Notes: generated by a model not told the origin, from the sequence alone. A stretch of 64,000 bases of DNA from Convolutriloba macropyga (GCF_964194025.1 NC_134474.1:18290001-18354000); one strand, 5' to 3'; shown: positions 1 to 64,000, numbered from the stretch's first letter. A program made the numbers and translations.

Positions 1-900
1 AGCGTTCTTTAGGCTAACGTGGGCCATGGATCAAGAAAATTTTGCCTTAGTGATATATAAAGTCAGGTTTTGCGATTTCGTCAAATGTTTCTCAAAAAGC
101 CAATCTTATTTAAAAAGTGTAATAGGAGCTTCTGAGTCAATTAGTTGTTCAATGTTTCCCATACCGTATTGATAGTGCCTCCTATCCATTAAGATGTTAT
201 AACTACCCGAGATTTTTCTTTTGGGTCAATATTTCAAAAATTCTTACATAAAACAGGTGAAGGTCGGAAACGCTAATTTTTCTAACGTTTTTTATGTAAA
301 AAGTAGTCTCATTTCTTTACTACTGAGTCTAGGCTATTCAAATTGATAAAACAAGCGTGCGTTAGGCTAACGTTGGCCATGGATCAAGAAAATTTTGCCT
401 TAGTGATATATAAAGTCAAGTTTTGCGATTTCGTCAAATGTTTCTCAAAAAGTCAATCGTATCTAAAAAATGTAATAGGACCTTCTGAGTCAATTAGTTG
501 TTCAATGTTTCCCATACCGTATTGGTAGTGCCTCCTATCCATACAGATGTTATAACTACCCGAGATTTTTCTATTGGGTCAATATTTCAAAAATTCTTAC
601 ATAAAACAGGTGAAGGTCGGAAACGCTAATTTTTCTTACGTTTTTTATGTTAAAATTAGTTTCATTTCTTTACTTCTGAGTCTAGGCTATTCAAATTGAT
701 AAAATAAGCGTGCGTTAGGCTAACGTTGGCCATGGATCAAGAAAATTTTGCCTTAGTGATATATAAAGTCAGGTTTTGCGATTTCGTCAAGTGTTTCTCA
801 AAAAGTCAATCGTATTTAAAAAATGTAATATGACCTTCTGGGTCAACGGAGGTGTTCAATGTTACCCAAACTGTTTTGGGAGTGCCTTCTATCCATAAGG
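1..900. repeat. 353-bp tandem repeat (satellite-like), ~2.5 copies, runs off the left window edge
   Basis: Anchor CCATGGATCAAGAAAATTTTGCC at 24, 377 and 730 (period 353). Copies are near-identical; the third degrades after ~845. Confidence 0.95.
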
Positions 901-1270
901 ATTGTGAGGCACCAATTTTTTCTTGTTTTGGGGTCTTCGTTTAAATTTTGGGGGTTAAAATGGTTTTTTTTTAAAAAAAACTCGATTTTTTGTTAAATGT
1001 CCATCCCTTTGTGCCCTTACAGGCACCTTCTCCCATTGTGCTGTATTTTAATTGTGCTTTGTTTCTTTCTTCTATGTTGTGCTATAATATTCCTGGCCTA
1101 TCCGGGATTTTAGATTTTAGCTATATATATATATATGTCTTGGAAAAAAAGAGCCTCTATTTTTGCTTTTTCTGCAAGAAAAACAGTCTGTTTTCCCTTG
1201 TAGTTTAAGAAGCTCATGAGGACTCACGAAAAAACCAAGACTCTTTAAATGCCTCGTTTCTGTTATGGAT

Positions 1271-1452
1271 AATTAGTAGCCATAGAACTTCATATTATGA
1301 AAAAGTTGTAATCATAAAACTTCATTTATGAATAAGTTTTAGTCATAGAACTTTCATTTATGACAAAGTTGTAGTCCTACCAATTTAATATGACTTTTTG
1401 AATGTATGAAGTCTATGATCCATAATATGAAAGTTCTATGATTAAAACTTTT
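1271..1452. repeat. Small foldback-like element: ~32-bp tandem units followed by an inverted copy
   Basis: CATAGAACTTCATATTATGA-type unit three times at ~1276-1377; reverse complement CATAATATGAAAGTTCTATG at ~1422-1441. Confidence 0.6.
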
Positions 1453-3112
1453 TGTCAACCCGGGCATTGTTTTCGAATTATCAGTTTTAGTGATTTTAAT
1501 TTCCGAAATTGGAAACCGTATTCGGGAAATTGCGCAACAGTCATTTCAAATTCCCGTGAGAAAAAATCAAAAAAATCAAGAAATTTTGGGAGAGAAACAC
1601 TTAATTGAATGCATATGCACGTTTCGGTTGCATGTTCTAATACCTTAAATTTTAGACCTGTAATAAACATACAAACACAACAAGAGATTTGATATTCGAA
1701 AACATATAAAGTTGCAATAGCTGCTAAAAAATTCCAATTAGAGTAAAGAAAAGCAAAGGTTAGATATAATAGTAGTAATATATTTTTACTTTGCTGGTGA
1801 ATTGAATATATTTGGTCAAATTTGAGTCTATTCTGCGGTGATACTTGATAGAGAGAAAACGCGTTAATTTGATTGCAGTCTTATCTTAGAGCCCTAAAAG
1901 AAGCCCCCTGCCGATTTTATTTCATAACAACCACAGGCAGGCTTAGCAATTGTAATGATACAAACAGTAAATCAAAATTAACGTTTCTCCTGATAACAAT
2001 TGCTGCAAATCCCACAAAAGCAGATAGCTACTAAACCCAATTTTACAGTAAACCTCTTTAACCGGTAGTTGAGCTAACCTGGTTTGTAAAACTCGAGAAA
2101 CCTTTTTGCCCCTTTAGGGGTATCAGCATATTTGAAAGATTTTAAAGTTACTGATATACTGGCGGGTTATAAACTGGTTATTTTGACACTTATCATGTCG
2201 AGTATCCTAGTTAGATCCCGGTTTATAACTGGTTAACAAATTGGTTGTAAGTGCGGTTATGACTAGTGAAGTTGGTTAGTAAGAGAGGTGGTAAATGGAG
2301 TGGGTTTTGATTGATTAGTTAATGTAGTAAAATGAGGTAGAGATTCGTGATCGGATAAGACCGTGTCAAAGTCAATAAAATGCCCTCGAGCGGTAATAAA
2401 TACCGACGTATACAGAATCCATCAAAGAATTCAAGCCAAATTTCAGCTGTCAAAAACAAACACAGTCAAGGAAGCGTGTATAGTGTCCATGAATGGGAAG
2501 AATAGAATATACCACGCTCAATATAAAGCACAATTAAAATCTATAGATTGATGCTCTAAGGAAAATAGCAAACAGAAAATGAGTTGAGATCCAATTACTT
2601 GAATACCGCGATTCGTGTTTATCAATTAACTATAGAAGTGAGGTACAAAGTTACATCATTATCAGCTTTACAAGTACTTCTGTACTTATAAGTCAAAAAT
2701 TCGCCGAATAAAGAGGAAATGCTTTTAGTGCTCAAAATCTACTCTAGTTTTACCATAATTTCCCAAAAATAATCCAATTAGTCAGGTTTTATATTTAATA
2801 ACAGCTTTTTCGGAGAGAAATTACTAGCTGTCTGTAAAACTGTACAGGCTATCGCATGTAAATCACTGATGTCTTCTAAAATCTATTTGGACGAGCAGAA
2901 AAACATTGAACACAATTGATTGTGATTTGTTGTTCCTTCTCAACCTATCGGGTGAGTGGTCCTTATGTCTTAAAAGGGCTACATTATCCTTGAAAGCTTT
3001 TTGGTATTAAATTTTTTTGACCTGACAGCTTATCTTGTGATTTGTAGTATCATATCAAATCGCGTTCTAAATTATACTCAAAGTGATGTTTTTCATTTTA
3101 GCGCCTAGCTTA

Positions 3113-4700
3113 ATTGTTCCGACCCCCACTTTAGTGCGGGGGAAAGAACTATATGCTCAAATGGTTTTTTTGTTCAGTCAATTTTGGCCGATCGTTATAT
3201 TGATCGTACAGAGTTGTGAATGGTATCATTAGAAATTACGTACATCCGAAAACAAGGAAATAAAAAGATTTTTTCGGATTTCGTTTTTTACACGTAGTTA
3301 TCGGGGTTTAAAGTTTGAATATGCGGCAGTTTTTATTCACATTTTCCGCCATTTTGGATAAAACTTGGCTCAATTTTACTAATATAACTGAAAACATATT
3401 AATATTTTTATGGAGAGAGCGTTATTGTTCTTGTTAGAGATAGAAGAGTGACCCTGAATTGCTTGATTGAAGTTGTTTTTGTATGGTTTTTTTGGGGTGG
3501 TTTTTTTTTCATTTTTAATAAGTTTCAAAATTCAAACTTTTCTCATCAAAGATGGCACAAAATATGCTTTCTCTGGTCCACTTTGCTTAAATTTGCCAAA
3601 AGTAGAGACCTAGAAACCACTTAAACCACTTAGACAGTCTCCGTAAGCTCCAAAGAGAGCTAGTTGACCTTCGTCGCTCTATAGAATTCTTCTAGTAATA
3701 AAATTGTACCGTTTCTTTGCAAATTTAACTACATTATTTTACAGAATGCATAATTTGTTTTTGATTTTTTGAAATTTTAACTTAAAAAGTGGTCTAATTT
3801 ACACACATTTGAAGCAATAAGGTGTATTTTAGGAGCGCAGCAACAACAAGGATGAATTTGATCTCATAATGGATACTTACAATCGGATATTTTTTAATTT
3901 TTATTTGGGTGCTGAATTTCTTTAAAAAAATTGCTTTAATTGTTTCTTTAATGTTAATTACTGACAAAATTATCAATTCACGGCTCAATTAACGACAGCT
4001 CCCATTTACATGTGGCTGAGTGTAGATATAGTTTGTTTTCAGAGAAAACATATCGGTTTTTCTTTGACAAAGAGTTTTAGTAAACTTTAACTGAACACTT
4101 GTGTTCTGCCTTCATTTTCTATTTTTTGCAGTCTGATTGCTAATTCTTACTAATCAAAGATCCAAATGGCTTCTTCAAGAGTTTTTTTTGAGCACATACA
4201 ATACATTCGTCAGTTATGTGTTGTCTATTTTGACATTGGATATAATTGTTCAAAGATAATTTGAGTGACTTTTTGAAGTTGTCCAATTGTTATCTCATTT
4301 GTGTCAATTTTCAGTTTTTTCTCAGTAAATACAGGTTCATTTTTCTTTCATATGAGACACAAAATTTTCTTTGTGGCGGTTTTCTTAAATAACGACTTCT
4401 TGGTTGTGGTAATATGAGTTTTTATACAAAATTGTTTGATTTTTGTGCGTTATTGCTCAGTTTTGCTGTTGCTTTTGTCTCTTTGGTTAATTGCCACATT
4501 ACTGAAAAAACAACCCAAGAAAGCACTTGAACTACCAATTGAGTTTTTTATTGCCTTTATGAAATATGATTTTAGGGGTTGAGACACCCGTTCTCAAGAT
4601 TTCGGTACATCTTTTTATTTTTGACCTGTAATTGTTGTTGTTTTTTGTAGTCGTATGCAATATTTACTTTGTAACAAAAAACTCAATGGCCAGCTATGGT
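3113..4700 (+). mobile_element. Dispersed repeat with hairpin terminus (Helentron/Helitron2-like, tentative), copy 1
   Basis: Begins TTGTTCCGACCCC...GGGGGAAAGAACTATA. Colinear with the reverse complement of ~31500-33075 (shared CTCAAATGG-T run-GTTCAGTCAATTTTGGCCGATCG, TGGTATCATTAGAAA, GTCCACTTTG.TTAAATTTGC). Right boundary approximate; superfamily is inference. Confidence 0.55.
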
Positions 4701-6280
4701 TAATTAAGTGAACTCAGTAACTAACTTTAGTATATATTTAAAACTTTAGTAACGTTTCATTTAAATTTTTCAAAAAAGTAAAACTTTTCTCTTTTCGTTC
4801 TGGTTTTTGTAATTTTTTCGTATAGTTTACGTAGTTTAAGCTAATTATTGGCAGATCTCGTTAATTTTTCGGCTTATTTTTATTGTTTTTTTTAATAGTA
4901 TTATGACTCAGTCGAAATAATAACAAGCGCAATTAGATTTCTATGAAGTTACAAGACAAATTTGTCTATTCTTTCAGTTGAAAACTTATGTTTGTTATGA
5001 ATTTTGCAAATATATAAGTTTTTAAAAAAAAACAATAGATTTTTAGCTTTACTCATCATATTTCTGTTATTTTGTTGTTTAGTTTATAGACAAGTGGCAT
5101 ACAATGTCTTGTGAATTACAATTTGTTCTTCCTTATTGTTTTTTTGACCTCAAATGGTCTTTGTTCTTGGTACTATGAGTTCTTGTAAAATTTTCGTGAA
5201 TCTTGCATATCTGCCTGATTTCAGATTTCTGTTTTCTTTTCACAGTACCACAATAATGGGTGGCTCTGTTGCCATTTGAAAAAAGAAGCAATTGGAAAAT
5301 TTAAATGTTCTTGGTGAACATCTTATTGTTTAACTGTCTGGGACACCGTTTTTGTGGAAACTTCGAATTTTTTATTTTTGCCTGTATTTGTCGTTTTTTT
5401 TGTAGTCGTATGACATATCCTGGATAAAGAAAGGTCTCAATCACTTTTTTTGGAAGAGTGAATGGATCGCTCGTTGATTCCAGTGGATACATATTGTTTT
5501 GAATCAGTTTGACATGAATTTTTTCTGACCCCATTTCGATTTGTTAATTGTTTGTTTTAAAAAATGGACGAGTTTTGGTCGAAATTAATATTTGTAGTTG
5601 TTTAATATTTTTGCCGCTTTTTCCTGTAGTCACATTAGGGACTATCGGCTCTCTAAGGTATATTGTTTCATTTTCATTTAGTGGTTTGTTGAACGATTTG
5701 GTATTTTTTTATCTCTTCCTCATTTGGTAGACAATTAAAATGTAAATGAGCGGGTTCTGAACATTATGTGCAAACGCATATTAACGAGCCTCTTTGTTTT
5801 TTTTTGTTCATGCAGTTTACTGTTTGGCTCCAACTTGTGGAGCGATGAATTATGTGCTCAACTTGTCTTGTTTTGTTCAGTCTATTTTGATGAATTAATG
5901 TAATTTTGTGTAAAAAATCTATGAGTGGCAACATAGCGAAGTCCGCCGAGCTTAGACTATAAGTGAAGTATTTTACCAATTTCCTACCTTTTCAAAGATA
6001 TATCCAATTTGCAAGTTTAGTGAACATCTGCCCGTATTCACTACTTTTGTTCATTTCTTCAGTCGTTTTCGCTCAAATTTTGATAATTTGTGCATAGAAG
6101 CCAAAATTTTAGCACTACGAGGAAACGTTAAAATTAAAGAGTTTATTGAAATATTTGACCCCATAAAGGCTGTATTTGATGTTATTTTTAGATTTGTTTT
6201 GTTCTTTATCTCTTAATGGCAACCTATTTTTCCTAGTTTTCTTATCCAATAGTTGCAAGAAGAATATAAAAATTTTTATA

Positions 6281-6283
<3 letters not shown>

Positions 6284-6322
<39 letters not shown>
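6284..6322. repeat. (TA)n microsatellite
   Basis: Direct reading; it produces the spurious IYIYIY ORF. Confidence 0.95.
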
Positions 6323-6327
<5 letters not shown>

Positions 6328-6571
6328 TTTATAATCTTCTCGCAACTACAGGATAAGAAAACTAGGAACAATAAGTCACCATTAAAAAAGAAGAAACAGA
6401 ACACAAAATAAAAAAATATCAAATAAAGCTTTTAATTCTTCAACCCAAAGTTTGTGTACAAATAAATGCTTCTGTAGGTTTTTAACAAAAATTCCTGAAA
6501 TATGAACCACTCAATGAATTAGCAAAGCAATGTATTTCACTAGAAATAATCATCAAAGTTAAATTTAAAAG

Positions 6572-6573
<2 letters not shown>

Positions 6574-6617
<44 letters not shown>
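6574..6617. repeat. (TA)n microsatellite
   Basis: Direct reading. Confidence 0.95.
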
Positions 6618-6621
<4 letters not shown>

Positions 6622-6639
6622 TATCACACCTTTCTGGTA

Positions 6640-9600
6640 TTGTACCACTAAGATTTGTTTTGAGACACCGAGTTGATTTTAAAAAAAACTCTTACAAACA
6701 TATGTTCGAATTTATCTGAAATTATTTTGCTTAAAACAATACTTTTGCTGTGTATTTGGTTCTCGATGCTGTTATTTTTTATATCGTTTTTTAATGCAAT
6801 GGCCAGTACAAATTTGATATCAAATTATTGTTACAACCCAAAACTTCAGTTTTTTAAAATAAGTATCTTCTCGAACAATTTTCTGTCTAACGGTTGATGT
6901 CAATCCGTCAATGTTAAAAAAACAAAACCTGTCAATTTATACGAACAATCGTATTTCGACATGAAGAAAATTAGCTTTTGGGTAGGTGCTTTGAAGTATA
7001 TGAATTAACTAAAACCAACATATTGATGGATGTATTTTCAGATCATCATAAAAGTGAAACGACAGAATGATAACCAAATCAGGAAAAATGAAAATTGAGA
7101 AATCTAAAACAAAAATCAAAACAAAACATGATTTGGTTATACGTTAAATATCACTTAACTTAACCCATTACATAATTTCTTCAATCTAAACACCTAGAAG
7201 TCACGCACCGTAAAAGTTGGTCGATAAACAAAATCGAACGCTCAAACTATAAACTTATAAGAGCAGCAGAATTTTGTACGCGACACAAAAACACTTCAAA
7301 ACGGAACGAAAACAGAAAGAAGCCAAAGAACATGAATCAATCTCTTACACACCTTTATTCCTATCTCCGAGAAGTATATATTTATTCGTCAATCATTATT
7401 TTGACAAATAATAAGAAAAAAGTGTTATAGAAAAACTGTAAATGATTCAAATTCTTATTAATCAACCCTTTCGTGCTTTTTTGAGCTACATCCTTCCGAA
7501 ACTATGCAATGAAAACAAACCGAAAGTTTTGAAGAGCTATAATTTAAGAAAATAATGAAATTAACTTGGAGCAGAAAGACAAAATTTCATAAAACCTCAA
7601 ATGACACAAATTTGAATAAGAATGATTACTGATCCACTTTCTCAGCAATTGATAGAAGAATAATCAAAAATTAATAATCATGGACTCCAAAGACATGCAA
7701 TGTTGAAATGAGTAAAAATAAATTAAGAAAATTGCCTGAACTCTGAGAACATGCAACATTGAATATAGGAAAAAAGAAAATAAAAACTTCCATTAATGAC
7801 TGCTAAATGTGAAACTTCATTCGATTTTTAGTTGCGTTTGTAGGAAAAAACAATCTGCTCTCCTTTGAACAATTTCAAGGTTTTATAGCTTATTTACTTG
7901 ATTGCTAAACGCAAAAAAATAATGTTGAGTTTAAATAGAAGTACGAGAAAAGCGAATGTTATTGCACGAGTTTGTCGTGCTTTGATCTTTTCAAAGAACC
8001 AAAGCCAGCCAAAAATTGTCAAAAATTGAATGGATTCTCATTCTCCCCTATTTTTTTAATTCAACTCCAACTCCAGAAAACAAAAGATAGTTGCAGCGCT
8101 AGTACCCTAATTTCTGAACCTTTTTGTTACAACTATGAGAAATTTTTTGACACTAAAATGCTATTACAAAATTTTTTGCAATAATTATGTTAAAATGTTT
8201 TGTTTACAACAACTTTTTTGCAGTTTCTTTGATTCTCAAGGCCGCAATTTGTTTATATCGTTTTTCATTGCAATGGCCAGCACAAAAATGTTTGCAAATC
8301 ATTGTCACATCCCAATGTTTCAATTTTTCAGAAAAAGTAACCTCTCCAACAATTTTCCTTTTGATATCAATCTCTCAAATTTAGAAAACTACCTGCCAAC
8401 TTTAACAAACAATCGTATTTTTAAATGAAGAAATTAAGCATTTGCGTAGGTTATATATAATATATGATTTAACTAATGCCAGGGTATTCATGGATGTGTT
8501 TTTAGATCACCATCAAAGTGAAACGACAGAATGGTAACCAAATCAGGATAAATAAAAATTGAGAACTTACAAAACAAAAAATAATGAAACCAAAAATAAC
8601 AATTGATCTGGTCACACAATCAGTTTCTTTTAACATACCTAATTTGTTTATTCTCAAAACTTAGAAGTCAAACACCATCAAGTTTGGTCGATAAACATAA
8701 AATCGAACGCACAAACTATTAACTAAAACCATATATTAAGAGCAGGACAATTGTGTACGCAACATAAAAAGACGTTCAGAAGAAAAAACGGAAAGAAGAC
8801 AAAAAACGTAGGTCAAACTCTTAAATCCCTTTTCCTGGCTCCGTGAAAAGTATATAACTTTGCCGATCATTATTCGAAAATTAAAATAAAAACTGTCATA
8901 CAAGAACCCTAAACTATTCAACATCAAGAACAGAACTCTTTTATTAATTTAGCCTTTCGTATTTTTTGAGCTAAATCTTTTAAAAAATATGTAATAAGAA
9001 ACAACCAAAATATTTGAAGAGCTATAATATAAAAAAGTAGTGAAATGAAATTTTGAGCAGAAAAAAAATTCATTAAAACAGAAATGACAGAATTCCTATG
9101 ACAGAATTTGAATAAGAATGATTACTGATCCATTTTCTCTGCAATTGAGGCAGAAAAAATGCCTGAAAATGCCTGAAATCTGAGGACATGCAAAATTGAA
9201 ATGAGGAAGAACGAAAATAAAAAAATTCCGTTAATGCCTGCTAAATTTATGTGAAACTTCTAACTTTAGTTGCTTTGTTATTAACAAAAAAATTGCTCTC
9301 TTTTCATCAGTTTCCAGGTTTTATTGCTCATTTATTTCATTACCAATTCACGGACAAAAATACAACTCGAATTAAACATTTTGTTTGAAAATATTTTCAT
9401 AATTTTGTACGAAAAATAGCTAATTTTATTACACGAGTCTCTCATGCTTTGATTTCTTCAAATAACAAAATGAAGCCAAAGTTTGTCAAAAATTGTTTGT
9501 ACTCTCATTTTTCCCCAATTTTTCATTTCAACTCCAACTCTAGAAAACAGAAGATCTAGTACTTCATTTTTTACACCTGATACCACAAGGGGAACTTTTG

Positions 9601-10615
9601 TGACACTGAATTGATACTAAAGATTTCTTGCAACAAATAAACGTTTGAATTTATCTGAAATTTTTTTGGTTACAACAACACTTTTTGCTGTGTATTTGGC
9701 TCTCGATGCTGCTATTTTTGCATAGTTTTTTCTCGCAATGGCCAGTACAGAAACATTTTCAAATTATTGTAATAGCCCAATGCTTCAATTTTTCAAAAAA
9801 GTATCGTCTCGAACAATTTTCTGTCTGACGTTTGACATCAATCAGTCAATTTAAAAAAACAAAACCTGTCAATTTATACAAACAATCATATTTGGACATG
9901 AAGAAAATTAGCCTTTGGGTAGGTGCTTTGAATTATATGATTCAACTAAAACCAACATATTGATGGATGTATTTCAGATCTTCCTAAAAGTGAAACGACA
10001 GAATGATAACCAAATCAGGAAAAAAGACAAATTGAGAAATTACAAAACCAAAAAACCAGAACTAAAAATGATCTAGTTACACGTTCAAATTCAATTAACT
10101 TAACCCCACAAACTAATTGCTTCAATCTCAAAACCTAGAAGTCACGCACCATCAAATTTGGTCGATAAAGATAAAATCGACCGTACAAATTATGAACTTA
10201 TAAGAGAAGAATTGTGCACGCGACACAAAAACAAGTCAAAACGGAAAGACAAGGGAAAGAAGACAACGAACCTGAGTAAAACTCTTACACAACTTTATTA
10301 CTAACTCCGTGAAGTGTGCATTTATTTGTCAATCATTATTTTGACAATTAATAAGAAAGAATTGTTATAGAAAAACTCTAAAGTTTTCAAAATCAAGAAC
10401 TTTTTGTAAATTAGTCTTTCGTACTTTTTTTAGCTAAACCTATTAAAAGTATGCAATAAAAACAGACCAGAAGATTTGAAGAGCTATACTCTAAGAACGT
10501 AATGAAATTAACTTTGAGCAGAAAGACAAAGTGAAACTTCCCATGACAGAAACTTAGATAAGGTTGGTTACTGGTCTACATCCTCAACAATTGAGAGAAG
10601 ATTAATCAAAAATTG
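6640..10615. repeat. Diverged tandem repeat, ~1.47-kb unit, ~2.7 copies
   Basis: Anchors GCAATGGCCAG at ~6796, 8270, 9735; GTGAAACGACAGAATG at ~7054, 8518, 9990; TTCAACTCCAACTC at ~8060, 9526. Confidence 0.9.
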
Positions 10616-10761
10616 ATATTCGCAGGCTATTATGATACTTATTATTTGTGACTGTAAACACCTTTATCACTCTCAAAACTTCTCAATGCAAATGCTGATA
10701 GTGTACGCTTAAAAATTGACTCCAGTGACATTATTTTTTAATAAAATTTGAAATAAGTTTT

Positions 10762-11258
10762 TGTGATGGTTTCAATGAAACATCAAGAAACTTAGAAGTT
10801 TTATTAAAGTTTCAAAGAACGAAAGAAGAACTTACCTGACGAACTTTATTGCTGTGTCGATAAGTAATGGCTACAAAACTAAACTCAATTCTAATTTTGT
10901 TTTGGCGCTATCATTATCTTATTGACCTATCAATCATATGTCAGAAGTAAATTCTCCCACCAACAGAAACCTGATTCTAACATCCACCGACATCCAACTA
11001 ATGAACTCGATTGTACCCAAGCCATATATGATTCTCATGAAATGTTGATGAAAATAGAAAATCACCTCCGGGATTCGGAGTTAAGATCTATTCACATGCC
11101 AATCATGTAAAATATTTTTAGCTAATCTAAATTTTCTTTGTATATTTTCGCATAGATAACCACTATAAATACAAGCTAATTTTTGTATATTTTCAGTTCA
11201 AAATTTAATTTAAAATTCAACATATTGAAATCTTTGACCCTTGTTATCGACCACGACG
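10762..11258 (+). repeat. 5' LTR
   Basis: Matches 15141-15637 with about 9 substitutions by eye; ends CG rather than CA. Confidence 0.95.
11164..11198 (+). promoter_or_regulatory. Putative LTR promoter (TATA box + initiator)
   Basis: TATAAA at 11164-11169 and TCAGTT at 11193-11198, with the A 31 nt downstream of the TATA start. Also present in the 3' LTR. Confidence 0.55.
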
Positions 11259-12100
11259 ATGGTGTCCAGACCAGCTACAGACAGACAAATTTTGGATCTA
11301 CAGAATGCAGAATCAGCTACTGCGTGGATTATGTCTTTTGTGGCGAAATGTCGCGCAGAGAAGAAAGAGGACAAGGTCAACACCGATGGTACTGTACAGG
11401 ACCTACAGGTAACCAATCTCTTTCTTAGTAAGTGCGGGCAAGATGCAATTATTAAACTTAGGAGCTTAATGAGTCCTAGGAATTTGATAGACACTCCGTA
11501 TAAAGACATCAGATTGGCGATTCAAAATTATATTTCTCCTAAAGAGAGAGTAGTAACGGCAGAAAGGGCTAAATTTCTGTCCGTAATCCAAGGTGTACGG
11601 GAGTCAGACGACGACTTCCTAGCACGTCTTAGAGAAGAAGCACGCTATTGTGACTTCGAAAAATTGAAAACAGCGGCCAACCCCGAAGAGGAGTTGGTAA
11701 AAATAAAGTTTATCTCAAGTTTGAGGGACCCTGAAGCAAAACTTAGACTACTAGACGGTATTAAAGCAAAACCAGCAATGTCGGTTACTGAAATGACCGA
11801 GAGTTTACAGTTCAGAAGTCAAGCAATGGCGTTTGCAAATTCTTCATCAGGTAATAAGCCCTTTACGGTGAAAGAAGAAGTTGGGTTCAACTTCAAAAAG
11901 ACTTTTCGAAAACCAAATGAAAAAATTACGGCTAATAAAAGCAACAACATGTGCACTAGGTGTGGACGTAAGCCACACTCTAGTAGACCTTGTCCAGCGC
12001 TAAGTAAGAAATGCAACACCTGTGAAAAAGTGGGACACTTCTCAAAAATGTGTAGAAGCAAACCCCAACCAAATTCAGGTAAGTACAAAAACACAATAAC
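11259..12100 (+). pseudogene. gag: Gypsy gag (capsid-like region + two CCHC knuckles)
   Basis: PKERVVTAERAKF...Q..RES...FLARLREEARYCDF capsid motif; CTRCGRKPHSSRPC and CNTCEKVGHFSKMC knuckles. Frameshifted relative to pol. Confidence 0.9.
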
Positions 12101-12139
12101 TTTTGCGAAGAAGAAAATGTTTCTTCAGAGCAAGCATCT

Positions 12140-15100
12140 CAGCATCGGAGATGGGAATGTTTTATACTAAAGAACAAATCTTTAGCATGTCTGTGACATG
12201 GGAATATATCTCAATAAATAACTGCAAAGTAAAAATGCAAGTAGACACAGGTGCAGATAGCACAGTGATATCATCAAAAATATGGACTGAGCATGGTAAA
12301 CCTCAGTTGGATGGTAAGATAAGACATCTCGAAGCTTATGATGGTCATCAATTAACGCTTCTGGGATCACTTACTTGTGACGTTGAGTGGAACGGAAGCA
12401 GGCTCACGCAAAAACAACTAGCAGTTGTGCAGTCTGATAAAGAATTTGGACTACTTGGTAGAGACCTTCTACCCAAGCACGGTGTGAACAACATCACAGC
12501 CGAGCACCTACCTGCGGTGAAGGGTTACAAAGCTCATGTGAAGTTGATACCAGAAACACAGCCAATGTTCTGCAAAGCCAGAAAAATACCTCTACGTCTT
12601 CAAGACAAGGTCACAGAGAAGCTGGAACAAATGGTCAGACAAGGCATCCTTGAACCGGTACATCTAGGAGGAGTCACTAATGCATCTCCAGTGGTGTGGC
12701 AGAGAAAGAAGAGTGGAGAACTGAGACTTTGCGTGGACTTGAAAGTGCACATCAATGGCAAGGTCATGGATGAGGACTACCCAATACCGGACATGGAGAC
12801 GATCTTTCACAACCTACATGGGGCCTCATACTTTGGCAAAATTGACCTCTCAGATGCCTACTATCAAATTGAACTTGACGAAGAAGCTAAAGATATATGC
12901 ACAATCAACACATCTCAGGGACTGTTCAAGATGTGCCGACTACCTCAGGGATTGAAAAACTCTTCTTCAATTTTCCAGAATTGCATCGAATCAACACTCA
13001 AAGGAATTAAAGGTGTTGTGATCTTTCAAGACGATGTATTGGTGTATGGAACTTCCAAGGAGCAGTTCGACAAGAAAATGCTTGCAGTCAAGAGTCGACT
13101 ACGTGAGACAAACTTTACTATTAATGAGAAAAAATCCAACTCAAAACCAGTCGATAGCGTTAGCTTTTTGGGATACTCCATTTCAAAGGAGGGAATAGCA
13201 CCAGATCCCAAACATGTTGAAAAAACAAAAAATACAGAAGCACCAACTAACAACAAACAACTCGAATCGTTTGTTGGGCTAGCTAATTTTTACGGAAGAA
13301 TGATTCCTGATTTTGCAACAAAAATGCTACCCTTAAATAACATGAGTAATAGCGATTTCTCATGGGGCAAAATGCAACAAAAAGCTTTTGAAGATATAAA
13401 AAATGAATTATTTGCTAACCCACTTGTACAGCCATATAGTTTACAAAAAGGAGCAACAGTTACTACTGACGCCTCTGAAAAAGCCATTGGCGGGGTTCTT
13501 TCGCAAGAAGGACATCCAGTCATATATGTATCGAGAAAATTGACTCCAGCGGAGCAAAACTACTCGAACATAGAGCGGGAAGCACTGGCAATTGTCTTTG
13601 TGGCCACAAGATTCAAGCAATTACTTCTTGGAAGACAATTTACCCTACAGACTGACCACAAACACCTCAAATATCTCTTTGCACCAGACGAGGAGATCCC
13701 GAAGACAGCATCAGCGAGAATTACAAGATGGGCAATAGCTGTAATGGGCTTCGACTATGAGTTGAAGTACACACCAGTGGAGTAGATACCCCATGCAGAT
13801 GCTTTGAGCAGAATGGATTTTGACGAAGACGAATCCGACAACGATCGAGTGTGCTTCGCAATCAATAACATCTACTTCACTCACTGTAATTTGGTGACCC
13901 AAGCAGTAATCAAAACTGTACTTGGAACAAACAGACTCTTCCAAGACATAATGAAACGACAATTGCGGCAATTGGAAACAATGTTCAGAAGCGAAAAAAG
14001 GATTCGAACAACAGAAAGATGCACTTACTTTACATAATGGAATCATCTTCAGAGGTGTTGTTCCTTTCATTCCACCCAAACTACGACACTTGGTTTTGGC
14101 AAAAGCGCATGAGACACATCCCGGAAAGAATGCAACTGAGGCATCAGTCAGAATGATAGCATGGTGGCCTGGCATTACCCAAGACGTTCAACACTTTGTT
14201 AGTACATGTAAGAATTGTCAATTGAACAGGCCTAGCCTGGGAAAAACGGTCTCTACGTGGCCAGAAGCCAACGTTTGGGAACGGCTCTACATGGACTGGG
14301 GTTATGTTAAGGACCAAGGCAATATCTTAGTAATTGTTGACGCGGGTTCTGGTTGGATAGAAGCCTTCCACGCGGGAAATAGAACATCAGAAACAGTTAA
14401 AATATATCTTAGTCAAATCTTTGCAAGATTCGGAATACCAAAAACTTTAGTTTCTGATAATGGTCCTGAATTTGTAAATGGTGACCTTAAACAGTGGTGT
14501 GAATCACTGGGAATTAAGAAAATAGAATCACCCGTCTATCATCCAAGAGCTAATGGACTAGCTGAAAGAGCAGTTCAGACAGTGAAGCGGGCACTTCAAG
14601 CGTGTAGTCCCAAACTTAATGTGTCATTTGGAGCATTCCTGCAAAGGGCACTGATGACACATCGCAACACTTCAAAGACGAGGAGCAAAACTCCAGTTGA
14701 ACTCTTGCTGGGACGCAGAGTGAGACTACCAGCAATAGCAGATTTCGACTTGTGTGAACCCATTCTATTCAAGGCCAACGAAAACACAAAGACAGTTCCT
14801 GCTACCATCATCATCAGGAAGGGCTTGAACACATCTTTCATACAGCCCGAAAACTCAGCACAGACTATTCTAGTGAGCGACAACCAAATTGCAAGACTAG
14901 ACGAGGACAATGTGAAAACTGAACCAGCAGTGGAGGAGACCATATCTCAATCAGAACCACAACCTCAGAACACAGATGTGGGACCTTCACATCAAGATGA
15001 AGCTTCTGCAGCCACATCATCTGCAGAGCACCAACAACCCGAAACCTCAGAGCCTTCAAGAACATCAACCAGGAACAGAAAACAACCTGACAGATTTGGA

Positions 15101-15145
15101 GAACCTATACCCACAAACTTGCTTAAAAGAGGAGGGAGGATGTGA
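12140..15145 (+). pseudogene. pol: Gypsy pol (protease, RT, RNase H, integrase), disrupted
   Basis: PR VDTGAD; RT KIDLSDAYYQI, LPQGLKNSSSIF, FQDDVLV; RH TDASEKAIGGVL, NYSNIEREALA, TDHK; IN H-H-C-C zinc finger, MDWG, SDNGPEF, NGLAERAV. Premature TAG at 13783-13785 and frameshifts around 13960-14040. Confidence 0.95.
15125..15140 (+). other. Polypurine tract
   Basis: AAAAGAGGAGGGAGGA immediately before the TG of the 3' LTR. Confidence 0.9.
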
Positions 15146-15637
15146 TGGTTTCAATGAAACATCAAGAAACTTAGAAGTTTTATTAAAGTTTCAGAGAACG
15201 AAAGAAGAACCTACCTGACGAACTTTATTGCTGTGTCGATAAGTAATGGCTACAAAACTAAACTCAATTCTAATTTTGTTTTGGCGCTATCATTATCTTA
15301 TTGACCTATCAATCATATGTCAGAAGTAAATTCTCCCACCAACAGAAACCTGATTCTAACATCCACCGACCTCCAACTAATGAACTCGATTGTACCCAAG
15401 CCATATATGATTCTCATGAAATGTTGATGAAAATAGAAAATCACCTCCGGGATTCGGAGTTAAGATCTATTCACATGCCAATCATGTAAAATATTTTTAG
15501 CTAATCTAAATTTTCTCTGTATATTTTCGCATAGATAACAACTATAAATACAAGCTAATTTTTGTATATTTTCAGTTCAAAATTTAATTTAAAGTTCAAC
15601 ATATTGAATTCTTTGACCCGTGTTATCGACCACGACA
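15141..15637 (+). repeat. 3' LTR
   Basis: TGTGATGG...CACGACA followed by TSD GTTTT. Confidence 0.95.
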
Positions 15638-16236
15638 GTTTTTAATTTTGTGCTTAGAACTGAAAAATTGGGGTAAGCTTATAAATATTTATCAACTAGC
15701 TGATTCCCAACTTTAATTCCCAACTAGCTGTTAGTTGCAAACTTTTTAGGTTCTCTAAAGTCAGTAGAAAACAAAAAAGCAAATTGTAATTCTTCGTAAT
15801 TTGTATTTGCAAGCCTCTGAAAACAAAAGTGTCAACTTCAACTCTTCGCAGCAACATGGAAACACAACTCGTCAATTGCCCGTATTCAGATTAAAACCTA
15901 AAAACTCCACTAGAAAAATGTAATCATATCAAACAATTCCAAATGTATTACAGTCCAATATTTTTTTTACAAATTAGCCCCCCTCCCCTATGGCTCTAAA
16001 AAGGCAATTTTCCTTTCTTAAAATTTTCCTTTCCGTCTTATTTTTCGATTTCGATTTGGAACTGTGCTTCAAGCTAGCTGAAAATGAGACTATTACTTGG
16101 CTTGAGGTATCTAAAGCCTAGCAAAATCTCATATAGTGTTTTGATATAGAAAAGAAATTGTACAGGATTACAACAGTTTCTTTTTAAGAATTGCTCAGAC
16201 AAACAATTTAACAATTACTCAGATGCTTGACTTATA

Positions 16237-16523
16237 AATGTTTCATATTTCTCTTACTGTTCACCTCATGAAATTTAAAATTCTTTGATTGGTTGTCGGA
16301 AGTAGAATTTAAAATATATATAATCTTTTCTAGCCTCAAACAATTTTGAATATAATTTTTATTGTGAACAATTAGCTAAAATGAAAGAAGAAATTATTTC
16401 ATAGGGAGAATGAACTTAATAAACAAAATAATCATTATGCCTGAGCATATGCTCATTAAATTGAAAATTACGTGCGAAATTTTAAATTTCATGAGGTGAA
16501 CAGTGAGAGAAATATGAAACATT
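16237..16523. mobile_element. MITE-like element with ~46-bp terminal inverted repeats
   Basis: AATGTTTCATATTTCTCTTACTGTTCACCTCATGAAATTTAAAATT at 16237 and its reverse complement (1 mismatch) ending at 16523. No clear TSD. Confidence 0.75.
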
Positions 16524-17329
16524 AAACTTGATATAGCTAATCATATTTTTTGGTCTTTAATTTGGTTTCAATTGACTTTTACATGGAACACTTTAAATGT
16601 GCTTCTTCAGCGTTGTATTTAGTAACGTTTTGAAGATGAGAGCTTTTAGAGACTCAGTAAGCAAAAGCATAACCCTCCGAGCGCTTAAAAACCTGTTTTC
16701 TCTTCTGGTAACTCTGTCCGCCATCTCAACTTTTTGTTGTGCTCAGAAATGGTGGAAAAAAGAGTGTAATTTTTTATCACTCCACCCTAAACTACACTCT
16801 TTGAAAAGAGTGTAAAAAGAATGGAAAAAAGAGTGTAAAACCTGTATAATTTTATAAAATTACACTCTTACACTTTTTCCCAAAAAAATTGGAGTGAAAA
16901 ACGCATTAAACCCTAATCCTTGCTAATTAGGGGTGGATTAAGGGTGAAATCTTGGCCCGGGAATGACTTTAATAAATATATTCTCATGAACAGCAAGATA
17001 TTGAATAGAATAGAGCTAAGATTTGGAATTCATAATACTAATTAGAAATCTTGAAAAGACTTTCCGTGTTTTTGTGTGTGGTTTGGCAATCAAGATGAAC
17101 AAAATTTAGATGATGTAATTTTTTACCTGATCAAACTGTTGAATACAAATTTCTGAAGAAAAACCCAAACTTAATAACAAATTTCCAATTACTTTTTGAA
17201 ATATGTAATGAAGCCAGGTTATGCCCCAGTTGCCTGTACAATTTACACGAGAAAAAATTACATTTCTCAGCCTTCTCAGTAATTTTGTTTTGTCAATAGG
17301 CGAAAAAATTTTCTGTTCGAGAAAATCAA

Positions 17330-20300
17330 TGCTTACATTTGAAGGCCCAACACGTCCGCGTAAAATAAAAAGTATTTAAATCCAAATTCGATTATTCTTC
17401 AGGAAAAATTACCTGTCTTTGGTAGTATTTCCGCTGAAAATAGAGAAAATAAAGAGAAAACTTATTCAAACTTTTACTTATTCAAAAAATTGAAAAATTA
17501 TTTCACTTTACTGAAATTAAAAAACACCAACACGAATTCATTTACTGTGAAATCTGAGATATTGTAATTTCAATTAAGGAACGAATATTTTCTGCTTTTT
17601 GCGCGCCTGAAAATCCATTTCAAATTAAATTACTCCTCACTTGAAATCTACTGGTGTTTTTCCACGTCTGTTTTTCATAAAATAATGAACTTTTTTCGTT
17701 TTCGTGACTTTTTCGAATTTGGCCTCATTATAATCAGTAGCTAATTATCATAACTTAATATGTTATCAAAAACTTTTTTAAAGGAAAGCACAATTTTGAA
17801 GTTCTGCTGAAACAGAGAGCCAATGTTAAACTCATCATAAAAGAGATCGAGCTCTAAATATCGCGAGAAAAACTTTTAGGTTCTGTTATTTGTTCAATTT
17901 CTACGTGCTTCTACGTTCAATTTCTATGAGTGCACTTTTGATGGACACGTCTGTGGGCACTTTGGATTAATTCAAGCGCACTCATTAAAGCGGTTTAAGA
18001 TACACACAAAAATCAATAAGTTAACAGATTTGAAATACGGAAATTCAATCGATCATAAGATAATATTTTCAAAAATTGGCAAAACCCAACCCCTTTAACG
18101 AATAACAACGATAAACGCGCCTTAGAGCAGTTAGAGTGTGAGCTGATTCTGCTGATGCAGAAAACTGTTCAGCGCAAAATTTCAATTGAATTGATATTTA
18201 GAATGAGGAACCAATATTGTACAATATTATACAATTAACGAGAACTTCAATAAAATGGCTGACCTACCTTTTTTCAATTAAAACCGTGTGTAAAAAAATC
18301 TTAATATGCCTGATTCTGGCAAAGATTAGATCAGAACGAATATGAAGAAAACTGCTGAAGAAAGCTTTATGGTTAAAGTTTAAAAAAATTGATTGTCAAT
18401 GAGACAAAATTTTTTCTTCATAAAATTGATATTTTAGTCCACGTTTCCTAAGCAAAAAGAACACAACTAGATCCGTAATCCTTATTGACCGTTGTTTCGA
18501 AGAAAGTATTTCATTTTTCACTGCTATTTAGAGCACTTTTTCAAAATTTGACAAAGTTTATTATGAATTTTTTTTTCAATAAAAGAATGAAAAATTTAGA
18601 AAACACAAAGGACCAACATTTCCGCGCCTGAAAATTTAGTGAATTCAGTGGAAAGATATGTGGAAAAAAAAGATATCCAAAACACAAACACCGCTTGAAG
18701 CACAATGAGGCCACCATGCTTTCATGGAGCAATGATTCCGGTCAATTAAGCTGCGTCCTCAATAAAAGAATGAAAAATTTAGAAAACACAAAGGACCAAC
18801 ATTTCCGCGCCTGAAAATTTAGTGAATTCAGTGGAAAGATATGTGGAAAAAAAAGATATCCAAAACACAAACAGCGCTTGAAGCACAATGAGGCCACCAT
18901 GCTTTCATGGAGCAATGATTCCGGTCAATTAAGCTGCGTCCTCAAAAAAGCCATCTATCTGGCGTCAGATATCAACAAGAAATTAAAAAAATTGTTTTTA
19001 CATTCAAATTCAATTATTCTTCAGGAAAAATTACTTGTATTTGGTAGTATTTCCGCTAAAAATGGAGCAAATAAAAAGAAAACTTGAAGAAATCTCGATG
19101 CTTAAAAATATTTAAAATTCAGTTGTTAATGAGAAAAAATTTTTGTTTCAACATTTATTCAATTGTTTTATTCATTCGAAAAAGTGCAAAATTATTTCAC
19201 GTTAGTTGAATTGAAAAATGGAGTGAAATTTTTTTTTTTAAAAAAATTGACATTTTAGTCCACGTTTCCTTAGCAAAAAGAACACTACTAGAACTTTAAA
19301 ACTTTTTGATCGCTGTTTTGATGAAACAATTTTTTTTTCATAGCCATATACAGAAATATTTCAAAATTTGACAAAATTTACGGTGATTTTTTTTCAATTA
19401 GGGAACACAATGGCCCAAGATTTCCGCGTCTGAAAATTTAGTGGATTCAGTGGAAAGATAGTATGTAAAAAAAGAAAAAAATCGAAAAAACAATCAATAC
19501 TTAGAGCACAATGAGACCATCATATTTTCATCGAGCAATGATTCACCTGAAAAAAAACCTGGTAATTTAAGGGGCGCCCTCTAAAAACCCATCTATCTAT
19601 CGTCAGATATCAACAAGAACTAAAAAAGTAAAAACTATTAATATCCAAATTCGATTATTCTTCGGAAAAATTGCCTGCCTTTGGTAGTTTTTCCGCTGAA
19701 AATAGAGCAAACAAAAAGAAAACTTGTATGTCCCAGCAATATACAAAAGTTTTTCAAACTTTGACAATGTTTATTGTGAAAAATTTTTTCAATTAAGAAA
19801 TGAAAACCTTTTAGAATTACGGAACACAAAGGCCCAATATTTCCGCTCTTGAAAATGCAATTTTTTAAATTCAATCCTCATGGGAACTCTTCGAGCGTTT
19901 TGCCATAAATATTAACTTTCAAAAAAACTAACTTTTTTGTTGTGCATTTTTGTTTGTATTCCTCAAATTACCTCATCATAATCAGTAGCTAAGTGTCATA
20001 GCTATCGTATCTTAATAAGTTTCCGAAATTTTCTTTCAAGAGCAAAATACATTATTCCAAAGTGCTATCTGACGTTTTGTGAAGTTCTTCCGAATCAGAC
20101 ACTCAAACTTAAACTCATCATTAAAGAGATCGAACTCCAAATATCGCGAAAAAACTCGAGGTAATTTTTTGTTCAATTTCTACCTGCTTCGGAAATTTCG
20201 TTTCGTCTCTCCAGTGTCAGATGTGATAAATTGGTATCACTCCTTTACTTGATTATTATTCATTACCACAGCAGGTAGCAAGAAAAAAATTTTAAGAAGC

Positions 20301-23300
20301 TTTTATTCGTTGCTCATCTTGTTTGCTGCTTCTATCTTTTGCCTTCCTTAGCACTTAATGTTACCTCATCACTTGGTTTTATGAATCACCTAATTTGGAC
20401 GTTTTTTGGTGTGACAGCACCTAGCAAGTTTCTCTAAATTATCATATTATCCTTTGGAGTCCTGCTTTGCATTGTTCAGCGGCTGTTTTTGCACTGCAAC
20501 TGATCTCCTGTTTTTGCAACTGCAACTGATTTCAATCATGAAATGGTGTGTCCCTCAGTAGTATTAAATTAATCTATTGACCAATCGAATTCAACTTAAA
20601 TTACCCTTTCAAAATTGCGAAAGTATTTCACGTTTCCTGAAAAACACCACTAGAAGTTCAAAACTTAAGGATCGTTGTTTTGACGAAAATTTTACCATTC
20701 CTAACATAATACACGATATTTTCAAAAAAAAATGACAAAATGTTGTGAACATTGTGAAATTTTATTTCAATTAAGGAATGAAAGACTGTTAAGGTTATTG
20801 AACACAAAAGCAAAACTTTTTGCGCGACTGAAAGTCCATTTTGAATTAGTTTTCAGCTTACTGGAACTCCTCAAGCGTTTTGCCACAACTAATTTTCAAA
20901 AATTATTGAATTTTTTTCTCGTTTTATGCAAATTTTTGAAATTTGCCCCAATATAATCAATTGCTACCTTCCATATTTTGTCATATCTTAGTATGTATTT
21001 CATACAAAAAAAATGTTTGAAGCAAAATACCGGCTACCAAACTACTATAAGACGTATTTCAAAGTTCGACCGAATCATACAGTTAATTTTCAAGCCATCA
21101 TAAGAGATTGAACTCTAAATATTGCGAAAAGAACTGTCCCGTTAATGCTGTTTGTTCGATTTCTACGAGCGCGTTTAAAATGCGTTCAACTGCTATTCAT
21201 TGAAGACATAAACATTTATTTTCACGAAAAACCATAATGCTCAAATTGCCGCAGATTCAGTTTTTCTTATTTCTGTTTGCTTTTAAGTTATTTTTTTGCT
21301 ATTTGTCGCCAGTATAGGCACTTTAGATAAACCGGTGCGCACTCATTTGGACAATTAAAAATATACATGCAAAAAAATCAAACGATAATTCAACCGATCA
21401 TAAGATAATATTTTCAAATATTAGCAAAACCCATCTCCTTTAACGCATATTAACAATAAATGCACCGTAAAGCAGTTAAAGTGTGAAATTTTTCTGCTGT
21501 TACAGAAAACTGTTCAGCGCAAAGTTTCAATTGAACTGATATTTAGAATGAGGAACCAATATTTTACAATATTATACAATCAACGAGAACTTCAATAAAA
21601 TGACAAACCTAACTTTTTTTCAGTTAAAAATGCATGTGTTAAAAAAATCTTAAGAAACTAATTCTGGCAAAGATTAGATCAGAACGAACGTAAAGAAAAC
21701 TGTTGAAGAAAGTTTTATGTAAATAGTTTATGAAGTTTGGTTGTCAAAGAATCAAATCATCTTTTCAAAAGAAAAAAGTAGTTTAGTCCACGTTTCCAAA
21801 ACGAAAAGAACACTACTAAAGCTTTAAACCTTGTGGTCCACTGTTTGCTGTTTTTACGAAACAATTTGTCTTTTCATAGCAATATACAGATCATTCACAA
21901 AAACTTTGACATGGTTCATTGTAAAAAGCCTATTTCAATTAAGATTTATCAAGAACTGGAAAACTTATAGAGTTACGGCATAAAATCGCGACATAAACGC
22001 GCGACCTTTTGGCGCTTGAAAATCATTTTTCTTTAATTTAATGCATATTGGAGCTTGTCTAGCTTTTTGCCATATATGTTTTATATATTATTTTCTTCGC
22101 TGTGCATTTTTTTTCGAATTTCGCAAAATAACCCATTATAATCAGTAGCTACTTTTCATATTTTGCATAGCATAGTATGTCTTCCAAAACTTTTTGTAAA
22201 GCAAAACTTTTTTTTTCCAAACTACTATCAGACGTATTTGTAAGTTCTGCCGAAACAGACAGTTAAATTTAAGCTCATCATAAGAGATTGAAATCTAAAT
22301 ATTGCGAAAAAAAACAGTCCAGGTAATGTTATTTGTTCAACTTCTACGTGCTTCTACGTTCAATTTCTTTAAGCACGTTTAAAAAGTGTTCAATTGCAAC
22401 CAATTAAATACATTAACATTTGTTTTCACGAAAAACCGTAATTTTCAAATCGCCGAATTCAGATGCTTCAGTTTTCTTTATTTCTGTTCAGCTTAAGTCC
22501 TTTTTTCCTATTTGCTGCCAGCATGGGCACTTTAGATAAATTCATGCGCACCCATTTGGGCTACTAAAATATACACAAAATATCAATAAAGTTACCGAAA
22601 TCAAAAAGAAACATTCAATTGAGCGTAAGACATTGTTTTCTACGGTTATCAAAAACCAACTTATTTAAAAAATAATATCGATAAACACGCTTCAAAACAG
22701 TTAGAGTATGAACTTCTTCTGCTGGTAAAGAAAACTGTTCTGCGCAAAATCTCAATTGAATTGATATGTAAAATAAATCAGTATTTTACAATATTATACA
22801 TTTAACAAGTAAGTCAATAAATTCTCGTGATTGTCATCATATCTGAGTATGATTTCACTCATATATTTTAAATGTCAAAAAAGTCAAATCTTTGTTTTTC
22901 ATTGTGCATTATTTTTATTTTTGCAAATCACCCAACTTAATCATTAGCTACCTGTCATATCTTGATGTTTTCCATATTTTCTTTTAAAAGCAAGGTGCAT
23001 TTTTTGAAGCTACTATCAGACGTATTTTGAAGTTAGGGCGAAGCAGACAGACAAAATCAAACTCATCATAAAAGATCGAACTATAAATATCGCGAGAAAA
23101 ACTGTCCAGGGAATTTGATTTGTTCAATTCTACGTGTTTCTACGTTCAATTTATAAGAACGCATTAGATTGAGTTCAATTGCTAGCCATTGCTAAAATTA
23201 ACATTTGTTTTTACGAAAACTAAGTCTCAAAACGCCAAATTCAGACGCTTCAGTTTTCTTTATTTCCGTTCGCTTTTATGTCCATGTTTTGCTATTTGAT

Positions 23301-26300
23301 TCCAGAATAGTCACTTTCAATAAATCCGTGCGCACTCATTCGAGTGATAAAGGATGAACACACAAAATCAATAAGTTAAGTGATTTGAAAAACGGAATTT
23401 CAATCGAACGTAAGATATTAATTTCTAATGTTAGTAAAAACCAACTTATTTAAAGCATAATAACAATAAAGACGCTTCAAAACAGTTAGAGTATGAACTT
23501 CTTCTACTGGTAGAGAAAACTGTTCTGCGCAAAGCTTCAATAGAATTTATATGTAGAATGAGGAATCACTTTTTTACAATATTATACTTTTAACGAGAAT
23601 TTCAATAAAATTCTCGTTATATCGATCATATCTTAGTATGTTTTCACTCATATATTTTAAATTTCAAAAAGTCAAATTTTTTGTGGCGCATTTTTTTTGA
23701 ATTTTTCAAATTACCCATCATAATCATTAGCTACTTGTCATACATATCTTGGTATGATTTCTATATTTTCTTTTAAAAACAAAGTACATTTTTTGAAACT
23801 GGTATTCTTTGTTTGTTTGTTTTTAGGTCCATTTGTAATATTTGATGCCAGAATTGGCACTTTCAAAAAATCCGTGCGCATTCATTCGAGCGATTAGGGA
23901 TACAAACAAAAATTCAAAAAGTTAACTGATTTAAAATACGGAAATTCAATCGAGCGTAAGATATTAATTTCTAATGTTCGTAAAACTTTTTTAAAGCATA
24001 ATAAAAACAAACGCACTTCATGGCAGTTAAAGTATGAACTCCTTCTGCTGGTACAGAAAACTGTTCAGCTAAAAATTTTCAATAAAATAGCTAACATATT
24101 TTCAGTAAAAATTGTAAGTAAAAAAGAATCTTAAAATGCCTGATTCTGAAAAAAATTTAGATCAGATTAAATATAGAGAAAATCGTTGAAGAAAGCTTTA
24201 CTTTTCGTAGCAATTCAAAGAGCTCTTTCAAAAATTTTGACAAAGTTTTTTTTGTGATTTCGCAAAATTACCTTATCATAATCAGTAGCTACTTGTGATA
24301 TTTATCATAGCTTGGTATGTTTCCAGTATTTTATGTTAAGAGCAAAATACATTTTTCCAAACGAATATCAGAAGTATTTTGATGTTCTTCCGAAACAGAA
24401 GGTTGGAATTAAAGTTATCATAAGAGATCGAACTATACATATCGCGGGAAAAACTGTCGCGGTAATGTTGTTTGCTCATTTTCTACGTGCTTCTACGTTC
24501 AATTTCCAGGAGCGCGTTTGAAATGTGTTCAATTGCTACCCATTGAAGAAATGATCATTTGTTTTCACGAAAAACCGTAATGCTCAAATCGCCGAAATCA
24601 AAAGCTTCAGTTTTTTTATTTCTGTTTGCATTCTAGTACTCATTTGCTATTTGTTGCCAGCATGGGCACTTTCGATAAATGGATAAGCATTCATTCAGGC
24701 GAATAAAGATACAAAAAAATCAAAAAACTGATTTAAAAAACGGAATTTCAATCAAGCGGGAGATATTTTTTCTAATGATAGCGACCCCCAAGCATTTAAA
24801 ACACAAAACGATAGACGCAATTCAAAGCAAATATAATGAGAACTTCATCTGTTTCACAGAAAACTGTTCACCTCAACGTTTCAATAGAACTGAAATCTAG
24901 AATGAGGAATCAATATTTTAGGATATTATACAATTAACGGAAATTTCGAAAAAGTGTCTGACCTGTTTTCAGTAAATATCGTATGTAAAAAATAAAATCT
25001 TAAAAAACCTGATTCTGAAAAAAATTAGATCAGAACAAATATAAAGAAAACTGCCGAAAAAATCTTAACTTTCTCAACAATATACAGAACTTTTTCAAAA
25101 CCTTTGACAATGTTTATAGTGATTTTTTTTAAAATTGAATATATTTTTGCCATATATTTATAAGTTTTGCCATATATTTTAGTTTGAAAAATTGTCAAAT
25201 TTTTTTTTCCGTTGTGCAATTTTTTCGAATTTCGCAAATTACCTGATCATAATCAGTAGCTTTTTAAATTTACCAAATTTACTTGTCAATATTACCATGT
25301 CTGCTATTGTTTTTATTTTCTTTTAGAAGTAAAATACAACTTTTCACCATACTATTAGAAGTATTTTGAAGTTCTGTCGAAGCAGACAGTCAAGATTAAA
25401 CTCATCAAAACAGATCGTACTATAAATATCGCGAAAACAAATTTTGGGTCAACGTTATTTGTGTAATTTCTACGTGCTTCTACGTTCAATTTCTAAGAGC
25501 GCGTTTAGAATGTGTTCAATTGCTACCCATCGAAGAAATGAACATTTGTTTTTACGGAGATTAGATCAGAAGAACTATAAAGAACACTGTTGAAAAAAAA
25601 CTTTTCACAACAGTATACAAAATTTCTCAAAATCTTTGATGTTTATTGGGATTTTTCTAAATTGAGGAATGGAAAACTTTTATTAGAGTTACGAAACACA
25701 AAGGTGCAACTGTTCCATGCCTGAAAATTTTTTTGTAATTAATTTACTCCTTACTGGAACTCTTCTAGCGTTTTTCCATATATTTTAAATTTAAACAGGC
25801 AACTTTTTTGTGCAATATTTTCGAATTTTGCAAATTACCCTATCATAATCAGTAGCTACTTGTCATATTTATTAAACATTGGCATGCTTTTTTTATCTCC
25901 TTTTGAAATTAAAATTAATTTTTCAAACAACTATCAGAAGCATATTGGTGTTCTGTCGAAACAGAATGTTAAAAACTCATCATAAGAAATCGAACTTTTA
26001 AAATTGCGAGAAAAACAAAACTGTCAAGGTAATGTTATTTGTTCAATTTCTACGTGTTTCTACGTTCAATTTCTAAGAATGTATTCAATTTCGCATTTAG
26101 AATGTGTTCAATTGCTTTCCATTGCAGAAATGAACATTTTTTTTCGTGAAAAACCGTAATGTTCAAATTGTCGAAATCAGAAGCTTCAGTTTTCGTTATT
26201 TCTGTTTGCTTTCAAGTCCTTTTTTGCAATTTTTGCCAGCATGGGCGCTTTTGATAAACCAATGTGCACTCATTCAGGCAGTTAAAGATATACACAGAAA

Positions 26301-27990
26301 GTCAATAAGTTAACTGATATACAAAAAAAACGAGAAATCAATCGAGCATAAGATACTAATTTTTATTTTCAGCAAAACCCAACGCATTTCCGGCATAAAA
26401 ACAATAAACACATTTCAAAGCAGTTACAGTATGAACTCCTGTTGTTCAGAAAACTGTTCACCTAAACAATTCAATTGAATTGATATGAAGATATGAGGAA
26501 TTAATATTTTACGATTTTATACAATTAAAAGAAATTTCAAAAGAATAGCTAACCTATTTTCAGTAAAAATCGTTTGTAAAAAAAAGTTCAAAACACCTGA
26601 TTCTGACAACGATTCGATCAGAACAAATATAAAGAAAACTGTTGAAGAAGCTTTTCAAAAATTTTTTTTAATTTGAAAAATGAAAAACTTTTAGAGTTAC
26701 GGAACACAAAGGCGCAACATTTCCATACCTGAAAATCCATTTTTAATTAATTTACTCCTTACAGGAACGCTTCTAGCGTTTTGCAATATATTTTAATTTT
26801 CAGAACATGCAAATCTTTTCAGTCGTTGCGCCATTTTTCCCATTTCGCAAATTACCCTATCATAATCAGTAGCTACTTGTCATATTCATCATATCTTGGT
26901 ATGTTTTCAAGAAAAACTTTCGATGTAATGTTATTTGTCCAACTTCTACCTGCTTCGGACATTTTGGTTCGTCTCTTCTGTGTGATGTGACAAATTGGTA
27001 TCACACTTTAACTTGATAAGTATTCAGCATCACAGCGGGTAGCAAGAAAAAAGTTTGCTTACGAAGCTTGCATGCGTCGCTCAACATGTTTACTGCTGCT
27101 ATATTTGTCTTCCTTAGCACTTAATCTTTACTCATCACTTCGTTTCCTGAATCACTTAAACCAGACGTTTTTTTTACGTGACAGAACCTAGGAAGCTTCT
27201 CTAATTTATCAAATTATCCTTTGGACTCCTGCTCTGCAATGTTCAACGGCTGTTTTTGCACTGTAATTCATCTCCTGTAGTTCATTAAATGGTGCTTCTC
27301 TCAGTAGTGTTGACATTACCTTTTGAGCAATTGAATCAAATTGACTTTACCCTTTGGAGAACTCTGGCTTGGTGCTTTCAATCACCGGCTTCTCTTTACG
27401 TAATTGAGATCAGTTTCAGAAAAGCTCCATTGACGTAGAGATTAAATGTTAGTTGCAACTTGATATAGGTTGCACAACACCACGAGCGCGTTTAGATTGT
27501 ATTCAACCGTTGTGCATTGAAGACATTAACATTTTCATGAACAACGGTAATGCTCAAATGACTAAATTCAGACGCTTCAATTTTCTTTATTTCTGTTCGT
27601 GTTCTTAAATACTTATTTGCTATTTATTGCGAGTATGAGCACTTTCGATAAATCGGAGCGCACGTGTTCGATCGATAAAAAATATTACCAAAAAATCGAT
27701 AAATTAACTGATTTTAAAAAATGGAAATTCAATTGAGCGCTATCAATTATTTTCTAAGATTAGCAAAACCCAACCCATTCAACCCACATTTTAAAGCAGT
27801 AAGTATGAACTCATTCTGGTGGTACACAAAACTGTGGATCGGAAAAATCAATTCAATTGATATGTAGAAAAAGAAATCAATATTTTACAATACTATACAA
27901 TTACCGCAAAATGGGCAACCTAACTACTTTTAGTAAAAATCATATACAAATAGAATCTTAAAATACCTGATTTTGACAAACATTAGATCA
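17330..27990. repeat. Large diverged mosaic tandem array (~0.6-1.3-kb variably deleted units)
   Basis: Recurring anchors ATAATCAGTAGCT (~17730, 19978, 22138, 24279, 25249, 25846, 26862), TCTACGTG(C/T)TTCTACGTTCAATTT (~17900, 22343, 23129, 24483, 25469, 26049) and AGAAAACTGTTC (~18159, 21505, 22730, 23514, 24056, 24859). Confidence 0.9.
18578..18943. repeat. Recent 183-bp tandem duplication
   Basis: 18578-18760 and 18761-18943 differ at one position that I could see. Confidence 0.9.
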
Positions 27991-28050
27991 GAAAGTCAAA
28001 AGTTCTGCAGCGCTAGTCCAGATAAATCCAGTGCAATAACCAATGTGAGT

Positions 28051-29233
28051 TCAAGATGTCATCCAGGTTCTCCTAACTTCAGCCTTTTCCGCAATTTCCC
28101 TCCAATCAGAAAAAAGCTCAGCCTCTATCCTCTGCCTGTAAGCGTCTAGATTCTTTGTTTTTAACACGTGATCATTGAACGGATTGTCATCAGTGGAACA
28201 GAAGAAAGTATAATAGACAACCTGCAAAACTGGGAATAACAGACAATCTATGAGGGATATTTTGTCCCCCATGAAGTATGGCTTATCAGCTAAGAACTCA
28301 GAACATGCATCCATATCGTCACCCCACGCTTTTATAATCTGTTCACGCGTCATTCTTCCAGTTCCCTGTGCCCAAACGCTTTTCTTAATTTGACTACCAA
28401 TTACATATCCCACCAAATGGCCAGCAAGTCTATTTCCCACGGCAAGTCTATTTCCCACGAAATGATTCAACATTAGTTTTCCATTATCTGATAAATTGTA
28501 TCTCCATGCCAACGCAGCGAATACAGATCCGTCACTGATCATGCGTTGAAACGCGCGTGAAATAGCCTTTTCTCTTGCGGTCAAATGAGCGTTCATGTCA
28601 ACGTTGTAGTCACGCATCAGTCGCTCGATGATGTGAAAGGAATCTGGTATTGACTCACCTGTAAGAAACACTAATTGCATAGATCAGATTGGTATATCAG
28701 CTTCGTTTCGCAGAAATTGTCAACTCATGTGAAATACTACTATTTTTTAAATATGCCAACATTTGAAATGGAAATCTCTCCGCGGCAAAATGTACTATAT
28801 TTAAGCTTTTTACTTCAAATGCTCGTAGACCAGCTACGCGCAAAACACGCTGTCTAAAAAATAGCCATTGCAGCACAGTAGGTTATCATTCTTGCACTCT
28901 CAGAAGCAAAACAGATTTAGATCAAGATTTGTAAGATTGCAACTTCACATTTCGCGTCATAGGAGGCAAATAATGCCATCAGTGGCGCATCTAAATTGCA
29001 TGTTTTTGCTAGAAGCTAAATCAATCAACTATTCATTGCTAATACAAACACTAACCTTTATATTCTACCCAAGGCGACTTCTTTGTGTGTGGATGAGTTG
29101 GTGACTTTGTTGTGACTGTGTACGGAATCTTAGCCCATCTGAGGAACATTTCTACACGAATAGGGAAAGGCGAAACTGATATGGAACCACCATATGATGG
29201 AAAGGCATGAATGACAATGTCCCCAGCGCCCAT
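28051..29233 (-). CDS. FAX/metaxin-like GST-fold protein, paralogue A (261 aa); exons 29233-29056 and 28658-28051
   Basis: SPFPIRVEMFLRWAKIPY...PWVEYKG|ESIPDSFHIIERL...QGTGR...DDMDACSEFLADKPYFMGDK matches the FAX pattern SPF.LK.E..LR...IPY / PW.EY.GE.I.DS / QG.GR / DL.ALS..L..K.Y..G. Phase-1 GT-AG intron of 397 bp; spliced length 786 nt is in frame. Confidence 0.9.
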
Positions 29234-29786
29234 TACGTCAAGTGGGTTTAGCAAGATAAACTTACCTGAAATTTTGATCAACACTAACGCAATTATCCAT
29301 AAATGTTGAGCAAAAATTGTTTGCCTATCAACAAGATTACAGTAATTTAATTCAAATTCCAGTTTGAATAGCCACCAACTATTCTTGAATTCATTGACGC
29401 GGGGTTCCATTACTTCTGGACGATTCACTTGATCCTATTTTTCCCACGAAGAACGTACACGAAATAATTCGTTTAAACTTCTTCGATGGTCATTTAGATA
29501 AAATTTTTAGCAGAGTATCATGTCACATCGGACACTTGTCTAACTACTATGTTTAGCTTCTGCACAAAAGAGCATAGGGATAAATTTTGAATGATATGTT
29601 GGATGAAAATTTTTACAATATACACTAAACGATATTCATAATTCCAATAGGGCTAATTGTTGACTTCCGGTAAAAACAGAATAATGAAATGTAAAAACAG
29701 AAAATCACATTTCTATTGAAAAAGGAATAGAAAAATTGGTTCATTCTGCATTAATCACGCGGCAGCTAGCATGATGACCGCACAAA

Positions 29787-32700
29787 TTAAGATGGCGTCC
29801 ACGTTCTCTTAGAGTCAGCTTTCTCCGCAATTTCCATCCAATCAGGGAAAAACTCTGCTTCGATCTTTTTCCTGTACGCGTCTAGATTCTTTGTATTCAA
29901 CATATGATCTTTGATAGGATTGTCGTCAGTGGAACAGAAGAAAGTATGTTCTACAACCTCCATGACTGGGAAAGTCAGGCAATCTATTAACGAAACTTTA
30001 TCTCCCATGAAGTAGGTTTTATCAGCTAAAAACTCAGAGCAGGCATCCATATCGTCAAAGCAAGATTTCAAAATCTGCTCACGCGTCATTCTTCCTGTTC
30101 CTTGAGCCCAAACGTTTTTCTTCATTTGCCCGCCCGCGAACTGCGATACAATGCTGCCCAGAACTCCGTTTCCTAAGAAATGTTTGACCATCAGTTTCCC
30201 ATTGTCCGATAAAGTAAATCGCCAGGCAAATCCAGCAAATAGGGATCCTTCGCTGAGCATACGTTGAAAAGCGCGTGAAATAGCTTTCTCTTCAGCTGTC
30301 AAATGAGCATCCATGTCAAGGTTATAGTCCTTCATGAGCCGCTCAATTATAATAAATGAGTCTGGTATTGATTCGCCTAAAATAGAGAAAACGATCATGC
30401 TGACCGAATGATTCGCTGGTTTAATAAAATACATTTTGTCAGTTGACATAAACAAGGAGGCTCGGTAATGTGCGATCGCACATAAGGTTCCGACCCCGCT
30501 CATTCACAAATTTGGCATAATTCTCTACCAAATGAGGAACAGATAGAAACACTGTATATGAACGAAAAGATAGCCTCCAAAGCAAATAACTCTGTGGAGT
30601 AAAGACTGATGCATTAGATTGATGAGATATGCCAATATTAAAAAAAAGGGTCAAGACGAACAGCAAAATTAAACAACAACAACAACAACAACAAACATTA
30701 ATTACATCAAAAACTTTATGTCCGTTTTAAAAACAAAACTTAATATCAAAGTCAAAATAGTGTCAGATGAAACTGAAACTAAACAAAATAACTTGCAAAA
30801 GATATGGGATCAGTCAATAATAAGGCTTGGTAACAATTAGACAATAAAGAACAAAAGCTGTTAAAACAGTTGAAAACAAGTTGAAAAATTCGCTAGTATT
30901 TTTAAAAAACAATAATTTCAAAGTAATAAAAACAATTGGAAATCAAGTAAAAAGTCCCATAGTTTTAAAATTTCCAATGCTTCTACATACGGGAATTAAG
31001 AACTGTCGGTATTCAATTCTTAATGCGGTTACAAAATAACAACAAATAGAGAACAAACAAAAAATCAGTAAAAACTTGCCAGAAAACGCTTTCGAAGCCG
31101 TAGAGCCATACTTTGGCCCTCAATATATGTTTGATTGCAGCCTCGACAAACATCGATCAATTGTTATACGACCTCTAATTAATGTAACTAGGTAACAAGT
31201 AGACAAAGAAAAAGGCAAAATTAAGTAATAATAGTTTTTTTCGAAAAAACAATTGTTTCCAAAGAGATCAAAGCCATTAATTACAAAATGAAATAATAAA
31301 ATAGGTTCGTTTATTCTTCCAAGGTAAATCCTTGAGACCTGCAATTATCTAGAATATGTCTTACGTCTACAAAAAGAACGTCAAAAACGACTTAGATCAA
31401 AAACTAATTTACTTTTTTTTGTGTGCAAAACCCGTTTCGAATCCAGTACAGTCATAACGAATTTTTAAAACCTTAGATTTTGTGACACCAATCCCTTCTG
31501 ACACCTTCACTTGACTACAAAAATGTAATGTGTGGCCTGTAATTAACGAGACTAGTTAACAAACAGAAAAAAATGAACAAAAATTGTGAAGTTAAAACGT
31601 GTTTTATTTTGGAAAACAACTGCTTTCAGAGTCATGAAAGCCATCAGTTATCTACTATTATCCAAATATCTGCTCATCTATTTTTCCGTGAAGACCAATC
31701 AAACCGTGTTATTCTACAGGAAAATAACCATACCCGTGTTATTGTACGACTAAAAAACAAAATAAGAAGATAAAAAAATTATTTGAAATTCTTCAAGAAA
31801 GTGGAGTCGAATCCGTTAAAACCATAATCTAAATCTTCAAGGATCATACTATTATCAATTGTGCTTTATTTTGAACGCCAATAATGTGATATATGAACTG
31901 TCAATAGCGTGATAATGTGACAAATTTAGAAAATGTGAAAAATGGGCAAATACCTAAAAATAAAATAAAATTTTAAATCTAGTAGTATCAAAGCAAGAAA
32001 ACCATAACTTAAGGCATAAAACCGCATTAATGATTGGACTTAAATTCAGTAGAAAGAGGAAGCATTCTTTCATGGCTGACACTAATCTACAAGTTGACCA
32101 AATTAAGTGAAAAATAGAGGCAAAGTTCAATAAGCCATTATTTATTTAAAAACCAAAGTTTTTTAAAAGTCAAAACGACCATAAGCTGTCAAGTAATAAA
32201 CTAGACAAACTAATTTGGAGCTAATTAGGAAGTCAATAGGACCTATTAATAGTGAGCTTTGATTTGAAATTTTCTTTGAAATAATATAAAAAAGATCGAT
32301 TTTTTTTTTAATAAAAAGACCGACTGATTACAATCCGAATTATTTTTGGATTGTAACAGTACACGATTGGTCCAAAACTAGCCATGCTAATGCTGTTTGT
32401 CAATTAAGAACACTTAATTTTTCGAGTGTTATAGATATAGATATTTTGTTATTTAAAAAATCAAAAATAAATGCCGCGTTTTTGATAATCAACGAGTAAA
32501 GTTAGCAAAAAACGGCAAAGTTTTAATTACAGAGCAGTCCCAACCGAAGTTGGAGAAATGGCCCTCTTTTTAATCTACAAAGAACGTGTTGGTGGTGTTT
32601 GGGTGTGTACTTCCTGCAAATTTAATCAAAGTGGACTAAAGAAACTTATTTCGTGCTGTTTTTGATGAACTCTGAATTTTAAAATATTTAGCCAGAATTT

Positions 32701-33626
32701 TTAACAAAAAAATAGAAATAGCCTAGAATGTTTTTTTTGTCTTTAGCCATAAAATCAATAAACATTTTTAAAAAGAAAATTTAACAAATTTTATCATAAT
32801 TGGCGAAATTGTAGTCGAAAATTGGCAAAAATTCCGGAAAATGTGAATAAAATCAACGGAATCCACTCTATTTTCTCAAAAGTTTAAACCTCGATAACTC
32901 CCTGTAAAAACGAAAATCAAAAAAGCTTTTTAATTCCATATTCTACGCTGGACAAGCTTTCTAATGATACCAGTCTCAACTCTCTACGGTGAATATATCG
33001 ATCGGCCAAAATTGACTGAACAAAAAAAAACCATTTGAGTATATAGTTCCTCCCCCCTCAAGAGGGTCGGAACAAAAAGAACGTCAGTTGATAAAATTCA
33101 TGATTTGTCTGAACGTAGAAAATGCTTTTCAAAAAATTTGCCCCTCAATCATCGAAAAGCTGTACCTCTCTGTTATTAGTTGCGTACAGTTAACCATTCC
33201 AGCATTCCGTAAATAAAAATTAGTCTTCAAGAATTTTTGATATCTACTTTTGTGATGAAAGCTTGTCTCCGTAAAAGTTTTTACCTTTGCGCGTAAACGG
33301 CTTTGTATAAAACATAATTTTTTTATTTTACAATCGAAATTCTAGGAATCTGTTTTACTGTTGCCCCAGAGGTCATAATATAAAAATAGCATTTATTTCG
33401 GAACAGATATTATCGTTAATGTACGTAGTTGGAGAAAACTTCTCCGACCTTTATACTCCATCCAAGGTGTCTTCTTCGTGTGAGAATGAGTTGGACAGTT
33501 GGTTGTTACCGTGTATGGAATCTTTGCCCATCTAAGAAACATTTCAACTCGAATAGGAAAAGGTGAGGCTGATATGGAGCCACCGTAAGGTGGAAAGGCG
33601 TGAATGACAATGTCTTCAGCACTCAT
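29787..33626 (-). CDS. FAX/metaxin-like GST-fold protein, paralogue B (255 aa); exons 33626-33449 and 30376-29787
   Basis: Same motifs as paralogue A; phase-1 GT-AG intron at the same codon (3072 bp); spliced length 768 nt is in frame. Confidence 0.85.
31500..33075 (-). mobile_element. Dispersed repeat copy 2 (inverted homologue of 3113-4700) inside the intron of paralogue B
   Basis: Terminus CCCTCAAGAGGGTCGGAACAA at ~33055-33075; internal hairpin CCAAC-CGAA-GTTGG at 32540-32553; colinear similarity to copy 1. Left boundary approximate. Confidence 0.55.
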
Positions 33627-33755
33627 GTTGCCAATTGAACTTATCTGAAAGTTTGCTGAAAATGAGAGCATTTCAAATTATGATTAATCATCCTAAAATG
33701 TCGGTTCTAACATAGAGTAATTAAATTTTATCAACCTGTTCAAAACAGTCAAACG

Positions 33756-34617
33756 TTAGATTTTATTATGACCATTGTCTAACGGTTTCCAATTCCTTCT
33801 AGACAATTTACTCGCTGCAATTTCTTCCCAGTCAGGGAACAACTCGTTTTGCAACCTGCTTCTATATTCGTTGAGATTAAGTCTTCCAATAATGCCATCT
33901 CGTAACGGACTCTCGTTTCTCGAATTTTCTGATGTATGGTAAGCAACTTGTAGGAACGCAAATGAGATGCAATCAACTGAAGACATTTTATCACCCATTA
34001 AGTACGGTTTGTCCGATAAATAAAATGACAGCGCATCAAGGTCGCCACTGCATGTCTGCAAAATGTGTTCATGTGGCATTCGTCCGATTCCCTGAGCCCA
34101 AAGTTGTTTCTTAACCTGGTTAGCTGCAAGATATGAGGCAGCAATACCCCTCAACTTTTTCTTCCTGAAAAAAGTTTTGATGGTATTTCTACCACTGTCT
34201 GACATCAAGAAACTCCACGCCGACCCACTGAAAATAGTCCCTTCGCTCAGCATTCGCTGAAGAGCATGAGATATAGCTTTCTGCTCCGATGTTAAATGCC
34301 CATCCATGTCTATTTTGAAGTCCTTTTCAAGTCGTTTGATGATGTAATAGGAGTCAGCAATTTCTTCCCCTAAATTAAACACTCTTCGGATAACAATTTT
34401 AGAAAAGTTATCTACGCCTTACTCACGCGTTACTTTATTCACCTTTATATTCAATCCAAGGTGTCTTCTTCGTTCTTTTGTGCAACGCATTTCTCAACGT
34501 CGTCATATAAGGAATGCTTGCCCATCGAAGAAAGGCTTCTACGCGAATCGGAAAGGGTGACGCTGATATGCATCCTTTCAGAGGAGGAAACGTGTGTAGT
34601 ACAATATTAGAGGCCAT
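33756..34617 (-). CDS. FAX/metaxin-like GST-fold protein, paralogue C (262 aa); exons 34617-34443 and 34369-33756
   Basis: SPFPIRVEAFLRWASIPY...PWIEYKG|EEIADSYYIIKRL...QGIGR...DLDALSFYLSDKPYLMGD; 73-bp phase-1 GT-AG intron; spliced length 789 nt is in frame. Confidence 0.9.
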
Positions 34618-35535
34618 TTGAAACTCCCAACATAGACGACTTCTTGACAGTTTATACAAACGATTATTAAGATCCCAACTAGAAACTTCAGATATGATAT
34701 CTTGTCACTGGGCGTAGTAATTCCTGAAAATAACCGAGATTTCGGACAAATTTATCTAAAACAACCCGCGGGTGGGAATCAATTTTAGGTGTGGAGGGTT
34801 TCAAAGTGCTTCTATTACAGTTAATTTCACAGCATAAGATTTAATATTTAATCAATATCGGCGCTCTATACATTGGACTTTTGGCAGCAAACTGCCGCCG
34901 ATTGAGTGAACCTGCTTTAATCTCAACAAATCGAATTAAAAAACCGATAGGATTTAAATCAATGCTACAAGAACACTTGAGTTAGGCAATAACATCACAT
35001 GCAAAAATTATTTCTGCAAGTGTACAATAAAAATGACCCAATGGTAATTAACCCCTCGTTTGAGAACAATTTTAAAAAATAATTTGGAAAGAGGCAAATG
35101 TGTACTCAAAAACTAGATCAATTTTAAAACCTCGAATTTTGGCAATAAATTGCAGCTTCATGACTAAAAAGTTATCAGGTTAACAACGTAAAATAAGGAT
35201 CTATTCAGTTTTGGCATCATGTCTTTTTTTCTGAACTCACTTACAAACTCTGAGTTCCTATGTAGCATGTATTATGTGAAAAATAACACGTGTGGCTATA
35301 GGTGTCATTTATACCCCCCACTAGGCTGGGGGATCAAAATGATCCGTGGGTCAAAGAGGAAAAATCCCGAATATGGCGTTTCAAATCAATCTCAGAACTT
35401 GCAAATTTTGAACATTTCAGGGTTAAATTATTGATTAAGTTCAGAAGATCACTGGTTCCATTACATCGCTACAGTATAAGATAGACTCCTACCAAACCTT
35501 TTCTCTTCAAGAACAGTTTTTGAAGACCGTAATAT

Positions 35536-38500
35536 GAAATGGGTAAATCAAGAAATGCCCCTCCGCAACCCTGGGTGAATATTGGCTGATCCGGAGCCCT
35601 CCCAGCACTACGTCTTCAGTTTCATATCAATGAATGCTATGACAAGGACTAGTAACCCAAAATGTCCTACCTGCAAGAAGTCAGTGAAAAATGATATGAC
35701 GGCCAATTGTTGCGAAAAGTGTGGCAACTGGTATCACGGAGTTTGTGTTTCTCTGAAATCGATGAAGTTAAATGGCTTGGCGCATCCCGAAATTGTGTTT
35801 GGCTTTGCGATATAGCAATATTTTTACCACTGATGCTAAAATTACCTCCGTTCTTGAATCATTCGAAAACAAATTTCAACTGTGCTCGATAATGTAATAC
35901 CCAAGGCCATTGAAAAAGTTGCTGAAATGGAACCTGATTCTGTAGCTGTACACCGCGTTCGCCAAATGTTAACCAGAGCAATGTCATCATTCATCGAGAT
36001 AGAGACGACAGTATGAAACTTATTGTTACTGGTGTACCCGAAAGTGGAGATTCTACTAACGGTCGGATTGACAATGACTTCACAGAAATAGATGGTATTT
36101 TGAATCACAATGGACTTAAAGCCGACGGTAATGTTGTCTCTTTTAGACGGCTGGGCAAATCGATGTCACAGAGTGGTGAACGTCTTAAATGTAGACCACT
36201 CTTAATTACTTGTGAGAGTCCCCATTTCTTATCTAGATGTTTTGCACGAAGTTTATAATTGCAGGACTACAAATATCCGGTTAATCTCAAAAATTTTCTT
36301 TCCTCGTCCGAACGTGAAATCGAAAAGAAAATTCTTCAAAAACGGTACAACATGATTCATAGGGAAGTTAAAAAAAAACTGATTTTAGAATCAAAAAGCT
36401 TAAATTGTACTATAAGGCCGATAATGTTCCTGTCATGGAGGTAGTTTCATGACTGGAAAGCCTAAATTGTTTGATTCTTAATTTCCAATCAGCCAGAAGC
36501 CTTGAGATATGTCACAATATTTTGAAATTAGCTTTGACCTCGGATGCAAATTTTGTCTTCCGTACTGAGACCTGGCTCTCGGGAGAAATCAATATTTCTG
36601 AAATGTTTTTGGGTTCCTGTTATCAAATAATATCACGTAGTGATCGGGAAGTTGGAGAAAATGGAGGAATTCTGATTGCATCACGTTCTAACGGCGATTT
36701 AGAAGCCTTAGATTTGACGATTGCAGCTTTTTCTTTTTGTTGTTGCTGTGCTGTTATCTGTTAAGGAATTTTATCATTCTTCGTTAATGTCTACATACCT
36801 CCAGCGTCGTGGCGTTACTCGATTGAAATATCAACCATTGCAAATTGTTTTAGCAAATACATCAATTTTTTTTCTTCTTTTGCTTATTCTAGAGGTATGG
36901 CAAATTACTCCAACTATTTTTTTGGTGGCTAGAATTTTCCGAGAACTCATTGAGCAACCTTAACTGCTAAATGCACTGTCGAACGACAATTTCTTGATAT
37001 TGTCAATGACTGTGGTCTAAACCAGTTCATTGACATACCAACACACAGTCGCGGCAACATTTTAGATCTCGTTTTAGTAGACACTCTCTCCTATGCGGTT
37101 CTAGATGCCTCTTTTACTGACCACAAAGTTATTTGCTTTCAAGTGGCGTTATATAGTCGCAGCACTTCTGCAATGGACTATGCTAAATCGTCTTTCAATG
37201 TACTCAATTTCAACACAGAATTTAAAAAATTTTATCGGTTTTTGTCTTCTGATCCGTCCCTTCACCTTGACTACTATCAATCTTGGTACGATTACTTTTA
37301 GTCGGCTCTGTCAAAATCTTTGAAAATTAAGCGCAAAAAACGACTTGACGTGCCAATTTTCATTTCTTCTCAAACAATGCATCTATTGAACAAAGGTGAC
37401 ACAGTTACCAGAAAACTATCAAAAGCGTTCTCTACCAATGTAGATTTTCAGAGGCTAAAACTGAATGAAGACATTGATACTTCTATTGAACTGGGTAGAT
37501 TCTCCTTGGTTGAACAGCTCAACTTGAAAAATACGAAGCATTGTAATCGATTGCTGCGGTCACTGAAAACAAATTCGATGTATACTTCCTCGATGTTTTT
37601 CGGCAGCATCAAAGCTGTTAGCAGCTTTGAGAAAGCTCAGCTTTTTAATACGTTTTTCAGTTCGGTTTTCAAAGCCAGCACTTGCCTTTTACCAGAACTC
37701 CAAGCGGATGGTAGCATCCACTTGGAAGATTTCTCTTTCACAATTGACGACGTGTACAATTTGCTAAGCAGAATTCCCGACGATTCATCAACGGGCATGG
37801 ACGCAATTCATTCTTTTGTACTAAAAGAGTGTGCTCAACAATTGTCACTATTGGTCTTTGAGTTTTTCTTGCGGAATACTAAGTTTCAGCAGTGGCCTTC
37901 TCAGTGGAAAACATCAACAGTTACTCCGTTTTACAAATCTGGGTCAACATCCGATGTGACAAACTACAGACCTATCAGCATCCTACCTAAATTGTCAATT
38001 GTTTTTGAGCGTTTAATACTCAACTTCATTTACTCACGAGTCTGTTCCAAAATAAAACGTGATCAGCACGGGTTCATGAAGTATCGTAGCACGGTCACTC
38101 AACTCATTTCATACTTGGACAAAGTTTATGCTGCTACAGATAAAACTCACGTTTGCTTGACTGTATATTTTGATGTGAAAAAAGCTTTTGATTCAGTTTC
38201 GCAGGGGTTATTGTCACATAAATTATCTTCATTCGGTTTTGATCACAATCTCCTAATGCTCTTTCAATCATATCTCACCGGTCAAAAGCAAGTTGTTAAA
38301 GTTGAGGGATGTTTTTCAAATGAAGCAGTGGTGACGTCAGGAGTCCCTCAAGATAGCGTGCTGGGTCCACTTGTCTTTATCATTTTTTAACGACGTTACA
38401 GACTCAATACAACATTCTGAATATTTTCTTTATTGCGATGACCTTAAATTGTTTTTGTTTTTCAGTCGACAAAATTTAAAATGATATAGACAGCTTATCC

Positions 38501-39140
38501 TCCTGGTCAATCAAGGGTCGCGCTTGAAACACGTGGGTTCAATTGTAGATTTGGGCATCACTGTGAGCAGTTTATTGTGTTGGGATAAGCATGTTGACCT
38601 CAGCATTGCAAAGGCTACAAAATTTTTAAATTTGTTGAAGCGTAGTGCTCCAATCGGAGTTTATGTTTCTAGAAGAAAGCTTTTATATAAATCGATGCTG
38701 TCGTCTATTTTGGAGTACGGTTCGCCTGCGTGGTATCCTTCAATTTTGGCTTTGCGAAAATTGGAAAAGTTTCAACACCGCTGTCTCAAATGGGTTCTGA
38801 ATAGTAAGAAGTCTTACCTTGAAAATTTGAAAATCTTGGACATCTTGCCCGTTTCTTTTCAGTTAATAAGAACAGACCTACTCCTTCTATGGAAATTACT
38901 AAATGGTTTTATTGATTCGAATCTTAATGCAAATTTTGTCACCTCGACATCAAGAATTCATCATTTTGGACATTTTGAAATTTCAAAAAACAGGAAATTT
39001 AAGACAGATGAAAACTTTTTGAATCGATCTCAACGTGCCGCAAATCATCTGATGCGAATGAAGATTATCGACTTTGACATGTCTAAACGTCAGTTTACGT
39101 ATGCAATTGACCAGTTTTTACGCACTCGAATTGAATACTT
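35536..39140 (+). mobile_element. CR1-group LINE, near full-length, decayed; 3' end lost in gap
   Basis: ORF1 (~35640-36450): PHD finger CPTC...CEKCGNWYHGVC...WLCD, then KLIVTGVPE...RRLGK...RPLLI. ORF2 (from 36449): APE motifs ETWL, GGILI, LDLVL, TDH; RT NYRPISIL, QHGF, DVKKAFDSV, SGVPQDSVLGP, YCDDLKL. Many frameshifts. Confidence 0.92.
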
Positions 39141-39600
39141 NNNNNNNNNNNNNNNNNNNNNNNNNNNNNNNNNNNNNNNNNNNNNNNNNNNNNNNNNNNN
39201 NNNNNNNNNNNNNNNNNNNNNNNNNNNNNNNNNNNNNNNNNNNNNNNNNNNNNNNNNNNNNNNNNNNNNNNNNNNNNNNNNNNNNNNNNNNNNNNNNNNN
39301 NNNNNNNNNNNNNNNNNNNNNNNNNNNNNNNNNNNNNNNNNNNNNNNNNNNNNNNNNNNNNNNNNNNNNNNNNNNNNNNNNNNNNNNNNNNNNNNNNNNN
39401 NNNNNNNNNNNNNNNNNNNNNNNNNNNNNNNNNNNNNNNNNNNNNNNNNNNNNNNNNNNNNNNNNNNNNNNNNNNNNNNNNNNNNNNNNNNNNNNNNNNN
39501 NNNNNNNNNNNNNNNNNNNNNNNNNNNNNNNNNNNNNNNNNNNNNNNNNNNNNNNNNNNNNNNNNNNNNNNNNNNNNNNNNNNNNNNNNNNNNNNNNNNN
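39141..39600. other. Assembly gap (N run) between two converging retroelement tails
   Basis: 460 N. Confidence 1.
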
Positions 39601-39719
39601 AATTGTATATAAAACCAGCAGCTGGGAAAGTAAAACAAAAGACACAGCATTAGAAAACAAACAACTAACGACCAAAGCAGATGAGTCAAACAAACAGCCT
39701 CCTTTCTTCAACCACAGCT

Positions 39720-42700
39720 CCCATTGAAGCATCGAAATTTTGCGCCGCCTAACCGTCCTTGACCCACGAATGCACAAGATGGATTTCCCTAGGAGAGCAA
39801 AGCTGATTTGTCCTTAGATAAAATATCAGCGTAGCTGTCCTCTTTTCACGCAGAGTGTTTTGATGCCCGTTGTTTAAGCAATTTTGAAGCTGATGGGCCA
39901 GCTCCACTAGTGCATGCGAAGACAAGGGGATAAAATGTTGCTTTCTCAACCTCAGTTATTCTTTTTTCATATTCGTTCTGTTTAAAACTTATTTGGTACT
40001 TGTAGGCTACACTACTGCTTTCAGGGCAACTTTTTTTCAGCGTGTAGAAAATTTTCACAATAAAATAGGTTTTTTTAAACCGCGATACTCAAATCCCGTT
40101 GCCCTTGATATTTAATCTTGCATCAACATCAGTTGTCGTTGATTTAAGAGCAAAGTTTTCCCCTTGCAACGGCTGAAGATGAGGTTCGATCTCTACATCA
40201 TGACAGAAGTCCCTTAACAAGTTCGCAAAGGAATCGCGAAGTTCATTATGTATCATGTGGGTTTATCCTCATTTCGGACAAGGGAAGGCATGAGCCAAGT
40301 ATTCATAGCATGCGCATTGTAAAGGCATCTGCACCGGGGTCCCAGCCATAGCGAACGTCAATGCCATCACGAAACTCGCTTTTCGTTAATTCAAAGCGCT
40401 TCAAGGGCATAGCGTTCAACCATCTTGATGCTCCCTTTTACTAGCTAAGCCAGGTGAGCGAATCTCGTTCTTACTCAATTCGCTCTTAATTCTCCTCTTT
40501 TTTGGTTCAGTACCAAGCTCTTTCTCCTTCTTTTTTTTTTATCTTACGATATGTTGTTGCTTTGGCTGTGCTTTGGGCAGAGATAGAGATAAGGGAACTG
40601 ACAGTTGAACTGATCATTCATATTCCTTAAAATTTTAATTTGCTTCAGTTTTTATGGATGTACATACCAGCCTTTTTTTATCGGCAACGAAAAGATTTTT
40701 AGATATTTTCGGTTTTAGGCGGGATTTCTCAATAGATTAGATAATAGCTCATCCTTGATTGATTTCTCACATTAGCATTTATACTAGGTCTTCAATACTA
40801 GGTCTTCAATACTACGTGTTGTACGAGCTAATGAAGTCAGTGCATGCTGAGCGCATCAAGTAAACTATTTATAAACATCTTGAGGTGAAGCACTGGTATG
40901 AAAGGCCAGTTCTTTAACAACAATTTCCACTGTTTTTTTGACCTTTCTACAAATTTTTTCTCTGCATTATCAGAATCTATCACACTACCAAGTATTCCTT
41001 GCACCATCATTTATTTCCACTTCGTCGTGAACAAAAAATCTGCTGTTTTTTTCAAAAAATGTTTTTTGGTAATGATGTGGCATTTGCTAAGATGGTAGCT
41101 TAAAACAGGGCCATGTTTTTTTAAAGATTAATTTTTTTCAATTGTTATCAGAACCGACAGCGATGCCATCGTCCGCATACCACGATTGAACAGTAAAGCA
41201 ATCACAAAAAGTTTCAACTAAGGGGTTAGTGGCAAATCCATACAATTACATCACAAGAAGTTTGTCTTGGGTTGAACCTTTCCGGTAGAACTTTGTTTGT
41301 TTGTTATTAATTATATTTCATCGCTCACGATGTAAATTACGTTTGGATTGAGAGACAATTAGGCATTGTTTTTAAAGTTTTGTATAACAGGATCACGGTT
41401 CAGACTATTTGAGACTATTGAAAGTTTTTTTTGAGTCGATAATCATGATCGCCTACGAACATTTTTGTAAAGAGAAGCTCTCAATGGAAAAATTGCATGT
41501 TGAATTCCTCCGTTTTGACCCATGCATTGTTGCTGATCACCACCTAATATCTTAAGGTCGGTTTTATTACATTTGACAATATTTTTTCGCATAATTTGCC
41601 TGAGCGTTTTCCTGATTCCTATCGGACGTACGTATTGCACAAGCATTTATCATGAACTTTCAACCAAAATGAAGGATACGGAAAAAGGAAAGTCCATTGA
41701 AAAATAGCTATGAGTATTGCTATCATAGCAAACGTTTTGCATAAATCATTTGAGGACGACTTATAGAATGTCAGAAGCTTTTGCCAATCGTTAGCATCCA
41801 GGCTGGAAGGGCCATGATTTCCATGCGTCTGATGGCAGATTTTTTCACCATTGAGACATTGGGTTTTTCAAATATGGAATGAATGTAAAACGTTTAGATG
41901 TTCATTGCTCACTAGATAATTCAAATTGGCTCTGCCTGGTTCAAAATCTTTCTCGCGTAAGACATCAAAGAATGCTTTTTTTGTCAGTTAAATAAAAAAC
42001 TTCAGCTTCTACTTCTTCTGTAGGATTTCGATTGACATTGGAAATTTTTCATGTCTACATGATTATCAATTTTTTTGTAGTCATCAGCAAATTATTTTGC
42101 TTAAGTTCTACTCAGAAATTCCTGGAAAGCTTTTGCTTCAAGAAACAGGGATTTTAACCTTCAATCTAACCGTGTTGCAATGGTTTTGTTTTTTGGGGCG
42201 TCATCTTTTGCTCTTGTCCTTGCATGAATGAGATGAGGCATCACCATTATTCAGTACATTCCCGTTTCCGCGTAAGAATTATATAAAGTGACAGATAGGA
42301 TTTCATTCAAGTTCTCGGTGAATTTATGGCCTGGCTTGTTTCTTGAGAGCGTAATAAAAGTTGCTTTCCAATGAACAACTTGTCTGTAGATGGTCTTCAG
42401 AGGCTTTTTTGCTGTCCTCGAGGTTCAGCCAGTAACTGCAGGTTTGAGAGAGGCTTCCCTAGAAACTTGCGATGTTTGGCTATTGGCCGCTAAATAGCAT
42501 AGAGTTGTTGCCTCTGAGAAGATTAGAGTTGCTTTCGTTACGCAGCTTACGCAGCGGAACTGCTCATGATGTTCTTGCCTAGGGATGAGTCCGTTACACT
42601 TAACGTGCTGAAATGTGGCGCATGATTAACTCCAAAATCATCCACTTCTGAGCTGAAATGAACATTTTGAGCAATGTGACCGCTTGGACTTGTGGATGGG

Positions 42701-42720
42701 ATTTAAATAGGAGAGACGGT
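39720..42720 (-). mobile_element. CRE-clade non-LTR retrotransposon (RT + restriction-like endonuclease), decayed
   Basis: Minus-strand translation: GPSSLDANDWQKLL, VRPIGIRKTLRQI, QSWYADDGIAVG (YADD at 41168-41179), FRDGIDVRYGW, HNELRDSFANLLRDFCHDVEIEPHLQPLQGE, ARLNIKATG, EYEKRITEVEKATFYPLVFACTSGAG, LCIRGSR. This is the characteristic CRE C-terminal series. Confidence 0.85.
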
Positions 42721-44049
42721 TATTAGACTGAAAACATATGGTAAACTAACGAGTGACGAAATCAAAAATGCGGGTTAAATAACAAGCAGACATATGATTA
42801 CCATAGAAAGGGAAATATATACTATTTTTGCAGAAGTGATTTAAAAGGAAATTGGTTTATGGGGACAGAATTTGAATGGTTGGATAAAAAAAACCTATTT
42901 ATCTAATCATTCGGTTTGAAGACCGTAATATAGAGAAGTATGACAGTAAAAACAAAATAGCGCTAATGAGGGAGCTTATTCCGCTAGTGGAAATTGGTTG
43001 AGTTTGCCTCTTACTGAACAATTTTTTTCATGAGCTTCAAGTAACTCAATTAAATCGGCTGAGAAGTTTGAGCCAGCAGGCGAAATGGAAGCTAATTGTG
43101 CAAAATTAGTGTTCCGGTGAATAAAGAAATTTTTTGAAATTTGAGGCACTATAGTCAAAAACCCACATTTATCTGTATTCAGGTTTTCTTTAACACCACC
43201 AAAATAATACCCTTGAGCGCTATTAAATCTGTGAGAATCGCAATGAAAAATAATTGTTGAAACCTATGCAAGAAATATACTGAAAATGCGCTGAAGAAAT
43301 TAAGTAAGAGTTGCGCTGAAGATGTACAGTAAACTATAATTTCCAGTGCTCTCTCAAATTTTTGGCGCAAGTTGCGGCTTTCTTACATAATTTCATTGCT
43401 TTTCTTACAAAATATGCGACGAAGCAACCCTGACATCTCAACTTGGGAAGTGTGGAAAAGCAACAATTTGATATGTGTTTAAATTGAAGACAAAAAAAAC
43501 AAAACAGCATCGTCCGCAAAAAAAAAATGATGGGCAAGCCAAGCTGTTAACTTTTGTACTCTATGGGAAAAAAATAACAAAAAAAGCGGACATACAACCA
43601 AACTTTGAGTGACACTCAAAAACGCTTTAATTCCCCATAAAAAAGCTATGAAAAACATTTCGGCCGCGGAGTGAATAATCTGTCAGAAATCACTGAACAC
43701 CAAGGAATATTCAGGATCAATTTATTGGTTAAGAAATCAAGAATTCGTGATAGTAAACATCACAGGCAAGACTATAGATCACTTCCAACATCAAAAACAG
43801 ATTTTCTTCACTTAGATAAGAATTAAAAAGCATTGGAGTCATTTAGCTGCAGTGTCGTCTTTGGAGAAAAACACACTCTAGGATGTTTGTTCGTCAAATA
43901 ATTTTTTCTGAAAATTAGCCGAAATGTATTGACAGGATTGGAGGGGCACGCAGAAATACGCAGAAGTTTGAACGTTAATTCACTATTGTTGGATTATGGG
44001 TAGCTAATATATGTAGTGAACCAGCTTATACACATACCTTAAATTAATT

Positions 44050-47000
44050 TCAGTTTTTCCATGACCAATAGAATGCTTACCTAAAGCAAAGCAGGACTGA
44101 TTGTCCACAAAAATTATCAGAGATAATTTACCAGAAATTCTCAAGTCCTCTAGAATTCCACTTAGATGGATAGCTTCATTACTGGCATCAACAACAGAAA
44201 CAAACTCTGCTTCAGCAGTTAATGTTGCTACAGATTTCTGGGCCTTACCATCCGAAATTACTACACCAGACGACTCACTTAACCTATAACAAAAAACCTG
44301 AAGCACGCCTCCTGATATCCATGTTTCCTGTCCAATCAGGATTAAAAAAATTCAACAAACAAAAAACCTGAGTCTTTCGCAAAGTCAAAGTCCAAGTCAT
44401 TTTTCCTCTTAAGTAACTAAGAACACGCTTGGACACTTTCCATTAAATTACTCCTGGATTTCCAACAAAATAACTTAAAGCATAAGCAGCAAAACGAATA
44501 ACGTTTCTACTCGACAAAGGTAGATAGTTAAGACAACCTACCAATTTTCGAAAGTTAGTTTTTCTCATTCTCCTCACATTGCTCCTCAATACCCTCCTGA
44601 GGACATTCCTTTTTTAAAAGTTTGCAACTTTCCTCCAATGGTTTACCAATTGGCCTACAGTAGTTCATTTTGGAAGCTTATAGAATTTTTTCAATTTATT
44701 TCTCTTGACTAATTTTTAATTCCAAGAAAATCCTCTCATTTTTCATTCCTAAGAACAACGCCAAATCTGAATAACCACCGATTTTAAACTCTTTGCAAAC
44801 ATCACTATGGAACTAATCAGATAAGTTTCACAAAAAAAAACCCAAACGATTAAGTCATCTACCCACAAATAAAGAAACCCAAATTTTTTTTATCCTCCTG
44901 CCTTTTTTAAGCTATCACTCGTCATAATATGAGTTAATCAATCATAGTCTAATCAAGAAAGCCTTAAATATCAGAAAAATAGTTTCTACTAGATGTTTCT
45001 AACCATACAAATTCCTTTTTAGTTTACAAACTAAGAGATCAAAAACTCCAGGTTGTTTAATGACTACGTTTTTCAATTGGAGCATTTAAATGAGCAGATT
45101 TTATGTCTATCTGTTTTTATATAATAATTGTTAGAAATAGCCAGAAACATCAAAATTATAATGTTGAAAGTCTAGCTGTAGGTGAGTAAGTTTCATAAAA
45201 ACGTTTTTAGAAAACTTGGTTAAAACCTGTTGAAACAAAGTGAGCTTTATTACGACATATGTCACCATCAGAAGAAATTTCAAAGCAAAACGCTCTCTAC
45301 CTCCTTCCGGTTCTTTGTCACTTTTTGCCAAGGACCAAACATTGTCTTCAAACAAACAATTGTATTTACTTTTCATTGGTCCGAGCCAATTTGGATTTTG
45401 CAAAGCCTCATCAACATTTCTTGGAAGCAAAAGATAGATAACGAGTTAAATCAAAAATGAATTTTCATTTAAATTATTATCAATTTTGTCCACTAATTTT
45501 GGCGTTTCCGTATGTTTGATTCAATATTCATTTTTTTTAAACTTACGTTTCTGGATATTCAAGTTTTGAGTTCTCCTTTTTCGTCTTCAAACCCAATCAA
45601 ATAGCATTTACTATTATCAGTTTTCCCAGAAAAAGTTCCCTTTTTTAGAATTGATCTATCTTTTTGAGAAAGGATTATTCAAAATGCATAAATGCCATAT
45701 ATCAAAAAGTTTTGAAAAGAGATAAAATAGGTTTTTCGTTGTACATCATTTCAAAAGGTGTTTTCTCTAGAGCTCAACGCAAAATCATGTTTTTGGCACA
45801 AAAAGCCATGTTTACGGCGTTTGTCAAATATTTTTTGTCCAACCAACCGCTATACAAGAAACATCAAATCAAAGCAACAGAACATTCCCAAATTCTTTCA
45901 ATTTTTCCATTTTCTTGTAAATCATATGGAGAATTTTATAAACGAATTCCTTGGTTTTTACTATAGCGCTTAAAGTCAATTGAAATATATTCTCCACTTC
46001 CATCAGAAACTAAAGCACCTTTTTTTCTAACATCAGCACAAAACTGTTTAAAGTTATCTGGGACCTCGTCTCTTGTTATTATAAAGAAAAATTTTAAAAC
46101 GACTGAAACTATCTACAAAATTAATGGCAAAACAATGGCCATCAATAGCTTCAGGAAAAAAATTTCCTAAGAAATCTGTATGCAAAATGTCCAATTTTTT
46201 TCGCTCTTATCATGCTATCTCCTCGAACAGGCTGTTTTCTCTACCTATTTAACTCACAAACTTCACAACAATCATTTTTCAATTCGTCATTTTTTATACT
46301 TTCAACAAAGTCTGGCAGGCGTTTCAAATCAAAGAAACTCTTTTCTTTGCAAGCAACATTTGTGAACTGTCAACATTAACGCAATTTTCATTAGAACAAG
46401 GGAAGTTTTCTACAATAACAATCAATTTTCAACCTCAAAAGGAAACGAGAGTTTGTTAAAACAGATTTAGTTTTATCACCCAAAAAAACATCAAGAACAG
46501 CCGCTCTAAGCTTCTAACATAGAAGTTAAGTTTTTTGAGTTTCAGTAGGAATGGAGCATATTTGAGAACAATTTTTTTGTTCTTCTTTGCTATCCTTAGA
46601 GAAAAAATCAAAATCCAAGCATTGTAGATTATGCCAAAAACAAGTTCATCCAGGTTACCAAAAGAATTTTAACTTAAATCAAGTAGTTTGTTGCACCAGA
46701 GTCATTGATAAGATCTTGATGTTCAACAAAATTCTCATTCGAAAACAAGCTAAAGCTTTTCACTTCTTGAGCTTTCGAAAGTAAATTTTGAGTTTCTTTC
46801 GATTTATTTTTTTATTTATCCGTTCAATTTTCTCGGAACTAACTTTTCTTGTTACAGAAACAGTTTTTGGCAACAAGTCCAATCTTTTTGCAATTAAAAC
46901 AAATTATTTTTGCGTTAGATTTTTTTTGTTAATTTCTGAACGTTGTTCACGATAAAAATTTGCAACATTCCACCTCTTGCGACAATTAAAAGAAGTTCAA

Positions 47001-47630
47001 TCATTGGCAAAAAGAATGGATTCTGATTTCTCTGTGTTTCTTTCGCTACAATTCTTACTTGAAAATTCAATATAATCAGGTTTAATTTCATTCAATGTTT
47101 TATCTTGACTATATTTTACCAGAGTACAAAAACTTTTAAATTCACGAGGAAGTCCCTTCAAAATTATTAGACAAATTTTTTTCAATTATTGACTAGCTTA
47201 CTTCGGAAAAGTTTAACTGCTTGTCCTCGGCTCTAGTTAAAAAATTCTACAACGATTTCGGTACCGTGTTTTTTCAAATTCGTTAAATCAGATATCAGTT
47301 TTTGTAAACGCGGTCTCTCAAAACTTTAAGATATCTGACACAACAAGTTTCCAGCTTTGGCCCTTTTCCCCTATATGGTCGCAAAAATAAAACTGATTAT
47401 TCTTATCGAGGCACTGGAAAATTTCATAAAAATGGCCATCTGATTTTCGTCAAAAAATAATTTTCTACTTTCCATCGGCATCGTCAATTTGCTCCTGTGA
47501 CGGACGTCCCCTGAGCGTAAGCATAAACTCCTTATATCTTACAGTGCCGCCAAGAGTTTGATTCAATTTTGGAACATACATTTGAGCATCAAACCCTTCA
47601 GAAAAATGGTTTTCTTCTTGCACAAAATAT
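44050..47630 (-). mobile_element. Ty1/copia LTR retrotransposon relic (internal region; LTRs not found)
   Basis: Minus-strand order: gag (ILKGLPREFKSF, CFNCKKIG), PR (NDSGATNY, ~46700), IN (SDGSGEYIS, NGKIER), RT (PRNVDEALQNPNW, YETYSPTARL, QIDIKSAHLN, LWVDDLI), RH (SVATLTAEAEF, FVDNQSC). IN-before-RT order indicates copia. Confidence 0.88.
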
Positions 47631-47867
47631 TCTTATTTACAACAAAAAAATTTATCATTAATTTTGCTGTTTCATAATTAAAGTATTGATCACTTTTTAT
47701 GTCAGAGGGAAAATTCAAACATAAAATATAAACGTTCAACAAAATAAAATTAAAATTTAGAATCTAATCGCACACTCTTTCAAACAAATATCTTAGACTT
47801 ATGCAAAACTTAACATGAACGCAAATAAAGTATCAAATTTTGAAACATCTATTACAGAGTTAAGGAA

Positions 47868-50800
47868 AACCAAACAGTTGTCTATTTTTTTGAGATCTCC
47901 AACGCAAGTTATAAAAAAACGATGACTTTTTAAAAAAAACATCTTAAATATAAGAAGAAGAAATCAACTCAGAGGTTGAAAACACACAGTGTTTAGACGT
48001 TTGTTGTTGACCACAAGACAATCTTTATTAATAAAACCTCTTGACTTTTAATTACTTTTTTCGTCAAAAAATTTGTCGTTAAATTGAGTGATTTTTTAAA
48101 AAGCAGTGTTTTTGAATCCTGTCTACTTGGTAAAACAATTGACCCGTTTTGTTTTTGAGTGTAGTTATTTGGACAATTTTTGACTGAACATTGGCCAATA
48201 TAGCCAGTGATTGCCCCCCTGCAACTAAGCTCCATGAGGTCGGATCCTGCAGATAGTTTCACAACCAATTACTTGAACTTTTCTCTTACGTATGAATCAA
48301 TTTTTGCAATTTTTCTTCAAGCAAGCCTTCTGTGCAGCATTTTTTACTTTGTTCAACTATATAGTAGGTTTGCATATGTTTAAAATGTACACAATGTTAC
48401 AAGCCCTACAGGGACTCTTACCAAAATCGTTTTTACAAATTTATTCTATTCAAAAGAAAGATTTATTCTTTTTTAAAGAAACGGAATCTTTTAATTGACC
48501 CTTTTTTTGTTTCAATCGACAATTTTTCTAAATTACTAGTGATTTTCACTCACCCGTAATGAAGCTTTGACGCGCGCTGGAATCTTCAAATTTATAAATA
48601 TTAAACTATAAAATAATTTAACAAATCAACAGTTTCAAAATTTAACTCGCTCTCTANNNNNNNNNNNNNNNNNNNNNNNNNNNNNNNNNNNNNNNNNNNN
48701 NNNNNNNNNNNNNNNNNNNNNNNNNNNNNNNNNNNNNNNNNNNNNNNNNNNNNNNNNNNNNNNNNNNNNNNNNNNNNNNNNNNNNNNNNNNNNNNNNNNN
48801 NNNNNNNNNNNNNNNNNNNNNNNNNNNNNNNNNNNNNNNNNCTCCGACTTTGTCTTTGACGGACCCACACATTCTTTTGATCAGGCACTCACTCTCTCTC
48901 CGTCAATGTCGTTTGACGGACACACACTGTTTTGACCAGGGCAATCGCTCTCGCTCATTGTCACTCTATCAAGCAGGCATTGCTTTAAGCTTTCTTTTTT
49001 TAACGTGTCAAATTTCATGGCTCAGAACCTATTGACGAGCTTAGAGAAGCACGCTAAAAAAACAGCAGTTTGAAAGTTTATTCACTATTGTTGGATTATG
49101 GGTGTCAAATATGTGTACAAAATCAGCTTAAATGATTGCTGTAAATTACCCACCAAAGCTTGATCTGGATGTGTGAATTTAGCTCAAAGTTCTGGCTTGT
49201 GCTTTCTCACTTTCAACTTTTGAAGTAATGCTGAAAAAAATTATAGCTGAGGAAGAAAACCGGTTTTTGTTTTATTTTCGAGGCTGAATATATTCTTTTC
49301 CTATTTTCTTCAGAAACTAGTAACAAGTAACAAGTCCTTAATTAGCAACTTTCTGCTTCTATATAGCATATTTCTATAAGAGATTTTTTTTGTTTTTTAA
49401 GTTCTTTCTTGTCTTTTTTCGTTTCTTCTAAAAGTGGTTTTCTTTTAAGAGTTTCTTTTAAAAGTGGTTCCAATATTATCCGTTTTCTTTTTTTCACCAA
49501 AACGTTTAAAATAACAGGGTACAAAATCATTAAGGAAAGTGCTCACCTAATGTTCAAATCAACTACTGAACGCCATTATCAAATAAATTGTCACAGTAGT
49601 TTAATTTTGTTGTACAAGGATTGCTACAAAGACCGCTACCTCAGTTTTTGCTAGTGGTAACAGTTTGGCGTCTGATACAACCATTGGTACAAAAGGTGTA
49701 CATTTGGGCAAAACAAAGTCAACTGCACAGTCATGTCTTAAAGAAAGTTCTCTTATTTCTTCTCAGAGATTTCTATTGCAGAATTAGCGATGACCAAACA
49801 GTTGTCTATTTTTTTGAGATCTTCAACGCAAATTATGAAAAATGACAATTTTTTTTTAAAAAAATCTTAAATATAACAAGAAAAAATCACCTCAGAGTTT
49901 GAAAACACACAGTGTTGAGACGTTTGTTATTGACCACCAGATAGTCTTTATTAATAGAACTTTTTGACTTTTAATTACTTTTTTCGTCAAAAAATTCTTC
50001 GTTGAAATGAGTGATTTTTTCAAAAAGCAGTGTTTTTGAATTCTGTCCACTTGGTAAAACAATTGACCCGTTTTGTTTAAGAGTGTAGTTATTTGGACAA
50101 ACTTCGAGTGGACATTGACCAATTTAGCCAATGATTGCCCCCTGCAACTAAGCACCATGAGGTCGGATCCTGCAGATAGTTTCACAACCAATTACTTGAA
50201 CTTTTCTCTTACGTATGAATCAACTTTTGCAATTTTTTTTCAAGCAAACCTTCTGTGCAGCATTTTTTACTTTGTTCAACCATATGGTAGGTTTGCATAT
50301 GTTTCAAATGTACACAACGTTACAAGCCCTACAGGGACTGTTACCAAAATCGTTTTTACAAATTTTGTTCTATTCAAAAAAACGATTTATTCTTTTTTAA
50401 GGAAACGGACTCTCTTAATTGACTCTTTTTTGTTTCAATCGACAATTTTTCTATATTACTAGTGATTTTCACTCACCCCAAATGAAGCTTTGACGCGCGC
50501 TCGAATCTTCAAATTTATAAATATTAATCTATAAAATAAATTAACAAAGCAACAGTTTCAAAATTTAACTCGCTCTCTAAGAGTCTTCTTCTTNNNNNNN
50601 NNNNNNNNNNNNNNNNNNNNNNNNNNNNNNNNNNNNNNNNNNNNNNNNNNNNNNNNNNNNNNNNNNNNNNNNNNNNNNNNNNNNNNNNNNNNNNNNNNNN
50701 NNNNNNNNNNNNNNNNNNNNNNNNNNNNNNNNNNNNNNNNNNNNNNNNNNNNNNNNNNNNNNNNNNNNNNNNNNNNNNNNNNNNNNNNNNNNNNNNNNNN

Positions 50801-52540
50801 NNNNNNNNNNNNNNNNNNNNNNNNNNTAACGGACCCACACACTCTTTTGATCATGCACTCACTATCTCTCCTTCAATGCCGTTTGAAGGACACACACTGT
50901 TTTGACCAGGGCAATCCCTCTCGCTCATTGTCACTCTATCAAGCAGGCATTGCTTTATGCTTTTTTTTAACGTGTCAAATTTCATGGCTCATAACTTATT
51001 GACAAGCTTAGAGAAGCACGCTAAAACACAGCAGTTTGAAAGCTTATTCACTATTGTTGGATTATGGGAGTCAAATATGTGTAGAAAATCAGCTTAAATG
51101 ATTGCTGTAAATTACCCACCAAAGCTTGATCTGGATGTGTGAATTTAGCTCAAAGTTCTGGCTTGTGCTTTCTCACTTTCAACTTTTGAAGTAATGCTGA
51201 AAAAAATTATAGCTGAGGAAGAAAACCGGTTTTGTTTTACTTTCGAGGCTGAATATATTCTTTTCCTATTTTCTTCAGAAACTAGTAAGAAGTAACAAGT
51301 CAGTAATTAGCAACTTTCTGCTTCTAAATAGCCTATTTTTATAAAAGATTTCTTTTGTTTTTTCAAATTCTTTCTTGTCTTTTTTCGTTTCTTCTAAAAG
51401 TGGTTTTCTTTTAAAAGTTTCTTTTATAAGTTGTTCCAATATTATCTGTTTTCTTTTTCTCACCAAAACGTTTAAAATAACAGGGTACAAAATCATTAAG
51501 GAAAGTGCTCACCTAATGTTCAAATCAACTACTGAACGCCATTATCAAATAGTTTGTCACAGTAGTTTATTTTTGTTGTACAAGGATTGCTACAAAGACC
51601 GCTACCTCAGTTTTTGCTTGTGGTAACAGTTTGGCGACTGATACAACCATTGGTACAAAAGGTGTAAATTTGAGCAAAACAAAGTCATCTGCACAGTCAT
51701 GTCTTAAAGAAAGTTCTCTTTTTTCTTCTCAGAAGATTTCTATTGTAGAATTAGCGATGACCAAACAGTTGTCTATTTTTTTGAGATCTTCAACGCAAAT
51801 TATAAAAAGCGATGAATTTTTTTTAAAAAAAACATCCTAAATAAAAGAAGAAAAATCAAATCAGAGTTTGAAAACACACAGTGTTGAGACGTTTGTTATT
51901 GACCACCAGACAGTCTTTATTATAAAAACTTTTTGACTTTTAATTACTTTTTTCGTCAAAAAATTCTTCGCTGAATTGAGTGATTTTTTCAAAAAGCAGT
52001 GGTTTTGAATCCTGTCCACTTGGTACAACAATTCACCCGTTTTGTTTTTGATTGTAGTTATTTGGACAAATTTTGAGTGGACATTGACCAATATAGCCAG
52101 TGATTGCCCCCCCCCCTGCAACTAAGCACCGTGAGGTTGGATCCTGCAGATAGTTTCACAACCAATTACTTGAACTTTTTTTTACGTATGAACCAACTTT
52201 TGTAATTTTTTTTCAAGCAAGCCTTCTGTGCAGCATTTTTTTACTTTGTTCAACCATATGGTAGGTTTGCATATGTTTCAAAAGGTACACAATGTTACAA
52301 GCCCTACAGGGTCCCTTACCAAAATCGTTTTCACAAATTTTTTTTATTCAAAAGAACGTTTTATTCTTTTTTAAAGAAACGGGCTCTTTTAATTGACCCT
52401 TTTTTGTTTCCATCGACAATTTTTCTAAATTACTAGTGATTTTCACTCACCCGTAATGAAGCTTTCACGCGCGCTGGAATCTTCAAATTTATTAATATTA
52501 AACTATAAAAAAATTTAACAAATCAACAGTTTCAAAATTT

Positions 52541-52573
<33 letters not shown>

Positions 52574-55500
52574 ACAGTCTTCTTCTTNNNNNNNNNNNNN
52601 NNNNNNNNNNNNNNNNNNNNNNNNNNNNNNNNNNNNNNNNNNNNNNNNNNNNNNNNNNNNNNNNNNNNNNNNNNNNNNNNNNNNNNNNNNNNNNNNNNNN
52701 NNNNNNNNNNNNNNNNNNNNNNNNNNNNNNNNNNNNNNNNNNNNNNNNNNNNNNNNNNNNNNNNNNCTCTCCGACTTTGTCTCTGACGGACCCACACACT
52801 CTTTTGATCAGGCACTCACTCTCTCTCCTTCAATGTCGTTTGAAGGACACACACTGTTTTGACCAGGGCAATCCCTCTCGCTCATTGTCACTCAAATTTC
52901 ATGGCTCATAACCTATTGACGCGCTTAGAGAAGCACGCTAAAACACTCAGCAATTTGAAAGTTTATTCACTATTGTTGGATTATGGGCGTCAAATATGTG
53001 TAGAAAATCAGCTGAAACGATTGCTGTAAATTACCCACCGAGGCTTGATTTGGATGTGTGAATTTAGCTCAAAGTTCTGACTTGTGCTTTTTGACTTTTA
53101 CCTTTTGAAGTCATTCTGAAAAAAATTTTAGCTGAGAAAGAAAAACGGTTTTTGTTTTATTTTCGAGGCTGAATATATTCTTTTGCTATTTTCTTCAGAA
53201 ACTAGTAACAAGTAACAAGTCATTAAATACCAACTTTCTGCTTCTAAATAACCTATTTCTATAAGAAATTTTTTTTTGTTTTTTAAATTCTTTCTCGTCT
53301 TTTTTCGTTTCTTCTAAAAGTGGTTTTCTTTTAAAAATTACTTTTAAAAGTGGTTCCAAAATTATCCGTTTTCTTTTTTTCACCAAAACGTTTAAAATAA
53401 CAGGGTACAAAATCATTAAGGAAAGTACTCACCTAATGTTCAAATCAACTACTGAGCGCCATTATCAAACATTTTGTCACAATAGTTTATTTTTATTGTA
53501 CAAGGATTGCTACAAAGACCGCTATATCAGTTTTTGCTAGTGGTAACAGTTTGGCGACTGATACAACCATTGGTACAAAAGTTGTACATTTGGGCAAAAC
53601 AAAGTCAACTGCACAGTCATGTCTTAAAGAAAGTTCTCATATTTCTTCTCAGAGATTTCTATTGTAGAATTAGCGATGACCAAACAGTTGTCTATTTTTT
53701 TGAGATCTTCAACGCAAATTATAAAAAATGACAATTTTTTTAAAAAAAATCTTAAATATAACAAGAAAAAATCACCTCAGAGTTTGAAAACACACAGTGT
53801 TCAGACGTTTGTTATTGACCACCATACAGTCTTTATTAATAGAACTTTTTGACTTTTAATTACTTTTTTCGTCAAAAAATTCTTCGTTGAATTGAGTGAT
53901 TTTTTCAAAAAGCAGTGTTTTTGAATTCTGTCCACTTGGTAAAACAATTGACCCGTTTTGTTTAAGAGTGTAGTTATTTGGACAAACTTCGAGTGGACAT
54001 TGACTAATATAGCCAGTGATTGCCTCCCTGCAACTAAGCGCGATGAGGCCGGATCCTGCAGATAGTTTCACAACCAATTACTTGAACTTTTCTCTTACGT
54101 ATGAATCAACTTTTGCAATTTTTTTCAAGCAAGCCTTCTGTGCAGCATTTTTTAATTTGTTCAACCATATCGTAGGTTTGCATATGTTTCAAATGTACAC
54201 AATGTTACAAGCCCTGCAGGGACTCTTACCAAAATCGTTTTTACAAATTTATTCTACTTAAAAGAACGATTTATTCTTTTTTAAAGAAACGGACTCTTTT
54301 AATTGACCCTTTTTTTGTTTCTATCGACAATTTTTCTAAATTACTAGTGATTTTCACTCACCCGTAATGAAGCTTTGACGCCCGCTGGAATCTTCAAATT
54401 TATAATTAATAAACTATAAATTAATTTAACAAATCAACAGTTTCAAAATTTAACTCGCTCTCTNNNNNNNNNNNNNNNNNNNNNNNNNNNNNNNNNNNNN
54501 NNNNNNNNNNNNNNNNNNNNNNNNNNNNNNNNNNNNNNNNNNNNNNNNNNNNNNNNNNNNNNNNNNNNNNNNNNNNNNNNNNNNNNNNNNNNNNNNNNNN
54601 NNNNNNNNACCTCTCTTTTTTTGTGTGTGTCCGTTTTCATCTTTCTTTTTCTTTCTTTCCCCTCCCTTCTCTTTCCCCTTGTCTCTCCGACTTAGTCTTT
54701 GACGGACCCACACACTCTTTTGACCAGGTAGTCACTCTCTCTCCTTCAATGTCGTTTGAAGGACACACACTGTTTTGACCAGGGCAATCCATCCCTCTCG
54801 CTCATTGTTACTCTATCAAACAGGCATTGCTTTATGCTTTTCTTTTTTAAAAGTGTCAAATTTCATGGCTCATAACCTGTTGACGAGCTTAGAGAGGCAC
54901 GCTAAAATACGCAGCAGTTTGAAAGTTATTTCACTTTTGTTGGAGTATGGGTGTCAAATATGTGAAGAAAATCAGCTTAAATGATTGCTGTAATTTACCC
55001 ATTAAAGCTTTATGTGGATGTGTGAATTTAGCCCAAAGTTCTGGCTTGTGCTTTCTCACTTTCAACTTTTGAAGTCATGCTGAAAAAAATTTTAGCTGAG
55101 GAAGAAAACCGGTTTTTGTTTTATTTTCGAGGCTGAATATATTCATTTTCTATTTTCTTCAGAAACTAGTAAGAAGTAACAAGTCTGATTATTTAAGTAA
55201 CAAGTAACGCTGTCTCATTAGCAACTTTCTGCTACTAAATAGCCTATTTTTATTAAACAGTTTTTTTGTTTTTTAAGTTCTTTCTTTCTTTCCTCGTTTC
55301 TTCTAAAAGTGGTTTTCTTTTAAAAGTTTCTTTTAAAAGTGGTTCCAATATTATCTGTTTTCCTTTTTTCACCAAAACGTTTAAAATAACAGGGTACAAA
55401 ATCATTAAGGAAAGTGCTCACCTAATGTTCAAATCAACTATTGAACGCCATTATCAAATAGTTTGTCACAGTAGTTTATTTTTGTTGTACAAGGATTGCT

Positions 55501-55672
55501 ACAAAGACCGCTACCTCAGTTTTTGCTAGTGGTAACAGTTTGACGACTGATACAACCATTGGTACAAAAGGTGTACATTTGGGCAAAACAAAGTCATCTG
55601 CACAGTCATGTCTTATAGAAAGCTCTCTTATTTCTTCTCAGAAGATTTCTATTGTAGAATTAGCGATGACCA
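47868..55672. repeat. Tandem repeat, ~1.95-kb unit, 4 copies, each with a gap at the same CT-rich position
   Basis: Anchor CCAAACAGTTGTCTATTTTTTTGAGATCT at ~47870, 49794, 51761, 53680; array ends ~55670. Gaps at 48657-48841, 50594-50826, 52588-52766 and 54464-54608. Confidence 0.95.
49350..50340 (-). pseudogene. Possible pogo/Tigger (CENP-B-like) transposase relic forming much of the 1.95-kb unit (one representative copy given)
   Basis: Across frameshifts, in the expected order: SSNWL.NYL..SDL....RGQS (HTH end), KTGQLFY (cf. DETGLFY), IDNC/FGH (cf. LDN..GH), LPKCTPFVPMVVSVAK (cf. LP..T..QP.DV.V.K). Highly degenerate. Confidence 0.4.
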
Positions 55673-56899
55673 CTAAAGGCAGCGGAGTCAAAAGTTCTGC
55701 ATGTTTGATAACAAATGCCCTGCGATTGATGGTGAAAATATCGTTTCGTTTCAAAACTGAGCGCGCCGATTTGTGGCTTCTATACAAGTCAAGGTTTCAA
55801 ATTTGGTTAAATTAACGCTAATTTTCCGCGGGATCACCAAAATATTGAGTTGAATCAACTCCGTCCAAAAAAAATGCAGTTCTGTGTTATATCCCGTATA
55901 GCCATCATTGATATACTAAGTTCTCCTGACATCACGATTTTTGCAGAGGATAAGGTAAATCCTCAATTTAAACGCTTGTCATCAAGAATTAATCTAGATT
56001 ATATGTGAGACGACTATAAATTGCTATAACAAAGTAAAGTCTATTATCAACACTTGTACAAGTTTGTTGCTTTTTTAAAAATTTTGCAGGTGCCTAAATA
56101 CAAGGATGTGTGGTGGAAAGTATAAATGAGCAATCTCCAATTCTTTATCTCTTAAAGTTCCAATTTTATCGACCAATAGAACTATATTTCTGAAAAAATA
56201 AATCTTTTATTATTTTTTTAAATCTAGGAGTAAAATTTGAGTTAAAATTTGCTGAATTATTTTATTTATTACAACACATTGATCCAGAATCCGGCAGACA
56301 GTATTTCTATAGAAGTGAGTATTGTTTGAGATAAAGCAGTTGCTATTCGTTCAAGGAGGTCAACCACTCTTTTGCACTACCATTGAAGTAATTTTTCAAA
56401 AACTATTATTTCGGGCCAGTAATGGGATTCATCAAACTTTTCATCGCTATGATTAAACACACTGTTGTAGAAAATTGAGCTTGAATCAGCCACGGGTATA
56501 TTACGAATTATTAACTTTACATTTCTGTTTTTGCACGGAGAGGCTTAATCGATAAAAATATTAATCGACAATTCAGTTTTCTTCTTAATCGACAAATAAA
56601 ATAGAGACGACTGTATTTTGTTGTCTTCTTAACGGCCTTTAATGAGAATAACATATCAGTATTTTCCTAGTTTTTTGTTTTTCTAACATTTATGTGCGGC
56701 CTTTTGTTGGTCTCTGTTGCTGTTTCTTTGGTTGTCTCTGTCCTAGATAGGATAACTAGCAACTCAGCTGAAACTTTAGGAACGAGCCAGTCCAGTGATT
56801 TGGCCTCGTTGGCCATCGCTTGAATATTTCAAAACCAAACATAGAAACTGACACGGAATACATTTCATTTCCTCAGGAACTGATTTCAACTCATATTGA

Positions 56900-59400
56900 A
56901 AACCATTTGTTGAAACATGGGCGAGAAGCAGTTCAATAGAAAACCAATAGGGTGACTCCTCTGGATGACACTGGATGACGACAACACTGGATGACTATTT
57001 GCGAGTGCTGGGTCCTCGTTGATACTTGTTCCTAACACACTTTTAGCTAGTGGTCTAGGCCGAAGCTTTTCCGGTGAAATTCCTGTAGGAGATGCAGATG
57101 TCCGCTCCAATAGTTTTGGATGCGAACGGTTCTACGAAAATGTGAAAATGGTACCGTTCATAGAACACGCAAAATTTTTGGAAAAACTCGTGAATGAATT
57201 CTTGGAGAATGTATTCTCTTGAGAGTTGTTCTTATAATAATCTGATTCCCAATTTCCTAAAATTTTCGAGCAAGCAGTGCATAGTTTCCAGTTAAGATTG
57301 TTAAAAGAAAAGCTAAGGAAAGCTAGAGAAAAAATTGATGAAACATGTATACCTCAAGGTAGAAAATAAATTGAACACTTTTCCAGAGGCAAAAGACTCC
57401 GCTTCGTGACACAAAAAATTTTGCAATCAGAGCACTTGATGGTACCCAATTGCCCGTTTTTTTACAAAAAAGGCTCTCATATGGCCAAAAGCATCCAGTC
57501 GATAAGATTCATTTTCCAGCGGATGTGGATAAGCTTGTCCGATCTCTATGTGAAAATAGAACTTCGGAGAAAAACTGTGCGAAATTGAGTCTGCAACCAA
57601 GTGGTATCTCAAAAACGTGAGAGAGACACCGAAGGACCGTGTCCTTGTCAAATTAAATCAGCGTCTCAAGGAAAACAAACCTTTTTTGTGCGGTTTGATA
57701 AAAAAAAGAACGTTGTTTGTGTAATGAAAAAGGAAATCTATGAGCAAACACTCCTCGATATACTTAATTGTTCGCAGTTTAAAGAAGTGGAGAGTGGGAA
57801 CGATAATATTATTGTAAAATTGGGGAACGATATGAACAGCACTTTGCTATATAGGAGCAAACAAGAGATGATAAGTAAAGGAATGCAATACAGACTCCTT
57901 ACAACAGGAGACCTACCTGCTCGCCTGTGTAATTTCGAGAAAAATCTTCAATTCATCACGCAACCGACAACGGTTCTCTCAATTCTCGGGAATAGTTTAA
58001 AAACTGAAACAAACTCCGTTACAACACTTTTTGAGATGACACCGAGAAGCAAGCATTGAAATAGACACTTGCTGCACGTAACAGTCTTAAAATAATTAGG
58101 CTTGATGACACTGAACAGATAGTCTTGCTAGACGTAAAAAGTTTCAACACGAATGTGCCTGTTTCGGAAGCAATAGAAAAAGCTCTAAGATGCCTCTATT
58201 CAAGTGAATGCGCTACTGATATGGAATGATCAACATTAAACCTTAAATAAAATTGAGCAACGATTGTTCATTTCAAATGCAACATTAAATGGTACTGCCA
58301 TATAGACGGACTAGCAATAGGCGCATTTCTGGCGGTCATATTACTAAAAATGTTGATGAAATCGTTTGAACTTAAACAAAAGGAAGAGGGCTGTATTCGT
58401 TAGCCGGGCTTAAAGAACAATCCCAGCGTGATTTTACCGACTGCTAAAGAAAATTAATTCAGAAAAGTAAAAGAGTTGAACGTGAACTATGCGATAGTAG
58501 GTTTCGTGTCGTGTTCCAGAAGAAAGAGCAGTGAAGAATACGAAATGGGATATTGTACGGTTCTGTAGTCACTGCAACATAATACCCAAAACAGACAGAA
58601 CTGAAGTTAGAGAGAATGTTTTTTGAGCAGCATGTTTACATATTTCATATACCACAACATCAACAAACAAAGAATTGCTCAAAACAGTTGAGAATTTCAT
58701 CGCAAAAACCTTGGATAACCAGTTTTCATTAGAAAAATATAATGCAAAGGGCGAACTGACATGAATATATGTGTTAGCAGGAAAAAACTAAACGCAAATT
58801 TTACAGCAATCCTGCCGATTCCTTTACAATTCGACATTTTCATCGTTCTTACCCATTGCAACATATGACAAATATAGTGGAGGTCAAAACATTCGAGAAA
58901 AGTTTGAAATCTTACGTGGTTTATGGATTCTCTTGTAGTGGATGTGAATCCACCTCTGCCTTTCAAACTGGTCTTCATGTTACCACGATGATGACAGAGC
59001 ACCAGAAACTTGATTGAGCCAGGCAGCAGGTCGGGCGGCACAGTGTTGATTGCTGTGTATTGCCACAAGCTTTTAACTGGCGTATAATAGACCAGTGCAC
59101 ATAACTGAAAAACTGATCATCATAGAGACATTGCTCATAAGGGATGAAAAACCAAAATACAAGCGCTTGACAACTATCATGGACGGGAACTGACACCATA
59201 GAACTAATCTGACATGTGAGTCGGCTTAAATGATAATAGTTAAGCAAAAATTAATTAGAATAGAAAATCCAAATTTCATCCAATTTCGACCGTAAAAAGA
59301 AAGAATCACAAGATCTGATATGAGGTTTTCAGGTATATGAGGTTTTCAGGTTTGTTCAAATGTGTCTAAGTTTGCAAATGCGTTAGATTTTAGAGAAAGA
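56900..59400 (+). mobile_element. Penelope-like element (RT + GIY-YIG), decayed
   Basis: FDKKKNVVCVMKKEIYEQTLLDIL, LPARLC, LLDVKSFNTNVPVSEAI, HFKCNIKWYCHIDGLAIGAFLAVIL, QFSLEKYNAKGEL; GIY-YIG-like LKSYVVYGFSCSGCEST..QTGLHVTTMMTEHQK; C-terminal IETLLIRDEKP...YHGRELT. Boundaries approximate. Confidence 0.85.
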
Positions 59401-62400
59401 AAAATGTGATAAAGTTGTAACATGTGAGAACAAACTTTCTACTCACAAACTTGGATGAAGTTTATCAACCTAATATTGCGACTTTTGGCACCAAAAAATT
59501 CAATATAACTGAGTTTCTTTTGTAGACGAGAGGAATACTGTAGGGAATCAATTGAGTAAAAATTGTTTCCAAAATATGGTTTGAAGATGCAATCCTATTG
59601 CGCCAAAAATTTTATTCTGTTTTCACTTCGTAAAAGTAAGGGCCGCCAACTCACGTTTATTCAGTAAAATTTTGAGTCAGAAAAAATTCAATATGAATTC
59701 AGTGGGAAGCAGCAGAAGCTGTTTATTGCTTCAAGCGTTAAAATCAGTTACTTAATTAGAGATGACAACGAGGAGCAAGCACTGAAATAAACCCTTGACG
59801 CACGTAAAAGACGTGAACAAATTATGCTTGATGACACAGAACAGATAGTCTTGCTATAAGTAAAAAGTTTCAAAATGAATGTGCCTTCTTCGGAAGCAAT
59901 AGAAATAGCTCTAAGATGCCTCTATTCAAGTGACGGCGCTACTGATATGGAAAGGTAAACACTATAAATTAATTAAAATTGAGCAGCCATTGTTCGTTTC
60001 AAATGCAACAATAAAAGGTACTGCCATGTAGACGGACTAGCAATAGGCGCATTTCTGGCGGTCACATTACAAAAAGTTTGTATGAAATTGTTTAATGATA
60101 AACAAAAAGAAGAGGGCTGTATTCGTGAACAGGGCTTAAAGAACAATCCCAGCAAAATTTGCACGATTGTTCGAGAAAATTAGTTTGGAAAAGTAAAGCA
60201 GTTGAACATGAACTATGCGATAATAGGTTTCATGTCCTGTGCCAGAAAAAAAACAATGAAAAAATACGAAATGGGGATATTCTGCGGTTCTGTTGTCACT
60301 GCAACATAATACCCTGAACAGACAGAACTGACGTTAGAGAGAATGTTGTTTGAGCAGCATGTTTAAATATTACATGTACAAAACATCAACAAATAAAGAA
60401 TTGTTCGAAACAGTTACGAAATGCATAAAAACTTGTAAAACCGGTTTTCATTAGAAAAGTATGATGCAAAGGTCGAACTGGCTTGTATTGACATGAATAT
60501 ATGTGTTAGCAGGAAAAAACTAAACGCAAATTTAACAGCAATCCTGCCGATTCCTTTACAATTCGACATTTTCATCGTTGTTACCCATTACCATATGAAA
60601 AAATAGTGGAGGTCAAAGTATTCGAGAAAAATTTGAAATCTTACGTGGTTTATGGAATCTCTTGTAGTGAATGTGAATCCACCTCTGTCTTTTGAACTAG
60701 TCGTCATGTTATCACGAGGATGACAGAGCACCAGAAACGGGCGGCACAGTATTGATTGCTGTGTATTGCCACAAGCTTTTAACAGGCGTATAATTGACCA
60801 GTGCTCATAACTGAAAAACTGATCATCGTAGAGACATTGCTCATAAGGGATGAAAAACAAAAAACACAACCGCTTGACGACTATCAGGGACGGGAACTGA
60901 CACCAAAGTATTAATCTGACAAGTAAGCCTACTTAACGGATAATAGTTAAGCAAAAAATAATTGGAATTAAAAATCCAAATTTCATCAAATTTCGACCGT
61001 AAAACGAAATAATCACAAGATCTGAAATGTTTTCAGGTTTGTTCAAATATGTCTAAGTTTGCAAATTTGTTAGTTTTTAGAGAGAGAAAAAATGTGATTA
61101 AGTTGTAACATGTGAGAATAAATTTGTTACTTTCAAACCTGGATGGAGTTTATCAACCTAATATTGCGACTTTTGGCACAAAAAAATTGAATTTAACTGA
61201 ATTTCTTTTGTAGACGAGATGAATAGTGTAGGGAATCAATTTGCGTAAAAGTTGTTTTCAAAATATGGTTCGAAGATGCAATCCTATAGCGCCAAAAATT
61301 TTATTCTGTTTTCAATTTTTAAAAGTAAGGGCTGCCAACTCACTTTTTTTCAGTAACATTTTGAGTCAGAAGAAATTCAATATGAATTCAGTGGTAAGCA
61401 GCAGAAGCTATTTATTGCTTCAAGCGTTAAAATCATACTTAATTAGAGATTACACCGAGGAGCAAGCACTGATATAAACCCTTGATGCACGTAAAAGACG
61501 GGAAATAATTATGCTTGATAACACTGAACAGATAGTCTTGCTAGACGTAAAAAGTTTCAAAATGAATGTGCCTGTTTCGGAAGCAATAGAAATAGCTCTA
61601 AGGTGCCTCTATTCAAGTGACCGCGCTACTGATATGGAAAGGTCAAAATTAAAACATAATTAAAATTGAGCAACGATTGTTCACTTCAAATGCAACAATA
61701 AATGGTACTGCCATGTAGACGGACTAGCAATAGGCTCATTTCTGGCGGTCACTTTACTAAAAATTTGAATGAAGTTTGTTTAAAGATAAACAAAAAGAAG
61801 AGGGCTGTATTCGTGAGCCGGGCTTAAAGAACAATCCCAGCGAGATTGGCCACAATTGCTTGAGAAAATTAGTTTGGAAAAGTAAAGGATTGAACGTGAA
61901 CTATGCGACAATAGGTTTCATGTCCTGTGCCAGAAAAAAAAACAATGAAAAAAAGCGAAATGGGGATATTCTGCGGTTCTGTTGTCACTGCAACATAATA
62001 CCCTGAACAGACAGAACTGACGTTAGAGAGAATGTTGTTTGAGCAGCATGTTTACATATTACATGTACCACAACATCAACAAACAAAGAGTTGCTCGAAA
62101 CAGTTAAGAATCGCATAAAACCTTGGAAATTCGGTTTTCATTAAAAAAGTTTAATGCAAAGGGCGAGCTGGCTTTTATTGACATGAATATATGTGTTAGC
62201 AGGAAATAAGAAAACGCAAATGTTACAGCAATCCTGCCGATTCCTTTACAATTCGACACTCATCGTTGTTACCCATTGCAACATATGAAAAGTATAATGA
62301 AGGTCTATATAATCGAGAAAAATTTGAAATGTTACGTGGTTTATGGAATCTCTTGTTGTGGATGTGAATCCATCTCTGTCTCTCAAACTGATCGTCCTGT

Positions 62401-63000
62401 TATCACGAGGATGAGATGACAGAGCACCAGGAATTTGATTGAGTCAGGCAGCACGTCGGGCTGCAGGTTAGCGGTCGGGCAGCACATTATTGATTGCTGT
62501 GTGTTGTCTCAAGCTTTTAACTGTCGTATAATTGACCACTGCACATAACTGAAAAACTGATAATCAAAGAAACATTGCTCATAGGGGATGAAAAACCAAA
62601 AATACAAGCGCTTGACGACTATCGGGGACGGGAACTGACACTAAAGTAATAATCTGACATGTAAGTCGGCTTATATGACAATAGTTAATCAAAAAATATT
62701 TGGAATAAAAAACCCAAATTCCATCCAATTTCGACCAAAAAAAGAAAGAGTCACAAGATTTAAATTGTTTTCAGGTTTGTTCAAACATGTCTAAATTTGC
62801 AAATGCGTTAGTTTTTAGAGAGACAGAAAATATGATTAATTTGTAACATGTGAGAACAAACTTTCTACTCTCAGACTTGGATGAAGTTTATCAACCTAAC
62901 CTTGCAACTTTCGGCACCAAAAAATTGAATTTTACTGAATTTCCTTTGCTTTGTAGACGAGCGGAATAGTGTAGGCAATCAATTGTTTAAAAATTGTTTG
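58033..63000 (+). repeat. Tandem triplication (~1.7-kb unit) of the Penelope 3' half plus downstream flank
   Basis: Unit starts GAGAT(G/T)ACA at 58033, 59759 and 61446 (periods 1726 and 1687); the third copy is truncated near 63000. Confidence 0.93.
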
Positions 63001-64000
63001 AAAATAATATTTCGGCAAAAAAGATTTGGAAAAAAAGCGAAGAAAAGCACGCTAATGTCAGTAAACAGTCTCTCAAATTACAAAAGTGAATACTAGCGAC
63101 TTTTATTGAAAACTGAAAATAAAAAAAAATTTGAAAGTTCTAAAAATTACTCGAAAAAACTCAAAAATTGCAATCTTTAAAACTATCGTAGATATAGTTT
63201 CATTTTGGTTGAAATCATTCAGAGAGTAAAGTTGATAATATAATCTGACAACTTCACTTATATCAAAATGATATGTTTTACAATTTGAAATTAGACGTAT
63301 TGACTCTTACTGTTTTCAAAATCCATAGTTTTTCTTCGAAAAATTTATAGAGACACAAAGATTAAAACAAATGCTTTTGTCGCATTTACAGACAATGTGA
63401 GAAAAAACGTCAATATACTTTTGAATTTTACCTAGATATACCTTCTACAAATGCTATTCAGACCAATTTAATGCGATGCTGAACTGCAAAGCCCGCCCTT
63501 AGACTTTGTAGGTAAATACCTTCACAAACCTTAAGCCACAGCAGCCTCGTTTGATGAGCGTGGTTAATACTGAAATATTTTGATATTTTGATTCCTCTTT
63601 TAGATTTTTCTTGGAATTAAAGTCGTTTTCCTCCGTTCATTTGCAAACAATTGCCCCATAAGTCAACCGGAGTCTTATAACTATCACAAGATCATTAAAA
63701 AGTTAGAAAACGTGCAATTTAAGGTTTAAGACGAGTAAATTGGTAATAACAATACAATGTGGTCTCCGTAATGGCAACAGGGCTTTTAGCCGAAAAACAA
63801 AAAATGAAACAAAAAAGACAATTCACGTCAAATTTGCTTTTAGATTTTTTCTGAAGCTCTCATCGGCCCAAATAAAACTGTTTATCGCAAACCAGCAATA
63901 TAAAAATACAGCCCGTTTTTCATCAGCTAGTGCAACAAAGCTCTCATCGTGGTTGCACCAACCTCCTCTCTGGCCAGGGGGATAAAATCATATTTAGTTA

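Follow-up and report, generated by a model that had tools for sequence, protein, structure and literature searches.

Genes and flanking features of the cluster

The stretch of Convolutriloba macropyga DNA that was analysed (64,000 nt, referred to below as the window) carries three intact genes on its minus strand, designated C, B and A in their order of reading. Each of them consists of two exons (Table 1), in agreement with the first-pass annotation, which had described three co-oriented FAX-like genes at this place. The genes share a single phase-1 intron, located at an identical codon position in all three. The intron is 73 nt long in C, 397 nt in A and 3,072 nt in B, where the length is due to the insertion of a dispersed repeat, present elsewhere in the genome in many near-full-length copies with 84-94% identity. 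The Pfam search was run on each exon separately. Every exon of the three genes matched GST_N_4 and/or GST_C_6, with the GST_N_4 match divided between exons 1 and 2 and with GST_C_6 E-values ranging from 1.8e-14 to 1.6e-10. Both domains were present in all three proteins, and the FAX-type order of GST_N_4 followed by GST_C_6 was found in C, B and A. The same two domains characterise the FAX/FAXC family (PF17172 GST_N_4 and PF17171 GST_C_6; Drosophila failed axon connections), from which the C. macropyga set differs in its lineage-expanded copies (three, or six with the second cluster described below), known here from the genes alone. In this acoel, C, B and A thus form a tandem set of paralogous FAX-type GST-fold genes. 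In exon 2, the identity was approximately 71-73% between B and A and 44-49% between C and either of them.

The gene models were compared with the RefSeq proteins. XP_075250235.1 (262 aa) was 100% identical to the window model of gene C, and exon 2 of B showed 100% amino-acid identity to XP_075250259.1 and XP_075250763.1. XP_075250259.1 is a B-type protein of 255 aa, which matches the length of the B model, and is encoded by the second cluster copy; both it and XP_075250235.1 are named 'failed axon connections homolog [Convolutriloba macropyga]'. A further RefSeq model of B, labelled 'LOW QUALITY, partial', reads through both acceptor candidates of this gene. In this model, the first 15 residues fall outside the frame, the start lies directly after a stop codon and a one-base deletion is required. 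It was not used as RNA evidence because it looks like an artefact of homology modelling.

Table 1. Features of the FAX-type cluster, listed in the direction of reading (window positions; a slash within a motif marks the exon/intron boundary)
Feature	Position	Strand	Remarks
Proximal upstream block of C	34725..34962	-	Putative promoter and outron
TTTCAG acceptor candidate of C	34724..34729	-	106 nt 5' of ATG
Gene C exon 1	34443..34617	-	GST_N_4; donor AAG/GTGAAT
Gene C exon 2	33756..34369	-	GST_N_4 and GST_C_6; stop TAA 33758-33756; C, 262 aa
AATAAA over the last codons of C	33762..33767	-	Likely poly(A) signal; 105 and 116 nt 5' of the B acceptors
C-B intercistronic gap	33627..33755	-	129 nt; three ATGs, one in frame with B
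Donor-like CAG/GTTGAT	33738/33735, inside C-B gap	-	Weak, 6/9; 19 nt past C stop
Two tandem TTTCAG acceptor candidates of B	33645..33661 (33661-33656, 33650-33645)	-	29 and 18 nt 5' of ATG
Gene B exon 1	33449..33626	-	B, 255 aa
Dispersed repeat in B intron	30405..33073	-	2.67 kb; absent from the second copy
Gene B exon 2	29787..30376	-	Stop TAA 29789-29787
ATTAAA in B-A spacer	29346..29351	-	Candidate poly(A) signal; 436 nt past B stop, 79 nt before A acceptor AG
TTTCAG acceptor candidate of A	29266..29271	-	32 nt 5' of ATG; followed by GTAAGTTTATC
Gene A exon 1	29056..29233	-	A, 261 aa
Gene A exon 2	28051..28658	-	Stop TGA 28053-28051
Two AATAAA hexamers	27586..27628	-	Likely 3' end of both gene A and the cluster; 420-460 nt past A stop

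A second, diverged cluster was identified 74 kb away (C7:18392298-18396375; its genes are marked below with a prime), and the block that it shares with the window corresponds to positions 21393-34962. The possibility that it is a leftover haplotype was considered and rejected: its flanks are unrelated on both sides, which identifies it as a segmental duplication of 13.6 kb. The identity between the two copies was 80% upstream of C, 84% in the C leader, 92-94% in the C intron and exon 2, 96.9% in the C-B gap, 98.3% in B exon 1 and 98.5-99.4% from B exon 2 through A and beyond. The copies look like the product of an old duplication (pS of 0.16 in C) with later gene conversion across B and A. In the second copy, a 131-nt deletion in exon 1 shifts the frame of C', CATAAA stands in place of the AATAAA, CAT/GT replaces the donor-like CAG/GT, and the C acceptor reads TTTCAAG, its AG being moved by one. 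B and B' differ by six synonymous codons and one non-synonymous codon, which indicates that both are under purifying selection, B' despite the damaged C'.

The DNA upstream of C is unique and non-repeated over 1 kb (34618-35617). It is followed by a repeat fragment (35618-36400) and then by a reverse-transcriptase element on the other strand. Within this region, only the proximal block is common to the second cluster copy, with its GC-rich blocks perfectly kept. No same-strand gene was found directly upstream of C, which would put C at the head of any unit.

Intercistronic spacing, poly(A) signals and acceptor candidates

The distance of 129 nt from the stop codon of C to the ATG of B, reported in the first-pass annotation, was confirmed, and 553 nt separate the stop codon of B from the ATG of A. 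Both intervals thus lie within the short same-strand spacing (about 100 nt to under 1 kb) by which operon-like neighbours were recognised. They are too small to hold much else. The annotation had also described the C-B gap as lacking AATAAA. This holds for the sequence strictly between the stop codon and the ATG, but an AATAAA overlaps the last codons of C immediately before it. In the B-A spacer, the ATTAAA is the sole hexamer of the AATAAA/ATTAAA type. If AATAAA and ATTAAA are assumed to be working signals in acoels, the distance from the predicted poly(A) site to the next acceptor would be roughly 75-105 nt at the C-B junction and roughly 50-70 nt at the B-A junction. The position of the hexamers close to the next acceptor would therefore give both junctions the spacing of about 100 nt that is typical of spliced-leader (SL) operons; the mode of operon spacing is approximately 100 bp in both Macrostomum lignano and C. 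elegans (PMC8629364). When the two cluster copies were compared, the C-B gap contained 4 mismatches versus the 6-9 expected from nearby introns, and was thus not clearly more conserved than these. Downstream of A, the distance from the stop codon to the AATAAA pair resembles the predicted length of the B 3' UTR.

A TTTCAG before each ATG had been noted previously. All four sites were present, with two of the coordinates given for them off by one. The occurrence of four TTTCAG within at most 110 nt of the three ATGs compares with 0.26 expected from the window-wide rate of this hexamer (Poisson P of about 1.5e-4, calculated post hoc). The 5' flanks of A and B could not be aligned, save for an 18-nt island, CAAA[C/A]TTTCAG[A/G]TAAGTT, in which 16 of the 18 positions are identical. 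The earlier observation that TTTCAG-RTAAGTT is kept in A and B despite the divergence of the flank was hence reproduced, the island comprising the acceptor and the next seven bases. No ATG was found between acceptor and start codon in B, for either acceptor, or in the 32-nt leader of A. The putative 3' splice sites of B and A, located 18-32 nt before the start codons, are strong. The acceptor of C is the weakest of the three and provides weak evidence, since one upstream ATG, out of frame, sits within its 106-nt leader. Ahead of the acceptors of B and A, the C-B gap contained one weak donor-like site and the B-A spacer contained four.

The possibility that the RTAAGTT following the acceptor represents an antisense copy of the spliced leader, or a partner for pairing with it, was also evaluated. 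A perfect complementarity of 10 nt to the leader was detected in A. The empirical P values were 0.014 for A, 0.40 for B and 0.07 for the corresponding flank in Symsagittifera roscoffensis, and approximately ten such leader-complementary 10-mers are expected in the window by chance. Given these weak P values and the number of chance matches, pairing with the leader was rejected and the motif was treated as a chance resemblance.

The spliced leader of C. macropyga and comparison with Symsagittifera roscoffensis

Spliced-leader trans-splicing affects 30.2% of the genes in the acoel S. roscoffensis, in a report that does not mention operons (PMC9911081). In the C. macropyga genome, the 22-mer of the published leader occurred in 3,744 copies, compared with about 95 for the reversed control. 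A total of 1,262 copies were followed by a GTR donor, and most of these were located in tandem arrays at C9:23.1-23.8 Mb. The array copies read GCCTAATTGTTGTGATAAACTTATTAAATAG/GTAAGTA and are predicted to fold into a stem containing the donor, with a second hairpin 3' of it. SL RNA genes, recognised as arrays of leader plus donor, are thus present in C. macropyga. Its 31-nt leader, which lies upstream of a GTAAGT donor, is contained in the published 32-nt S. roscoffensis sequence (PMC9911081). Many of the other genomic copies of the leader are leader-headed retrocopies. Leader-headed processed retrocopies of the FAX genes were not detected; the genome holds only six copies of FAX exon 2, all of them in the two clusters. 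Rfam contained no family for acoel SL RNA and gave no match in the FAX locus. In the literature searched, no paper dealt jointly with operons, spliced leaders and Xenacoelomorpha. The arrays and the literature search bear out the earlier supposition that the host belongs to a lineage, here the acoels, in which trans-splicing occurs and operons are poorly documented. A single leader type is known from acoels, and none of the specialised SL2 kind.

In the SYMSAGITTIFERA comparison, the nearest outside relative was a gene on an ENA contig that falls into the same cluster, at an identity of at least 90%, as a RefSeq S. roscoffensis FAX protein. This gene is B-like, with 69-75% identity and an 8-kb intron. 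No FAX neighbour was found in the 10 kb downstream of it or in about 25 kb on its upstream side. The surrounding flank contained an LTR retrotransposon together with large unknown reading frames on the opposite strand, and the strand of the gene itself carried one 66-aa match of 33% identity that fails Pfam. Upstream of the gene, CTTTTAG is located 57 nt before the ATG, and the RTAAGTT motif is absent. Thus, the S. roscoffensis orthologue differs from the C. macropyga genes in being a single gene, and since this B-type gene is solitary, the linkage of C and B is not kept in the single relative compared. The maximum-likelihood tree of the exon-2 proteins had the order (C,(S. roscoffensis,(A,B))), with supports of 89/92 and 86/87, which places the A/B duplication after the split from Symsagittifera. 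In this order the split of C precedes the split of the species, so that C would be either older or fast-evolving.

Models for the expression of the cluster

The most likely reading, to which we assign a probability of roughly 0.5, is that C, B and A belong to a single transcription unit, which is resolved by the spliced leader. RNA polymerase II would initiate within the 1 kb of unique DNA 5' of C and read through the three genes. The transcript of C would be cut and polyadenylated after the AATAAA overlapping its last codons, and B would receive the 31-nt leader at either 33656 or 33645. B would then be cleaved after the ATTAAA at 29351, the leader would be spliced to A at 29266, and A would end after the AATAAA pair near 27600. 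The first-pass annotation had proposed a paralogue operon. An acoel host with SL trans-splicing, the leader arrays and the operon-like spacing between poly(A) signals and acceptors speak for this proposal, but the C-B linkage is absent in S. roscoffensis. The enrichment of TTTCAG ahead of the ATGs, the restriction of A-B flank similarity to the acceptor island, the unique and partly conserved DNA found before C but not before B or A, and the continued selection on B' count in its favour as well. The locus resembles the SL operons of C. elegans and Macrostomum lignano (PMC8629364) in that genes of the same strand lie about 100 nt apart in an organism that possesses SL RNA genes, with a 3' splice site before the downstream start codons and the poly(A) signal of the upstream gene shortly before it. 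It differs from these in that the FAX members are paralogues and not unrelated housekeeping genes, and in that the C. macropyga case is known from sequence alone. Taken together, it is plausible that the FAX locus belongs among the SL operons.

Tandem duplicates are often close together by origin alone, whatever the mode of their transcription. Because closeness has this trivial explanation here, the FAX locus is a weaker operon case than syntenic clusters of unrelated genes. The main alternative is accordingly that C, B and A are plain tandem duplicates, each with its own compact promoter placed either within the gap or towards the 3' end of the upstream gene, with the leader possibly also added to their transcripts, in the way that about 30% of acoel genes acquire it outside any operon. 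Paralogue arrays are common and do not require an operon, the solitary S. roscoffensis orthologue presumably has its own promoter, and a TATA-like GATAAA at 33732 is located about 75-85 nt 5' of the B acceptors. The selection acting on B' behind a broken C' points in the same direction; taken as a whole, the second-copy data favour neither an operon nor separate promoters, none of them being decisive. Against promoters of their own stands the little room that B and A have: the B acceptor comes only about 111 nt after the C stop, and the A acceptor about 60 nt after the likely B poly(A) site. Such tight gaps are found in a genome of 1.18 Gb (1,175.98 Mb as published; PMC13650328) whose other spacers are filled with transposons. 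Moreover, nothing like the conserved upstream block of C was found before B or A. We regard separate promoters as less likely than the shared transcription unit.

It is improbable that the acceptors serve in ordinary cis-splicing to untranslated exons lying upstream. Such an arrangement would be most plausible for C, upstream of which donor-like GT sites scoring 6-7/9 occur, including those at 34998, 35240, 35244, 35497 and 35670, and whose counterpart C' is given, in the RefSeq model, a foreign first exon that lies 12 kb further upstream. That exon, however, resembles a transposon, and nothing in the window corresponds to it. An upstream exon of B or A would have to fall within the adjacent gene or the 3' UTR of that gene, and the actual donors of this cluster have the form AAG/GT, none of which was found before either gene.

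Least probable of all, and by our estimate very doubtful, is a leaderless read-through in which C and B remain in one mature two-cistron mRNA, possibly after removal of an 80- or 91-nt intron from the donor-like site in the C-B gap: the implied length matches the 73-nt intron of C and a dicistronic mRNA of tandem paralogues is known (Brogna and Ashburner 1997, as related in PMC2776167), but the donor is weak and reads CAT/GT in the second copy, B would need internal or re-initiated translation, and the acoel leader system makes the route unnecessary. The Drosophila Adh-Adhr pair, as described by Brogna and Ashburner 1997 according to PMC2776167, offers a parallel, since there too a duplicate with no evident promoter lies close behind its paralogue and depends on read-through. 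Drosophila differs in that it is not known to carry out leader trans-splicing, and the mature mRNA of the pair stays dicistronic. In C. macropyga, the leader system and the well-placed acceptors make separate mRNAs likelier.

Within the reading of the cluster as one SL-resolved unit, we tentatively suggest that the operon may have been born by tandem duplication. If a duplication brought along no more than about 100 nt of 5' flank, the resulting copy would lack a promoter, and it could stay expressed since its acceptor would still allow addition of the leader to read-through RNA. B and A would have retained no more than about 60-110 nt of the sequence 5' of them, would be without promoters of their own and may have been rescued by leader splicing of RNA read through from C.

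Acoels occupy a debated, possibly basal, place among bilaterian animals, and leader trans-splicing has been reported in them only recently. If confirmed, an operon at the FAX locus would extend the short list of animals producing polycistronic RNA by one phylum and would be among the first operons of Xenacoelomorpha, none having been described in the literature searched. It would also bear on the question of whether the presence of leader splicing is enough for operons to arise readily. If the proposed origin is true, leader splicing would serve to rescue duplicates that lack a promoter, and the FAX cluster of C. macropyga would provide a clean example of an operon originating through a duplication that left a copy without its promoter.

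A second copy of the gene cluster

The entire C-B-A cluster of FAX-like genes was found to be present in a second copy on the same chromosome, located 74 kb from the first and lying within a 13.6-kb segmental duplication. The identity between the copies was 80% upstream of C and climbed to 99% across B and A, a gradient that points to an old duplication on which gene conversion later acted. In C', the copy-2 counterpart of C, exon 1 carried a 131-nt deletion which shifted the frame. The first exon assigned to C' by RefSeq was a duplicated, Ser/Thr/Gln-rich stretch. Many chromosomes carry long open frames to which it is related, and the RefSeq model XP_075250765.1 is therefore probably a transposon-gene chimera.

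Features in and around the two cluster copies and in Symsagittifera roscoffensis
Feature	Location	Strand	Remark
Second copy, entire C-B-A cluster	G000:C7:18392298-18396375 (L010:2298-6375; L021)		
First exon of C' (XP_075250765.1)	G000:C7:18407834-18408004 and 18420622-18420792		Duplicated stretch
Dispersed repeat, B intron	window 30405-33073		Non-coding, 2.67 kb
LTR-retrotransposon gag-pol	window 11241-15145	+	Protease, RT, RNase H, integrase
Second reverse-transcriptase element	window 37320-39612	+	Broken by N run at 39141-39600
Large reading frames, 486, 1469, 719 and 196 aa	L023:10001-18765 (S. roscoffensis contig ctg22257l)		All on the same strand
Start of A's leader, GTAAGTTTATC	window 29265-29255		

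Repeats and mobile elements

The repeat in the B intron was represented by many near-full-length copies (84–94% identity) on most chromosomes, with 9,979 first-look candidates. Downstream of gene A (window 17800-28000), many segments of a few hundred bases resembled one another, with 74–87% identity both mutually and to L010:1-2200, at the second-copy locus. Together these segments make up a degenerate local repeat field, which was not resolved by Tandem Repeats Finder. Upstream of the S. roscoffensis FAX orthologue, the run of large reading frames formed an element that adjoined an LTR retrotransposon and gave no Pfam matches.

Leader complementarity and inverted leader pairs

The GTAAGTTTATC stretch was a perfect 10-nt complement to the spliced-leader bases GATAAACTTA, with a P value of only about 0.01–0.06 in background tests; this complementarity was not common to B beyond 7 nt. 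Trans-splicing at A's acceptor would also regenerate the TAG|GTAAGT donor found in the SL RNA itself. Inverted leader pairs, with the antisense copy abutting the sense copy, were observed at L015:1460-1560 and L009:19230-19290 (minus strand), and were present in C. macropyga and in an S. roscoffensis contig. Such pairs may delimit a mobile element headed by the leader.
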